Below, one piece after another: positions 1 through 55,587 of a stretch of DNA of 55,587 bases. Numbering within the stretch: the stretch's first letter is position 1; each line of letters starts with the position of its first letter. A program made the translations under genes and the position numbers. Below the pieces are notes generated by a model. That model saw only the letters and a program-made list of their open reading frames with translations, had not been told where the DNA came from and did no database searches. Origin of the DNA: Spirochaetales bacterium (lineage in GTDB: Bacteria > Spirochaetota > Spirochaetia > DSM-27196 > SKKC01); the NCBI GenBank assembly GCA_007135605.1, contig SLIN01000105.1, forward strand, positions 1-55,587, written 5' to 3'.

Positions 1-320
1 GACATTGTAGCGGTCGCCGCAGGATTTGCCTCGATCGCACTGAGATCGCGAGCAACCGCCGTGTAAGCGGTGCCCATCGATTCCCTCTCGCCACCGAGCG
101 GTATCTCGAGAAGCGGAAAGACGGTAAGACCGGTCTGACGCCGGCCACCTTGTGTGAACAGCGAGTCCCAGATGTCGCTTTCCGCGAGCAGTCCGGACCC
201 TTCGGCGTAGAACTCGCTCCAATTGTCCGCGTGTATACTCGCAGGTCCTCCGAGGAACAGGAGTATGCCGGCGGAGGCGAGGATTATCGACACGCAGCTC
301 GTCTTACGACTTTGATTCAA
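1..320 (-). CDS. Outer-membrane protein, N-terminal part only (gene continues beyond the left window edge); PorV/FadL-like (Treponema UPF0164-like) N-terminus
   Basis: The gene is open at the window edge, so it is absent from the ORF track. From the TTG at 320 the reverse strand reads (M)NQSRKTSCVSIILASAGILLFLGGPASIHA (signal peptide) ...FPLLEIPLGGERESMGTAYTAVARDLSAIEANPAATATM, with no stop down to nt 1. GAGGGA lies about 5 nt upstream of the TTG. The family assignment is from memory of the GMG..A..A..D..A...NPA motif. Confidence 0.5.
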   Translation of the reverse strand, partial: MNQSRKTSCVSIILASAGILLFLGGPASIHADNWSEFYAEGSGLLAESDIWDSLFTQGGRRQTGLTVFPLLEIPLGGERESMGTAYTAVARDLSAIEANPAATATM

Positions 321-503
321 ACCGTCCCTCTGCTCCGAACTATAACGCAATCGCGCTGTACAATCCACCGGAACTTCTTGTATGCGAATCTCTTACCCGA
401 TCTTGAAGACCGTTGTCGATCGGTCGATAAGCGTAGTACCATCGTCATACAGGAACTTGATGTAATAAATGGAGACGACGGTCAATCGGCCTGAAGGGAA
501 CGA

Positions 504-3494
504 ATGCGAGCGGTAGTCACGCTTCTCTCCATTTCCGCGGTACTGCTCCTCGCCACCGTCTCGGTCCATCCGTTCGGACAACGCGAGGATCCGATTCGAA
601 CAGCCGAAGAGCTTATCGAGGAGCGCAGATATAACGAGGCGGTTGAGATTCTTCAGGAGGTCGCGCGGGAAGACCGGAATCGCTTCGACGAGGCGGAACG
701 ACTGCTGCGGCGAGTACGTCGAATTCGGGCACGGTACAACGAGCTATGGCAGCAGCTCATCGATACCCTGCGAAACGAGCCGGACAACATAGAGGCCGCG
801 AACGCACTCATTGAGGAGATGGAGGCTCTCGACGACGCTCCGACCGAAGACGCGCTTCGCGAATTCGAACACTGGCGTGACATTGTCAGGCTCCGTTTCA
901 ATCTCAATCGATTCGAAGAAATAAGCTTCCGGGCATCCGAGCTCATGGAAGCCGGTGAGTATTCCGAGGCGGTACAGGAGTACGCGAGGGGCCTTGGGCT
1001 CTTCCGTCCGGAGTTTGAGCGAATAGGGTATCCGGGCGAAATCGTCGAGGAAGCCACTGCAGCGCAGGTCGAGCTTGCGCGGGTTGCCTCCGAGAGCAGG
1101 GCGAGCTTCGAGGATGTGGACGAAGAGCTCACCCGCTTTGTCGTACGTCTATCCGACCGCGAGGCGCAGTTGCCCGAAATCGCGCCGTTACTCGACGCGT
1201 TCGGCGCAATCGCGGAGAGCGAGTTTCGTGCAGCGGGCCTCGGCGGCTATTTGCGGGAGCTCGACTCGGAAGTGCGTGATATCCGCGAGCTGAACGACCC
1301 CGATCCATACCTCACCTTTCACCGATGGTTTGCGTACGGGCGAAGCGCAAACGCAGGAGAAGAGGGGATTTTTGCCGCGGTACGGCGTTTCGTAGAGGAA
1401 CGGCTCGATCTCGTTGTTGAGAGTATCGACGAACGCGTCGACGAAACAATCACGGAAGCGGAAGGCTTTGTGGAGGAAGGAGCGTTCGATGAGGCGACAG
1501 CGGCGTACGAAGCGGCTTCACGCCTGCTTTCGCTCGGCGCAGAGGCCCTCGCGGTCCAGGATCGTCGAGAGGAAACTCGTGCGCAACTGGCGGGCACCGT
1601 AGACCGGGCCGAGATTCCCGATCGAGGAGTGGAGCGTACCGCCTATCGGGTCGCAGCGGATGCGGCCGATGCAATTGCGGCAATAGCCGGGGAACGCGGA
1701 GACTTGCCGGCGCTCGCCGGAACGGACGCCGGTCTCGCGGCGCTCGAATCGGTCTGGAGATCCGCGGGCGAACGTTTCAACGCCGCCGCCGATGCTCTCG
1801 CTCGATACCAGGAAGCATTCGACCAACGTGCAAGCGGCGGCGAGCGCGCCGAACGCTACTTCGCGCGATTCGATCCGTACGTAGAGACTCTCTATGACGA
1901 GATCGCCTCCCGCCAGATCGACGCAGCGTACGCATATCTGTCAACCGGCAACCGGGAGTTCGAGTCGGAGTACGAGTCGTTGGAACGCGAGCTGGCGCGT
2001 GCGAAGTTAATCGGAATTGAGGGAGTCGGGTACGATTCGGCGGACCGGATTCCCGAGGAACCGGACGAACCCGACGACCGTGACGAGTTGGTCTATCGCT
2101 ATCCCGGTCTCGCCATCGAACAACTCGAGGCAGTCGATCCTCGCCTGTCACAACTCGTCGAAGAGGTCGACTCGATCATAGCTGCGTTTGCCGATCCGGA
2201 TGAACCGATACGTGAGAGCGAACAGGCGCAGGCACAAAAGCGCGAGCTCGAGTCGCTCGCAGCGAGGCTTGCCGACCTTTCTTCACGGTACAACACCGCC
2301 ATGGAGGAGATGGCCCGCAGAATTGCCGAAGCGCAGGCGCTGCGTGACGAGGTGCGAGCGCTTCTCTCGGAAGCCGAAGCGATTCTCAACGAAGACCCGG
2401 AAGGTGCCGACAACCTGTTCAGTGAGGCCGAAGATCTGCTCGTCGACGCACTCGAATTACAACAGGACCTCGCGTTCCGCAATGAAATCGATGCCCAGCT
2501 CGCCGATGCGGGCGATCGCATTCGCGCGGCACTCTTCGAAGAGACGGTGGCTGAGGTGCGTGAGCTCATTAACGAAGGGCGTCGCCTCTATCGGCAGGAC
2601 AGTTTCAATCGCGCCGAAGAGGCATTGCTCGACGCGCAGGAGCGCTGGGAGCGGGTCAACGAAACCGAAAATGGCGAGATTCGATATTGGCTGCGGCTCA
2701 CGCAGAGTGCGCTTAATCTGCAGACCGATCGAGAGCTCGCCGACACCGATCCGCTCTTTCGACCGCTCGCAAGCTATCTGAACCTCGCCTACAGTGCATT
2801 CGAGCAAGCGGAAACCGAACGGGCACGCGGGAATGAGCAACAGGCCGAGCAGCTGCTTGCTCGTGCCGAGGACAATATTCAGAGCGTAACAGTGGCCCGT
2901 CCGTTCAACCGCGAGGCGCGAGTGCTCAGTCTCCAGATTATCGAGCTGCTCAACCCGGGAGAATTCGATGAGATTTTCGAGCAACGCTTCAATCAGGCTT
3001 TGGACGGGGTCGATGAAGCACCTGTGGAATCGCTGAACGACCTCTATGACCTGCAGGAAGTGAATCCGGGTTGGCCCGGGCTCGATCAGGCGATTATCGA
3101 TGTGGAGATCGCCGCGGGGGTCCGCGAGCCGCCGCGCGACGACACATCGATCGAACAATCGAATGAGCTCGAACAACAGGCGCGTGCGGTTTTCGACCCC
3201 GACGATGAGAACGCGATCGAACAGGCGGTATCGTTGCTCGAGGAAGCGATAGAGCTTCACCCGGACAATGACGATGCCCGTTCGTTCCTCGACGAGGTGC
3301 GGCTCGCACAGGGAAGTACTGCAGCTCCGACACTTTCCTCTTCGGAGCTCCAACAGTTCCGGCGTGCGGAGAACCACTTTCTCGACGGACAAATCGGCCG
3401 TGCCCTCGTGATTGTGGAGCAGCTGTGGCAGGACGAGGAGAATCGGAGATACCCTCCGCTTGCTAATCTCCGTTCTCGGATGGTGGCTCCGTAA
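504..3494 (+). CDS. Secreted, very acidic helical TPR-like repeat protein (function unknown)
   Basis: This is a 996-aa ORF with the signal peptide MRAVVTLLSISAVLLLATVSVHP and an AAGGGA SD 4-5 nt upstream. It has TPR/Sel1-like helical repeats (YNEAVEILQEV, YSEAVQEYARGL, FDEATAAYEAAS). Only 2 Lys occur in 996 aa. The stop overlaps the next start (TAATG, 3492-3496). Confidence 0.8.
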   Translation: MRAVVTLLSISAVLLLATVSVHPFGQREDPIRTAEELIEERRYNEAVEILQEVAREDRNRFDEAERLLRRVRRIRARYNELWQQLIDTLRNEPDNIEAANALIEEMEALDDAPTEDALREFEHWRDIVRLRFNLNRFEEISFRASELMEAGEYSEAVQEYARGLGLFRPEFERIGYPGEIVEEATAAQVELARVASESRASFEDVDEELTRFVVRLSDREAQLPEIAPLLDAFGAIAESEFRAAGLGGYLRELDSEVRDIRELNDPDPYLTFHRWFAYGRSANAGEEGIFAAVRRFVEERLDLVVESIDERVDETITEAEGFVEEGAFDEATAAYEAASRLLSLGAEALAVQDRREETRAQLAGTVDRAEIPDRGVERTAYRVAADAADAIAAIAGERGDLPALAGTDAGLAALESVWRSAGERFNAAADALARYQEAFDQRASGGERAERYFARFDPYVETLYDEIASRQIDAAYAYLSTGNREFESEYESLERELARAKLIGIEGVGYDSADRIPEEPDEPDDRDELVYRYPGLAIEQLEAVDPRLSQLVEEVDSIIAAFADPDEPIRESEQAQAQKRELESLAARLADLSSRYNTAMEEMARRIAEAQALRDEVRALLSEAEAILNEDPEGADNLFSEAEDLLVDALELQQDLAFRNEIDAQLADAGDRIRAALFEETVAEVRELINEGRRLYRQDSFNRAEEALLDAQERWERVNETENGEIRYWLRLTQSALNLQTDRELADTDPLFRPLASYLNLAYSAFEQAETERARGNEQQAEQLLARAEDNIQSVTVARPFNREARVLSLQIIELLNPGEFDEIFEQRFNQALDGVDEAPVESLNDLYDLQEVNPGWPGLDQAIIDVEIAAGVREPPRDDTSIEQSNELEQQARAVFDPDDENAIEQAVSLLEEAIELHPDNDDARSFLDEVRLAQGSTAAPTLSSSELQQFRRAENHFLDGQIGRALVIVEQLWQDEENRRYPPLANLRSRMVAP

Positions 3495-6400
3495 TGCCGG
3501 TTCGTCGCATCCTGCTCGGCTTGCTGTTCATCTCCTTATTTGCCGCCGACCTAGCGGGACAGCAGCTCTTTTTTGAGTCGCCGCGCCTCCTGCGCGAGCA
3601 GGATGTACGGTTTCCCTTCGTTGAGAGTATCGGTGAGCGGCTCGTTCTCGTGTTCCAGGAGCGTGATCCCAACGACGCGTCGACTCTGAGGCTGCGATCG
3701 ATGAGCAGTGAAGATGGACGCGAATGGGACGACCACGGCACCTTCGGAGAACCGGTGACCTTTAGCGGGAGCGAGCCGAGCATCTTCAGCGCGACGAAAA
3801 CGGGCGACAACCGGCTATTCGTAGCACTCGGTGTCGACGACCGCGAGACGGTGGTGTACGAGAGCGATGACGGCGGCGAGTCGTTTAGTCGAGTGTCCGA
3901 GCTGCGAACAGCGGAAACAAGCGTCGCTCCGGTGATTTCGGCACGATACGACGACGGTCTTCTCCTGTTCATAAACCAGGATATCGAGGCGCGACAGAGT
4001 ATCTTCGTTTCCACAAGCGATGACGGAAGAAACTGGTCGGACTTCTCAAGAATTGAGCCGGAAGAGGATCTTTCGCTGAGCTTCGCCCCGGATCATGCCT
4101 CCACCACTTCGAGAGATGTCGTCGTATTCCAGGGACTCGAGCCGGGCGCGGGCACCGGATATCAGCTCTACGTAACCCAGAGTACCGATCGCGGGACAAC
4201 GTGGGATGAAGCCCGCCGCATTACTACTTTCCCCAACCCTGGAAGTACCGAAGACCCGGACTCATACGACAATCAACGACCGTTTCTGTACGCCGCAGAG
4301 GACGGTCTTTTGCTGATGTGGGAACGCCGTTTCCAGAGAGAATCGCCGCGTGTCTTCTCGGCCCGAATCGACGAAACGCCGGCTGCCCGCGATATTGTTC
4401 AAGTAAGTCCGGGACTCCGTGCCGCGAATGCTCCGAACGTGTTCGAGTTCGACGGCACGCTCTACTATACCTGGTTTGAAGAGCGGGACGGTTTCCGGCA
4501 GGTTGTTCTGGCCGAACCGGACCGCGCCCGGTTTCAAGTTCGAGTGCTCAGCGATATAGCGGGCGACTCGACCTTCGCCTATCCGGTGGTTCATCGCGAC
4601 CGGGTACACATCGTGTGGCAGGTAGCCCGAAACGGCGAACGCGCGATCGCGTATCTCGAACCCGATCAGTCGGTAGAACCTCCAACGATCGCTGCCTCCA
4701 ATTTCTCGCCCGGAAGTCGCGCCCCTCGGGAGACCGCCGAAGTGCGATTGGAAGCGCCTGACGATCCGTCCGGGATAGCCGGCTACAGCTACGTGTGGAG
4801 TCGAGATCCGGACGCACCGGTGCCCGAAGAGCTCGATCTCGAAGGCGAGCAAGCAAGCCTCCGGCTCGATACCGACGAGGATGGAAGCTGGTTTCTGCGT
4901 GCGATCGCCCGCGACCGCGCCGGGAACTGGTCGGAACCCCGGACAGTGGAATTCGTGCGCGATTTGACACCACCGGATCCGGTCGTCTTCGAGGAGCCGG
5001 AAACCGATCCGGCGGGATTCCTGACATCAAACACCTTCGAGATACACTGGACACATGACAATCCCGACATAATCGCCGGCTACACGTACACGCTCAGCTA
5101 TGTCGGGCCATCGACCCTTACGGCGGTGAACGTCGACCGGCTGCCCGATCCGCCCGACCGAATCATGACGCGCACCCCTTCGATTTCGCGTAACAATCTC
5201 GACAACGGAACGTGGGCGATCAGAGTCGCACCCGTCGACGACATCGGAAACGTCGGTGAGCCGGAAACGCTCATCCTTCGACTCAACAAGTACATTCCGG
5301 TCACGATCGTCTCCCGCGTCGCGGCGGAGCTGGACATGCTCGGGCGAACGAGACTCGAGATTGAGGGACGCGGCTTCCGTGAAGAAGGCGACGTCGAACA
5401 GATTATCCTCGACCGCGAGGGCGAGGCACCGTACGATCACGTGTTCACTCTCGAAGAGAACGAGTTCCGCATCGAGGACAATCGCACCATAGTCGGTCCG
5501 ACCGTTCACGCGATTCGAACCGGCGAATATCGGGTCGGCATCGTTCATCCGGTTCGCGGAACATACTTCGCCGAACAGAGACTGAGCCTCGACGCCACAG
5601 GTGTCATCAAGTTCGGTGATTACACGATCGACTCCGCACCAATTGTATATCCGTCCCCGAGTCGTATCGCATTGCCGGCTCCCATGCTCGTCGCGTGGAC
5701 GACGGCCGGGCTCATGGTGCTTGCCGTGTTCTTCTTCGTGAGCCGACTGGTAGCGGTAACCCGGGAGGCGGGTACGTTGCGCTACGATATCGAGGCGCTG
5801 GTAAATCGGAAACCGCTGCCGGACCGAGCTCGAAACCGGAGGTTGGAACAGATGAAACGGAGAGGAATAGGACTCAGGCTGAAGTTTGCAGCGTTTTTCG
5901 TGGGACTGGTTGTCTCGGTCGTGCTTCTCGTCGCGGTGCCACTCGGAAACTTCATTATTGATGCCCAGCAACAGACCCTCACGGACGGCTTGCGCGAGCG
6001 AACAAATATCCTGCTCGATAGTCTCGTCGGTGGTAGCATTCAGCTTCTTCCGAATGCGGAGGACAATCTGTTCGAGTTGAACGCATTGACGCTGCAGACC
6101 GAAGCGATCCCAGAAGCTCAGTTTGCAACGATCACCGGCGTTACCCAGGGGGAAGAGTTAGAGGAGATAGTTTGGGCTTCGAACGATCCGAGAGTAACCC
6201 GGGCCGGCGATCTTCCCGAAGAGCAACGGATAAGCGATACCGATTCGCTTCTCAGAGGCGAGACACGATATAGTGATGAGATTACCGACCGCATTTCCGA
6301 GCTCGCCGAAGAGATCGAGACGCAGGCTCGAGAGGCCCTCGGCGACATACCCGATCGAATCGATCGGCTGAATGCCGAACGTATCGATATAGCGATCAGT

Positions 6401-7999
6401 GGGGAGCCCGATGCCGAAGAGCGAGTCGGAGAGCTCGATGACACGGTCACCGAATTGGAGACCCAACAGCGTGAGATTCTGAACCAGGTCGGCGATGTTG
6501 TCGTTTCGGTGCCTGTGCTCAGTGCCGACACCGTGCTGACCGCCGATACCACCAGTTATGTGTTCTATAAGCCGATCGTCTTTCGCGAAATAGACGGCGA
6601 GGTCTTTTTTCACGGTCTTGTGCGGGTTGGCGTTACCAGCCAACGAATCATCGCCGAGATCAATGCCGCCCAACAGAATCTGATGCGTACTACCGGCGTA
6701 ATCGCCGTACTTGCAGTCGCAGTCGGTATTGCAGGAGCGCTGATTCTCGCATCGATAATCGTAATTCCGATTTCGCGGCTTGTGCGCGGGGTGGAAATTA
6801 TCAGGGATACCGAGGATAAGGCCGACCTCGCCGATCACGCAATCGAGTTGAAACGACATGACGAGCTCCGTACGCTCGCCGAAGCGATAAACCAGATGAC
6901 GCAGGGACTCGTCCAGGCTGCTATAGCGAATCGCGATCTGACCGTCGGAAAGGAAGTTCAGAAGATGTTCATTCCACTAGTCACCGACTCTGCCGGACGG
7001 AAGCTCACGACTGCCGAAGACGAGAACGAGCACGTGGAATTCTTCGGGTATTACGAGGGAGCGAAGGGTGTAAGTGGCGACTACTTCAACTACCGACAGC
7101 TCGATGAAGAACACTACGCGGTCATTAAGTGTGACATAGCGGGCAAGGGGGTTCCCGCCGCGTTGATTATGGTCGAGGTTGCCACCATCTACCTCAGTTA
7201 CTTCCGAAACTGGAATCCGGGAATGGCGGAGGAGCTGCCGCAACTCATGGAGAATATTAACGACCTGATTGAAGAGCGTGGATTTCAGGGACGATTCGCC
7301 GCCTTTACACTGGCAATTATCAACGTCCGTACCGGTGTGGCGCGTGTGTGTAACGCCGGCGACACGATCCTGCACACGTACCGGATGGCGTTCGGAAGGG
7401 TAGAAGAAACGCAGCTTCCTCCGCTCCCGGCTGCCGGAGTCTTCTCGAGCGATATGCTGCCGAGCGGTTTCACGCAGGTAAAGCACACGCTGAATGCCGG
7501 CGACATTCTGTTACTGTTCACCGACGGCATGGAAGAATCGAAGCGAACGCTGCGGGACGATTCCTTTCGGCCCATTGTGGTCGGTGAGGGCGATCAAGCG
7601 GTTGATAACGAGGAGTTCACGAACGACCGGATCCACGACATAGTACGGTGCGTGCAGACCGGTTCCATGTACCGGCTGGAGCGCTATCGAAGTCCGGTTC
7701 CCGAGGAGCTCGTATTCGACTTCAGCAGCCTCGAACCGACCGCCCGGAATGCCGTCCTCGCCCTGGTCGCGGTAGAGAAGGTATTCCGGCTGGTGCCCGA
7801 CCCGTCGGCCGGTTCGGACGAATCGGTCAATGTCGATGTCGTTGTCGACGAGTTTCTGCGAAACACCTTCTCGGCGTATGATGACTATTTCCGCTATCCC
7901 GCCGAACAGCGCTCGGATTCCAATTACCGCCGCTTTACGCATATCTACGAGGATGAACAGTACGACGACCTGACGGTACTTCTGGTGCGCAAGAAGTGA
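3494..7999 (+). CDS. Membrane sensor protein phosphatase: Asp-box (BNR/sialidase-like) beta-propeller + two Y-x-Y Ig-like modules + second periplasmic domain + HAMP + PP2C/SpoIIE phosphatase
   Basis: This is a 1501-aa ORF with a signal peptide. Four Asp-boxes are spaced about 50 aa apart (SSEDGREW, SDDGGESF, SDDGRNW, STDRGTTW; nt ~3704-4204). There are two Y-x-Y Ig-like modules (IAGYSYVW and IAGYTYTL). Three TM helices lie at aa ~731-755, 797-820 and 1066-1092. HAMP is at aa ~1093-1145. PP2C motifs are GVSGDYFNY, CDIAGKGVPAALIM and LLLFTDGMEE (nt ~6941-7999). Confidence 0.85.
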   Translation: MPVRRILLGLLFISLFAADLAGQQLFFESPRLLREQDVRFPFVESIGERLVLVFQERDPNDASTLRLRSMSSEDGREWDDHGTFGEPVTFSGSEPSIFSATKTGDNRLFVALGVDDRETVVYESDDGGESFSRVSELRTAETSVAPVISARYDDGLLLFINQDIEARQSIFVSTSDDGRNWSDFSRIEPEEDLSLSFAPDHASTTSRDVVVFQGLEPGAGTGYQLYVTQSTDRGTTWDEARRITTFPNPGSTEDPDSYDNQRPFLYAAEDGLLLMWERRFQRESPRVFSARIDETPAARDIVQVSPGLRAANAPNVFEFDGTLYYTWFEERDGFRQVVLAEPDRARFQVRVLSDIAGDSTFAYPVVHRDRVHIVWQVARNGERAIAYLEPDQSVEPPTIAASNFSPGSRAPRETAEVRLEAPDDPSGIAGYSYVWSRDPDAPVPEELDLEGEQASLRLDTDEDGSWFLRAIARDRAGNWSEPRTVEFVRDLTPPDPVVFEEPETDPAGFLTSNTFEIHWTHDNPDIIAGYTYTLSYVGPSTLTAVNVDRLPDPPDRIMTRTPSISRNNLDNGTWAIRVAPVDDIGNVGEPETLILRLNKYIPVTIVSRVAAELDMLGRTRLEIEGRGFREEGDVEQIILDREGEAPYDHVFTLEENEFRIEDNRTIVGPTVHAIRTGEYRVGIVHPVRGTYFAEQRLSLDATGVIKFGDYTIDSAPIVYPSPSRIALPAPMLVAWTTAGLMVLAVFFFVSRLVAVTREAGTLRYDIEALVNRKPLPDRARNRRLEQMKRRGIGLRLKFAAFFVGLVVSVVLLVAVPLGNFIIDAQQQTLTDGLRERTNILLDSLVGGSIQLLPNAEDNLFELNALTLQTEAIPEAQFATITGVTQGEELEEIVWASNDPRVTRAGDLPEEQRISDTDSLLRGETRYSDEITDRISELAEEIETQAREALGDIPDRIDRLNAERIDIAISGEPDAEERVGELDDTVTELETQQREILNQVGDVVVSVPVLSADTVLTADTTSYVFYKPIVFREIDGEVFFHGLVRVGVTSQRIIAEINAAQQNLMRTTGVIAVLAVAVGIAGALILASIIVIPISRLVRGVEIIRDTEDKADLADHAIELKRHDELRTLAEAINQMTQGLVQAAIANRDLTVGKEVQKMFIPLVTDSAGRKLTTAEDENEHVEFFGYYEGAKGVSGDYFNYRQLDEEHYAVIKCDIAGKGVPAALIMVEVATIYLSYFRNWNPGMAEELPQLMENINDLIEERGFQGRFAAFTLAIINVRTGVARVCNAGDTILHTYRMAFGRVEETQLPPLPAAGVFSSDMLPSGFTQVKHTLNAGDILLLFTDGMEESKRTLRDDSFRPIVVGEGDQAVDNEEFTNDRIHDIVRCVQTGSMYRLERYRSPVPEELVFDFSSLEPTARNAVLALVAVEKVFRLVPDPSAGSDESVNVDVVVDEFLRNTFSAYDDYFRYPAEQRSDSNYRRFTHIYEDEQYDDLTVLLVRKK

Positions 8000-8026
8000 T
8001 AAACGGGACAGCTGGAGCGCCGATAC
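8000..8026 (+). promoter_or_regulatory. sigma28 (FliA)-type promoter candidate
   Basis: TAAA (8000-8003), 15 nt, then GCCGATAC (8019-8026) matches 11 of 12 positions of the consensus TAAA-N15-GCCGATAA. It fills the 34-nt gap between the stop at 7999 and GTG 8034 / ATG 8040. No SD lies between the -10 element and the start. Confidence 0.45.
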
Positions 8027-8033
8027 TAGTATA

Positions 8034-9029
8034 GTGACTATGAAAACGCTGGTTTCATCGTGCATGTTACTCGCTCTTCTCTGTGCGAGCCCGCTGTTCG
8101 CGGAGACCATTACCGTCCAAAACGACACGGAGAAGCGGATTACGATAATCGCCATTCCTGCGATCGACATTCAACCCGGATCTGAGCGCAACCGCTCATG
8201 GTTCTCCGCGATATTCGAGGAGCACGCTGGGAGGGCGACGAGCGTGGCGCCTCGCGGCGTCCGTCCAATACCCGTCCCAACCGGCGACCTCGTGATCGTC
8301 GGGGTGAAGCGCGTTCGCCACGCAACCGACTTGCCCGTATTGTACGCCGAGATCGGGGCGGACGAACGCTTCGTACGCGTCGATGCACCCGTAATCGAAC
8401 GCGGCCCGGAGGGGTCGCCGGTCACCGTCCGCACGTGGGAAGCACCGGTTGATAGAGCTCCAATCCAAATCGACAACCAATACAGCGACTGGTTGAGCGT
8501 TCCGGATCTGGCCGCATTCCGTCGCGATGTGCGACCGGACACCTTTACGCGTATAGACGTCGGCACGAGAACGCACCTCGATATCGACGACTCGCTCCTC
8601 TGGGCTAAGGGTGGAACGCATATCGAACGATTCAAGGCGTTGCGATGGGATGACACACTCTATCTCATGGCCTCGTCGCTGACCCCTATTTCCTCCCGAT
8701 TCAGCATACTTGTTCGCATCTTCCCGGAGCGAACGACACCCGCCGAGAATCGAATCACGATTGAAATCCCGGCAGACAACTCCGCCGGTCCGGTTCTGCT
8801 TTGGAGGCGCGGTCACGACGAACCCGAGGTGGTCGGCGAATACGCACGATCGCGGTTTCTGCTCGAAGCACGAGTATTCGCCGAGGAGATCGTGCTCGAC
8901 GAGCCCGTGGACGATATCGGATCGATCAGTTTCGATATCGCAACCTCCGTCGGCGATGCCGGCATTATCGAGGAGTTCCACCACACGACGCACTTCGTGC
9001 GGAATATTCCTCGCGCACACGGCCCGTGA
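8034..9029 (+). CDS. Secreted hypothetical protein
   Basis: This is a 331-aa ORF starting at GTG 8034 or ATG 8040, with the signal peptide MKTLVSSCMLLALLCASPLFAE. I recognised no catalytic motif. A DNQYSDW motif in the C-terminal half is weakly reminiscent of carbohydrate-binding modules. Confidence 0.7.
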   Translation: MTMKTLVSSCMLLALLCASPLFAETITVQNDTEKRITIIAIPAIDIQPGSERNRSWFSAIFEEHAGRATSVAPRGVRPIPVPTGDLVIVGVKRVRHATDLPVLYAEIGADERFVRVDAPVIERGPEGSPVTVRTWEAPVDRAPIQIDNQYSDWLSVPDLAAFRRDVRPDTFTRIDVGTRTHLDIDDSLLWAKGGTHIERFKALRWDDTLYLMASSLTPISSRFSILVRIFPERTTPAENRITIEIPADNSAGPVLLWRRGHDEPEVVGEYARSRFLLEARVFAEEIVLDEPVDDIGSISFDIATSVGDAGIIEEFHHTTHFVRNIPRAHGP

Positions 9030-9424
9030 AACCGGTAGCTCGATTCTTCTGTGAGAATTGTCACGCCGAGGTCTCAGCACGCGACAAGGTCTGCCCCTCG
9101 TGCGGTCGGTTTTTCTCTCTCGTTCGCTGCCCGCGATGCGGCCTCACCGGAGAAGCACGTCGATTTCGACATGGCTGCCCATCGTGCGGTTACACCGGGA
9201 CGGAGGCCGACTCGGACGATCCGGCATCCCCGACGGAGCTCGACGGCCTCGAGCGCCTACCGCTCGAAGAGGTTGATCCCGAGAGCGGACGCAGGCGGAC
9301 GGTCGTTACCCGCAGCGACGGAAAGCTGCAAATCGATCTGCCTCCGGGGTTCTATCTAACGGCGGGAATCATCCTTCTCGTGCTGTTGGCGCTCATTCTT
9401 TACTGGTTACTATCGGGCATTTGA
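9026..9424 (+). CDS. Double zinc-ribbon protein with C-terminal transmembrane anchor
   Basis: The track ORF 8801-9424 overlaps the previous gene in an Arg-rich frame. A GTG at 9026 overlaps the preceding stop (GTGA) and gives 132 aa. That protein has four CxxC pairs (CENC, CPSC, CPRC, CPSC) and a C-terminal TM helix (FYLTAGIILLVLLALILYWLL). Confidence 0.6.
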   Translation: MKPVARFFCENCHAEVSARDKVCPSCGRFFSLVRCPRCGLTGEARRFRHGCPSCGYTGTEADSDDPASPTELDGLERLPLEEVDPESGRRRTVVTRSDGKLQIDLPPGFYLTAGIILLVLLALILYWLLSGI

Positions 9425-9480
9425 CAGTTTCCGATGCTCTTGCGTGCGTGCCGGTAGTGTCCGGGGCCACAGACAGCGCG

Positions 9481-11094
9481 TTACCAGAGTACTCCGAATC
9501 CGCCGCCGGTCGACACACCGCTTACTCCGGAGCTTGAGAAGTGTACAGTCGACCACCCACTGACATATAACGGGGTGCGGGGGATGAGAACGTGCGTTTC
9601 CACACCCGAATCTACTGTTGCATCCGCCGGGTCGGTGATAAGCCGGGCATCTGATCGTGCGGAAATCGACGCAATGACTCGCTCATAGTCGAGGATAATC
9701 CCTGACTCCAGCTCCACGCGGAGCTGCGGGTCTGTATCCGGCTGCAGCGCGACACCGGGGGTCAACACAAAACCGAGGGGTTGCGTATCGAAACGAAGCG
9801 GCGCCTGAAAGCGAAGCACCGGTTCGCCGGGTCCGAAGGGGGTGGTCATCTCGCCGATCGGGTAATTCCCGGTCACTCGCAGTGAGGCACGGAGCGGAGA
9901 GGTGCGAGAGAGCGCGACATCGACGGCACCGGAGATCCGCAGCGGGGTTCTCTCGTTTTCTGCACCGAGAAGTGTTGACACACCACCGCTCAGCTCCACG
10001 GGACCGGTTCCGAAGCGACCGCCGAAGTGAAGAGGAACGGCTGACGGCCCGATAGCCAGTCCGCCTGCGAAGAAGCTCATCTGCACAGCTCGAGCCGGAA
10101 GTGTGACCGGCTCGGCGGCATACAGGAGTCCCGGCGAGCCGCCGAACGCCGTTCGATACGAGATGCGCGCTTCTTCGCTGACGGTCACCATGCCTCCGAC
10201 CGAATCGCGCTCTTCGCCGTCGACGCTTTCACCTTCGACCACGATCTCATATTCGCCGGGGTCGACCACACGGCCGCGGTCGTCGCGACCGTCCCAGGTC
10301 ACCCGTTGGTTCCAGGATCGGAAATCGCGAACGGTCAGTGTGCGAACGAGGGTGTCTTCGGGATCGAAGATGAACACCCGGGCGTCCCCTGGAGCCGACG
10401 CGCGAAACGAGATCGCGGTTGTGTTGTACGGCGGTGGATTACGCGGCCGGAACACCGGACGTGAAACAGAGAACCCCGAAAGCTCGAAGGGCGCTTCACG
10501 CAGCCGAATTGAGGCTTCGGTAACGCGGTTGCGAAGTACCCGAACCCGACGCCTTTCGGTGACGAATCCGAATCGGCGCGCCTCAAGGCGATATGAGCCT
10601 TCCCTCACTTCGTGGTAGCGACCGTGAAGTCGAGTGCCGTCCAGGAATACCTCGGCGTCGCGTGGTTCGCGATCGAGCACCAACAACCCGGTGACCTCCG
10701 TCAGCCTCACACTGACGGTTACCGTCTCACGCTCCCCGACCGTGACTCGAATAGAGGCGGGATAGTAACCGGAGCGCTCGACTCGAATCAGATAGATCCC
10801 CGGAGTGAGGCCGGAAATCTCCTGCGGAGCCCGGCCTATCCGGTCCCGGTTCAGATACACCTCGCTGTTGCCGGGCTCACTGAAAACCCGGAGTACACTG
10901 CCGCGTTCACGTTCACTGCGGGACACCGACCAGTCGGCAGAATCGAACATCCCTCCGTAATCAAAAATGAATCGCCCGGAGTCACCTATGACATCAATGC
11001 TCACACTGATCTCGGCGGCGACCGGGAGGACTGGAAGCAGCAGAAGGAGCATTGCAGCGGACGCACGAGGTAAGACGCGGAATGGCGTGTTCAC
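9481..11094 (-). CDS. Outer-membrane protein with two PEGA-like modules, a FlgD-Ig-like module and a C-terminal beta-barrel-like region
   Basis: The 697-aa track ORF is over-extended at its 5' end. Plausible starts are ATG 11139, GTG 11094 (VNTPFRVLPRASAAMLLLLLPVLPVAAE looks like a signal peptide) and ATG 11052. PEGA-like segments are VFSEPGNSEVYLNRDRIGRAP...YLIRVERSGY and EPRDAEVFLDGTRLHG...YRLEARRFGF. The FlgD-Ig-like segment is VTWDGRDDRGRVVDPGEYEIVVEG. The C-terminus ...GGGFGVLW is aromatic. The mature protein has no Lys. Confidence 0.75.
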   Translation of the reverse strand: MNTPFRVLPRASAAMLLLLLPVLPVAAEISVSIDVIGDSGRFIFDYGGMFDSADWSVSRSERERGSVLRVFSEPGNSEVYLNRDRIGRAPQEISGLTPGIYLIRVERSGYYPASIRVTVGERETVTVSVRLTEVTGLLVLDREPRDAEVFLDGTRLHGRYHEVREGSYRLEARRFGFVTERRRVRVLRNRVTEASIRLREAPFELSGFSVSRPVFRPRNPPPYNTTAISFRASAPGDARVFIFDPEDTLVRTLTVRDFRSWNQRVTWDGRDDRGRVVDPGEYEIVVEGESVDGEERDSVGGMVTVSEEARISYRTAFGGSPGLLYAAEPVTLPARAVQMSFFAGGLAIGPSAVPLHFGGRFGTGPVELSGGVSTLLGAENERTPLRISGAVDVALSRTSPLRASLRVTGNYPIGEMTTPFGPGEPVLRFQAPLRFDTQPLGFVLTPGVALQPDTDPQLRVELESGIILDYERVIASISARSDARLITDPADATVDSGVETHVLIPRTPLYVSGWSTVHFSSSGVSGVSTGGGFGVLW

Positions 11095-11199
11095 AATCGA
11101 CTCCGTTGCATGCAGAGTAGCATACGCAGCGCACCGCATACCACCACGATAATGTTTCGCTTGACCGGGCGTAGGGGCCCATCTACCATCGGATGTGTC

Positions 11200-12102
11200 A
11201 TGAAAACAATACGCACTATTCTGGTCATCGGCGCATTGCTGCTTGTTTCGGTAAGCGCATCGGCGTTCGATGAGATGCTCGAGGAAATCGACGATCTCCA
11301 CGCCGATGAGCGGTACGAGCTCGTATTCAGCCGGATAGATGCCGCAGAAGCCTCGGCGCGGACGAACGCACAACGGGCGCAACTGGCCTGGCGGCGTGCC
11401 CGGAGCCATCTTGCCGGCGTCGATCGAAAACTCGCCGCAGAAGAGATCGACGATTCGGAAGCTGCGGATCTCTTCGCGGAAGGAGAGGAGATGGCTCAAG
11501 TCGCCATTGACAACGATCCGAATCTCGCGGAGGGGTGGTTCTGGAAGGCTGCAAACAAGGGAAGACGAGGACAAGCTCGAGGTGTTCTCAACAGCCTCTT
11601 CATGGCGAGCGATGTGCGCGACCTCGCCTTTGAAGCGATCGCACTCGACGAGGATTTGACCGAGCCGTATTTCCTGCTCGGCGTCATGTACCGGGAGTTA
11701 CCTGGCGGAATTATCTCCTTCGGTGACGATCAGAAGGCGGTAAGTCTCGCCCGACTCGCCGTCGACCGGCACGAAGAGGATCGTTCACGCGAAGACGTCG
11801 ATCGGGTGTATTACAACTACTACATCGAGCTCGCTCACAATCTGTGGGAGAGGAACTGGAGCGAGCGACGACGCGGTAACCGCCACTCGAATATCCGCTC
11901 GGACTATCGGTCGGCCGACTCGAACCTCGACCGTGCTTTCAACTACGAGGGAAGCGTGCGAATACCGAATCAGAGCGACCGCGAGGAGGCAATGGAGCTG
12001 CTTGAATGGGTCATTGACGAGATTGAGTCGTTGCCCCGGCCGACGCAGGGAGAACTCGACGATCTCGCGGACGGTCGCGAGCTGTGGGACGACTGGAACT
12101 GA
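11200..12102 (+). CDS. Secreted TPR-like helical protein (function unknown)
   Basis: I moved the start to ATG 11200, which gives the signal peptide MKTIRTILVIGALLLVSVSASA. Helical repeats include AEGWFWKAANKGRRGQ and EPYFLLGVMYRELPGG. Confidence 0.75.
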   Translation: MKTIRTILVIGALLLVSVSASAFDEMLEEIDDLHADERYELVFSRIDAAEASARTNAQRAQLAWRRARSHLAGVDRKLAAEEIDDSEAADLFAEGEEMAQVAIDNDPNLAEGWFWKAANKGRRGQARGVLNSLFMASDVRDLAFEAIALDEDLTEPYFLLGVMYRELPGGIISFGDDQKAVSLARLAVDRHEEDRSREDVDRVYYNYYIELAHNLWERNWSERRRGNRHSNIRSDYRSADSNLDRAFNYEGSVRIPNQSDREEAMELLEWVIDEIESLPRPTQGELDDLADGRELWDDWN

Positions 12103-12233
12103 ACGCTGTTCGCCTGGAAGGGAGTGGTGCCGGCACCGGAGCCGAGAGCACCGGCGCCAAGTGCTCTTCGCGCGTGTCGTACATGTCGGCTCGGCTCATT
12201 TCCAGTGGTGTTTTCGCCGATACGTTTAGTGGA

Positions 12234-12872
12234 ATGAACTGCCGTTGGCTCATGCGTACCGGCTTAGCAATCTGTCTCTTGTGCATTGGGGTCGCAAGCA
12301 CCGTGTATTCGCAGGACGGCGAGACGGTACTCGAGCCGCCGCTGCCGACCGTCCCGACCGATCGTCCCGAGGCGGGGAGCGTGAGCGGGATCGTGCCTCC
12401 CGATGCTCGTACCCTCCCGCGCGGCTTTGGTACCATAATGTTCGGATTGAGTCGCGACGAAGTCGGCGAACGACTATTCGACGACCCGAACTTCGACTAT
12501 CGCGGCGAACCGGACGTGCAGTTTCTGCCGCGACGAGAGCAGGTGGTAATCGATACGGCCGGATTCGATTTTGTCGATCGCGGCTATTTCCAGTTTGTCG
12601 ACGGCGACTTGTATTCGATTATCATCAAGTTGAACACCAGGATGATGGATTACTTCACGATGTATACGCAGCTTTCGAACACATACGGTCACCCCGATGC
12701 GATAAGTCCTCAGAACGCCGTCTGGGAGCGAGGCGGTGTTCGCCTGGCACTCGAAAGGCCGCTGTCGGTGAAGTATCTCGATCTCGCCGTTTTCGACGAG
12801 ATCCGTGACGAGGGGCGAATGCGGGAATCCGATCGAGCCGCCGCACGGCGAGAATTTCTCGACCAGTTCTGA
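12234..12872 (+). CDS. Secreted hypothetical protein
   Basis: I moved the start to ATG 12234, which gives the signal peptide MNCRWLMRTGLAICLLCIGVASTVYSQ. The stop overlaps the next start (TGATG, 12870-12874). I found no known motif. Confidence 0.7.
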   Translation: MNCRWLMRTGLAICLLCIGVASTVYSQDGETVLEPPLPTVPTDRPEAGSVSGIVPPDARTLPRGFGTIMFGLSRDEVGERLFDDPNFDYRGEPDVQFLPRREQVVIDTAGFDFVDRGYFQFVDGDLYSIIIKLNTRMMDYFTMYTQLSNTYGHPDAISPQNAVWERGGVRLALERPLSVKYLDLAVFDEIRDEGRMRESDRAAARREFLDQF

Positions 12873-13315
12873 TGCGTATGCCGTATCGATCCGCCGTTGT
12901 CGTAGCGTCCCTTGCTTTGCTCGTTGTCTCCGCGTGCGGGGGAGCGAACGATGAATCCGATCTCTACCCGCTCTCCGTCGGCGAGCACACATTCTACGTC
13001 GAAATAGCCGAAACGCCCGACGAACGGGCGCGCGGACTCATGCATCGTGACTCACTCCCGGACGATCACGGCATGCTTTTCGTTTTTGACAGGGATCAGC
13101 AGCTCTCGTTCTGGATGAAGGACACCTCGATTCCGCTTTCGATCGCGTACATCGCGCGCGACGGGACGATCCGGGAGATATACGACATGGAGCCGTTCAG
13201 TCTCGAACCGGTGCGATCGACCCGGTCGGTTCGGTACGCTCTCGAGGTCAACCACGGAGCGTTCGAACAGGCTGGTATCGACATCGGCGACCGCGTGGAT
13301 ATCTCCGAGTTCTGA
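12872..13315 (+). CDS. DUF192-family lipoprotein
   Basis: This is a 147-aa ORF with a lipobox-like signal (LALLVVSAC). It carries the DUF192 signature ARGLMHR...GMLFVF...FWMKDTSIPLSIAYI..DG. Confidence 0.85.
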   Translation: MRMPYRSAVVVASLALLVVSACGGANDESDLYPLSVGEHTFYVEIAETPDERARGLMHRDSLPDDHGMLFVFDRDQQLSFWMKDTSIPLSIAYIARDGTIREIYDMEPFSLEPVRSTRSVRYALEVNHGAFEQAGIDIGDRVDISEF

Positions 13316-13353
13316 GCATCGTTCAACTGCGAAGGCAACTCAGCCGCGCACAG

Positions 13354-13626
13354 CTACTCCTGCGGAGGCGCTGATTCGTCACTGCCGCCTGCCGCATTAC
13401 CGAGCTCCGGAAAGAGTTCCAGGACCGGCTTCTCGTCAGGTTCGTCGGGTGTGTTCACGAGTATCTCAATGCGACGCTCAATGTTCGAGAGATCTTTGTC
13501 GAGACCCTTCGCCAGCTTCACACCCTCCTCGAAATATCGCGCTGCGTCCTCGAGTCCGACCTCCGGATCACGAACCTTCTCAACAAGCTCTTCCAGACGC
13601 GATAGTCTCTTCTCGAATGGTTCCAA
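13354..13626 (-). CDS. xseB: Exodeoxyribonuclease VII small subunit
   Basis: This is a 90-aa ORF. FEKRLSRLEELVEKV...LEDAARYFEEGVKLAKGL...IEIL is typical of XseB. It starts 2 nt after the xseA stop. Confidence 0.9.
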   Translation of the reverse strand: MEPFEKRLSRLEELVEKVRDPEVGLEDAARYFEEGVKLAKGLDKDLSNIERRIEILVNTPDEPDEKPVLELFPELGNAAGGSDESAPPQE

Positions 13627-13628
13627 CG

Positions 13629-14858
13629 CTATTCCTCCTCAACCAAGCCTGTGCTCTCGGCGGATACGAGCCCGTCCCGGAATCGGAGACGAATCTCCCG
13701 TTCGTCCACGGCGCGCGCGGCTCTCGTGATCACCTGCTCCCCCCGGCCGTCGAGCACCATCACGTATCCACGCTCGAGCGCGTCGTACGGACTTGCCGCC
13801 TCGACCGCGCCGCGGGCCATTTCCAAGCGATGGCGTGAGCGCAACAATTTCTCCTGCATCGACCTCTGGAGCTGACTCTGTAGTTCGTCGAGCTCCTGGT
13901 ACCGGGGCTGGAGAACGTAGCGAATAGTGCGCTCAAGATCGTCGGGAGAGAATCGGGTGATGGCCAAGCGCGCCCGATCGAGTCTATCGAGGAACGACCG
14001 GACAAGTGTCCGCCCGGTGTTCACCGTGCGAGCGAGTAGGTCCTCGCGACTCGCGCTGACCACCTCCGCAGCAGCAGAGGGCGTCGGAGCCCTGTAATCC
14101 GCGGCGAGATCGGAGAGGGTAGTATCGGTTTCATGACCCACCGCCGAAATCACCGGAGTGTTCGCCTCGGCGATCGCACGAACGACCGACTCCTCTGAGA
14201 AGGCGAGGAGATCCTCGATCGAACCTCCTCCGCGCGTGACGACGATTACGTCGCCGAGCTGAAGCCTATCGGCGCGCCGGAGTTGAGCGGCGATCTGCTC
14301 GGCGGCTTCATTACCCTGAACGGTGCACGGAACGACTACAACATGCACGCCGGCGTTTCTCCTGCCGAGAACGTTCAATATATCACGTATCGCGGCCCCG
14401 GATGGGCTGGTTACGATAGCCACGCGCCGAGGAAGTACAGGCAGTGACTTCTTGCGTTCGGAGTCGAAGAGCCCTTCGGCCGATAGTCGACGTTTGCGTT
14501 CCTCGAGCATCTGAAGAATCCGCCCGATACCTGTCCTCGAGGCACGATCGACGATAATCTGGTAGTTCCCGCGCCGCGCGTATACACCGATAGATCCGTC
14601 GACGGTGATTTGTTCGCCGTCGGAGGGGCGAACCGATGAGCGCTCGAGTTTGTTCCGAAACATCACGCACGATATCGATGACTGATCGTCTTTCAGCGTG
14701 AAATAGAGGTGCCCGCTCGAAGCATAGCGGGCGTTGGATACTTCACCTTCGACCGAGATCGATGGAAAACCGCGTTCAAGCAGTACCTTTATGGCGGAGG
14801 TGATCTCGCTTACACTATACGGTCGTTCGGAGTCGATTCGTTCTTCGGAACGTGTCAT
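13629..14858 (-). CDS. xseA: Exodeoxyribonuclease VII large subunit
   Basis: This is a 409-aa ORF with an N-terminal OB-fold (YSVSEITSAIKVLLERGFPSISVEGEVSNARYASSGHLYFTLKD). It also has the motifs VAIVTSPSGAAIRDIL and ISAVGHETDTTLSDLAAD. Confidence 0.95.
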   Translation of the reverse strand: MTRSEERIDSERPYSVSEITSAIKVLLERGFPSISVEGEVSNARYASSGHLYFTLKDDQSSISCVMFRNKLERSSVRPSDGEQITVDGSIGVYARRGNYQIIVDRASRTGIGRILQMLEERKRRLSAEGLFDSERKKSLPVLPRRVAIVTSPSGAAIRDILNVLGRRNAGVHVVVVPCTVQGNEAAEQIAAQLRRADRLQLGDVIVVTRGGGSIEDLLAFSEESVVRAIAEANTPVISAVGHETDTTLSDLAADYRAPTPSAAAEVVSASREDLLARTVNTGRTLVRSFLDRLDRARLAITRFSPDDLERTIRYVLQPRYQELDELQSQLQRSMQEKLLRSRHRLEMARGAVEAASPYDALERGYVMVLDGRGEQVITRAARAVDEREIRLRFRDGLVSAESTGLVEEE

Positions 14859-14942
14859 TTCGCTAGCAGGAGGCTACCGCATTCATGCGGTTGGTGGAAA
14901 GCAGGTGGAAGAGCTTTCGGGAATGGTCGATAATCACGTAGA

Positions 14943-16460
14943 GTGGATATCGGGATGATTGTAGCACTTGTCGACCGACGGGATCTTTCCGTGTACAGCG
15001 ATCTGGAACTGCCGGGAGGCGGCAGCGCGCGTGAGCGCGTTCTGGCTTTTGTGGGTGGAATTGCCGACCGAGTTGTCTATCTCGGACGTTCCGAGGAAAG
15101 GAATAGCGCGGACGTCGAAGACGAGGTTCGTGACGTAGATCGGGTTGTATATGCTGAAGACGATTCGGCAACGGCTGCACTCAACGCTATCGAATCCGCT
15201 TGCGAGGGAGCCGATGCTCTCATCTACATTCGCGCCGACGAGCCGTTCTACCAGCCCGATCTGACCCGCACGCTTCTGGACGATCATCTGCGATACGGAG
15301 CCCATTACACGTTCAGCGACGGTTATCCGGCCGGAGTAAGCCCGGAGATCGTCGCTCCCGGACTTCCCGCGCTCCTGCGCAACATCGCCCGCGAAGACGA
15401 TCGCGGTACCGGCCCGGGATGGCTATTCTCGGTTCTCGAGCACGACATAAACGCGTTCGATGTGGAAACCCGCCTCGCCCCGCGCGACATGCGCATGCTT
15501 CGGGTCGAGTTGCGGTGTGATACGCGTCTGAATTACACCGTCTGTCGGCGATTTGCCGAGGCAGAGATTGCAGGTCACCGCGAGCTCGTCGACTTCGTCG
15601 ACGAACACAGGGAGATTCTACGGACAGTGCCCGCCTTCGTCGGCGTGCAGATTATCGACGGGTGTCCTCAGGCGTGCTCGTATTGTCCGTTTCCACGCTT
15701 CGGCGGCGATATTCTCACCCAGCGCAACGCGATGCCGGTCGAGCAATTTCGATCGATCATCCGAAAGATCGCCGATTTCAGTCCCGAAGCGGTGGTCGGC
15801 GTCAGCACATGGGGAGAGCCCCTTCTACATCCCGATCTCGCCGGTATCCTCGACGCTATAAGCGCAACCGATTCGCTCAACGGACTTGTCGAAACTTCGG
15901 GAATCGGGATGCCCGCCGAGCATGTCCTCGAGCTGGTCGAACGTAGTAGCGAGCGAATGAAGTGGATCGTCAGTCTGGACTCCAACGACGAAAACGGGTA
16001 CCGCGCATTGCGCGGTGACGGATTCGCCGCCGCCCACGAGGTCGCACACCTTCTCGTGGAACGTATTCCCGAAAGGGTATGGATTCAGGCGGTTCGCATG
16101 CAGAAAAACGAGGAGGCGCTGGAAGGCTTCTATCGATATTGGAAGGCACGCACCGACCACGTCATTATCCAGAAGTATGACCACTTCTCGGGCGAGCTTC
16201 CACAGCGGAAAGTCACCGATCTCTCGCCGTTGACCCGCTTTCCGTGTTGGCAGAACAAACGCGAGCTCTACGTACGTCTCGACGGTACCGTGCCACGCTG
16301 CCGCGAGGATATACGTTCGGAATTCACCCTCGGCAATCTGTTCAGCGATCCGATCGAAACGATCTGGGAGAACGGCGAGCAACTGCACCGGGAACACATC
16401 GCCGGTTCCTATCCGGATATCTGTGGAGAGTGTGATGAGTACTACTCCTTCAACTTCTGA
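14943..16460 (+). CDS. Radical SAM protein with C-terminal SPASM/twitch-like Cys cluster and ~235-aa N-terminal extra domain ('spiro-SPASM'-type)
   Basis: This is a 505-aa ORF starting at GTG 14943 (alternative ATG 14955). The CX3CX2C motif CPQACSYC lies at 15663-15686. A C-terminal Cys cluster reads CWQNK...PRC...ICGEC. I recall a spirochaete-restricted TIGRFAMs family called spiro-SPASM with this layout, but I cannot verify that here. Confidence 0.85.
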   Translation: MDIGMIVALVDRRDLSVYSDLELPGGGSARERVLAFVGGIADRVVYLGRSEERNSADVEDEVRDVDRVVYAEDDSATAALNAIESACEGADALIYIRADEPFYQPDLTRTLLDDHLRYGAHYTFSDGYPAGVSPEIVAPGLPALLRNIAREDDRGTGPGWLFSVLEHDINAFDVETRLAPRDMRMLRVELRCDTRLNYTVCRRFAEAEIAGHRELVDFVDEHREILRTVPAFVGVQIIDGCPQACSYCPFPRFGGDILTQRNAMPVEQFRSIIRKIADFSPEAVVGVSTWGEPLLHPDLAGILDAISATDSLNGLVETSGIGMPAEHVLELVERSSERMKWIVSLDSNDENGYRALRGDGFAAAHEVAHLLVERIPERVWIQAVRMQKNEEALEGFYRYWKARTDHVIIQKYDHFSGELPQRKVTDLSPLTRFPCWQNKRELYVRLDGTVPRCREDIRSEFTLGNLFSDPIETIWENGEQLHREHIAGSYPDICGECDEYYSFNF

Positions 16461-17397
16461 ACGCAGCCGGATACCGTACACCGTTGTCGGAGGAAAAGGC
16501 GGTGACCGGAATCTCAGAGCGCAACGCCCGATAGGCTGCCTCGTACTACATCGCGGCGGTAGCTACCAGCGCTCCTCGCTCTTCACTCACCTCAACGAAT
16601 GCGGAATTGAAGAGATCGTCTCCGTTGAAAACAGTCGCCCTCGCTACGACGTGGAGGAGCTGAGCGACCGTTTCCCGGCGACTCGATTTCTGCTGCTGCA
16701 CAGCGAAATGACGCCCGGCGAACAGATAAACATCGGAATGAACGAGTGTTTCGCCCGGTACGTGTACGTAATCTGGAACGACGTGCAGATTATGCCGATT
16801 CCGGAGCGCATTCGGGCTCGGCTCGAACGGGAACGGGAGCTCTGTTTCGCCCCCGCTATTCGCAACGAAAGAGGCGAAGCCGTTCCGAACATAGTCGCTC
16901 CTGCGTTTTATCGCGGGTTGCTGCGTATCGTGCCGCAGTTACCCGGTCCGGAGCAGACCCGCACGCTCTTTCCATTCGATTACATCGGGCTTTACAACCG
17001 GGATATCTTTCTTCAGCTGCAGGGCTTCGACCGAACGCTGTCGAATCCATACTGGCAGAAGCTCGATTTCGGGTTCAGGGCCTTCATGTGGGGCGAGTCG
17101 ATCTACTGCCTGCCATCGCTGCGGGCTCAGCACCTTTCGCAACTGGCGCCGGATGACACCACTCCCGACGAGAGCTACCGCCGCTTCTATCTGAAGAATC
17201 TTGCCGTTCTCTACCACGGTGACCACGCCCGACTACCGGGGCGTCGGTTTTTCAGCTTTCTGGTGCGTACGAAGGGTGGTTTGCTCTCCTCCTATAAACT
17301 ATTCCACGAAATCAGACGATGGATAAGGAAGAACCGGTATCGCTTTCGGCAGAATGCCCGCAGCGTAACCGACCTATGGGAGTTCGAACGACCATGA
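16423..17397 (+). CDS. GT-A (family 2-like) glycosyltransferase-like protein
   Basis: This is a 324-aa ORF. The only in-frame starts (ATG 16423, ATG 16435) overlap the upstream stop at 16460 by 26-38 nt. YVYVIWNDVQIMP and LQGFDRTL...DFGFRAFMWG resemble GT-A enzymes, so the functional call is weak. Confidence 0.6.
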   Translation: MESVMSTTPSTSERSRIPYTVVGGKGGDRNLRAQRPIGCLVLHRGGSYQRSSLFTHLNECGIEEIVSVENSRPRYDVEELSDRFPATRFLLLHSEMTPGEQINIGMNECFARYVYVIWNDVQIMPIPERIRARLERERELCFAPAIRNERGEAVPNIVAPAFYRGLLRIVPQLPGPEQTRTLFPFDYIGLYNRDIFLQLQGFDRTLSNPYWQKLDFGFRAFMWGESIYCLPSLRAQHLSQLAPDDTTPDESYRRFYLKNLAVLYHGDHARLPGRRFFSFLVRTKGGLLSSYKLFHEIRRWIRKNRYRFRQNARSVTDLWEFERP

Positions 17398-18080
17398 CCG
17401 GAGTATTCCTACAGGCTCGCATCTCGTCGTCCCGTTTGCCCGGCAAAGCGCTGGAGCGCCTTGAGAACCGTACCGTGCTCGAACACTGTATGGCGGCGCT
17501 CGGATACGTTCACGCCGAGCGGCACGTGCTCCTCACCGACACCGAGAGTTCACCGCTGTTCGCGCCACTGGCCGACGCATGGGGATTCGAGCTCTTCGAG
17601 GGCGACCGGGATGACGTCCTTGACCGCTATGCACGTGCAGCCGAACAGTTCGACATCGACACTGTCGTGAGGGCGACCGGTGACAATCCGCTCGTGAGCA
17701 TCACACTTGCCAATCGTATCCTTTCCGAGCACCGCACCGTCGAAAGCGATTATAGCGGATACCTCGGCATGCCGCTCGGAACAGGTGTCGAGGTCGTGAG
17801 CGCACAAGCATTGATGAACGCCGACCGGCACGCTACAGATGCGTACGAGCGCGAGCACGTCTCACCGTATATCTACCGTCGCCCTCTCGAGTTCCGTACA
17901 CACCGACCGATCGTTGAGCCGAACCTACAGAGCGACGAGCGCGTGACGCTGGATACTGTTGAGGATCTCGCACGGCTCAGGACACTTTTCGCACACCTCT
18001 ATCGAGGGCTTCCGATAGAGGTAACCGAGCTGTTGCACGAGCTGCGAGGAATGTACATGCGACACAAGCGGAGTGCATGA
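17394..18080 (+). CDS. SpsF/NeuA-type cytidylyltransferase (CTP_transf_3-like)
   Basis: I moved the start to ATG 17394, which makes an ATGA overlap with the upstream stop. The N-terminus MTGVFLQARISSSRLPGKAL and the 228-aa length fit SpsF-like cytidylyltransferases. Confidence 0.8.
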   Translation: MTGVFLQARISSSRLPGKALERLENRTVLEHCMAALGYVHAERHVLLTDTESSPLFAPLADAWGFELFEGDRDDVLDRYARAAEQFDIDTVVRATGDNPLVSITLANRILSEHRTVESDYSGYLGMPLGTGVEVVSAQALMNADRHATDAYEREHVSPYIYRRPLEFRTHRPIVEPNLQSDERVTLDTVEDLARLRTLFAHLYRGLPIEVTELLHELRGMYMRHKRSA

Positions 18081-19918
18081 GCGACCGGTATCTGGTCATA
18101 CCCGACACGCGTCGCGGTCATGGAACCGGGCACATAGCACGCGCCGCAAGACTCGCAGCATCGCTCGGCGATGAAGCCGATCTACTCATCGATTATCCGT
18201 GGGATGCGAAGTGTCACGAGACCCGAACGATCGTCGAGCTCGCCGAACGGCACGGTGCGAGAATCCGCGGTGACGCGCACGAGCTGCTCCACCAGCACCG
18301 CTCGGCGGAGAAATGGTCACTGGTCATTATCGACGCACAGGAGATGGCGCGTGCCGACCATGCGACGCTGCGCGCGCTCGCTCCCACCGTCGGAGTAGAC
18401 CTCGGTGGTGAGGCCCGATTGTACGCGAGCTACCTGATCGATACCCTGCCGAATCTCTTTGACCATGCGCCGAACGTTTTCGATACGGGATTGAACGAGC
18501 TCCCCTCGCGGGTACGAGGTCCGGAGACGCTCCGCCATGTGGACGAATCGACGCACACAAATGCGCGCATTCTCGTATCGATCGGTGGCGAAGATCCGGC
18601 TTCACTGACACCACGCGTGCTCGATTTACTCGATCGGGCGCAGTCGGTTCCGGAAGAGTCGGTTGATGTCGTTCTCGGGCCCATGTCGGCCGAGAGAGTC
18701 GGAGGCCGGTACCGAACGGTTTCGTCGGTACTGCGGTGCCACCGGCTGAAGGATATCGTCGGTGACTACGATATCGTGATCACGACATTCGGACTAACCG
18801 CCTACGAGGCGCTCGCAGCAGGTTCCACCGTTCTTACCGTTGCTCCCACGCGCTATCATCGACGCCTTGCCGAGCGAGCCGGGCTCTTCTCGCTCGGAGG
18901 ACCGAAACGAATCCATGGAATCGAATGTGCAATCCGCCGTTGGAAGGAAATCTCTCGCACGCAGGAGCGAGTGCGCCCGCGGCGCAGCCGCTCGCTCGTC
19001 GAGCTCGTACGGAGTATCGATGCAAGCGGCGTCGAACCATGCCCCCTACGGGGAGGGTCCGATTTCCCGGCGCTGGTACGGACGGCCGAACGGACGTACC
19101 GCGAGTCGACGTATCCCGGTCTCTACTACCTCGAGCGCTTCGCTCCGATGGAAATCGCGTACACTGAACGCTACTTCTTCGAGGAGTACCGGCATCAATA
19201 CGGGCGGAGTTATCTCGAAGACTTCGCGCAAATTCAGTCGATGTGCGAGCGGAGGCTCGATGAGATCGAACGGCTTCGTTCAACCTCTACCGATGTCGTG
19301 TCCGCCGCCCGGCCCTCGGATGAAGCCGACACCAAACCGATCCTCGTTGATCTCGGTTGCGCGTACGGGCCGATGCTCGCTGCCGCCTCCAAGCGCGGAT
19401 ACGCGGTCAACGGTGTCGAATGGTTTGCGGGTGCGGTCGCATACTGCAACGATACGCTCGGCCTGCCCGCAATCCAGGGTGATGTCTGCGATCGCACGCT
19501 CCCGGACCGGCTTGCTCTTCGCGGCTGTGTCGACGTCGTGACAATGTGGTACGTGATCGAACACGTGCGCGACCTCGATGCACTGCTCGACACCGTGCAG
19601 ACGTTTCTGAAACCGGGTGGCGTGTTCGCTTTCTCGACTCCGAATGCGTCGGGTGCAAGCGCGCGCAAAGACCTCACCGGGTTCCTGAAAGCCGGTCCCG
19701 GCGATCACTGGAGTATCTGGAGCGAACGATGCGTGCACACGATTCTGGCACAGCTCGGCTTCACGAACCCTACGACGGTCGTTACCGGACACCATCCGGA
19801 ACGCTTTGCTCCGAGGTTCGCCCGGACGGCGTTCGGAAACCGCATCGCCCGCCGGTGGAGCATTTTCCGGCGGCTCGGAGATACGTTCGAAGCGTACGCG
19901 CGACGGGGTGAGGCATGA
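18077..19918 (+). CDS. Fusion protein: PseG/SpsG-like GT-B domain + class I SAM-dependent methyltransferase
   Basis: This is a 613-aa ORF with an ATGA overlap at 18077-18080. The N-terminal RRGHGTGHIARAARLA resembles the PseG/SpsG G-x-GH motif, and ILVSIGGEDP...ITTFGLTAYEALAAG indicates a GT-B C-lobe. The C-terminal part has methyltransferase motif I (LVDLGCAYG) and VTMWYVIEHV...LKPGGVFAFSTPN. Confidence 0.75.
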   Translation: MSDRYLVIPDTRRGHGTGHIARAARLAASLGDEADLLIDYPWDAKCHETRTIVELAERHGARIRGDAHELLHQHRSAEKWSLVIIDAQEMARADHATLRALAPTVGVDLGGEARLYASYLIDTLPNLFDHAPNVFDTGLNELPSRVRGPETLRHVDESTHTNARILVSIGGEDPASLTPRVLDLLDRAQSVPEESVDVVLGPMSAERVGGRYRTVSSVLRCHRLKDIVGDYDIVITTFGLTAYEALAAGSTVLTVAPTRYHRRLAERAGLFSLGGPKRIHGIECAIRRWKEISRTQERVRPRRSRSLVELVRSIDASGVEPCPLRGGSDFPALVRTAERTYRESTYPGLYYLERFAPMEIAYTERYFFEEYRHQYGRSYLEDFAQIQSMCERRLDEIERLRSTSTDVVSAARPSDEADTKPILVDLGCAYGPMLAAASKRGYAVNGVEWFAGAVAYCNDTLGLPAIQGDVCDRTLPDRLALRGCVDVVTMWYVIEHVRDLDALLDTVQTFLKPGGVFAFSTPNASGASARKDLTGFLKAGPGDHWSIWSERCVHTILAQLGFTNPTTVVTGHHPERFAPRFARTAFGNRIARRWSIFRRLGDTFEAYARRGEA

Positions 19919-21753
19919 CGACGATTCTTATCTGCGGCGGCGGAACCATGCAGCTACCGGCCATTCGAATCGCGGCGGAGGAGGGGATGCGTGTCATCGT
20001 CGCCGACGGGAACGCCGGGTGCCCGGGACGCGCCGTTGCCGATCGATTCGAGCACGTCGACTTGAACGATCTCGATGGAATGACCGAGTGCGCGCGCCGA
20101 CATTCGGTCGACGGCGTTTTTACCGCCGGCACCGATTTCTCGACTACCGTCGCGTGGGTGGCCGAGACGCTCGGACTGCCCGGAATCGATTACGCGACAG
20201 CGCTTCGCTCGCGGGACAAGGCGCGAATGCGGCGGGTGCTCGGTGATGCGGGGGTGCTCGTGCCGCCGTTCTGCGTGTACGAGAATCTCCGGAAGGTTAC
20301 CGGCGGAAGCGATTCCGCGGGCTCCGATACTCACGGTGAGGTCCCGTTTCCGGCTGTTGTAAAACCGGTTGATAACATGGGCGCGCGGGGAGTTCGGCGG
20401 ATCGGCAGCAGCTCCGAGCTCGAATCCGCACTCCGTGCCGCGACGAAGGAGTCACGGACCGGGAGGGTACTCTGCGAATCGTTTATCCCGGGTCGCGAGT
20501 ACAGCATCGACGCGATCAGCTATGGGGGCTCAGTGTATCCGTGCGGGCTCGCCGACCGGCACATCACGTTTCCACCGTTCTTTGTGGAAATCGGCCATAC
20601 GATTCCCTCCACACTCTCCGCAATCCGGCGAGACTTCCTCGAACGCGGTTTTGCCGCCGCAGTACGGGCTCTCGGAATCGACCCTGGCGCTGCCAAAGGT
20701 GATGTATTTCTCGTACCGCGAGAAAACGCGCCACAATGGCTGGTCTCTCGAGCAGCGACTAGCCGGCTCGAACGACAACGTGACACCGGGAGCTTCTCCC
20801 GGGAAAGCAACGATTTCGTGGTAATCGGCGAGATCGCCGCACGACTCAGCGGCGGATATATGTCCGGCTGGACGTACCCCTTCGCCCGCGGATTCGAGCC
20901 CATCCGTGCCGCGCTCCGAATCGCAGTAGGACACGATCCCGGCCCGATTCGGGAAACGCGGTCCCGCTATGCCGCCGAGCGCGCTATCGTTTCAATTCCC
21001 GGTCAAATCGACCGTATCGACGGTGTAGAAAAGTATGGTCACGAAGCCGACTCCATCTTTCTCACACGTTCAACGGGTCAATCCGTGGCGCTTCCCACGA
21101 GTAACGTGGAGAAATGCGCGAATGTTATCGTAACAGGCGATTCATATATCGAAGCGTGTGACCGGGCCGATCTACTGCGACAGCGTATCCGCGTACGGCT
21201 TGCGACCGCGAACGACGATACCGAACTATTCCTCTTTTCCGCGGAGAACCCGATCCTCACCGCGTGGGACGGAGACCCTGAGCAATCAGGACCGGGACTA
21301 CCGGCTCGGTCACGCGACCTGGAGGTGCGAGCTTCCCGGATGCTCGATGACTGCATGGCTGCGGAAGCTTCTGGTAGCGGCAATACCGTCCGATCCACCG
21401 CCCCGCGTGCTCGAGGGAACGCCCGAGAGAATGCCCGGTCGTCGCTGAAGATACCCGACCCCGTGACGTCGGTTGCCGGCGAGCTTGGACGCGAGTACAC
21501 CGAGACGGGGGCTGACGAGCCCGGCGGGCGCGACATACGAGCGGCGACGCGAGCGCAGTGCATCGAGTATTTGGTCCGCCACAGTGAGAGCGCCCCCGCG
21601 GTTACCGTAAGCACCGACTTCGTCACTGCGGTCACGTTTCTGGCGATTGAGCGAGGCGGTATTCAGGCTCTCGAATATCTGATCGATACTATTAGCGAGG
21701 ACCGAGGATGGCAAAAGCTCTTCGACCGTATACGAGATATTCGACGCTCCTGA
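19915..21753 (+). CDS. ATP-grasp enzyme with ~250-aa C-terminal extension
   Basis: This is a 612-aa ORF with an ATGA overlap at 19915-19918. MTTILICGGGTMQLPAIRIAAEEGMRVIVAD, FPAVVKPVDNMGARGVRRI and ESFIPGREYSIDAISYGG give an ATP-grasp pattern. The C-terminal third has no recognisable motif. Confidence 0.8.
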   Translation: MTTILICGGGTMQLPAIRIAAEEGMRVIVADGNAGCPGRAVADRFEHVDLNDLDGMTECARRHSVDGVFTAGTDFSTTVAWVAETLGLPGIDYATALRSRDKARMRRVLGDAGVLVPPFCVYENLRKVTGGSDSAGSDTHGEVPFPAVVKPVDNMGARGVRRIGSSSELESALRAATKESRTGRVLCESFIPGREYSIDAISYGGSVYPCGLADRHITFPPFFVEIGHTIPSTLSAIRRDFLERGFAAAVRALGIDPGAAKGDVFLVPRENAPQWLVSRAATSRLERQRDTGSFSRESNDFVVIGEIAARLSGGYMSGWTYPFARGFEPIRAALRIAVGHDPGPIRETRSRYAAERAIVSIPGQIDRIDGVEKYGHEADSIFLTRSTGQSVALPTSNVEKCANVIVTGDSYIEACDRADLLRQRIRVRLATANDDTELFLFSAENPILTAWDGDPEQSGPGLPARSRDLEVRASRMLDDCMAAEASGSGNTVRSTAPRARGNARENARSSLKIPDPVTSVAGELGREYTETGADEPGGRDIRAATRAQCIEYLVRHSESAPAVTVSTDFVTAVTFLAIERGGIQALEYLIDTISEDRGWQKLFDRIRDIRRS

Positions 21754-22766
21754 TCGTTTTCGTCGCGGCCATGCTTGCTCCCGGCCCGGTACACCCCGGC
21801 GAGATCTCGCTCAGAGAGGTCGCATCCGGGCTGAATGCGGAGATTCTCTACGACCCGTTTCTCGAGCTCGGCCGTATCCAGTACGGTGGGTATGCCGTGC
21901 GCTTCGCCGTCGGCAGCGACGAGATGCGTACCGACGACGGGACGGTCCTGAGCGTAACGCCACCGACCTCGAACGACGGTTCGGTGTACATCGACGAGAA
22001 CACCGCAACACAACTGAAGGCGATCTGGCGCCCGACGGCTACCGATCGCGATGAGCCGTTCGTGTCCGCGATCGTCATCGACCCCGGACATGGCGGTCGC
22101 GACCCGGGAACGATCGGCAGGCACGTGATCGACGGCGAGGAGCTCGTGTTGCGTGAGAAGGATATCGTGCTTGACGTATCGCTCCACTTGCGCGACCTTC
22201 TGCGGGAGTCGTTCGACGACCGGCGGATAATTCTCACTCGCGAGGACGACCGCTATCTGCCGCTCGACACTCGTACCGATATGGCGAACGACTTACCGCT
22301 CGGTGAAAACGAGTACGTGGTGTACGTCTCGGTGCACGCGAATGCCTCGCTGAATACCCGTGCAACCGGCTTCGAGGCGTGGTTCATTCCGCCGGAGCAA
22401 CGAAGAACGCTTATCGACCCGGAGGACCTGGACTCCGACCGTCGGCGGATACACGCCATACTCAACTCGATGCGCGAGGAAGAGGTCTCGGTGCACAGTG
22501 CCATGCTCGGAAACGAGCTTCTCAGTGGGCTCGAACAGACGGTCGGAGCCCGCTCTCCGAATCGCGGACTGAAGCAGGAAAACTGGGCGGTTGTACGAAA
22601 TGCACTCATGCCGAGTGTGCTTGTTGAGCTCGGCTTCGTCACGAATCCGGAGGAGGCACAACTGCTCTCCGACCCCGAATACTTGCACAAGCTCGCGGTC
22701 GGCCTCTATACTGGTATCCGTCAATTTGTTGACGTCTTTGAGACCTCGAATTCGGACGGAACATGA
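21708..22766 (+). CDS. N-acetylmuramoyl-L-alanine amidase (Amidase_3, AmiA/B/C type), secreted
   Basis: This is a 352-aa ORF with the signal peptide STLLIVFVAAMLAPGPVHP. Amidase_3 motifs are AIVIDPGHGGRDPGTIG, YVSVHANAS, GFEAWF and VLVELGFVTNPEE. The start overlaps the ATP-grasp gene by 46 nt. Confidence 0.9.
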   Translation: MAKALRPYTRYSTLLIVFVAAMLAPGPVHPGEISLREVASGLNAEILYDPFLELGRIQYGGYAVRFAVGSDEMRTDDGTVLSVTPPTSNDGSVYIDENTATQLKAIWRPTATDRDEPFVSAIVIDPGHGGRDPGTIGRHVIDGEELVLREKDIVLDVSLHLRDLLRESFDDRRIILTREDDRYLPLDTRTDMANDLPLGENEYVVYVSVHANASLNTRATGFEAWFIPPEQRRTLIDPEDLDSDRRRIHAILNSMREEEVSVHSAMLGNELLSGLEQTVGARSPNRGLKQENWAVVRNALMPSVLVELGFVTNPEEAQLLSDPEYLHKLAVGLYTGIRQFVDVFETSNSDGT

Positions 22767-23242
22767 ATTTTACCCGTTTTGACACGAAAGCGGTTGCAGT
22801 GGTTGCGCTCGCATCTTCGCTGGCGGTATCTATCGCCTTCTATTTCTTTATGTCTCCGAACCGGGTAGAGCGGGTACTCTTTTTCCCCGGCTCTATCGAG
22901 AGGGAGCTCGCCGGCGAGCCCCGGCTCGTTCCCCGATCCGACGGCTTGGAGTCGAGCGTACGCACGGTGGTTCGCGAATTGATGTACGGGCCGGCGAGAA
23001 TCGACCGCTCTCGCGTGGTGTCACGTAATACACGTGCGGCCAGCGTAATCGTTCGAGGATCCACGGCGTATATAGAACTCTCCACCGATATCCTCCACGT
23101 CGAGGAGGAGGCGCTGCCGCTTTCCCTCGAGGAGAGTCTCACGGCGATCGAACACACTATTCGCTTCAACTTTCGCTCCATCGAGCGGGTAATTATCACC
23201 ATCGGCGGTGAAATGCTGCGCGCACCCGCTGCAAACATATAG
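22763..23242 (+). CDS. GerMN-domain protein (membrane-anchored)
   Basis: This is a 159-aa ORF with an ATGA overlap with the amidase stop. It has an N-terminal hydrophobic anchor (AVAVVALASSLAVSIAFYFF). The VRTVVRELMYGP...VIVRGSTAYIELS pattern resembles GerMN domains, which are often encoded next to amidases. Confidence 0.65.
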   Translation: MNFTRFDTKAVAVVALASSLAVSIAFYFFMSPNRVERVLFFPGSIERELAGEPRLVPRSDGLESSVRTVVRELMYGPARIDRSRVVSRNTRAASVIVRGSTAYIELSTDILHVEEEALPLSLEESLTAIEHTIRFNFRSIERVIITIGGEMLRAPAANI

Positions 23243-23303
23243 CGGGTTCATCCGGGAGACCGCTCAAGGTTTCGAAGAGTGCGTCACTCGAACGGGCATC
23301 GGT

Positions 23304-23331
23304 TTGACAAAACGTTCCCGCTCCATATACT
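23304..23331 (+). promoter_or_regulatory. sigma70-type promoter candidate for flaA
   Basis: TTGACA (23304-23309), 16 nt, then TATACT (23326-23331). It lies about 50 nt upstream of ATG 23383, with an AAGGAG SD at 23371-23376. Confidence 0.5.
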
Positions 23332-23382
23332 TACAGATGCGTATTCTGGGTACGAAACCACGGAGGGATTAAGGAGCAACGA

Positions 23383-24327
23383 ATGAAAAGGATTTTCATT
23401 CTAATCACCGGAATGCTTCTTCTGGGCGCTATAGGTTGGGCTGAGGAGTCGGTAATGATCGACTTCGGCCAGCTCATTCCTGATTCGGATGAATATCCGG
23501 GCCAGCACGAGCAGACGATCATCGATTTCAGCGATGTGCCGATAGCGCAGCTTCCGGAAGAAGACAGAGAGCAAATGCGAACATCGCTCGCGATCGAGAA
23601 TTGGGAAGTGCTGCTGGCATCAAGCTCCCGGAGAATGGACAATCTCTCGAACAGCTACGTGCGAATGGCGGGAGTTCGAGAGGATGCACGTCAGTTCGCC
23701 GGAGAAGCAGCCATGGGCGTTCGAGTTCGCTTTCCGGAAAGCGCATACAACAGCTGGGCGCTCGTCAGGCCGCCGTTCGAAATACCGGGTTTCGATCCGG
23801 AGCGACGCTTCGATGGCTACGGCGTGATCCGGAACACCGGTTCGATTCGTCAAATTCGCGTTAACGTGTACGGTCTGAACTTCCCGCACCGCCTGAGCAT
23901 ACTCCTCATGGACGAGAACAACCGCGTGCAGGAGATCATGCTCGGCGACCTCGAGTTCGACGGCTGGAACACGCTCGTATGGGACAATCCCAATTACATC
24001 GAGGACGTGCGTAACCGCGAGCTTCGCGTCATGCCGCGCTATCCAGCAAGTGAACCGTTGCAGAAATTCGACGGGTTCCGCATCTATCGCGACAAGGAGG
24101 CGATAGGCGGCGACTTCGTCACCTACGTCAAAGACGTAACGCTGGTATATGATCTCGCCGAGCTCGACGAAGAGCGCGATATCGATCACGAGGAGCTTTG
24201 GGGGATTCTCAGTGAGCGCGAACGGCAGCGCCGACAGGCCGAGCTTTCCCGCCTCGGACGGATTCAGTCGTTGCGATTCATCGAAGAGCGACGTATGGAC
24301 GACACGCTCAACGGCCCGCTCGACTAG
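23383..24327 (+). CDS. flaA: Flagellar filament outer-layer (sheath) protein FlaA
   Basis: This is a 314-aa ORF with a signal peptide. The segments ESVMIDFGQL, SLAIENWEVLL, GVRVRFPE, PPFEIPGF, RFDGYGVIRNTGSIRQIRVNVYGLNFPH, FDGWNTLVWDNPNYIEDVRNRELR and PRYPASEP are colinear with Treponema FlaA as I remember it. Confidence 0.9.
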   Translation: MKRIFILITGMLLLGAIGWAEESVMIDFGQLIPDSDEYPGQHEQTIIDFSDVPIAQLPEEDREQMRTSLAIENWEVLLASSSRRMDNLSNSYVRMAGVREDARQFAGEAAMGVRVRFPESAYNSWALVRPPFEIPGFDPERRFDGYGVIRNTGSIRQIRVNVYGLNFPHRLSILLMDENNRVQEIMLGDLEFDGWNTLVWDNPNYIEDVRNRELRVMPRYPASEPLQKFDGFRIYRDKEAIGGDFVTYVKDVTLVYDLAELDEERDIDHEELWGILSERERQRRQAELSRLGRIQSLRFIEERRMDDTLNGPLD

Positions 24328-24380
24328 CGGCTCCGGCTCACGATACGTCCATCATCGTTCGATATAGAGTGAACTCGGAA

Positions 24381-24412
24381 CACTCCGCCCTGCCGACCGG
24401 CAGGGCGGAGTG
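24381..24412 (+). terminator. Perfect 14-bp stem / 4-nt loop hairpin downstream of flaA (terminator-like, no U-tract)
   Basis: The sequence is CACTCCGCCCTGCC-gacc-GGCAGGGCGGAGTG, 54 nt after the flaA stop. It is followed by cgttatct rather than a clean T-run. Confidence 0.45.
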
Positions 24413-24640
24413 CGTTATCTGCCCGTACTGCCCCTTGTAAACGGCGGACCTTGCAAGCGTCGGGAAACCCAGTCCCGGTTTCGGGAACCGCACGGATCCC
24501 GAAACCATCCGATCAAGGCACAAAGGATAGGACTTCCAAACGGGTAACCGTGTCCCGAGCGGGAAGCGTACATCCGCTACGGGGGCATCACCTGCGGAGC
24601 ACTACGTTTGAGAGAAATGCGCTTGCTTTGGCGTTCGGTC

Positions 24641-25513
24641 CTACTGTCGATTGCCCGTGATTCGCAAGCCGACTGTCGTACGGAATAGAAAGACATCGCT
24701 GACGTCGGTGCCCGCAAGACCGCGACGACCGAACGTGAACAGATTCGTGTCCAGGCCGATATCCGCCGCGACGTCCGGAGATAGTTGTACTCCGATCGTG
24801 GTACCGAGCACGATTGAACCGAGGGCGTCAACCTCCGAGCTGTCGCCTTCCAACAGCCGGACCTCGCGATTGTGATAGGCGAGGTCGAGCACGACGGTAT
24901 ACGGAACACCGTCTTTGAACACGTCGGCTGATATGCCGTAGACATTCCGGCTGCGATGGCGTGCACCGCCTTCGGTCACCTCCTCGAAACGGCGCGACTC
25001 GACTCTCGCCTCCACACGGGCGTTCGGAATCCGGGCACCCAATACTCCGGCCAGCTGACCACTCCGATAGTCACCTGGATCGTTCAGCGATGCGAGCGTC
25101 TCGCGCGCTTCGCCGCCGATATACACACGATCGAAGAGATCGACCGTCAACATGCCGGCGACACCGGCCCGTACCGGTGCGGGCCCGGTATTCAACAATC
25201 CGAATGTCGGTCCGATCGTAACCTGAAGCGGCCCTTCGGAGACGCGCAGCTTCGAAAGCACGGTATTCCCGAGAATAGCATCACGCTCGAACCCGACATC
25301 AACATGAAGCGACTCGCTCAACCTGTTCGACATCCACGCCGCCACCTCGATCGACGTAGCGTCCGGAACCGGGGCACCGTCTTCGGGCACCCGGTCACCG
25401 GAGAAGTCGAGATTGCCGACCCCGAGCTGTACAGAGAATTCACTCGCCGATACGCTCGCCGGCACAAAAGCCGGAAGAAACACAAACACCAATAGCAATG
25501 GATATCTCATCAT
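24641..25513 (-). CDS. Secreted beta-strand-rich protein, putative outer-membrane protein
   Basis: This is a 290-aa ORF with the signal peptide MMRYPLLLVFVFLPAFVPASVSASE. It shows an alternating hydrophobic pattern with Gly/Asp turns. I found no named motif. Confidence 0.7.
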   Translation of the reverse strand: MMRYPLLLVFVFLPAFVPASVSASEFSVQLGVGNLDFSGDRVPEDGAPVPDATSIEVAAWMSNRLSESLHVDVGFERDAILGNTVLSKLRVSEGPLQVTIGPTFGLLNTGPAPVRAGVAGMLTVDLFDRVYIGGEARETLASLNDPGDYRSGQLAGVLGARIPNARVEARVESRRFEEVTEGGARHRSRNVYGISADVFKDGVPYTVVLDLAYHNREVRLLEGDSSEVDALGSIVLGTTIGVQLSPDVAADIGLDTNLFTFGRRGLAGTDVSDVFLFRTTVGLRITGNRQ

Positions 25514-25518
25514 AAGCC

Positions 25519-26628
25519 TCAGAACTCCGTACGTACTCCGATAAAGCCCTCAAACAGCTCGGTCGGATCGTACGGTATCAGTTTTGCCTGTGTTCGTATT
25601 TCCCAAGTGATCCCCCCGGAGCTCAGTTGCAGGAACGGCGTCGTCGAGAACGAAAACTGTTCGTCTGCGTCAGGTCGTACGGCCAGACGAGTCTCTACGC
25701 CGGCGGCAGCATCGCCGTTCCGGATGTCGCCCAACTCCAACCTGAGATTGGTGTCGATCGAGCCGCCCTGATTGGTAGCCACCTGGTCGTACACGTCCGG
25801 CTGCCAGAAAAAGCTTAACGTCGTTCCAAGGATGCCGAGCCGCACCCGTGGCTCAAACAGGAAAAAGAAGTCGCTCACACCGATCTCATCGCCGGTGGCC
25901 GGTTCAATCGCCGGAAGTGCCACTTGCAGAAGCAATGAGTCACCCTGGGGGGATCGAAGGTTCGCGAGCACTCCCGCGCGATATCGACCGACAGCAGCGA
26001 GGGGATACGTCGCTCCTACGAACGCTTCGAGCTGAACCGCATCGAAGTTCAGCATCGCCTGAATATCCGACGAAAAAACCCCGGGGTCGAAACGATTGTC
26101 CTGATATGTGTATGCGGAAAACTCCACCCGATTCCATTGGTCGTTTGTCGACACAGCGAGTCCGGTTCCCGAAACGCCGTACATTCCCTCGAACCTCGGA
26201 CCGTCCGGAAAGTACATGAACCCACGGAAACGTGTCGATACCGGGTCCGTTCCGAATCTTCGCGGGAACTCGTCGCCCGTGCCGAGACGAGCGAACTCCC
26301 CGACGAAGTAGCTCACCGACAGCTCGGTCCCTCCAAGCTCACGCATTTCTACACTCGCGCTGCGAATACGTGGAATGTTCGAAATGGTCGGGTCGTCAAA
26401 CGTCTCCGACTGAATTCCGAGCGTCACGCTCGGCCTGGCCAAGAAACCGCTGCGCAACGTCAGGCCGAGATCGCCGAACGTTTGCAGCCCGAGCGTGCCA
26501 TCGTCGACCCGATTGACACGAGTAACGAACTCGAACGGCCGTATTTCCACATCTGCGGCGGGCAACGACACGCCGGCAGCAATAAACAACACTCCAAACA
26601 GCAATACAGTTTGAGATATACGTCTCAT
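25519..26628 (-). CDS. Secreted beta-strand-rich protein, putative outer-membrane beta-barrel
   Basis: This is a 369-aa ORF with the signal peptide MRRISQTVLLFGVLFIAAGVSLPAAD. The C-terminus ...FIGVRTEF ends in Phe, as in BAM substrates. A 5-nt gap separates it from the next gene. Confidence 0.7.
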   Translation of the reverse strand: MRRISQTVLLFGVLFIAAGVSLPAADVEIRPFEFVTRVNRVDDGTLGLQTFGDLGLTLRSGFLARPSVTLGIQSETFDDPTISNIPRIRSASVEMRELGGTELSVSYFVGEFARLGTGDEFPRRFGTDPVSTRFRGFMYFPDGPRFEGMYGVSGTGLAVSTNDQWNRVEFSAYTYQDNRFDPGVFSSDIQAMLNFDAVQLEAFVGATYPLAAVGRYRAGVLANLRSPQGDSLLLQVALPAIEPATGDEIGVSDFFFLFEPRVRLGILGTTLSFFWQPDVYDQVATNQGGSIDTNLRLELGDIRNGDAAAGVETRLAVRPDADEQFSFSTTPFLQLSSGGITWEIRTQAKLIPYDPTELFEGFIGVRTEF

Positions 26629-26745
26629 CTACGGATCCTTGAGCACTCAGAAATCATTCGACTCTACCACACTAGTATCGTACATTTCGCTCGCACTTTC
26701 GAATCCTTGACGAAGTGGCCGTTCTAGCTAAGATTTAGGGCGCAC

Positions 26746-29196
26746 ATGAGTGACTACCTGGATCCCGGCAACGAGGAGCTGCTCAAAGATTTCTTTGTGG
26801 AAGCGTATGCCCAGGTTGATGTTCTCGAGCAGAACATTCTCGTTCTCGAGAGCGATACCTCCAACGCAGACTCGATCGATGAGATCTTTCGGGCCGCCCA
26901 TACGCTCAAGGGAGCCTCCGCGACCGTCCAAATGGATGAGTTGACGGAGTTCACCCATCTTGTTGAAGATGTGTTCGACGCGATACGCAGTGGCTCGCAG
27001 GCGGTTGACAGCGATCTCGTAGATACGCTCCTGCGCTCGGTGGATGTGATCAAAGAAATGCTCCATGCCAGGGGCGAAGGAAGTATCTATTCCGGCGATC
27101 CGGAACCGTTGAAACGAGTGCTTCGGGAAGCTCTTGGAGTAGAACAATCGTCCGAATCGACAGGTATGCAACCGCACGTCTCAGTCGACGGATCCAGCGA
27201 GAAGCAAAGCGCAGAGACGGATGGGCGCGAGAGGCGTGACGAGAACGAACAGCGTTCGCCGGAAAGGGGAACACCACCCGGCGGATTGTCGGAGTACGAT
27301 GTACTCGAGCTGCGACAGGCGGCCGGAGCCGGCCAGGCAGTCTATCAGATTTCCGTCCGGTTCAACGCCGATAATCCAATGAACACGGTCGGAGGTATTC
27401 AGATCTTCGCCGCCCTGAAGGACGTCGGGCAGGTTTTGAGAACCGAGCCCGACTTCGAGTCGCTCTATGACGACGTCTTTCATCCGCATGTCATCTACTG
27501 GATCTCGACTGAACGTGACGAGGAGACCATCAGGGAACGCATAGATATCTCGGATGTCGTGACGAGCTTAGAGATAAGCGGTATCGGTAATGAGCCGAGC
27601 ACACATCGTACCGAAGAGGCATACGATTTCTCGTCGGAAGGCGAATCAAGGCAAGCCGAGACGAAGGGCCCGGATCAGGAAACTGAGATAGACGAGCCCG
27701 CGCAGGTTTCTACCGGAGCAACACCGGTCAGCGGGCAGCAATCCGACGGTGCGCCGACCGATCACTCCGAGGGAGCCGAGGGACGGAAACGCGCCGATAC
27801 CGGTTCAATCCTGCGCGTCGACAGTCGTCGTATCGACGACCTACTGAACCTTGTCAGCGAGACCGTTATTATTAAAGCAGGTTTCAATCAGCTCAGTGAG
27901 CAGTTCGGCGAAAGTCTTCAGGAACTGCAGAATAGCGAGAGTGAATACCGAGAGACGTTGAAGCAGCTTTTCGATTCGCTTCCGGACTATTTGCAGCAGA
28001 TACAGGACGGAACGAGTCCAAAAGACGTTCGACGAGCAATAACGGAGAGGTTCGGTCACCTGTACGACGTCTTTGATCGATTCGAGAACAGCGTCAAAGG
28101 AAGCGTTCAACGCTTTCGATCGAGCAGCCAGAATCTCGGACGAGTCACCAGTGAATTGCAGGAAGGTGTAATGCGGATTCGGATGGTCCCGATTTCGCAG
28201 ATATTCTCGCGGTTTCCTCGCCTGGTACGCGATTTGAGCCGATCACTCACAAAAGAAATATCGCTTATTATCGAAGGCGAAGATACCGAGCTCGACAAGA
28301 GCGTCATAGAAGATCTGCTCGATCCGTTGATCCACTGCGCCCGCAACTCGATCGACCATGGCATCGAGAGTCCGAGCGAGCGGCGAAGGAAAAACAAACC
28401 CGACTCGGGAACGTTGCGTCTGAAGGCGAGCAACGAAGGCAACATGATCCTGATCGAAGTATCGGACGACGGTCAGGGAATCGATGTCGAGAGCGTGCGC
28501 AAGAAGGCGATCGAACGGGGCCTCATTCATCCGAATAAGAACCTGAGTGATGTAGAGGCGCATAACCTCATTTTCGACCCCGGCTTCTCGACGGCAAAAG
28601 AAGTCACCAACGTTTCCGGACGCGGCGTTGGCCTCGATGTCGTCCAGCAGCAGATCCGCAAATTGAACGGAACGGTTTCGGTCTGGAGTGAACGCGAACA
28701 CGGTACCAGGTTCACGATTAAAATCCCCTTGACCCTGGCAATTATTCAAGGGCTGCTCGTCCGCGTTGGTAAGGAGCTTTACGCCATTCCGATCACGAGC
28801 GTGCTCGAAAGCCATAGGATTCGCCCGTCCGATATAAAGCTTATCGACAACTACGAAGTCATTAACGTACGCGAGGACGTCGTAAGCCTCGTCCGATTGA
28901 ATCAGCTGTTTCGTATATCCTCTGAAGAGGCGAAAGAGTACCACTTCGTTGTGGTAGTGGGGAGCGGCGACCGAAAGATGGGACTGATCGTTGACGAGCT
29001 GATTGGAGAAGAGGACGTTGTCATAAAGCCGCTGCGCGACCACTACACGAATGTGCCCGGTATTGCAGGCGCAAATATCACGGGCGACGGAACGGTAAGC
29101 TTGATCATCGACGTAAGCCAGCTGCTGGATCTCGGATTGCAGCGCGAACGCGAACAGCGACGGCATCGTGAGACGCCGATTCGGACGAATCGCTGA
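26746..29196 (+). CDS. cheA: Chemotaxis histidine kinase CheA
   Basis: This is an 816-aa ORF. The HPt His lies in FRAAHTLKGASATV. Kinase boxes are HCARNSIDHGIE, SDDGQGID and GFSTA...SGRGVGLDVV. The C-terminal P5 domain is CheW-like. Confidence 0.95.
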   Translation: MSDYLDPGNEELLKDFFVEAYAQVDVLEQNILVLESDTSNADSIDEIFRAAHTLKGASATVQMDELTEFTHLVEDVFDAIRSGSQAVDSDLVDTLLRSVDVIKEMLHARGEGSIYSGDPEPLKRVLREALGVEQSSESTGMQPHVSVDGSSEKQSAETDGRERRDENEQRSPERGTPPGGLSEYDVLELRQAAGAGQAVYQISVRFNADNPMNTVGGIQIFAALKDVGQVLRTEPDFESLYDDVFHPHVIYWISTERDEETIRERIDISDVVTSLEISGIGNEPSTHRTEEAYDFSSEGESRQAETKGPDQETEIDEPAQVSTGATPVSGQQSDGAPTDHSEGAEGRKRADTGSILRVDSRRIDDLLNLVSETVIIKAGFNQLSEQFGESLQELQNSESEYRETLKQLFDSLPDYLQQIQDGTSPKDVRRAITERFGHLYDVFDRFENSVKGSVQRFRSSSQNLGRVTSELQEGVMRIRMVPISQIFSRFPRLVRDLSRSLTKEISLIIEGEDTELDKSVIEDLLDPLIHCARNSIDHGIESPSERRRKNKPDSGTLRLKASNEGNMILIEVSDDGQGIDVESVRKKAIERGLIHPNKNLSDVEAHNLIFDPGFSTAKEVTNVSGRGVGLDVVQQQIRKLNGTVSVWSEREHGTRFTIKIPLTLAIIQGLLVRVGKELYAIPITSVLESHRIRPSDIKLIDNYEVINVREDVVSLVRLNQLFRISSEEAKEYHFVVVVGSGDRKMGLIVDELIGEEDVVIKPLRDHYTNVPGIAGANITGDGTVSLIIDVSQLLDLGLQREREQRRHRETPIRTNR

Positions 29197-29217
29197 AAGC
29201 GAAGGGATGATTCACCG

Positions 29218-30642
29218 ATGAGCAGCGAAGATACATCCACCAGATCGTTCGGCCGAGTCCCCGGAGCGGCGATCGAAGGCACCATGATCTCTCGAGACTC
29301 CGAACGTGGCGTCGAGGATCACACCGAAACTATCGATTACAAGATGGTAACGTTCTCGCTCGGCGGGAAAGATTACGGTATCGACATAATGAACGTGAAG
29401 GAGATTGCCAAGTTTCATACCTTCACCTATGTTCCCAATGCGCCTCCATTCGTGCGAGGTGTATACAATCTTCGAGGCGATATAATCTCGATTATCGACC
29501 TGAGATTGATGTTCAATCTCCCGGCCGAACAGAAGGACGACAATCAGCCGGAGGACGGGCTCATAATCCGGATGGAAAACCATATGCTCGGCGTAATCGT
29601 CGACAACGTCGCACGCGTCGTCGGTATTTCCCGTCGCGCTATCCAGCCGCCTCATCCGATCTTCGCCGACATCAATTTGAAGTACATCAGCGGGGTAGTC
29701 GAGCACGAGAGCAGACTCTACATCATACTCGATGTTGAACGGATATTCCACCGCGACGGTGGCGTATCGGAGCGCAGTGACCCCGGCCGCACCGAACCCG
29801 ACACCCGACCGATGGGCCAATTCGGCGGAGAGTTTCCGGCACATGCAACAGAACCCCAGCCGGTGACACACTCCCGGGCGAGCGGAGACGAGCGGCAGGT
29901 CGACTTCGAATTCGTTCGCGAAACACTTGCAACCTTCGCAGGTTTTCATGCGAGTGAAGTGAACCGTCAGTGGCTACGTCGACGTTTCGAGGATTGGAGA
30001 AGAGAACGCGAATCCGTGAACAAGGATGTACAACTGGCATCAACCGAGGACGCCGAGATGTTCCTCGAGCCGTTTTACTCGCCGTCGACGAACGCCTTCT
30101 GGAGCGAGCAGTACGTACGTCGATTCGCCTCGATCCTGCCGGCTGCCGAGCATCCCTCGGCTTTCACGGCGTGGAATATCGGCTGTGGAAAGGGATTTGA
30201 AACGTACAGCCTCGCACTCACGCTGCGGGACGCGCTACCGGAAAGTCGGCTCAAGATCTGGGCAAATGATAACGATTTGCTTGGTGTTTCCACGGCCCCG
30301 AACCTCGTCTTTTCTGCCGGCGTCGTTCCGGAGTTATTCAGACGCTACGTCGTGGCCGGGAGGAATGGCTATAGCTTCAGTCACGAGATACGCGATCTGA
30401 TCGTTTTCGAGTATCATGATGTAACGAATCCGAGCGCGGTGCCCGAGATGGATCTCATCGTTGTACGGGATGTTCTTTCGTTCATGCCGGTAGACGATCA
30501 ACAAGCCGTCATCGAGAGAATCGGCGAAAAAGCAAAACCAGGAGCTATCGCCGTGCTCGGTGAAAACGAGCGTATGCCGGTTCCCGAGATCTGGGAGCCG
30601 ATCGAGCAGGCGCCCAGCGGAGTCTACCGAAAAGTAGAGTGA
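29218..30642 (+). CDS. CheW domain fused to a CheR-like methyltransferase-fold domain
   Basis: This is a 474-aa ORF. The N-terminal CheW domain reads KMVTFSLGGKDYGIDIMNVKEI...VRGVYNLRGDIISIIDL...GVIVDNVARVV. The C-terminal ~270 aa are colinear with CheR (STNAFWSEQY, AWNIGCGKGFETYSLA, KIWANDND, DLIVVRDVLSFM). Confidence 0.9.
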   Translation: MSSEDTSTRSFGRVPGAAIEGTMISRDSERGVEDHTETIDYKMVTFSLGGKDYGIDIMNVKEIAKFHTFTYVPNAPPFVRGVYNLRGDIISIIDLRLMFNLPAEQKDDNQPEDGLIIRMENHMLGVIVDNVARVVGISRRAIQPPHPIFADINLKYISGVVEHESRLYIILDVERIFHRDGGVSERSDPGRTEPDTRPMGQFGGEFPAHATEPQPVTHSRASGDERQVDFEFVRETLATFAGFHASEVNRQWLRRRFEDWRRERESVNKDVQLASTEDAEMFLEPFYSPSTNAFWSEQYVRRFASILPAAEHPSAFTAWNIGCGKGFETYSLALTLRDALPESRLKIWANDNDLLGVSTAPNLVFSAGVVPELFRRYVVAGRNGYSFSHEIRDLIVFEYHDVTNPSAVPEMDLIVVRDVLSFMPVDDQQAVIERIGEKAKPGAIAVLGENERMPVPEIWEPIEQAPSGVYRKVE

Positions 30643-30670
30643 AAGCAAACAGAAAAGGAACTTCAGTGTA

Positions 30671-31147
30671 ATGCGTGTCGAATACATCAACCCGTTTGTA
30701 GAATCTGCCTATAGTGTCATTCAGGAAGTGTTGAACGTCGAAGTCAAGCGTGGCGAACTCTACCTCAAATCGTCGTCGATCCCGGTTCTCGGAGTTGCCG
30801 CCATCGTCGGACTTGCCGGCGACGTCGAAGGGCGCGTTCTTTTTGATATGACCAGAGAGTCGGCACTGAAGGTTGCGAACGATATGCTCAAATCGATGGA
30901 TATGGATCAGATCGACTCGCTGAACGACATGGGACGAGCGACGATCACCGAGCTCGCAAACATGATTACCGGTCAAGCCGTAACGAAGCTGCACAATCTC
31001 GGTTTCAAGTTTGACCTGACCCCGCCCGCGATATTCACCGGTGACAATATGGAGGTCAGCGACCCCGGAGTAGAGGCGTTGATCGTACCGATGGAGATTC
31101 CGCAAGGCAAAATCGAGATCAATGTTGCCATACGCGAGCGGACATGA
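30671..31147 (+). CDS. cheX: CheY-P phosphatase CheX
   Basis: This is a 158-aa ORF with MRVEYINPFVESAYSVIQEVL, GDVEGRVLFDM, ELANMITGQAVTKL and FDLTPPAIFTG. Its operon position matches cheX in Treponema and Borrelia. Confidence 0.9.
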   Translation: MRVEYINPFVESAYSVIQEVLNVEVKRGELYLKSSSIPVLGVAAIVGLAGDVEGRVLFDMTRESALKVANDMLKSMDMDQIDSLNDMGRATITELANMITGQAVTKLHNLGFKFDLTPPAIFTGDNMEVSDPGVEALIVPMEIPQGKIEINVAIRERT

Positions 31148-31177
31148 TCTTGTCAGCATCATGAGAGGAATCCGTCA

Positions 31178-31615
31178 ATGAAGGCAAAACAGGACTTTCC
31201 CGCCATAAATGAACGGGAGCAGATCGGGTTAAAAGCCCCCGGCGAGCCGTATCGGGTTCTAATTGTCGACGACTCGATGTTCGTTACGAAGCAAATCAGC
31301 CAGATACTTTCTTCCGAAGGTTTCGAGGTCGTCGGGACCGCTGCCGATGGAGGCGAGGGGGTCGAAAAATACAAGGAGCTATTTCCGAATGTCGACCTCG
31401 TTACCATGGATATCACCATGCCGACGATGGACGGGGTGACGGCACTTGAAAAAATCATCGAATTCGACAAGAATGCATGTGTAGTAATGATAAGTGCTCT
31501 CGGCAAGCAGGACTTGGTGAAAAAGTCCTTGATAATGGGAGCAAAGAACTATATCGTCAAGCCCCTGGATCGCAAAAAGGTGCTTGAACGGATTGTAATG
31601 TCACTCAGCGCATAG
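31178..31615 (+). CDS. cheY: Chemotaxis response regulator CheY
   Basis: This is a 145-aa single receiver domain (RVLIVDDS, DLVTMDITMPTMDG, MISALG, AKNYIVKP). It has a ~25-aa N-terminal extension. Confidence 0.95.
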   Translation: MKAKQDFPAINEREQIGLKAPGEPYRVLIVDDSMFVTKQISQILSSEGFEVVGTAADGGEGVEKYKELFPNVDLVTMDITMPTMDGVTALEKIIEFDKNACVVMISALGKQDLVKKSLIMGAKNYIVKPLDRKKVLERIVMSLSA

Positions 31616-31646
31616 GGACGTCGTGAGAGTAGACTATATCGATTTC

Positions 31647-31720
31647 GGGCGCTTAGCTCAGTTGGTTAGAGTGCTTGCTTGACATGCAAGAGGTCACTGG
31701 TTCAAATCCAGTAGCGCCCA
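31647..31720 (+). tRNA. tRNA-Val (anticodon GAC)
   Basis: Folded by hand: acceptor GGGCGCT/AGCGCCC, anticodon stem CTTGC/GCAAG with loop TTGACAT, T-arm ACTGG-TTCAAAT-CCAGT, discriminator A. No CCA is encoded. Confidence 0.9.
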
Positions 31721-31854
31721 ACGCCCGTAAACGGCGATTCCGACTTCGACGCCGCGAGAAGAAGTCGCGGCGCACAAAAGGAACGCACGCAGTCGGTATA
31801 CAAGCGCCTTCAGAGCAATCCGGGTTATCGGCAGACTCAAACGGGAGAGGCAGC

Positions 31855-32577
31855 TTGAATCACACGTTACGCTCCGAGAAGCTTGTGGCTGCCGGAGTGC
31901 ATTCCTTCACTTCGCTCGGTGTCGTACTCGGCTTCATGGCGTTGCGTTCCATCTTGCACAGTGATCCGTCGGGCGCGCTGCTCTGGCTCGGTGTTGCCAT
32001 GGTCGTGGACGGTCTCGACGGACCGATGGCCCGCCATTTCCGGATTAGTGAAAAGCTTCCACACGTCGACGGCGCCGTACTCGATAAGGTAATTGACTAC
32101 CTTACGTACGCGCTCATACCGGCCATTTTTCTCTACTATTTTGAGCTCATTCCGGCAGGGTGGGGTATCGCGGCCGCAGCGGTGGTACTCATGACCTCGC
32201 TCTACTCGTTCGCCAATCGAGAACTAAAAACCCGCGACAACTTCTTCGACGGATTCCCTGCCACATGGAACCTCGTCATACTCGGCTTTTATCTGCTCGG
32301 AAGTGGCCCCGTCCTCAACGGCGTTGTGGTGGTCCTATGTGGCGTGCTTACCTTCTTCCCCGTCAAGTTCATCCACCCGTTTCGCGTGAAATCGATGCGC
32401 CCGGTTACCATAGTCATGACAATCATGTGGGCCCTGGTAACCGTACACCTTATCACCCGTCGCGGAGCAGGAACCGACCTCTTTCAAGAGGAACCGGCCG
32501 CGCTTCTATTTTTCTCGATCGTATCGTGTTACTTCATCGTGCTAAGCATCATCCGCTCCGTTCGAGGACGCCTGTAG
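31855..32577 (+). CDS. pcs: Phosphatidylcholine synthase (CDP-alcohol phosphatidyltransferase family)
   Basis: The track ORF start (31675) lies inside tRNA-Val. I propose the in-frame TTG at 31855, preceded by GGGAGAGG, which gives 240 aa. DGLDGPMARHFRISEKLPHVDGAVLDKVIDYLTY has the Pcs-type spacing DG-x2-AR-x12-G-x3-D-x3-D. The protein is colinear with rhizobial Pcs as I remember it (FFDGFPATWNLV, FIHPFRVK). Confidence 0.85.
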   Translation: MNHTLRSEKLVAAGVHSFTSLGVVLGFMALRSILHSDPSGALLWLGVAMVVDGLDGPMARHFRISEKLPHVDGAVLDKVIDYLTYALIPAIFLYYFELIPAGWGIAAAAVVLMTSLYSFANRELKTRDNFFDGFPATWNLVILGFYLLGSGPVLNGVVVVLCGVLTFFPVKFIHPFRVKSMRPVTIVMTIMWALVTVHLITRRGAGTDLFQEEPAALLFFSIVSCYFIVLSIIRSVRGRL

Positions 32578-32619
32578 AAGCTTCCGCGGCATCGCAACCG
32601 CTACGCCTTACTCGTTCGT

Positions 32620-34638
32620 TTACTGCTGGCCGAGTTTTGCACGAATGAGACTGAAGTAGTCACGCGCTTCTGCCTGCTCGACCGGTTCTTCGGGTTCGTG
32701 CATTTCAACCAACGAATGCGGAATCTCGCCCAGAAACGGGGAGGGGCTGCAGGCAACAATCTCCCGCATGATCGAACGCTCGCGACAGCTCGTAAGGTAC
32801 AGCTTCTCCATCGCACGGGTAAGCGCGACATAGAACAACCTGCGCTCTTCCTCCACATTTGCCGGGTCCTCCTCCAGCGCCCTCTTGTGCGGCAGAATTC
32901 CGTCCTCGCACCCGACAAGAAATACTACACGAAACTCCAAGCCCTTTGCCGCATGAATCGTCATAAGGTTAACGCGGCCTGAGTCCTCGCTGTCTTCCTC
33001 ATCGTCCCGGCTTTGCAGGCTTATACGGTTCAGATAGTTGAACAGGGTCGGTTCGAGGTTGTCGGGATGTCGCTCCCACTTTCCGAGACTCTCGCAGAAT
33101 AGCTCGATGTTCCGGTATTTCCAGCGGGCGAGCTTCTCGTTTGTCGGGTGTTCGCTCACCAGATGCTGCCAGTAATCGATGCGCTCAATGAGTGCCGCAA
33201 GGGTATTCGCCATATCACGACGGTTTTTCAGCAGGCGATCCCGGAACTCATGAATCAACTCGACAAACGCCTCCAGGTCGACCGTAACCCGGCGCGGGAG
33301 CGGACTATCGGCAGCATGTAATGCCTGAACGATCGCTGAATACAGCGAACAGCGTCCGGCCCTCGCGATTCTATCCAGCACTTCGACTGTCTTCCGGCCG
33401 AATCCACGACGCGGTGTGTTGAGAATACGGAGAAGACTCATGTCGTCATCTTGATTCGCCATGAGGCGCATATATGAGACGAGATCACGTATCTCACGCC
33501 GATCGAAAAAACTGGTGCCACCGGTCATGCGATACGGCAGGTTCTCCGCGAGGAACGCTTCTTCAATCGACCGGCTCAATGAGTTTGTCCGTATGAGCAC
33601 GCACATCTCCTCGTATCGAATCCGCTCGCGAAGCGCGAGTGTCCGAATCCGCTCGGCGATAAACGCTGCCTCGAGACGTTCGTTGTCGGGATAGAAGAGC
33701 TCGATCGGCCGCCCGCTCTCCTCCCCGGTCCATAGCTTCTTCTCCTTGCGGTTCGTATTATTCCGGATAACGCCGTTCGCCGCCTCGAGTATCGTTGTCG
33801 TTGAGCGGTAGTTCTGTTCGAGGGTTATCTGCGTCTGCTCGGGATAGTCTCGCTCGAACTGGAGAAGGTTCCGATAGTCGGCCCCGCGCCAGCTGTAGAT
33901 ACTCTGATCGTCGTCACCGACGACGCAGAGGTTTCTTGATTCTGAGGATAGAAGATGTATGAAGGTGTATTGATCTTTCGACGTGTCTTGAAACTCGTCG
34001 ACCAGGAAATAGCGGAATCTGTCCCGATACCGATCGAGAATATCCGTTCTCGCACGGAAAAGCTCGATCGGCAGCAGAATAAGGTCATCAAAGTCGACAG
34101 CGTTATACACTCTCAGATGCTTTCTGAACTCATTGAAGAGCTCGCGGTACCGATCACTTTCGTCGGTCCATTCCCTTCTGCCCGTTCGAATATCGGAAAA
34201 GAGAGTAAGAATCGCTTTCAGATCTTCTCCGTCAAGAGAGAAATGAAGCTCTCGTGCGGTCTCTTTCAGGAGCGCAAGCTGGTCGACGGTGTCATAAATG
34301 CTGAAATTATCCCGGTACCCGAGCTCGACGATTGCGTCACGTAATACGCGCACGCCGAAGGCATGGAATGTACTGATTGTCAGCTGCCTGAGCTTTCTGC
34401 CGGTCAGCTCGGCTATGCGATTGCGCATTTCCCGCGCCGCTTTGTTTGTAAACGTGAGCGCGAGGATCTGATTCTGCGGAATCCCGCGCGAGAGCATATA
34501 GGCGATACGGTACGTTATCACCCGGGTCTTGCCGCTGCCGGCGCCTGCGACGATCATCAACGGACGTTCGAACGTGGTTGCCGCCTTATACTGTTGCGGG
34601 TTCAGTTCCTGCCGGAGGTGCTGCTCGAATTCGTGCAT
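32620..34638 (-). CDS. uvrD: ATP-dependent DNA helicase, UvrD/PcrA/Rep family
   Basis: I moved the start to ATG 34638 (MHEFEQHL...). Walker A is AGAGSGKTRV, and other motifs are FTNKAAREM, VDEFQDTS, YRSTTTILEAAN and TIHAAKGLEF. I cannot resolve whether it is UvrD, PcrA or Rep. Confidence 0.9.
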   Translation of the reverse strand: MHEFEQHLRQELNPQQYKAATTFERPLMIVAGAGSGKTRVITYRIAYMLSRGIPQNQILALTFTNKAAREMRNRIAELTGRKLRQLTISTFHAFGVRVLRDAIVELGYRDNFSIYDTVDQLALLKETARELHFSLDGEDLKAILTLFSDIRTGRREWTDESDRYRELFNEFRKHLRVYNAVDFDDLILLPIELFRARTDILDRYRDRFRYFLVDEFQDTSKDQYTFIHLLSSESRNLCVVGDDDQSIYSWRGADYRNLLQFERDYPEQTQITLEQNYRSTTTILEAANGVIRNNTNRKEKKLWTGEESGRPIELFYPDNERLEAAFIAERIRTLALRERIRYEEMCVLIRTNSLSRSIEEAFLAENLPYRMTGGTSFFDRREIRDLVSYMRLMANQDDDMSLLRILNTPRRGFGRKTVEVLDRIARAGRCSLYSAIVQALHAADSPLPRRVTVDLEAFVELIHEFRDRLLKNRRDMANTLAALIERIDYWQHLVSEHPTNEKLARWKYRNIELFCESLGKWERHPDNLEPTLFNYLNRISLQSRDDEEDSEDSGRVNLMTIHAAKGLEFRVVFLVGCEDGILPHKRALEEDPANVEEERRLFYVALTRAMEKLYLTSCRERSIMREIVACSPSPFLGEIPHSLVEMHEPEEPVEQAEARDYFSLIRAKLGQQ

Positions 34639-34776
34639 AGTTCGTTTCCGCGGTAAGCGGAGTGTACTGTACAAGGCCAGGGGGAGCCGCACAAGGGGCT
34701 GTCCGGATCGCCGATTGTTCCCGATGCGCTCCGATGCCGTGGCGTTTCCTCTCCCCGCGAACGAACACAGAACCGT

Positions 34777-35592
34777 CTACTGCTCCCGCGATAGAACGCA
34801 GAAAAAGATTGGGCCGGCACCGTCATTGAGATCGGGCCATATTCTGAACCCCCGAGAGGAACTGGAGATAGTGAGCGTGTATCTTTCGGCGGTCTGCCAC
34901 GTTTCGGCATGCGGTGTCCGTTCGATGAATGTGAGCCCTTTTTGTGCTGAACGTTTGACCGCACGCTCGACCACACCCTCGTTCTCCTCGAACGGTAGGC
35001 TGCAGGTAGAGTAGATGATGGTCCCTCCCCGACATACCGACTGCATAGCCGACCGGAGCAGCGTAAAGGCATCCTGCGCGATATGGGTGATCCTCGACCG
35101 ACTCCAGAGATCGATCCGACCCTTACCGCGAATCAGATGCGCCTCGCTGCTGCACGGAGCGTCGAGTAACACGAGATCGTATGTCGCAGGTTCTCGCAAT
35201 CCGATCTTGCGTGCATCCCGGCCGCTCACATCTACCTTCCGCCGAATTGAGTCGGGCAAATGGCTGTCGAGCACGCGGTGTAAGCGTGCCCTCCGTCCGG
35301 AGCTGCGGTCGTTGGCGACGATTTTCCCTCCTTCTGCCGTCGTTAACGCCATTGCCAGCGTTTTCCCGCCCGGCGCAGCGCACATATCAAGCACGAGCCG
35401 TTCTCCGAGTGGCCCGGCGGCGCCGGCGACAATCAGGCTCGCCGGATCGACATAGTATCGTTCGGCAGTGCCTGTATCGATCGGCACCATCGGATGATCA
35501 CGCTCCATCGCCGCTCGTAGATCCGACCAACGGTCACCGAATCGCTGTCGATAGTGCTCTTCGAACGCATCCAGACCCTTTTCCGAACCCAT
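34777..35592 (-). CDS. RsmB/RsmF-type RNA cytosine-C5 methyltransferase (no NusB-like N-domain)
   Basis: I moved the start to ATG 35592 (MGSEKGLDAF...). Motifs are LDMCAAPGGKT, VLLDAPCSSEAHL and IIYSTCSL. Confidence 0.8.
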   Translation of the reverse strand: MGSEKGLDAFEEHYRQRFGDRWSDLRAAMERDHPMVPIDTGTAERYYVDPASLIVAGAAGPLGERLVLDMCAAPGGKTLAMALTTAEGGKIVANDRSSGRRARLHRVLDSHLPDSIRRKVDVSGRDARKIGLREPATYDLVLLDAPCSSEAHLIRGKGRIDLWSRSRITHIAQDAFTLLRSAMQSVCRGGTIIYSTCSLPFEENEGVVERAVKRSAQKGLTFIERTPHAETWQTAERYTLTISSSSRGFRIWPDLNDGAGPIFFCVLSREQ

Positions 35593-35649
35593 CTCAACTC
35601 CTCTCGTACAACTTGAGGCAGAGCTGTATTGCAGTACACAATCGCCTGC

Positions 35650-36336
35650 ATGGGCAAGCACGAGTATCCCGGTGTTGTCGTCTTCGACCTCGACGGCACA
35701 CTGGTCGACACAATAGCGGATATCGCCGCGGCAGCGAACCGTGTACTGCACAGGCTCGGGTTCGCGTCGATTCCTGCAGATAATTGTCGCGAAATGGTGG
35801 GGTGGGGCACACGGGTGTTGGCACAACTGGCACTTGAGTATGCCGGCGGTTCAACAGATGACGAGTCGGTCGATCAGCTCGAAAAGATGATAATCGACGA
35901 GTACACCGATAAACCGTTCGTCGATTCAACGATCTATGCCGGAATAGAGACGCTGCTCGACAGGTTTCGAGACCGCGACATCATTCTCGCTGTCTGTACC
36001 AATAAATCGGAGCCGATCGCGCAGCGTGTCGTTCACACCGCTTTCGGGACGAACCGATTCGGGGCGGTTATTGGAGCGTGTCCGGGTCGAGAACCGAAAC
36101 CGTCGGCGCAGCCGCTGTACGAGTGTATAACGATGAGCGGAGGACATCGCGACTCCGCCCTGCTTATCGGCGATTCGGACGTCGACGTTCGCACCGCCCG
36201 GGCCGCCGGTGTTCCGGTATACGGGGCGGCATGGGGGTACCGCGGTCGCACGCATCTGGAGATCGCGGGGGCCGACGAGGTATTCGACTCACCCGAAGAA
36301 ATCCTCAACTCCATCGAGAAACTCGCGCTCTGTTAG
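35650..36336 (+). CDS. HAD-superfamily phosphatase (phosphoglycolate phosphatase-like)
   Basis: I moved the start to ATG 35650. HAD motifs are VVVFDLDGTLVDT (DxDxT), CTNKSE and LLIGDSDVDVRTARAAGV. Confidence 0.8.
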   Translation: MGKHEYPGVVVFDLDGTLVDTIADIAAAANRVLHRLGFASIPADNCREMVGWGTRVLAQLALEYAGGSTDDESVDQLEKMIIDEYTDKPFVDSTIYAGIETLLDRFRDRDIILAVCTNKSEPIAQRVVHTAFGTNRFGAVIGACPGREPKPSAQPLYECITMSGGHRDSALLIGDSDVDVRTARAAGVPVYGAAWGYRGRTHLEIAGADEVFDSPEEILNSIEKLALC

Positions 36337-36429
36337 TGTAATTGTGCTACACCTCGTGTGGTATTCTGCGTTCGGGTACTTCCCGGTCGCTTGGACCGAA
36401 ACAATATTTACTGATAAAAAGGTGGCGTT

Positions 36430-38214
36430 ATGGTCGAACACTCCGAAATCGAGGCTCATGCACGAGCCTATATTGAGGCGGAAAGCGACGACGCATTTCG
36501 ATATGAAGTAGAGCAGCTTCTGAGCAAAGGATCACAGGAAGAGCTTGCCGACCGTTTCTACACGACACTCGAGTTTGGTACCGGCGGACTACGAGGCGTG
36601 ATCGGCGGCGGCTACAATCGCATGAATAGCTTCGTGGTACGCCGGGCCACTCTCGGACTGGCCCGATATGTGAACCGCAATGTGCGCCGGACACGCGGTG
36701 AACAGGCGCAAGCGAAGGCTGTAATCGCATATGATAACAGGCGCTATAGCAGTGAGTTTGCACTTCAGGCAGCGCTCGTTCTCTGCGCGAATGGTATCGA
36801 GACATATCTCTTCTCGGGGCTGCGTCCTACCCCCGAGCTAAGCTTCGCGATACGTATGCTGGATGCCGACACCGGCATCGTCGTCACCGCAAGCCACAAT
36901 CCACCCGAATACAACGGTTACAAAGTGTACTGGAACGACGGCAGTCAGGTCGTAGCACCGCACGACAAGGGAATTATCGAAGAGGTATCCCGGGTCACCG
37001 GTTCTGTGTCGGCTATTGACAGGCAAGAGGCGATTGAACGCGGCCTGCTTCATATGATCGATGAGGAGGTAGATGAGCGATTCCTCGATATGGTCGAACG
37101 ACAGATTGTTCGGCGCGGGCTGTTTCGAGAATCGGGCGATCAAATGCACATGGTCTATACCCCGCTCCACGGCACCGGTGCAATGCTTATCGAATGCATC
37201 TGCGACCGCCTCGGTCTCAAACTCAGTGTAGTACCGGAGCAAAGAGACCCGGACAGCGAGTTTCCGACCGTCGAGTCGCCGAATCCCGAAGAGGGTTCGG
37301 CTTTGCACATGGCGATCGAGCTGGCGAAAGAGAAGGGCGCAGACCTTGTGGTGGGTTCCGATCCGGATGCGGATCGCATCGGAATTGCGGTTCGTAATGC
37401 GCAGACCGGAGACTACGAGCTGTTGACAGGAAACCAACACGGAGTCCTCCTCGTCGATTATGTCTTGGGTTCCCGCAGCGAGCTCGGAACGCTGCCTGCG
37501 AAACCGGCGTTTATCAAAACAATCGTGACAACCGAGTTACAGCGACTTGTCGCCGAGGCCCACGGTGCCGAGGTCTTCGACACATTGACGGGCTTTAAGC
37601 ATATTGCGGCAAGAATCCGGGAGTTCGAGAATACTCCGGGCGCTCCTCAGTACGTTCTCGGCGATGAAGAGAGTTACGGCTATATGATCGGCACCGAAGT
37701 CCGGGATAAGGATGCGATTTCGGCGACCGTGCTCACCGCCGAAATGGCGCTGTACTACCGCACGCAGGGAAAGACGCTGCTCGACCGACTCGAAGAGGTC
37801 TACCGCCGGTTCGGCTACTTCGAGGAGCGGACGATCAGCGGCTACTTCCGCGGTCGTGACGGCGCCAAGGTCATGGCCGATCTCATGACCTCGCTCCGTG
37901 ACAACACACCGGAGCGTTTTGCAGGCCTGGGAGTTGTACGGGTTCATGATTACGAGCGTCGCGTTACGATCGATCCCCGGACCGGCACTCAGCTCGACGA
38001 AATCGATCTGCCGGTATCGAACGTTCTGCAATTCGTCCTTGAGGATGCGACGATTCTCTCAGTGCGTCCGTCAGGAACCGAACCGAAGATCAAGTTCTAT
38101 GTGTCGGTACGAGTTGATCCGTCGATAGCGCTCGACGTAGCGAGAAGAGAGGCGAGTGAACGGCTTTCGGAAATCGAGCAGGAGATCGACCGTCTGATAC
38201 CGGGCGGTCGATAG
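36430..38214 (+). CDS. Phosphoglucomutase/phosphomannomutase family protein (PgcA-like)
   Basis: This is a 594-aa ORF. The active-site loop is TASHNPPEYNGYKVY, the metal loop is GSDPDADRIG, and GDEESYGY is also present. Confidence 0.9.
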   Translation: MVEHSEIEAHARAYIEAESDDAFRYEVEQLLSKGSQEELADRFYTTLEFGTGGLRGVIGGGYNRMNSFVVRRATLGLARYVNRNVRRTRGEQAQAKAVIAYDNRRYSSEFALQAALVLCANGIETYLFSGLRPTPELSFAIRMLDADTGIVVTASHNPPEYNGYKVYWNDGSQVVAPHDKGIIEEVSRVTGSVSAIDRQEAIERGLLHMIDEEVDERFLDMVERQIVRRGLFRESGDQMHMVYTPLHGTGAMLIECICDRLGLKLSVVPEQRDPDSEFPTVESPNPEEGSALHMAIELAKEKGADLVVGSDPDADRIGIAVRNAQTGDYELLTGNQHGVLLVDYVLGSRSELGTLPAKPAFIKTIVTTELQRLVAEAHGAEVFDTLTGFKHIAARIREFENTPGAPQYVLGDEESYGYMIGTEVRDKDAISATVLTAEMALYYRTQGKTLLDRLEEVYRRFGYFEERTISGYFRGRDGAKVMADLMTSLRDNTPERFAGLGVVRVHDYERRVTIDPRTGTQLDEIDLPVSNVLQFVLEDATILSVRPSGTEPKIKFYVSVRVDPSIALDVARREASERLSEIEQEIDRLIPGGR

Positions 38215-38225
38215 TCCGTCATGAC

Positions 38226-38522
38226 TCAGGAGCCTTCCCCTGCGCGGTTTCGCCGCCTTTTCGCCGCTGCAATCTCGGCCACCAGACGATGTAGATCGCT
38301 CTCATCCAGGAGCCCACGCTCGAACTGCTCCTGAATCTCGGGTACGAAGTCTTCGCCGAGCGATCGGAGACGGCGTTCAACCTCCCCGGACCATATCCGC
38401 CGCGTCAGATCCATCCGCTGATCGGACAGCGTAATGAACTCCTCAGCGATCTGTTCGGCCCGATACCAGCGAATATCGTCGAACTCCAGCGCCTGTTCGT
38501 CCAGTAACTCCTGAAACTGCAC
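38226..38522 (-). CDS. Small acidic hypothetical protein
   Basis: This is a 98-aa ORF with a GTG start and a helical, charged sequence. I found no motif. It is kept because it fills an otherwise empty gap and its codon usage looks like that of its neighbours. Confidence 0.5.
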   Translation of the reverse strand: MQFQELLDEQALEFDDIRWYRAEQIAEEFITLSDQRMDLTRRIWSGEVERRLRSLGEDFVPEIQEQFERGLLDESDLHRLVAEIAAAKRRRNRAGEGS

Positions 38523-38576
38523 GAAGACACGGTATGTCTATTTGCGCGTGCGCGTCAACAAAGGGAGCTTTCCGGG

Positions 38577-39173
38577 GTGGTAATCAACCGATACAATGCG
38601 CATCCGATGAACACCGAGCAATCAGTCGCAGACACGGTATTCACTGCTTTCGACTTCGAGACTACCGGCCTCCAGGTTGGGCTCGACCGTATCATCGAAA
38701 TCGGAGCGGTTCGATTCAAAGGGACCAGGATTCTCGGAGAGGTCGAGCTGCTCGTGAATCCGGAGCGGGATATTCCGGAAGATGCCGCTGCGGTTTCCGG
38801 CATCCGCGATGAGATGGTACGGCACAAACCGGTGATTGCTGAAGCGCTGCCCGATTTCATGGAGATATGCGAGGGTGCGATTCTCATTGCTCACAACGCC
38901 CAGTTCGACCTGGGGTTTCTGAGGGCGGCATTGCAGGAGACAGGGTTGCCGGAGGTCTCAAACCGCGTTATCGACACCCAGGTACTCGCTCAGAGAGCAT
39001 TCCCCCGCCTGCGCAGCTACTCGCTCCAGGCGCTCGTGGAAATGCTCGAAGTACCCCCGAATAACGCCCACCGAGCTCGCGACGACGCGTTCATGTGCAT
39101 GAAGGTATTCCAGGCGTGCGCACAGCAGCTCAGTTTCATGGGGGAGGTATCACTCTCCGAAGTTCTCACGTGA
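38577..39173 (+). CDS. DEDDh 3'-5' exonuclease (DnaQ/epsilon-like)
   Basis: This is a 198-aa ORF. GTG 38577 has an AAGGGAG SD 9 nt upstream. Exo motifs are FDFETTGL, AHNAQFDLGFL and HRARDDA. Confidence 0.85.
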   Translation: MVINRYNAHPMNTEQSVADTVFTAFDFETTGLQVGLDRIIEIGAVRFKGTRILGEVELLVNPERDIPEDAAAVSGIRDEMVRHKPVIAEALPDFMEICEGAILIAHNAQFDLGFLRAALQETGLPEVSNRVIDTQVLAQRAFPRLRSYSLQALVEMLEVPPNNAHRARDDAFMCMKVFQACAQQLSFMGEVSLSEVLT

Positions 39174-39202
39174 GTGCGTCGCACGACATCGAGCCGGCCC
39201 GA

Positions 39203-41281
39203 TCACAGTTTTCCGAGCAGCTTCAGCATGTACAGCTCGATGTAACGCCGAAGCGCCTCCTTGCGACGGATCTTGCTGAATGCATCTTTCTCGGCCAGCT
39301 CCCCGGCCATGTGCCGAATCCGATCCGGCCCGGGTGGAGCGACGCGAAATCCTGCACGCATTCGACGGAGGAAATCACGAACGAGAGAGTTCACATCTTC
39401 GACCAGATTCTTCTTTGCAGTGGTATCGAGCAACGGATTCCATTGATCGACCAGCTCCCGCATAGCCTGATCGATGTTCTTTCCGTCGGGGACGAAGTCG
39501 CGAGCGATCGCTTTTACCTTTTCTTGATACTCCGCGGAAACCGGCTTCTGGCCGGCCGAACCTTTGAACTTACGACGGTTCCGACGGTTCGCGATCAGGC
39601 TGGACGCGTGTGCACCGGAGCTCTCCGTTTGCTCCGCCGCCCGACCCACGACACCGCGGGCGCTCGCCGAATCCTCGTCGAATTCGTCGTCCGAGTCGCT
39701 GTAATCCGTCCTTCCACCGGCGGAAGCGTGCCGAATCGGCCGTCCGGAGCTCACCTCCTCGCCACCGGCGTAGCGACTTACTCCGAATATTCGGCGGATA
39801 AGACGAGCGATCGCACGGAACGCCGGTGTTGCAAGGTAGAAGGGGAGCATGAGCTCGGCGTCTTTCATCAGGCGCTTGCGGTCGAGCTCGAACACCTCCG
39901 GCATCGGTCGAATCTTCTCGGCGCTGGGATCGAGCATCAACTGCAGATCGGCTCGAAAAGCGCCGTCCGGCGGTGCCTGACGCGAAAGGACGGTGAGGAG
40001 CTCGTACTGCAGCATTCCGGCGAATACCGGTGCTCGCCGGCGCAACTCGCTGCGAATGTGTCGATCGAACTCCTCGTCACTCTTCATGACCGGGCTCAAC
40101 CGGTCGGTGCGAAGAGCACGATACCACGCTTGCGAGTAGAACCGCTTTAACTCGTCGGCGAGGCGTGACCGGGTCCCGAGCACATATGCGAGGGCGTGCG
40201 TTCGCATAACGTAATAGTCGCGCTCGTCCGCTCCGCGAACGAGAAGAATATCGGGGAGATCTGTCTCACTCCCGGTGGACATACGCGACTCGATGATCGC
40301 AGCAATTCTTTCGGTCGATAGGCGCTTCGACAGCGGGTTCCCGCGCTCGTCGGGAAGCTCGGCTATCTCGGCGAATGTAAACGGCTCGGTTCGTTGGTCG
40401 AGGGCGCGTTGCAACGTCTTTTCGGCATGCTCGGTCTCGCGCCTCTTCTGATCGGCCCCGCGATAATAGGTGTTGTAGTAGCCGATAAGGTGCGCGGCTT
40501 GAGGCAGACCGAACTCCGAGTCGTGCGATTCGTGCTCGCCCGCTCGCGCTTCCTTGATAAGCGTGTTACATACCTGGTTCCAGAAGTTGTACGTGAAGTC
40601 GCTCGGCTTCTGCACCGCGGCGACCGAATCGCGAGGCGTGGTCAAGAGCTGGTTCAAACTCTCGCGAAGCGCGATCTCGCGGGTTGGAAAATAGTTCAGA
40701 AGCTTGTGATGCATGTATCCGGCGTTTCTCTCGTTGCGGAGGTGCAACCGGATTTTCTGGATACAGATCGGGAGAAGCCGTTCGGGGATCATCCCCGATG
40801 GTACGAGTACGCTCGGAAGCGCATCGGGAAACTGCAGTCGGAGTAAACGCTCGGGCCCTTCCGTATCCGCGTCAATCCATTTCGTGAACTCCTCGCTCAC
40901 GACAACCGGATAAACGACCTCCGAGGGTAGGGCGAAATCGATATTGTCTTCATTGGGAAAGGGGCGTGACGGTTGCGCATCGATACGGTCGTACGCTTTC
41001 GCCACGCGAGAGAGGTAATACTCGGAGTAGTAGATCTCGGTCGGCATCCCATCGGAGAACGAAATAGTCACCGGCCCGCGTTGCGAAAGTGCCCGCAAAT
41101 GGGAAATGAGAATCGGCTCAACCTGCGCTCCCGCCAGATCGACAAACCGCTCCTCCTGAGACCCCTTACGCTCTGCGACCTTACGGCAGAAGCGCACGAA
41201 GGCTTCAAAGGGGATGCGGGGGGTTTCGGTCCGCGTCGCGTAGGCGTTCACGAGCTCAAGTATATCGTCAGGCTTCGACAT
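39203..41281 (-). CDS. Large cytoplasmic hypothetical protein (692 aa)
   Basis: This is a clean 692-aa ORF. It is Lys-containing and so likely cytoplasmic. It has an internal acidic/Ser-rich low-complexity segment (DYSDSDDEFDEDSASARG). I recognised no catalytic motif. Confidence 0.75.
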   Translation of the reverse strand: MSKPDDILELVNAYATRTETPRIPFEAFVRFCRKVAERKGSQEERFVDLAGAQVEPILISHLRALSQRGPVTISFSDGMPTEIYYSEYYLSRVAKAYDRIDAQPSRPFPNEDNIDFALPSEVVYPVVVSEEFTKWIDADTEGPERLLRLQFPDALPSVLVPSGMIPERLLPICIQKIRLHLRNERNAGYMHHKLLNYFPTREIALRESLNQLLTTPRDSVAAVQKPSDFTYNFWNQVCNTLIKEARAGEHESHDSEFGLPQAAHLIGYYNTYYRGADQKRRETEHAEKTLQRALDQRTEPFTFAEIAELPDERGNPLSKRLSTERIAAIIESRMSTGSETDLPDILLVRGADERDYYVMRTHALAYVLGTRSRLADELKRFYSQAWYRALRTDRLSPVMKSDEEFDRHIRSELRRRAPVFAGMLQYELLTVLSRQAPPDGAFRADLQLMLDPSAEKIRPMPEVFELDRKRLMKDAELMLPFYLATPAFRAIARLIRRIFGVSRYAGGEEVSSGRPIRHASAGGRTDYSDSDDEFDEDSASARGVVGRAAEQTESSGAHASSLIANRRNRRKFKGSAGQKPVSAEYQEKVKAIARDFVPDGKNIDQAMRELVDQWNPLLDTTAKKNLVEDVNSLVRDFLRRMRAGFRVAPPGPDRIRHMAGELAEKDAFSKIRRKEALRRYIELYMLKLLGKL

Positions 41282-41352
41282 CCCCTGCCTCTTCGGAAAC
41301 AGCTCCGCGATTTAATTGACATTATAGAATATCCGGACCTAAGCTTCCAGCT

Positions 41353-41928
41353 ATGCGCCGGTCGCCGCCGTCGACGAGCCTGTCACACGCCACGATCGCG
41401 TGCGTAATTCTTCTCGCTCTCTTCACCACATGTACAACGTCCCCGGCCGATTCCACCGGAAACCACGCCGAACCACGGTACCACTCCGGTGAACCCGGCC
41501 CGCCGGCTGCCGTCATTGAGACCCCGGAGTCGAGAATCGAGCGTATCGGTGATTTGCAGTCGGTGGATTCGGGGACGGTGCTGAAAAGCGCCCGGCGCTT
41601 CGCAAGGGAGACCCAGCAGCTGATCACCCGCGGTGATTTCGACGGTTGGAGGCGACTTCTGAGCGACGGATACCGCGATCACTTCGACGACTCTCGCAAT
41701 CTCGAACGCATATCGCAGTATGCCCGGCTGCGACGCGCGGGGATACTCCTCGAAACGCTCGAAGACTACTTCGATCACGTCGTTCGGACGAGCCGCCACG
41801 GTACATCGGTCGATCGCGTTGAGGTTATCGACGATCGGCGAGCGATTGCGTATGCAACGGTCGAAGGGGACGAATTCGTGCTCTATCACCTGGTATGGGA
41901 TGACGGCTGGAAAATCGGGCGTTACTGA
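41353..41928 (+). CDS. Hypothetical lipoprotein/secreted protein
   Basis: This is a 191-aa ORF. Its hydrophobic N-terminus ACVILLALFTTC has a weak lipobox-like Cys. I found no motif. Confidence 0.6.
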   Translation: MRRSPPSTSLSHATIACVILLALFTTCTTSPADSTGNHAEPRYHSGEPGPPAAVIETPESRIERIGDLQSVDSGTVLKSARRFARETQQLITRGDFDGWRRLLSDGYRDHFDDSRNLERISQYARLRRAGILLETLEDYFDHVVRTSRHGTSVDRVEVIDDRRAIAYATVEGDEFVLYHLVWDDGWKIGRY

Positions 41929-42015
41929 ATGGTAATCGCACGGCGGCTGGAAAATCGGCCGCCACTGCATATACTTTGTAGCACTCAGTGCAGATACGCG
42001 TAGAAATGGAGAACG

Positions 42016-42726
42016 ATGATGACGAGAACGGCGATCAAGATAATGACCGTGGCGATCCTGCTCCTGGCCGTAGCTGGTGTCCTGCCCGGCGAGGAGCGGG
42101 TAATGACGGTCGAAGAGCTCTATCTCCAGGAAGATCTCGGAATACAGGTGCTGCGAACCCAGGCGCTCTCCCCCCGGCGAGATCACAAGGAACAAGCGCT
42201 CGAAACACTCCGTACACTCGTCGAGGACGGCGCCGTCGCTACCGACGATTCGCCCCGCATCGCGATCCTACGGCTGCTCGCAACCGACGGTTCGTCGTAT
42301 CAGGTTCGAACCGGTGGTCGAGTGGTGTACGATAATCCGGACATCCGCAGGGACGCCGCCGGGCTACTCGGCGAGATAGGAGGTCCGCAGGCGAGAGGCG
42401 CGCTCCTCGAGGTAATCGAATACGAGCGCGAACCGATGGTTCTATCGCAGGCGATACACGCCCTCGGTCATGTCGGACTCGACGATGACGGGCGCGGCGC
42501 CGTGCGACTTGCACGGGTATTGAACCGCGAGAATGCCCAGGACAACCCGGATAACAACCTGATGTACGTGACACTCATGTCAATGGAACGCCTTGCCGTC
42601 GACCAGGCGGATCAGCTCGCAACCAGCGCGCTCGTCAACAGTCTCGTTCAGATATCCACCGGCCCGTATACCAGGCTCGTGCGCGAGCAGGCGCGTCAAA
42701 CCCTTACTGTGTTGGGCGGACTGTAA
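42016..42726 (+). CDS. Secreted HEAT/armadillo-like repeat protein
   Basis: This is a 236-aa ORF with the signal peptide MMTRTAIKIMTVAILLLAVAGVLPGEE. HEAT-like repeats include DIRRDAAGLLGEIGGPQA and MVLSQAIHALGHVG. Confidence 0.65.
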   Translation: MMTRTAIKIMTVAILLLAVAGVLPGEERVMTVEELYLQEDLGIQVLRTQALSPRRDHKEQALETLRTLVEDGAVATDDSPRIAILRLLATDGSSYQVRTGGRVVYDNPDIRRDAAGLLGEIGGPQARGALLEVIEYEREPMVLSQAIHALGHVGLDDDGRGAVRLARVLNRENAQDNPDNNLMYVTLMSMERLAVDQADQLATSALVNSLVQISTGPYTRLVREQARQTLTVLGGL

Positions 42727-42776
42727 GTGCTGGGAGGCCTGTAAAACGTTCGAGAATTCTGATATAAGCGTATGAT

Positions 42777-43424
42777 GTGAAGCAGCGGAGACGCTCCAAC
42801 ATTCGCTTTGTCCTCAAATGCAGCGCCCTCTTCGCCCTGCTGGTTATCGGGTTTTCGGAGGCCTCAGTCAAGAACGCCGCTCGCAACCGGCAGTTTGCAT
42901 CGATCGGCGAGGTTCCGTACCGCCGCACGGCGCTCCTTCTCGGTACGAGCCGATACTCGCGCAGCGGCGCCCCGAATCGCTTCTTCTGGAACAGAATCGA
43001 TGCCGCGATCGAACTCTATGAACACGGGAAAATCGACCGCATCATCGCCAGTGGCGACAATCGTTTCACCACCTATAACGAGCCTGCGAGCATGCGAGAT
43101 GCGCTCGTTTCGCGCGGGATACCGGAAGAAGCGGTGGTCCTCGATCACGCCGGCTTCAGCACCCTTGATTCGGTTGTCCGCAGCCGGCGCGTATTTGAGC
43201 AGCACGAAATCGTAATCGTCTCTCAATCATTTCATAACGCCCGCGCGATCTTCATCGCCCGTCACAACGAGGTCGACGCGATCGGATACAATGCCGGAGA
43301 TGTTCCGTACTCCGATGCGTTCGGCGTCTACGTCCGCGAGTATCTCGCCCGGGTCAAGGCGGTTATCGACGTCTACGTGCTCAACCGCGAGCCCCGCGTG
43401 CTCGGCGAACCTCAACCGCTGTAA
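42777..43424 (+). CDS. sanA: SanA/YdcF-family (DUF218) membrane protein
   Basis: This is a 215-aa ORF with an N-terminal TM helix. LLLGTSRYSRSGAPNRFFWNRIDAAIELYEHGKIDRIIASGDN...YNEP and IVSQSFHNARAIFIA fit the SanA pattern. Confidence 0.85.
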   Translation: MKQRRRSNIRFVLKCSALFALLVIGFSEASVKNAARNRQFASIGEVPYRRTALLLGTSRYSRSGAPNRFFWNRIDAAIELYEHGKIDRIIASGDNRFTTYNEPASMRDALVSRGIPEEAVVLDHAGFSTLDSVVRSRRVFEQHEIVIVSQSFHNARAIFIARHNEVDAIGYNAGDVPYSDAFGVYVREYLARVKAVIDVYVLNREPRVLGEPQPL

Positions 43425-43436
43425 CGAGGTTCTTCT

Positions 43437-44291
43437 ATGATTGCATCGCCCACCTGCACGGTATTCGTGCTCCGCCACGCGCCGGGCACCGGAGTCAACA
43501 CCGAGTCACAAAGCGACTGTCGCTCTCTTAAGGAGTCTGTTTCCGAAGAGCCGCCCGACTGCGCCTATATCGTCACACACACACTTCCGGGACGGAGTAC
43601 GATTCGTCTCCAGCGCCATATCCAACGGCTTTGCGAGTCGGCGCGACGGCTCGAATACCGGATTGTGTGGTCGCCCGGGGAGATCCGATCAGCCGTTCGC
43701 TACTGTCTCAACGCACTCGAGCTCGACACCGCGCGCTTCAGAGTAACCGCCCTGCGCGACGGGCGGATGCGAATCTCGGTCGAACCGTATCACGGCCTTC
43801 CGGAGGCGTTGCTGCTGCGCGGCGTTGAGTGCAGGACGGAGCGGGAATCGGCGCGCGCCGATCCATCAACGAAGTCGACCCGCTGGATGCTGCAACGCGC
43901 ATCAATGCACGCCGACGATGTATACGAAATCCTGCTCTGCGACCCCGCCGGCCATATATTGGAAGGCAGCTCGAGCAACTTCTTCGCAGTCAACAAAGGC
44001 GCGGGCGACCAGCAGTCAGCGATTGTACGAACTGCCGGTACCGGGGTGCTCGAGGGGGTGGCGCGCGGGATCGTGCTCGAAGTATGCACCAAGGTGGCCG
44101 CGCTTTCGTTCGAACCGGTACACCTCGATGAGCTCGAGCAGGTCACCGAGGCATTCATGACTTCAGCAACCCGCGGTGTAGTGCCGATCCGGCGAATCGA
44201 CGGGCAGACCTTTCACGCGCCGGGACCGATTACCGCCGAGATCAGCAGGCGCTACGGCCGCTGGATCGACGAGAACAGCGAGCCGCTGTAA
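43437..44291 (+). CDS. Class IV (fold type IV) PLP-dependent aminotransferase / aminodeoxychorismate-lyase-like
   Basis: This is a 284-aa ORF. A candidate PLP Lys lies in DPSTKSTRWM. Other motifs are EGSSSNFFAV, GVLEGVARGIVLE and EAFMTSATRGVVPI. Confidence 0.75.
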   Translation: MIASPTCTVFVLRHAPGTGVNTESQSDCRSLKESVSEEPPDCAYIVTHTLPGRSTIRLQRHIQRLCESARRLEYRIVWSPGEIRSAVRYCLNALELDTARFRVTALRDGRMRISVEPYHGLPEALLLRGVECRTERESARADPSTKSTRWMLQRASMHADDVYEILLCDPAGHILEGSSSNFFAVNKGAGDQQSAIVRTAGTGVLEGVARGIVLEVCTKVAALSFEPVHLDELEQVTEAFMTSATRGVVPIRRIDGQTFHAPGPITAEISRRYGRWIDENSEPL

Positions 44292-44318
44292 ACGGTCGAT
44301 CGGCGACTAAGAGTTTGA

Positions 44319-46358
44319 CTAACCGCTGAAGTCTCCGGACTTCGGTATATCGCGTTTCGTTATCGAGCAGAGCACCTCGTCGGTCAGCGGGGTTATGCGG
44401 GTAATGCGGTTTGCCTGTCGTTCGATGATGTTCTCGAAGAGGTTTCTCACCATTCGCCCGTTACCGAAACTGCGTCCCCGTTCTTCGTAGAGCTCGGTGA
44501 TCAGATCGAGCACCGCCTTGCGCGCGGTACGAGTCAGCGTGAAGCTCGCCCCGTCGACGAAGAGATCGAAAATCTGCATCAGCTCCTTCGGGGTGTAGTG
44601 CTCGAAATAGAAATAGCGGCTGAAACGGCTCTTGAGTCCCGGGTTGCTGTCGATGAACTCGTTCATCTCGTCCGGATAGCCGGCGGCAATCACTACCAGG
44701 CGCTCGCGGTAGTCCTCCATCCGTTTCAGGAGCGTATCGATCACCTCCTGCCCGAAATCTTTGTCACCGGTGCGCGGATTCAGCGTATACGCCTCGTCGA
44801 TGAACAGCACCCCGTCGAGCGCCTGCTGGACGATCTCCTCCACCTTGATCGCCGTCTGGCCGACATACCCGGCCACCAGACCGGCCCGATCGGTTTCCAC
44901 CATGTGACCTTTTTCGAGCAGTCCGAGGCACTTATAGACCCGTCCGAGATATCGGGCGATGGTTGTCTTCCCCGTCCCCGGAGGGCCGTAGAACACCGCA
45001 TGCATGGAAAACGGGGTCACCGGCAGTTCCCGTTTCTCCCGCTCCCGGTGAATCGTCAGCAGATTCACGAACGTGTCGATCTGCTGTTTGACGTTTCGCA
45101 TTCCGATCAGCCCGTTGATCTCCTCCATGACCTCTTCGAGCGTCTCGTCATCGTCCTTCGCTACACGGACCGACGTGTCGGTCTCGCTCTCGGCGGCCGA
45201 TTCGGCATTTTCTCCGTATATCAGCTTGTGCACTCGCGCGAGGCGCTTCTTACGCAACTGCGTGTGCATACCCGAGTTCTTCAGAACGTGGTCACAGAAC
45301 CGGTAGAGCGCTCCGGACACCTCGTCGAAGTAGTCGGTGTCCTCCCGCTCGTCGTATTCGCGCAGATAATCGAGACTGCGCAGTGCTTCGTCTTTCGACG
45401 AGGGACGGTATTTCCGGAGCTCGTTGCGAACATAGTCCCAGTGCCGGAGAATCATGTTCGCCTGTCGATAGGAGAGATCGTCGTACTTGAACAGATCGAT
45501 AATCAGATTGCGGTCGTCGGTAAGGCTCTGACGCATCGGCAACACCACGACGGTGACAAAGAGCCGTGCAGGCTCGGGCACCTCGTCCCGGTCTCCGATA
45601 CACATATCCGCAAGTCGGAATAGATCGCCCATCAGAGCCTGAAAAAAGCCGGGCTCAGCGGTCTTCTGTTTGAAGTTGTTAATGGTGATGAAGATATCGC
45701 GGGCGGCAAGGTGTTGGCGGTTGAGATTCTGCAACCGGCTCCGTCCCGCGCCGGTCTGCAGGTCGGCGCCGTCTTCGGTCTCCGACCGATCGCGGACCTC
45801 GTCGCTGCCGGACGAAGCAGCCGGAGTACGGTTCGGTGCGCCATCGGAAACTCCGGCCCCGGACGACATGCCGCCGTCCACTCCGACGGCGTCGCTATCG
45901 CCGAGCGGCTCGAGTCTCCTGCGGTTCAACCCGTCGGTAAACGCCCGCGACTGTCCCTCGGTGAGCGTCGTGCTGAGCGTACACGTGCCGGAAGAGTGCT
46001 CAAGGTATATTTTCGTCGATGATATACCGCTTTTCGTGTGAACGGAGAGGAGATCAACGTAGGCCAGCTCTTCGGGTTGCGCGGAGGCACTCGCATTTGA
46101 AACAAACAGTGCTCGACGGGAGGTGTAACACAGAATACCTGCGACACCGGAGCCGGTCCCCGAAAGGCGAACCCCGCGCCAGAACCCTTCCACGAGGTCT
46201 TCGACGGTTTCGTCCTCGTCGAGAATCCGCTCCAGATTCGCGGTTACATTCCCCTTAAAGCTTATGCCACGCCAGTTCGGCAGCTGCTCAAGCTGTGACG
46301 CTAACTGCTCCTGCGAAACCATTATGTCAAGTTCGTTCCCTTTACCGGACCGCCGCAA
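44319..46358 (-). CDS. AAA+ ATPase of the CbbX/SpoVK type with N-terminal bacterial PH-like domain
   Basis: This is a 679-aa ORF. The C-terminal half has FYGPPGTGKTTIARYLGRVY (Walker A), GLVAGYVGQTA, GVLFIDEAY (Walker B), VIAAGY and NPGLKSRF. The N-terminal ~140 aa (GILCYTSRRALFV...YVDLLSV...KIYLEH) look like a YokE/bPH-type PH domain. Confidence 0.85.
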   Translation of the reverse strand: MRRSGKGNELDIMVSQEQLASQLEQLPNWRGISFKGNVTANLERILDEDETVEDLVEGFWRGVRLSGTGSGVAGILCYTSRRALFVSNASASAQPEELAYVDLLSVHTKSGISSTKIYLEHSSGTCTLSTTLTEGQSRAFTDGLNRRRLEPLGDSDAVGVDGGMSSGAGVSDGAPNRTPAASSGSDEVRDRSETEDGADLQTGAGRSRLQNLNRQHLAARDIFITINNFKQKTAEPGFFQALMGDLFRLADMCIGDRDEVPEPARLFVTVVVLPMRQSLTDDRNLIIDLFKYDDLSYRQANMILRHWDYVRNELRKYRPSSKDEALRSLDYLREYDEREDTDYFDEVSGALYRFCDHVLKNSGMHTQLRKKRLARVHKLIYGENAESAAESETDTSVRVAKDDDETLEEVMEEINGLIGMRNVKQQIDTFVNLLTIHREREKRELPVTPFSMHAVFYGPPGTGKTTIARYLGRVYKCLGLLEKGHMVETDRAGLVAGYVGQTAIKVEEIVQQALDGVLFIDEAYTLNPRTGDKDFGQEVIDTLLKRMEDYRERLVVIAAGYPDEMNEFIDSNPGLKSRFSRYFYFEHYTPKELMQIFDLFVDGASFTLTRTARKAVLDLITELYEERGRSFGNGRMVRNLFENIIERQANRITRITPLTDEVLCSITKRDIPKSGDFSG

Positions 46359-46406
46359 TCGATGGCCCGATTTCTCTCCCAGCGTTCTACTGCGATGCCG
46401 AGTATA

Positions 46407-47477
46407 TCAGCGATCCGGAGCTGATTCCAGCCGGTCTAATACAGTCAACATATGGCGCCGCGTCAGGTCGCCCATATTGTCCAGCGTCTCGAAGGCCGGG
46501 TCGTGATGGTACCGGGCGAGTTCGTTCGCCAGACGTTCAACCCGGTCCGGTGTCGAAATATTGTCGTGGCTCATGCAACCCAGCAGTAAATCGACGCGCA
46601 TCCATGAGGCATCCAACCGACGAGCCATGAGACTGCGCTCCTCCTTCTGGTACTGACGGATGGTCTTCGGCGGTAGGAGCCGCCAGACGGTATCAACCGC
46701 CGATGCGTTCTCCTTATAGAATTGCGCGAGGTAGATCTTGAGCTCCCCTTCGAAGCTCTGCTGGTCGAAGTCGATCGCGCGTACGCGATACTGCTCCATA
46801 TCGAAGTCCTGAGTCAGAACGATCACGTAGTTGTAACTGCGCATGTCACCGAGTAGCTTCGCGAAGCAGCGTTCATTGAACTTCACGAACTCTTTCGCGA
46901 GTCGCGTTCGACTGCGCTGATCCGGTGGCATTCGTTCGGCGAGAAAGGTATCTCCCGGAATTCCGGTGATATGCTCTTCGATGAGTGTTGTCCCGTGCAC
47001 CAGAAAGTTTATGCGGTTTGGCGAGAGTATGTGTTCGAGCTCGAGGCCGTACGCTCGCGAGGCGTCGGTATTCTTCACGTAGTAGTAATCGTGGTTGTCG
47101 TTGTAGCGGTTTACGACTTTAATGCGAAACGGCTTCGAGTTGCCGAACCGGCAGAACTCGACCCGTTCGATAAAGAGATGATCGGTGTAGGTGGGATCGT
47201 CGGGAGTCTTGAGATACGCGTAGATCCGAGTCAGCTCCCTATGCAACTCGTTGGTCTCCGAGGGCGAATAGACGACAATCTCCCAGTAGCTTTCTTTGCC
47301 GTCGGCGGTTTCACGAGGAATCGATTCGGTGAATCGCAACAGGTCGTCGTACACCACGTCGACCGCCTCGGTGCGCTGATACCGCTTCAGGTACTCGGCA
47401 AGCTCCTCTCCGATCGGAAACTGCGGCTTGCGCTCGCGAATCTTCACCATGCTCTGTGAAGGAATCTGCCGTACCAT
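46407..47477 (-). CDS. Hypothetical cytoplasmic protein with protein-kinase-like (APH/ChoK-type) catalytic-loop motifs
   Basis: This is a 356-aa ORF. LLGDMRSYNYVIV has the G-D-x4-N pattern of a catalytic loop, and RAIDFDQ lies 20 aa later like a DFG-type metal site. Together they span nt 46764-46847. LIEEHITGIPG is hinge-like. The start overlaps the upstream stop by 1 nt. CDS confidence is good, but the fold call is tentative. Confidence 0.7.
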   Translation of the reverse strand: MVRQIPSQSMVKIRERKPQFPIGEELAEYLKRYQRTEAVDVVYDDLLRFTESIPRETADGKESYWEIVVYSPSETNELHRELTRIYAYLKTPDDPTYTDHLFIERVEFCRFGNSKPFRIKVVNRYNDNHDYYYVKNTDASRAYGLELEHILSPNRINFLVHGTTLIEEHITGIPGDTFLAERMPPDQRSRTRLAKEFVKFNERCFAKLLGDMRSYNYVIVLTQDFDMEQYRVRAIDFDQQSFEGELKIYLAQFYKENASAVDTVWRLLPPKTIRQYQKEERSLMARRLDASWMRVDLLLGCMSHDNISTPDRVERLANELARYHHDPAFETLDNMGDLTRRHMLTVLDRLESAPDR

Positions 47478-48868
47478 TACTCTCCTGTCCTCCGGATGAA
47501 CTCCATATCTCGTACGCGGCCCGTTGAAAGGCGGAATCGCCGAAACCCGCCGTCACCGGTCACATCGGAGAAGGAAAGCCGCCACGAACCGGCCTGCCAC
47601 GTGCTCGCACCGGCGTACGATACGCGAGTCCGATTCGCTCCCGGGCGTTCAAGATACAGTGAATGCCCGTCGCGCGTCAGGCGATACACCACATCGAGCT
47701 CGTCGTTGTAAAACGTACCGCTATACGGCGCGACGAGCCGGGCAAGCTCATCCTCCAGGAGTATGGTCGCAATCTGCTCGGTAATCCGGCCGGCCACCAG
47801 ATCGTCACGATTCGAGAAAACGATGATCGATGTCCCGACCTCCGGAAAGTAGCGATAATCGTGTCGAAACCCCATGAATCGCGCGCTATGGCCGACCCAT
47901 GAGTAGGAGTTCCACTCGCCGCGGCGCAAACCGAACGCATAGCGTCCGTCCCGATCGATCAGCGAGCGTATAACCGGGTCGATATCGAGAGGATCGTCCC
48001 GGCGCAGCCGGTCCCAGCGGATCCAGTCGGAGACGGTCGTGTAGATCCCGCCGTCTCCGTAACCCTGCCACGTATTCAGGTAGGCGTGAGCCCACTCGTC
48101 CCCACTCGGCTCGTAGCCGATGGCACGTTGAGCAACCACGCGCCGGCGATCGACCTGAACATGCGTGTGAGCCATACCCATCGGCTCGAACAGCTCGCGC
48201 TCGGCGAAACGGTCGAAACGCGTATCGGTAACCTCTTCTATCACCGCCGCTAATGCCATGTAGTTGCTGCTCGACTCGCGCACCGATGAGCCGGGCCGTC
48301 CCGTAAGCATCTCGGCCCGATAGACGGTATCGAGGTAGTCATCGAGCGAGAGCGGATCGGCAATGCTGATATCGGCCACCTCGATCAGCTCGAAATAGTC
48401 GGGTAGCCCGGCGCTCTGGCGTATCAAGTGTCCCACTGTGGCATCCTCGGCCCATTCCGGCCATCCGTCGAGGATATCGCCGACACGGTCGGCGGAGTCG
48501 AGCTCACCGTCCCGCATGAGTACAGCCGCCGCTGCGCCGGTCACCTGACGTGAGAGTTGTGCCGCGTAGAAGCGCGTCTCTGTGGTTATCGGCACGTCGT
48601 AGTCGAGGTTAGCCACCCCGGCATCCCGCCGGTATCTGAGCCCGCCGTCATCGACGACCGCGACGGCGATTCCCGGTTCGCCCGGCTCAACGAGCGATTC
48701 GATCAACTCGTCTATCCGCTGTCTTCGCTCTTCGTCCATCTCGAGAATCCGCTCGCTCTCGTCCGGCGTGTCCTCCGGGGCTCCGCTTGCCGCCACCGAA
48801 ATACCGGCGCCGAGCATGGTCGCCGTCAGAAGGAGAAGGATGATGTTTAGACGGGTGCGTCCGTTCAT
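47477..48868 (-). CDS. Secreted beta-lactamase-fold (serine hydrolase family) protein with degenerate active site - probable pseudoenzyme
   Basis: This is a 463-aa ORF with a signal peptide. Where its paralog has SLSK, this protein reads QLSR (nt 48548-48559). Where the paralog has YSN, it reads SSN. The whole protein contains no Lys. Confidence 0.8.
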   Translation of the reverse strand: MNGRTRLNIILLLLTATMLGAGISVAASGAPEDTPDESERILEMDEERRQRIDELIESLVEPGEPGIAVAVVDDGGLRYRRDAGVANLDYDVPITTETRFYAAQLSRQVTGAAAAVLMRDGELDSADRVGDILDGWPEWAEDATVGHLIRQSAGLPDYFELIEVADISIADPLSLDDYLDTVYRAEMLTGRPGSSVRESSSNYMALAAVIEEVTDTRFDRFAERELFEPMGMAHTHVQVDRRRVVAQRAIGYEPSGDEWAHAYLNTWQGYGDGGIYTTVSDWIRWDRLRRDDPLDIDPVIRSLIDRDGRYAFGLRRGEWNSYSWVGHSARFMGFRHDYRYFPEVGTSIIVFSNRDDLVAGRITEQIATILLEDELARLVAPYSGTFYNDELDVVYRLTRDGHSLYLERPGANRTRVSYAGASTWQAGSWRLSFSDVTGDGGFRRFRLSTGRVRDMEFIRRTGE

Positions 48869-50310
48869 AGGCCGTCGTCCGAGGATTCGTCGTCGGGGAG
48901 GATATCGTCGGGGTGGATGTCGTCCCGGCGCCGAAACGTCAATTCGCCGACGCTCGGTGTTCGCACGGTGAAGTACTCGGCATCGTCGGCGAATTCGAGC
49001 CGCCGGCTGCCGCTCGCGAACTCGCCTTGGCCCCGGTGCACAAAACGCTGAGGCGGACGGCGATCGTGCTCGAGGTACAGATCGCCATCGCGCAGCGTGA
49101 CCGTGTATCTCGCCCTCAGAGCCTCGTGCTCGTACTCGCCGGCGTATCGCTTCAGTTCCTCCTCGAATCGATCGGCAAGCAACTCATCGACGATTCGCAC
49201 GGCGTACGAGTACGGGCTGACATCGGCGCGGTTGCAGAATACCGAGATGGCAAGCTCCTCGTCCGGCAGATAGAGGAACTGCGTGCGAAAACCCATGTAG
49301 TTGCCGTCGTGGGCGAAGGTCTCGATTCCGCGGTACGTTCCGGCGTAGAGTCCCGAGGCGTATCTCAGTTGCCACCCGGTGTCGGTCGACCCTCGCTCGG
49401 TCATCCGCTCGGCAAACTCTTCCAACGGCGTCCGATTGTCGGAGAAATTCCGGCTCCAAAGCGCGAAGTCTTCGACGGTCGTCACGAGCCCGCGAGCGCC
49501 TATCCAGTCGGCGTGACCGCGATAGAACTCGCCGAATTGAGTGCCGCGGCGGATGTAGCTCATGGCACGGTCGGGAATCGGTCGGGTAGGGTCGTCGTGA
49601 AAGTGGGTTTGTTCCATCTTCGACGGTTCAAAGAGGTTTCGGGCCGCATAGTCGTTGAGACTCTCACCGGTTACCCGCTCGATAACCTCCGCGATAAGCA
49701 CGTAACCGGTATTGCTGTAGAGATAGGCGGAACCAGGCCGGAAATTGAGATCGCGCTGGGCGAATACGTACGAGAGCAGGCGATTCCTACCGGTGACCCT
49801 GTCGAGCCCTCGACCTTCGATCTGCAGGAGGTGGATGATATCACGCAATCCGGAGGTATGGTGCAACAGGTGCCGCAGCGTAATCGGCGCCCGATACTCG
49901 GGAAGCTCAGGTAGATAGACGCGCACATCGTCGTCGAGATCGACCTCACCGTGCTGATCGAGCAGAAGCAGGGCGGCGGCGGTCACCTGTTTCGACAGGG
50001 ACGCGACGGAAAAGCGGGTTTCGGAGGTAATCGGAATTCCGTAATCGAGGTTCGCACTGCCGTAGGCATCCTGCAGCAGTAACTCACCTCCGCACGTTAT
50101 TGACACCGCGCAACCGGGATCGTCGGGAGCGATCGCCGCGAAGATCTCGTCTATCTGGGGCCGTTCGCCTTGCCGGGCGAGATCGTCATGCGCGTCGGCA
50201 CCTTCGGCGTGATCGGCCGCGAACAGCAACACGCCGGTCAACGGCGGCGCGGTGGCAAGCAGTGCAATGAATAACAGTGAGTAGACGTGGCGCAGACTAC
50301 TACGATGCAA
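48865..50310 (-). CDS. Secreted serine hydrolase, beta-lactamase/DD-peptidase (class C-like) family
   Basis: SxxK is SLSK (nt 49990-50001) and YxN is YSN, in LYSNTGYVLIA. The track start (GTG 50385) lies inside the 135-bp repeat element. TTG 50310 gives a cleaner signal peptide, (M)HRSSLRHVYSLLFIALLATAPPLTGVLLFAA. The start is uncertain. Confidence 0.8.
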   Translation of the reverse strand: MHRSSLRHVYSLLFIALLATAPPLTGVLLFAADHAEGADAHDDLARQGERPQIDEIFAAIAPDDPGCAVSITCGGELLLQDAYGSANLDYGIPITSETRFSVASLSKQVTAAALLLLDQHGEVDLDDDVRVYLPELPEYRAPITLRHLLHHTSGLRDIIHLLQIEGRGLDRVTGRNRLLSYVFAQRDLNFRPGSAYLYSNTGYVLIAEVIERVTGESLNDYAARNLFEPSKMEQTHFHDDPTRPIPDRAMSYIRRGTQFGEFYRGHADWIGARGLVTTVEDFALWSRNFSDNRTPLEEFAERMTERGSTDTGWQLRYASGLYAGTYRGIETFAHDGNYMGFRTQFLYLPDEELAISVFCNRADVSPYSYAVRIVDELLADRFEEELKRYAGEYEHEALRARYTVTLRDGDLYLEHDRRPPQRFVHRGQGEFASGSRRLEFADDAEYFTVRTPSVGELTFRRRDDIHPDDILPDDESSDDGL

Positions 50311-50334
50311 AGACTCCGGACCCCTCAAAACGCC

Positions 50335-50469
50335 CAGGAGCTGGTCGGACTTCACTGCGAAATTGAATACCAGGCCTACTCTCACTCACCGGCATGCGTC
50401 GTGACGGCTGGAAGAATGCATCCGGCCGTCCCAATATTCAATTCTGCCCATATGCCCAACGAACTCCTG
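50335..50469 (+). repeat. 135-bp imperfect-palindrome repeat element, copy 1 (more degenerate)
   Basis: The element runs CAGGAGCTGGTCGGACTTCACTGCGAAATTGAATACC...CCAATATTCAATTCTGCCCATATGCCCAACGAACTCCTG. By hand alignment its flanks are about 80-85% identical to 51514-51648. Its termini are inverted repeats (CAGGAG / CTCCTG, AATTGAATA / TATTCAATT). Confidence 0.75.
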
Positions 50470-50529
50470 AGGCCATTATAGTCCGAAATCCGCTGTCCCG
50501 CACACCGTTCGATCGTAAAATCGGGGCGA

Positions 50530-51252
50530 CTACCGGAGGTCAAACACCAGATCGACTGAGGCAGTTACCTCGATATCGCCGCTCGCGTACGCTTCCGGCT
50601 CCGCGGACTCGACCTGAAGCTGATCGGCGCGAACCATCGGGCGGGGGAAGCTGAAACTCTGCTCACGAACGGTATGAACGCGGGCGAGTTCGGCGTCGAG
50701 CGGCTCAAGCATCGCAAGCGCCTTCCGGCGCGCCTCAGCCACCGCCTTTCGCAACGCATCATCGGTGGCTTCGCTGCGGTCGGAGATATCGTAGCTCACA
50801 CTCCGAAGGCGGTTCGCTCCCCGCTCGAACAGTGCGGCCACAATCTGCGGTAGCAATTCGAGATCGTCGATAACAACCGATACATCGCGAACCGCCTCGA
50901 AACCGTCTTCCACATACCGGCGGTTCGGTTCGTCGTAGCGACGCAATGGTCGCAGTTGCAGCGATTCCATGCGGATCTCACGTTCGGGAACTCCGAGCTC
51001 GCGGACCGCCTCGAGGGCCGCGGCCGACGCACGCTCGTTCTCGACTCGTGCGGCATCCGCCTCATCCGCGCGCGTCTCTACGGCAAAACGCACCGTGGCG
51101 GTGTCGGGGGCCACGTGCACGACACCACGCCCGGAGACGTGCAGCTGTCGTTCTTCGGAAACCGCTTGTCCGTGTGCGTCCGCACCTCCGATCGTGGCGA
51201 CGAAAGCAATACCGATGAGAAGAACTAACGGGCGTAAAATCGATGTGTTCAT
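50530..51252 (-). CDS. SIMPL-domain (DUF541) periplasmic protein
   Basis: I moved the start to ATG 51252 (MNTSILRPLVLLIGIAFVATIGGADA, a signal peptide). LHVSGRGVVHVAPDTATVRFAVETRA...A...NE is the typical SIMPL/DUF541 N-terminus. Confidence 0.85.
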   Translation of the reverse strand: MNTSILRPLVLLIGIAFVATIGGADAHGQAVSEERQLHVSGRGVVHVAPDTATVRFAVETRADEADAARVENERASAAALEAVRELGVPEREIRMESLQLRPLRRYDEPNRRYVEDGFEAVRDVSVVIDDLELLPQIVAALFERGANRLRSVSYDISDRSEATDDALRKAVAEARRKALAMLEPLDAELARVHTVREQSFSFPRPMVRADQLQVESAEPEAYASGDIEVTASVDLVFDLR

Positions 51253-51344
51253 ATCTGCTCTCAGTATAGCGCACTTATCTCGAGGAAACGCGCACCGTTC
51301 GATTCCGGCAATACTCTCCACGTTGTGTCGACGTCACCGAGTTC

Positions 51345-51388
51345 GTTGACAGTCTGTTGACACTCCCGTGTTGACACTCCCGTTGACA
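51345..51388. promoter_or_regulatory. Four direct GTTGACA repeats (possible stacked -35 elements or regulator-binding array)
   Basis: GTTGACA starts at 51345, 51356, 51370 and 51382 (spacings 11, 14 and 12 nt). The two inner copies are GTTGACACTCCC. The array lies between the divergent SIMPL gene and tRNA-Gly. Only the last copy has a weak -10 (TACAAG, 51406-51411) at 17-nt spacing. Confidence 0.35.
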
Positions 51389-51438
51389 GAGTCGAGCGAC
51401 CCTGATACAAGAGCACTCGGTACAACGAGTTCATACGC

Positions 51439-51510
51439 GCGACCGTCGTATAATGGTTATTACCCCAGCCTTCCAAGCTGGAGATGTGGGTTCGATTCCC
51501 ATCGGTCGCT
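51439..51510 (+). tRNA. tRNA-Gly (anticodon UCC)
   Basis: Folded by hand: acceptor GCGACCG/CGGTCGC, anticodon stem CCAGC/GCTGG with loop CTTCCAA, T-arm GTGGG-TTCGATT-CCCAT, discriminator T. No CCA is encoded. Confidence 0.9.
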
Positions 51511-51513
51511 GAT

Positions 51514-51648
51514 CAGGAGTTTGTCGGACTTCACTTCGGAACTGAATATCGGACATATATATCGACATCGGACTGCATTTGTTTCGGCGGAAATATGCGC
51601 CAAGCCCTTCCGATATTCAATTCTGCCCATATGTCCGACAAACTCCCC
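51514..51648 (+). repeat. 135-bp imperfect-palindrome repeat element, copy 2 (better preserved)
   Basis: The element starts 4 nt after tRNA-Gly. Its inverted termini are GAGTTTGTCGGAC (51517-51529) and GTCCGACAAACTC (51633-51645), matching 13/13. A second pair is TGAATATCGG (51543-51552) and CCGATATTCA (51610-51619), matching 10/10. Confidence 0.75.
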
Positions 51649-51650
51649 AG

Positions 51651-51680
51651 ACGCCGCCTTCAGCCGAGGCGGCGTTTTCG
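51651..51680 (+). terminator. Rho-independent terminator
   Basis: The stem is ACGCCGCCT (51651-51659) paired with AGGCGGCGT (51667-51675), a perfect 9 bp with a 7-nt loop. It is followed by TTTTCGTATGTGTT. Confidence 0.6.
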
Positions 51681-51820
51681 TATGTGTTGCCGCGAAGCGC
51701 CGAACGAGAGCGACGCGGAAATCGCAAGCCCCGGAATCGGAGAGCCGGAGAACGGGAACTTGCCCGACAGGCTCGTAGTTCTTGCCAACATGTATATTCG
51801 ACAGCACAGGAGCGTGTGCC

Positions 51821-52111
51821 ATGGCGCAACGTGGAGAGATTTTCTCACAGCGAGTAAACCGGGAGAACCGGACCTACTTCTTTAACATCAAAGAGAATCG
51901 CCGCGGCGATCTGTTTCTGGCGGTCGTCGAAAGCAGAAAGCTCGCCAGCGGGGAATTCGAGCGACATCAGGTCATGGTATACGAGGAAGACCTCGTACCG
52001 TTTTCCGAAGGGCTGAAAGAGGCGCTCGACGTCATGCGGAAGGAACGCTATCAGCGTGCAACACACCACGAAAAGTCCGCCGATGAATCGGACACGCGCC
52101 GTGATCGCTGA
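51821..52111 (+). CDS. Bacterial Pur-alpha-like ssDNA/RNA-binding protein (DUF3276)
   Basis: I moved the start to ATG 51821, which has an AGGAG SD at 51808-51812. EIFSQRVNRENRTYFFNIKENRRGDLFLAVVESRK...ERHQVMVYEEDLVPFSEGLKEAL matches the single PUR repeat as I remember it from Borrelia Pur-alpha. Confidence 0.8.
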   Translation: MAQRGEIFSQRVNRENRTYFFNIKENRRGDLFLAVVESRKLASGEFERHQVMVYEEDLVPFSEGLKEALDVMRKERYQRATHHEKSADESDTRRDR

Positions 52112-52826
52112 GGGCTCGGCGGTGTCCGGCGGTCGGGTAGCCTTTGTGTGACGCGAATCCGTAGCGGTCGTCCCATTCGCCGTACCGTTGCATCCACCGA
52201 TCGCGCCACACTTTTGCCACGATACTCGCAGCCATTACCTCCGGCACTTCGCGATCGCCTCCCACCCGCGCCCGAACGGCGATCCGCCGGCATTCGCCCG
52301 CCGGCGCCTCTCCGCTCACCGCATCGTCGAGGTCGGGACAGAAGCGGCCGTCGACGACGACCTCCAGCGGTTGTACGAGCGTCGTCTTCTCGCAGAGCGT
52401 GGTAAACGCACGCGTCATCGCCTCTAACGCCGCATGATGAATGTTCAGCGTATCGATCTCCTCCGGCCAGACCCAGCCGAGCGCCCAGCAGGCGTCACCG
52501 GCGACAACCGTTTTCGCGATCGCCTCACGCTGAGATGCCGAGAGCGCCTTACTATCGGCCAGGATGTCCCGCTGGAAACGCGGGCCGAGCATGACGGCTG
52601 CGGCGGTAACCGGACCGGCGAGCGGTCCTCGTCCCGCCTCATCGATTCCACAACGTGCCACGGTGAACGTAGTGTACGGTTCGCCGGACGGGGCGTGCAA
52701 GCTTCCGAGGCGGCGGCGTACGCGCTCGAGCCTCAGGCCGGCGGCCGTGTGGTCGGTCTTCTCCCAATACGCGATCAGTACGCAATGTTGACCGGGACGA
52801 AAGCACCTTGGTAAGGTTTGCCGCAA
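52032..52826 (-). CDS. rnhB: Ribonuclease HII
   Basis: This is the C-terminal part of the 653-aa track ORF. Motifs are GIDEAGRGPLAGPV, ADSKALS, ASIVAKV, SHKGYPT and HRRTFRGV. The start is uncertain: TTG 52826 leaves a 69-nt gap to smc, while ATG 52883 or 52895 would abut smc. Everything above ~52900 is antisense to smc. Confidence 0.85.
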   Translation of the reverse strand: MRQTLPRCFRPGQHCVLIAYWEKTDHTAAGLRLERVRRRLGSLHAPSGEPYTTFTVARCGIDEAGRGPLAGPVTAAAVMLGPRFQRDILADSKALSASQREAIAKTVVAGDACWALGWVWPEEIDTLNIHHAALEAMTRAFTTLCEKTTLVQPLEVVVDGRFCPDLDDAVSGEAPAGECRRIAVRARVGGDREVPEVMAASIVAKVWRDRWMQRYGEWDDRYGFASHKGYPTAGHRRALSDHGACPIHRRTFRGVLHADSVPSA

Positions 52827-52895
52827 TCGGTGCCGCCGCGGCGGGGTCTCCCGAGTTCGCCGCCGATGCCGGTGACCGGCCATACAGGAGAACAT

Positions 52896-55587
52896 GTGTT
52901 TCTGAAATCGATCGAACTGTTCGGATTCAAGAGCTTCGCCGATCGCTGCAAGCTCGAATTTACCGACGGGGTGAGCGCGCTGCTCGGTCCGAACGGGTGC
53001 GGCAAGAGTAATGTTGTCGATGCGATCAAATGGGTGCTCGGTGAGCAAGCGAGCAGGAGCATGCGCGCCGATCGGATGGAAGATGTCATTTTTAACGGTA
53101 CAGAGAATCGGAAGGCGCTGAACGTTGCCGAAGTAACGCTCACCCTTGCCAATGACGAAGGCATCCTGCCGATCGATCAGAGTGAGATCGCCGTTCGGCG
53201 CCGCCTCTATCGCAGCGGCGAAAGCGAATACTCGATCAACAATACCCCCGTGAAGTTGCGCGAATTGCGCGAGCTCTTCTACGACACCGGAATCGGGAAA
53301 ACCTCCTACTCGATCATGGAGCAGGGCAAGATCGATCAGGTTCTTTCCAACAAGCCGGAGGAACGACGCACCATCTTCGAGGAAGCGGCGACGATCACCC
53401 GCTACCGGTTTAAGGGACAGGAGGCCGAACGCAAACTCCAACGCACCGAAGAAAACGTACAGCAGGTCGAAAACATCCTGAACGAGGTCTCGAAAAACTA
53501 TACCAATCTCGAGAAGCAGGCAAAGAAGACCGTGCATTACCGGGAGCTGAAGGATCGCATTTTCGGACTCGAGCTCGACCGCGAGCTGCTGAAGCTCAAA
53601 CGGCTTCTTGACGACCGCGATTCCCGCGAGAGACGACTCAAGCAGGCGACCGAGCGCCGCGACGCCATACGCGAAAAGATCGACAGCGCCAACGAGAATG
53701 TCGAGACGAGTCTCGACGAGGTCAACGAGATGGAGAGTACGCTCGTCGAGAAGCAAAAGCGGCTGTACGGCATGGAGATCGAGCGCGGAAACTTCGAAGG
53801 GCGTATCAACATGATCGAGGAACGCCGGCAGGAGCTCCGCGAGAAGATCGAAGCCGATTCCGCACGCGAGAAGAACATCGAGGCGAAAATCGAAGCCGGC
53901 GAGCGCGATCTCACCGAACGCGGGAAGCAGCTCGAAGAGCTTGCCGAGCGAATGGAGGATGTCAAGCGCAATATTGCCGACTTCGAACAGCACATAGAGC
54001 AGGCGAACGATACGATCCGGGAAAACAGTGAGGCGGCCGAACGCAGCCGCAGCCGGATTCGGGAACTGGAGGCGGAGTCGGAGGCGCTGTCGGAGGAGCT
54101 CCGCGGGCTTACCGATACGATCGTTACCGAGCTCGATACGCGGTTAAAGGAGTCGGGCTACCGCGGGGCCGACCGGCAAGCGCGTTCGGATGAGCTGGAC
54201 CGGATGTATGCGAGCCTCACGCGCACGGTGAGCTCGCGACGAAGCCAGCTTCGTGACCGGATCATGACCGCCTCCGACGACGACGCGGCTGCCCTCCGAA
54301 CGGCCGCCGAGGCGGGCGGGGAGGCGCTCGAGGCGATCGAAGCGGTCTCGCAACAACTGGGCGAGGCGATCGAGGCGTTCCGCAATTCCATTCCCGAGTT
54401 TCTCGACGAGTTTCTCGCTCCGGAGGGAACACTCACCCGCAAGCGCACGATCGACGAGCGAAGCGATGCGATCCGCTCGGAAATCCGCTCATTGCGCGAG
54501 GAGATCGACTCGCGCGAGAAGGCGAGCCGTCAGTTGACCGAGCGGATCAACGAGTACCGCGGGACACTCGAGCAGATGCGGATGAACGAGGTACAGCTTC
54601 GCACGCGCTCGCAAGCACAGCGGGAGGCGCACGAGCGGGCGAAGTCCGATCTCACCGAGCTGCAGAACACGCTCGAGGAGAATCGGCGCAGCGTCGCCGA
54701 ATCCCGGCGGCGTCTCGATGAGTTCGGCACGCAGCTGACCGACCTCGAGAAACAACGTGACGAGCTCTCCGGCCGCGAGGAAACGCTGAAAAAGGAGCTC
54801 CAGCAACTCGAGGAGACGATCTCCCGCCGCAACAAGGAGCTCGCTGAACGGGAGCGGGCGGTGAAGGGGATGATGAACGACCTCGCGAAGGCGCAGGCCG
54901 ATCTTGAGAAGATCCAGGTGCAGCACGCCGAGACGAACACCGAAATCCGTTCTATCTACGATAACTTCCGCGACCGCCACAGCCGCGAGCTCTCCGAGTA
55001 CGAGTCGCGGATGTTCGAGATCGACGAGGACGCGAAAACGATTCGCGAGGAACTCGCTCGCCTGCGCGAAGAGCAGCGCTCGCTCGGCAGTGTGAATCTC
55101 ATGGCCCCCGAAGAGTTCGCCGAGGTCAAAGAGCGCTACGATTTCCTCAACAGCCAGCTCTCCGATTTGAGGCGGGCGCGCGAAGACCTGTTACGGGTGA
55201 CAGAGGAGATTCGAAACGAAAGCACCGAGCTCTTCCTGCGCACCTACGAGAAGATCAAGAAAAATTTCCACACGATGTTTCGACGGCTGTTCGGAGGCGG
55301 GCGTGCGGAGCTGCGGCTCATCGATCCTGATAACCCGCTCGAAAGCGGCATCGATATCCTCGCTCAGCCGCCGGGCAAGAAGCTCGAGAATATCGCGCTG
55401 CTCTCCGGTGGCGAGCGGGCGCTCACCGCGGTCGCGCTTCTCTTTGCGACCTACATGGTCAAGCCATCGCCGTTCTGTCTGCTCGACGAGATCGATGCGG
55501 CGCTCGACGACAGTAATGTCGGACGGTTCATCGGCATGCTGAACGAGTTCGGCAAGTCGTCGCAGTTCATCATCATCACCCATAACA
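52896..55587 (+). CDS. smc: Chromosome partition protein SMC (3' end beyond the right window edge)
   Basis: The gene is open at the edge, so it is not in the track. GTG 52896 has an AGGAG SD at 52886-52890 and reads (M)FLKSIELFGFKSFADRCKLEFTDGVSALLGPNGCGKSNVVDAIKWVLGEQ. A long coiled coil follows. The window ends in LSGGERALTAVALLFA...LLDEIDAALDD...FIIITHN (signature motif and Walker B). Confidence 0.9.
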   Translation, partial: MFLKSIELFGFKSFADRCKLEFTDGVSALLGPNGCGKSNVVDAIKWVLGEQASRSMRADRMEDVIFNGTENRKALNVAEVTLTLANDEGILPIDQSEIAVRRRLYRSGESEYSINNTPVKLRELRELFYDTGIGKTSYSIMEQGKIDQVLSNKPEERRTIFEEAATITRYRFKGQEAERKLQRTEENVQQVENILNEVSKNYTNLEKQAKKTVHYRELKDRIFGLELDRELLKLKRLLDDRDSRERRLKQATERRDAIREKIDSANENVETSLDEVNEMESTLVEKQKRLYGMEIERGNFEGRINMIEERRQELREKIEADSAREKNIEAKIEAGERDLTERGKQLEELAERMEDVKRNIADFEQHIEQANDTIRENSEAAERSRSRIRELEAESEALSEELRGLTDTIVTELDTRLKESGYRGADRQARSDELDRMYASLTRTVSSRRSQLRDRIMTASDDDAAALRTAAEAGGEALEAIEAVSQQLGEAIEAFRNSIPEFLDEFLAPEGTLTRKRTIDERSDAIRSEIRSLREEIDSREKASRQLTERINEYRGTLEQMRMNEVQLRTRSQAQREAHERAKSDLTELQNTLEENRRSVAESRRRLDEFGTQLTDLEKQRDELSGREETLKKELQQLEETISRRNKELAERERAVKGMMNDLAKAQADLEKIQVQHAETNTEIRSIYDNFRDRHSRELSEYESRMFEIDEDAKTIREELARLREEQRSLGSVNLMAPEEFAEVKERYDFLNSQLSDLRRAREDLLRVTEEIRNESTELFLRTYEKIKKNFHTMFRRLFGGGRAELRLIDPDNPLESGIDILAQPPGKKLENIALLSGGERALTAVALLFATYMVKPSPFCLLDEIDAALDDSNVGRFIGMLNEFGKSSQFIIITHN

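Follow-up and report, generated by a model that had tools for sequence, protein, structure and literature searches.

A conserved cluster of seven overlapping genes upstream of flaA in spirochaetes comprises two separable modules

The window (the whole stretch of 55,587 nucleotides of Spirochaetales DNA that was analysed) contains seven consecutive open reading frames on the + strand (g1 to g7, 14955-23242), and a check of the ORFs and their junctions recovered all seven and the overlap at each junction, as the initial annotation had reported. The first gene most likely begins at ATG 14955 (501 aa) and the second at ATG 16435, a start preceded by GGAG at a distance of 6 nt and giving a 26-nt overlap with g1 (stop codon at 16458-16460); the overlap proposed earlier stands, but GTG 14943 and GTG 16423, the starts proposed for the two genes, are those of the longest ORFs and are less likely. 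ATGA serves as a shared stop and start at 17394 (g2/g3), 18077 (g3/g4), 19915 (g4/g5) and 22763 (g6/g7), and g5 and g6 overlap by 46 nt (21708/21753). Public gene calls made on an identical contig agree on all seven products (501, 320, 228, 613, 612, 352 and 159 aa), and every motif quoted in the initial annotation is found in the translations. The seven genes are predicted to form one transcription unit of two functional modules: M1 (g1-g5, 14955-21753), a soluble cytoplasmic pathway of five enzymes, none of which has a transmembrane or signal segment, and M2 (g6-g7, 21708-23242), a secreted Amidase_3 enzyme and a membrane-anchored GerMN protein, both of which, like FlaA, have such a segment. 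Profile searches bore out the earlier assignments of spiro-SPASM, SpsF-type cytidylyltransferase, PseG-like plus methyltransferase, ATP-grasp and Amidase_3 proteins.

The product of g1 (14955..16460, +) is a spiro-SPASM protein, a member of TIGR04321 along its full length (497.5 bits, cut-off 250) that also matches PF04055 (43.8 bits) and the SPASM profile PF13186 (32.5 bits). In the data of this analysis the g1 family was found only in spirochaetes, and TIGR04321 is a family with a name only, on which no paper was found in the literature searched. The N-terminal ~225 aa have an SpsF-like cytidylyltransferase fold without the R/S/R/K nucleotide-binding residues and align with the g3 family (hhalign 97.5%, E 7.7e-12, 187 columns); this domain appears from its sequence to be a paralogue of g3 without the residues R9/S12/R14/K18 that are invariant in g3, and is predicted to be inactive. 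The closest solved structure to the radical-SAM part is BtrN (4m7t, E 4.9e-12, in two stretches), the "twitch" radical-SAM dehydrogenase of butirosin biosynthesis, the substrate of which is a carbohydrate-like alcohol. Unlike BtrN, g1 has the additional N-terminal domain, and its orthologues do not always keep the radical-SAM cysteines: the CxxxCxxC motif (CPQACSYC, 15663..15686, +) is intact in the window and in ~60 of 78 orthologues, but 17 have lost all three cysteines and one more (L076) has lost two. That about one-fifth of the orthologues retain the protein without these cysteines was unexpected; the radical-SAM step is apparently dispensable in ~20% of species. The C-terminal cysteine cluster noted earlier is present (16245..16433, +; C435, C453, C494 and C497 in 505-aa numbering), not as the full SPASM set but as four cysteines (twitch-like), which are 99-100% conserved in the 78 orthologues, including those without radical-SAM cysteines. 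The pattern CX17C...CX2C is similar to that of the site in BtrN that holds its single auxiliary cluster. The name of the family implies a radical-SAM enzyme of the SPASM kind, yet its conserved C-terminal cysteines number only four, and the fifth of its members noted above would be unable to bind the radical-SAM cluster.

The second gene (16435..17397, +, 320 aa), the ATG of which lies within the g1 codons for D-E of a CDEYY motif, is predicted from its fold to encode a divergent GT-A (GT2-like) glycosyltransferase. The window copy has no match in Pfam or NCBIfam, and 24 of 40 family members match PF00535 weakly. A Foldseek search with the AF2 model (pLDDT 87) retrieved GT-A enzymes, with ppGalNAc-T2 at the top (E 4.8e-13, TM ~0.6) and peptide O-glycosyltransferases as the best structural matches, so that the model points to a GT-A fold enzyme, although the DxD motif is absent and its position reads N/S/D-D-M/T/L.

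The third gene (17394..18080, +, 228 aa; PF02348, 92.4 bits) encodes an SpsF/PseF-type cytidylyltransferase in whose family Q7, R9, S12, R14 and K18 are invariant; its sequence indicates a CTP_transf_3 enzyme nearest to the cytidylyltransferase 6oew (E 2.5e-38) and to KdsB (structures at ~1e-10). The product of g4 (18077..19918, +, 613 aa; AF2 model pLDDT 91.7) is assigned by profiles and model as a PseG-like GT-B domain (residues ~1-300), a Zn-ribbon position (~320-350; CCCC in most species, CRSP and so degenerate in the window copy) and a class I SAM methyltransferase (415-564; Methyltransf_23, 69.5 bits); the nucleotide-sugar C-methyltransferases TcaB9/KijD1 align with g4 over ~300 columns. 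The best PDB match of the N-domain profile is Campylobacter jejuni PseG (3hbm, E 1.3e-4), and in this match GxGH19xxR22 is aligned to GFGHIKR. In the pseudaminic acid pathway of Campylobacter and Helicobacter, the product of which decorates flagellin, PseG is the UDP-sugar hydrolase and PseF, the CMP-Pse synthetase, belongs to the same Pfam family as g3, NeuA and KdsB. The adjacency of g3 and g4, which are fused in L034, L052, L071 and also P0301, may be likened to PseF/PseG, presumably comparable to the PseF-PseG fusion HP0326 of H. pylori. However, both proteins score well under the equivalog cut-offs (g4, 34.6 bits against TIGR03590, cut-off 153.55), g4 has a methyltransferase domain that PseG lacks, and the textbook pathway has no counterpart to the ATP-grasp ligase, GT-A transferase and radical-SAM fusion of the cluster. 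The window contains no PseB, PseC, PseH or PseI gene, which bears out the initial annotation as to NeuB, PseB and PseC, and no Maf or FlmG flagellin transferase was found in its 55 kb.

The last gene of M1, g5 (19915..21753, +, 612 aa; PF18603 LAL_C2, PF13535 ATP-grasp_4 and PF02655), encodes an L-amino-acid-ligase-type ATP-grasp enzyme that is extended at the C-terminus by ~180 aa. Its best solved relatives are 4dim (1.1e-41), the L-amino-acid ligase BL00235 (3vot, 3.3e-38) and BacD (7e-21), and the nine residues checked (R106, K150, R158, E188, E195, K261, D263, E306 and R310) are the same in every locus.

M2 appears to be an ordinary periplasmic cell-separation amidase and its GerMN partner. 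The amidase, g6 (21708..22766, +, 352 aa), matches PF01520 (149 bits) in two stretches with an insertion between them, has a hydrophobic, signal-like N-terminus, and falls under the AmiA/B/C equivalog cut-offs; it shares with the amidase of Borrelia burgdorferi bb0665-bb0667 and with AmiA/B/C of E. coli membership of the Amidase_3 family, a signal peptide and a catalytic domain that contains an insertion. Its likely partner, g7 (22763..23242, +, 159 aa; PF10646, 34 bits), is a GerMN (Germane) protein anchored by an N-terminal transmembrane segment (KD 2.24). Their counterparts are bb0666/bb0667 in Borrelia and TP0247/TP0248 in Treponema pallidum, where TP0248 is a lipoprotein encoded between the amidase gene and flaA; in both, as here, the amidase gene precedes one for a small GerMN protein of the envelope, after which come flaA and cheA. 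The genes bb0665-bb0667 have been cited as an operon for cell division, and bb0666 as the sole amidase of Borrelia. GerMN is fused to Amidase_3 in Halothermothrix, occurs in all spirochaete genomes and has been proposed to bind peptidoglycan. No LytM-type activator is present with g6, and g7 may act in place of one.

The gene for the flagellar filament outer-layer (sheath) protein FlaA (23383..24327, +; PF04620, 241.8 bits), which has a signal peptide, lies directly downstream of g7, as stated earlier, across a gap of 140 nt. Within this gap is a predicted, near-consensus sigma-70-type promoter (TTGACA-16-TATACT, 23304..23331, +, 11/12 matches), the only strong site within 13500-25000. The position of flaA is conserved in 49 related loci, 42 of which have a promoter element with at least 10/12 matches, mostly 32-60 nt (typically 40-55) 5' of the start. 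The promoter probably marks the downstream limit of the seven-gene unit, and flaA, transcribed mainly from it, would be a neighbour outside the coupled unit. Given this conserved promoter, the adjacency is better regarded as synteny than as one operon, except in L081-L083, where a spacer of only 10 nt separates g7 from flaA and the next genes are cheA and cheW.

Comparison of 80 spirochaete species loci showed strong conservation of the neighbourhood: the order xseA(-)/g1-g7/flaA recurs in ~50, the cluster adjoins flaA-cheA in ~49, and the xseA/xseB flank is kept at the same place. The g1/g2 overlap is exactly 26 nt in 75 of 75 loci, and g1 and g2 always occur together. Median spacing is -4 nt at each of g2/g3, g3/g4, g4/g5 and g5/g6 (the last overlapping in 29 of 48 loci), and g7 and flaA are separated by a gap in every case (median 108 nt). 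Such recurrence of gene order and coupling is well past chance. The two modules are nevertheless separable: T. pallidum has only amidase-lipoprotein-flaA (TP0247-0249), preceded by unrelated genes and with no g1-g5 upstream of the amidase; L057, L079 and L043 keep g1-g4 or g1-g2 with neither amidase nor flaA nearby; and the amidase operon of Borrelia is cited for cell division. L023 and L063 have lost g4 and g5 jointly. Thus, the operon proposed in the initial annotation to link sugar-type enzymes to an amidase holds as to adjacency and coupling but not as a single seven-gene functional set, and M1 is tied to the amidase physically and through transcription, a chemical tie being only conjectural. 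The cluster is real and common to spirochaetes, no paper on it was found in the literature searched, and g1-g5 constitute a so far uncharacterised pathway.

A sugar-derived modification of the periplasmic flagellum, suggested earlier, is still the favoured direction, and M1 is tentatively proposed, at somewhat less than even likelihood, to tailor, CMP-activate and transfer an O-glycan of FlaB flagellin. A flagellar target is more likely to be the FlaB core than FlaA, since g1-g5 are soluble and accompanied by no flippase or lipid-carrier gene. The FlaB glycan of T. denticola is a pseudaminic-type nonulosonic acid with a 2-methoxy-4,5,6-trihydroxyhexanoyl group. M1 would handle an acidic sugar (ulosonic or nonulosonic-type), and its most likely product would be the O-glycan of FlaB core flagellins, added in the cytoplasm prior to export via the flagellar apparatus. 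In this scheme, g5 would join a carboxylic acid of the 3-deoxy-hexonate type to the sugar amino group in place of PseH acetylation, the g4 methyltransferase would form the 2-methoxy group, and its PseG-like domain would remove UDP from the acylated hexose. The nonulosonate would be the product of a synthase encoded at another locus, g3 would form the CMP-sugar, the inactive cytidylyltransferase-like domain of g1 would bind that sugar too, g1 with intact radical-SAM cysteines might perform a BtrN-like oxidation or deoxygenation, and g2, a GT-A enzyme without DxD, would transfer the sugar. The radical-SAM and ATP-grasp steps, unexplained in the initial annotation, thereby gain candidate roles. 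In a post-hoc fit, the features of the glycan can be paired one by one with these enzymes: the Pse-type nonulosonate with the PseG/PseF-like proteins, the amide-linked acid with the ATP-grasp ligase, the O-methyl group with the methyltransferase and the deoxy carbon with the radical-SAM enzyme. T. pallidum expresses the PseB-like TP0077 and the nonulosonate synthase TP0562, which are encoded away from flaA; thus, the core pathway is apart from flaA in a related spirochaete.

In Clostridioides difficile, the locus for the type A flagellin glycan (CD0240-CD0244) adjoins the flagellin gene and follows the same logic as M1: a GT2 enzyme attaches a sugar to flagellin, a nucleotidyltransferase uses CTP to activate an appendage, which a GT-B-like enzyme then transfers, and a SAM methyltransferase acts last. 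CD0242 is described as resembling GDP-mannose pyrophosphorylase and choline-phosphate cytidylyltransferase, CD0244 as a TagF-like protein; the functions are analogous and identity of the families would be conjecture. That locus has no ATP-grasp or radical-SAM enzyme, and its appendage is phospho-N-methyl-threonine.

Against the FlaB proposal count the lack of g1-g5 upstream of the T. pallidum amidase, the absence of core Pse, Maf and FlmG genes from the window, the shortfall of g4 from the PseG cut-off, and the overlap of g5 with the amidase gene in 29 of 48 loci, a close coupling that would suit a cell-wall role as well. In addition, we know of no flagellin nonulosonate transferase that is a GT2 enzyme.

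A distinctly less probable reading, though one that deserves weight, is that M1 makes a CMP-activated sugar acid for another acceptor (a different protein glycosylated in the cytoplasm, a glycolipid or lipo-oligosaccharide, or a soluble metabolite) and that its place beside the amidase gene and flaA reflects inherited synteny and has no functional significance. None of the genes of the cluster codes for an acceptor-specific component, the xseA/xseB flank is equally fixed, so that the region as a whole is a frozen block of synteny, flaA is preceded by a predicted promoter of its own, and M1 is away from flaA in several loci; but a surface polysaccharide is made less likely by the presence of five soluble enzymes and no flippase, polymerase or lipid-carrier transferase, and flagellin is favoured by the joining of g7 and flaA in L081-L083 and by the match of the enzymes to the chemistry of the FlaB glycan.

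It is unlikely that M1 modifies peptidoglycan or a lipid-linked wall precursor at the cytoplasmic face, the other target first suggested, for example by adding an amino acid or sugar acid to UDP-MurNAc-peptide or lipid II, with the co-translated amidase and GerMN protein acting on the modified wall. Overlap or abutment of g5 and the amidase gene in most loci, the proposed binding of peptidoglycan by GerMN, and the MurG-like PseG fold (GT28 match, E 0.002-4.5e-4) agree with such a role, but each module occurs without the other as described, and the N-terminal motif of g4 is of the PseG type (GxGHxxR). D-Ala-D-Ala ligases are among the ATP-grasp relatives of g5 (1e-10 to 1e-15), but L-amino-acid ligases are far closer (1e-38 to 1e-41). 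To our knowledge, CTP_transf_3 enzymes such as g3 act only on 2-keto-3-deoxy sugar acids and not on wall precursors.

That g1 is mainly a peptide-modifying maturase like most SPASM proteins, and the cluster product a modified peptide, is very improbable: the SPASM match and weak matches to ScmF, WgkB, PqqE and SkfB are outweighed by four conserved C-terminal cysteines instead of the seven of the SPASM set, the sugar-type dehydrogenase BtrN as closest structure, the lack of a short precursor gene among the tightly overlapping g1-g7, the retention of g1 without radical-SAM cysteines in ~20% of species, and the kinship of its N-domain with the cytidylyltransferase g3.

An ORF listing and a reading of each junction upheld the overlaps that the initial annotation had described among seven consecutive plus-strand genes at 14.9-23.2 kb (14955-23242; here g1-g7), immediately upstream of flaA (23383-24327, plus strand): the ATGA junctions at 17394, 18077, 19915 and 22763 and the 46-nt overlap of g5 and g6 at 21708/21753 are present, and all of the protein motifs that it quoted occur in the translations. 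The overlap of g1 and g2 is also real, but the 38 nt previously assigned to it depend on the longest ORF (GTG 16423), and ATG 16435, with GGAG 6 nt upstream, is the favored start, giving 26 nt. The start of g1 is most likely ATG 14955, with a product of 501 amino acids (residue numbers below refer to the 505-residue version from GTG 14943); public gene calls (identical 87-kb contig ERZ27301263:k141_2934025; GCA_003558715.1) are of 501, 320, 228, 613, 612, 352 and 159 amino acids. No convincing terminator was found inside the seven-gene unit, and no internal promoter or terminator rose above the background of shuffled sequence except the flaA promoter, TTGACA-16-TATACT (23304-23331), which lies in the 140 nt between g7 and flaA, is the sole strong sigma-70-like site of the region, and is matched at at least 10 of 12 positions in 42 of 49 loci. 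An Rfam scan yielded two tRNAs only, both distant from g1-g7.

The best 80 loci from a scan of one genome per species belong to Spirochaetaceae, Treponema, Rectinemataceae, Breznakiella, Sediminispirochaeta, Oceanispirochaeta and one Olavius symbiont. A tblastn comparison with the window proteins recovered xseA (minus strand), g1-g7 and flaA in this order in nearly every locus that was long enough, so that the linkage to flaA noticed at first is conserved. The overlap of g1 and g2 is exactly 26 nt in 75/75 loci, the median spacing is -4 nt at each of the g2/g3, g3/g4, g4/g5 and g5/g6 junctions and +3 nt at g6/g7, and g7 is separated from flaA by a gap in every locus (median 108 nt; 10 nt in L081-L083, three loci of a distant lineage). 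These three loci have the same seven genes, with cheA and cheW-cheR directly after flaA, and the seven genes and flaA-che there look like one long operon. The lineage is AT-rich and frequently assembled, and its cheA and cheW-cheR follow without gaps (L081-L083, 15965-20960). Extra genes in four atypical loci (L061, where the cluster is interrupted by an AAA ATPase, L043, L057 and L079) were not informative.

The 26 nt shared by g1 and g2 (16435-16460) are dual-coding in the 75 loci, specifying CDEYY(S/T)FNF of g1 and MST(T/I)PST of g2 in two frames. Two codons of the invariant CDEYY at the end of g1, GAT-GAG, contain the ATG of g2, and the D codon is always GAT, which keeps the g2 start.

The unit comprises two modules: cytoplasmic enzymes (g1-g5, module 1), in which no hydrophobic segments were found, and g6-g7 (module 2), each of which has a hydrophobic segment, as does FlaA, which carries a Sec signal. 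The product of g6 is an Amidase_3 protein (PF01520, 149 bits) with a signal-like N-terminus, scoring 76-86 bits against the AmiA, AmiB and AmiC equivalogs (cut-offs 400-700), and that of g7 is a Germane (GerMN) protein. A Borrelia mutant reportedly forms chains of unseparated cells. GerMN domains occur in every spirochaete genome, frequently as part of lipoproteins, and one species has a fusion of GerMN with Amidase_3; Borrelia bb0665-bb0667 are cited as an operon that promotes cell division, with bb0666 cited as the only amidase. The initial annotation had linked the sugar enzymes to the amidase in one operon; the genes are coupled, but the modules separate in Treponema pallidum and in L043, L057 and L079, and the trio of amidase, GerMN and flaA persists where g1-g5 do not. 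In T. pallidum, TP0247 (the amidase according to the original genome annotation), TP0248 (a lipoprotein) and TP0249 (FlaA1) are preceded by the unrelated TP0245 and TP0246, which are P-loop and vWFA proteins. Conversely, the trio is not nearby in L043 (g1-g4, then an MCP and a sugar ABC system), L057 (g1-g4, then HtrA, DtxR, NFACT and a MurD-like gene) or L079 (g1-g2, then ClpP and ABC transporter genes). In two loci of unrelated lineages (L023 and L063), g4 and g5 are jointly missing and g1-g3 lie directly upstream of the amidase, suggesting that the two missing genes work together.

The assignment of g3 as a cytidylyltransferase holds (PF02348, 92.4 versus 22.6 bits), and its nucleotide-binding residues R9, S12, R14 and K18 are invariant. 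Its score of 39 bits against the KdsB equivalogs does not reach their cut-offs (155-281), and its closest relatives are the unassigned cytidylyltransferase 6oew (2.5e-38) and then KdsB enzymes. CTP_transf_3 enzymes are not known to act on substrates other than 2-keto-3-deoxy sugar acids. In L034, L052, L071 and the homologous protein P0301, g3 and g4 are a single protein. The window copy of g2 has no Pfam or NCBIfam match; its AlphaFold model (pLDDT 87) matches GT-A glycosyltransferases in Foldseek at the level of fold only (E 4.8e-13), the top matches, again fold-level, being polypeptide GalNAc-transferases. Weak matches to PF00535 (GT2) were obtained with 24/40 g2 relatives, and some relatives among the matches listed are named GT2 by NCBI. 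The DxD position reads N-D-V in the window and x-D-x in the family, which comprises about 190 clusters at 50% identity (E up to 1e-30).

The product of g1 is a full-length member of TIGR04321, the 'spiro-SPASM' family (497.5 bits, cut-off 250; residues 57-505 aligned to profile positions 57-510), and has the expected radical-SAM domain (PF04055, 43.8 bits, cut-off 29.5) with CPQACSYC at residues 241-248. A SPASM domain, with two auxiliary 4Fe-4S clusters, has the motif CX9-15GX4C...CX2CX5CX3C...C. The predicted SPASM match was obtained (PF13186, 32.5 bits), but the seven-cysteine motif is not there: the conserved C-terminal cysteines of g1 are only C435, C453, C494 and C497, a twitch-like pattern. 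The N-terminal ~225 amino acids are paralogous to g3 throughout (97.5% in a profile-profile alignment, E 7.7e-12) and lack R9, S12, R14 and K18, and so are probably a binding domain instead of an active cytidylyltransferase. For the remainder of g1, BtrN is the nearest solved relative (E 4.9e-12). A role as a RiPP or peptide maturase was considered and rejected as unlikely, given four C-terminal cysteines versus the seven of the SPASM set and the proximity to BtrN.

The CxxxCxxC motif is intact in g1 of the window and in about 60 of 78 orthologues, but has been lost wholly in 17 and partly in one; cysteine loss was recorded at L001, L002, L018, L019, L027, L031, L032, L041, L044, L046, L048, L051, L053, L057, L060, L064, L068, L076 and L081, the last of which also lacks the GGE motif. 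The affected orthologues are full-length and retain the motifs of the N-domain as well as the four cysteines near the C-terminus, which are 97-100% conserved across the 78. The losses fall mostly within the window's own clade, among metagenome-assembled genomes (MAGs) from saline, soda-lake and marine sources, and the residues that replace the radical-SAM cysteines vary from one sub-branch to the next, suggesting repeated loss. Changes in the catalytic residues of g2, g4 and g5 do not track this loss; only the zinc-ribbon cysteines of g4 co-vary with it, inside the window's clade. The public MAG GCA_003558715.1 (PWPD01000466.1) matches the window across 1400 nt apart from position 16225, where C in the window is A in the MAG, changing S428 from TCA to TAA and splitting g1 into 423 and 76 amino acids; the difference reflects either variation within the population or a fault in the assembly.

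Assignment of g4 to the PseG TIGRFAM failed, TIGR03590 giving 34.6 versus 153.55 bits, over residues 161-255 only. The N-terminal GxGH motif on a GT-B fold is nonetheless present, with G16, G18, H19 and R22 invariant in 32-42 sequences. A fold search with full-length g4 was dominated by its methyltransferase domain, so a profile of the N-domain was compared with PDB sequences, among which the best solved relative was Campylobacter jejuni PseG (3hbm, E 1.3e-4), with the four residues aligned to GFGHIKR. The catalytic histidine of that enzyme is His17. Some g4 relatives among the matches listed are named 'SpsG' by JGI. Together, the methyltransferase domain and ribbon of g4 can be aligned to TcaB9 and KijD1, which are nucleotide-sugar C-methyltransferases, across about 300 columns. 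The four-cysteine ribbon (residues 322-347; 19040-19120) is CCCC in most species and degenerate in the window (C,R,S,P), in L001 and L002 (E,G,E,S) and in L053 and L041; the clade with degenerate ribbons is the one prone to loss of the radical-SAM cysteines of g1. ATP-grasp models matched g5 as anticipated (PF18603, LAL_C2, 35.6 versus 29.4 bits; PF13535, 29.6 versus 27 bits), and the closest relatives, 4dim, the L-amino-acid ligase BL00235 (3vot, 3.3e-38) and BacD (7e-21), mark it as a predicted L-amino-acid-ligase-type ATP-grasp enzyme.

Module 1 is thus probably a cytoplasmic pathway for tailoring and transfer of a CMP-activated sugar acid. In the pseudaminic acid pathway, PseG acts before the synthase step and PseF after it. 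The initial annotation had remarked that the core nonulosonate genes are absent, and indeed PseB, PseC, PseH and a PseI/NeuB-type synthase were not found by Pfam among the large ORFs of the 55.6-kb window (27 ORFs of at least 200 amino acids and all ORFs of the locus, with short ORFs such as cheX/cheY at 30.6-31.6 kb outside the scan). Nor did any scanned window ORF match a Maf (DUF115) or FlmG-type family. The core Pse enzymes may be encoded at another site: in T. pallidum, a PseB-like protein (TP0077) and a nonulosonate synthase (TP0562) are both expressed from genes far from flaA.

Flagellin is a plausible target of module 1, somewhat short of a probable one. Soluble cytoplasmic enzymes and the lack of a flippase are consistent with an acceptor that receives its modification prior to export via the flagellar apparatus, and the division of labor is the same as in the type A flagellin glycan locus of Clostridioides difficile. 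The flagellin glycan of Treponema denticola reportedly has an acyl group on N7. This glycan, a pseudaminic-type nonulosonic acid with a 2-methoxy-4,5,6-trihydroxyhexanoyl group and a mass of 450.2 Da, is attached to Ser and Thr of FlaB1-3 and is essential for filament assembly. Matched to its parts, the g4 N-domain and g3 would account for the Pse-type nonulosonate, the g5 ligase for the amide-linked carboxylic acid, the g4 methyltransferase for the O-methyl group, the g1 radical-SAM domain for the deoxygenated carbon and g2 for transfer to protein. On this reading module 1 would be a flagellin-type nonulosonate glycosylation system, with two components that have no characterized counterpart. 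The fuller proposal, that g1-g5 are the missing genes of the N-acyl extension (2-methoxy-3-deoxy-hexonoyl), is a tentative possibility; it would entail a GT-A-fold flagellin nonulosonate transferase without DxD and unrelated to Maf or FlmG, a pseudo-cytidylyltransferase/radical-SAM fusion acting on the CMP-sugar or its precursor, and a radical step whose repeated loss among saline and soda-lake lineages left a natural series of glycan variants.

It is fairly unlikely that module 1 serves a different acceptor and that its synteny is simply inherited. Modification of a wall precursor, for which the tight coupling of g5 to g6 would speak, is improbable, given that the modules are separable and that the affinities of g5 and g4 are to L-amino-acid ligases and PseG; were the cell wall the target, the cluster would be relevant to the coordination of wall hydrolysis and periplasmic flagella in spirochaetes. 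If flagellin is the target, module 1, found beside flaA in dozens of spirochaete species, offers concrete candidates for acyl extension and transfer that are open to testing; the T. denticola glycan papers, as far as accessible, leave the acyl-extension and FlaB-transfer genes unnamed. Catalogue entries exist for the gene families, and Borrelia provides a known example of the amidase part; no paper was found on TIGR04321, 'spiro-SPASM' or this cluster. TIGR04321 is a named yet unstudied family that joins a probably dead cytidylyltransferase domain to a BtrN-like radical-SAM enzyme, and its recurrent cysteine loss is informative for enzyme evolution.

Between flaA and cheA, two convergent minus-strand genes (24641-25513 and 25519-26628) encode signal-peptide proteins of 290 and 369 amino acids that match no Pfam family, and weak homologues of the pair occupy the same place in many related loci. 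Directly after cheA is a 474-residue CheW-CheR methyltransferase fusion (29218-30642, plus strand), the same fusion being called in L081-L083. Elsewhere in the window are two very large, translationally abutting genes (504-7999, plus strand; 996 and 1501 amino acids), the second product having BNR repeats and a SpoIIE-type phosphatase domain, and two overlapping Beta-lactamase-family (PF00144) genes (47477-50385, minus strand; 463 and 506 amino acids). A tRNA gene (31647-31720; 73.6 bits in Rfam) extends into the 5' part of the longest ORF that encodes a CDP-alcohol phosphatidyltransferase (31675-32577), so the true start of this gene must lie further downstream.
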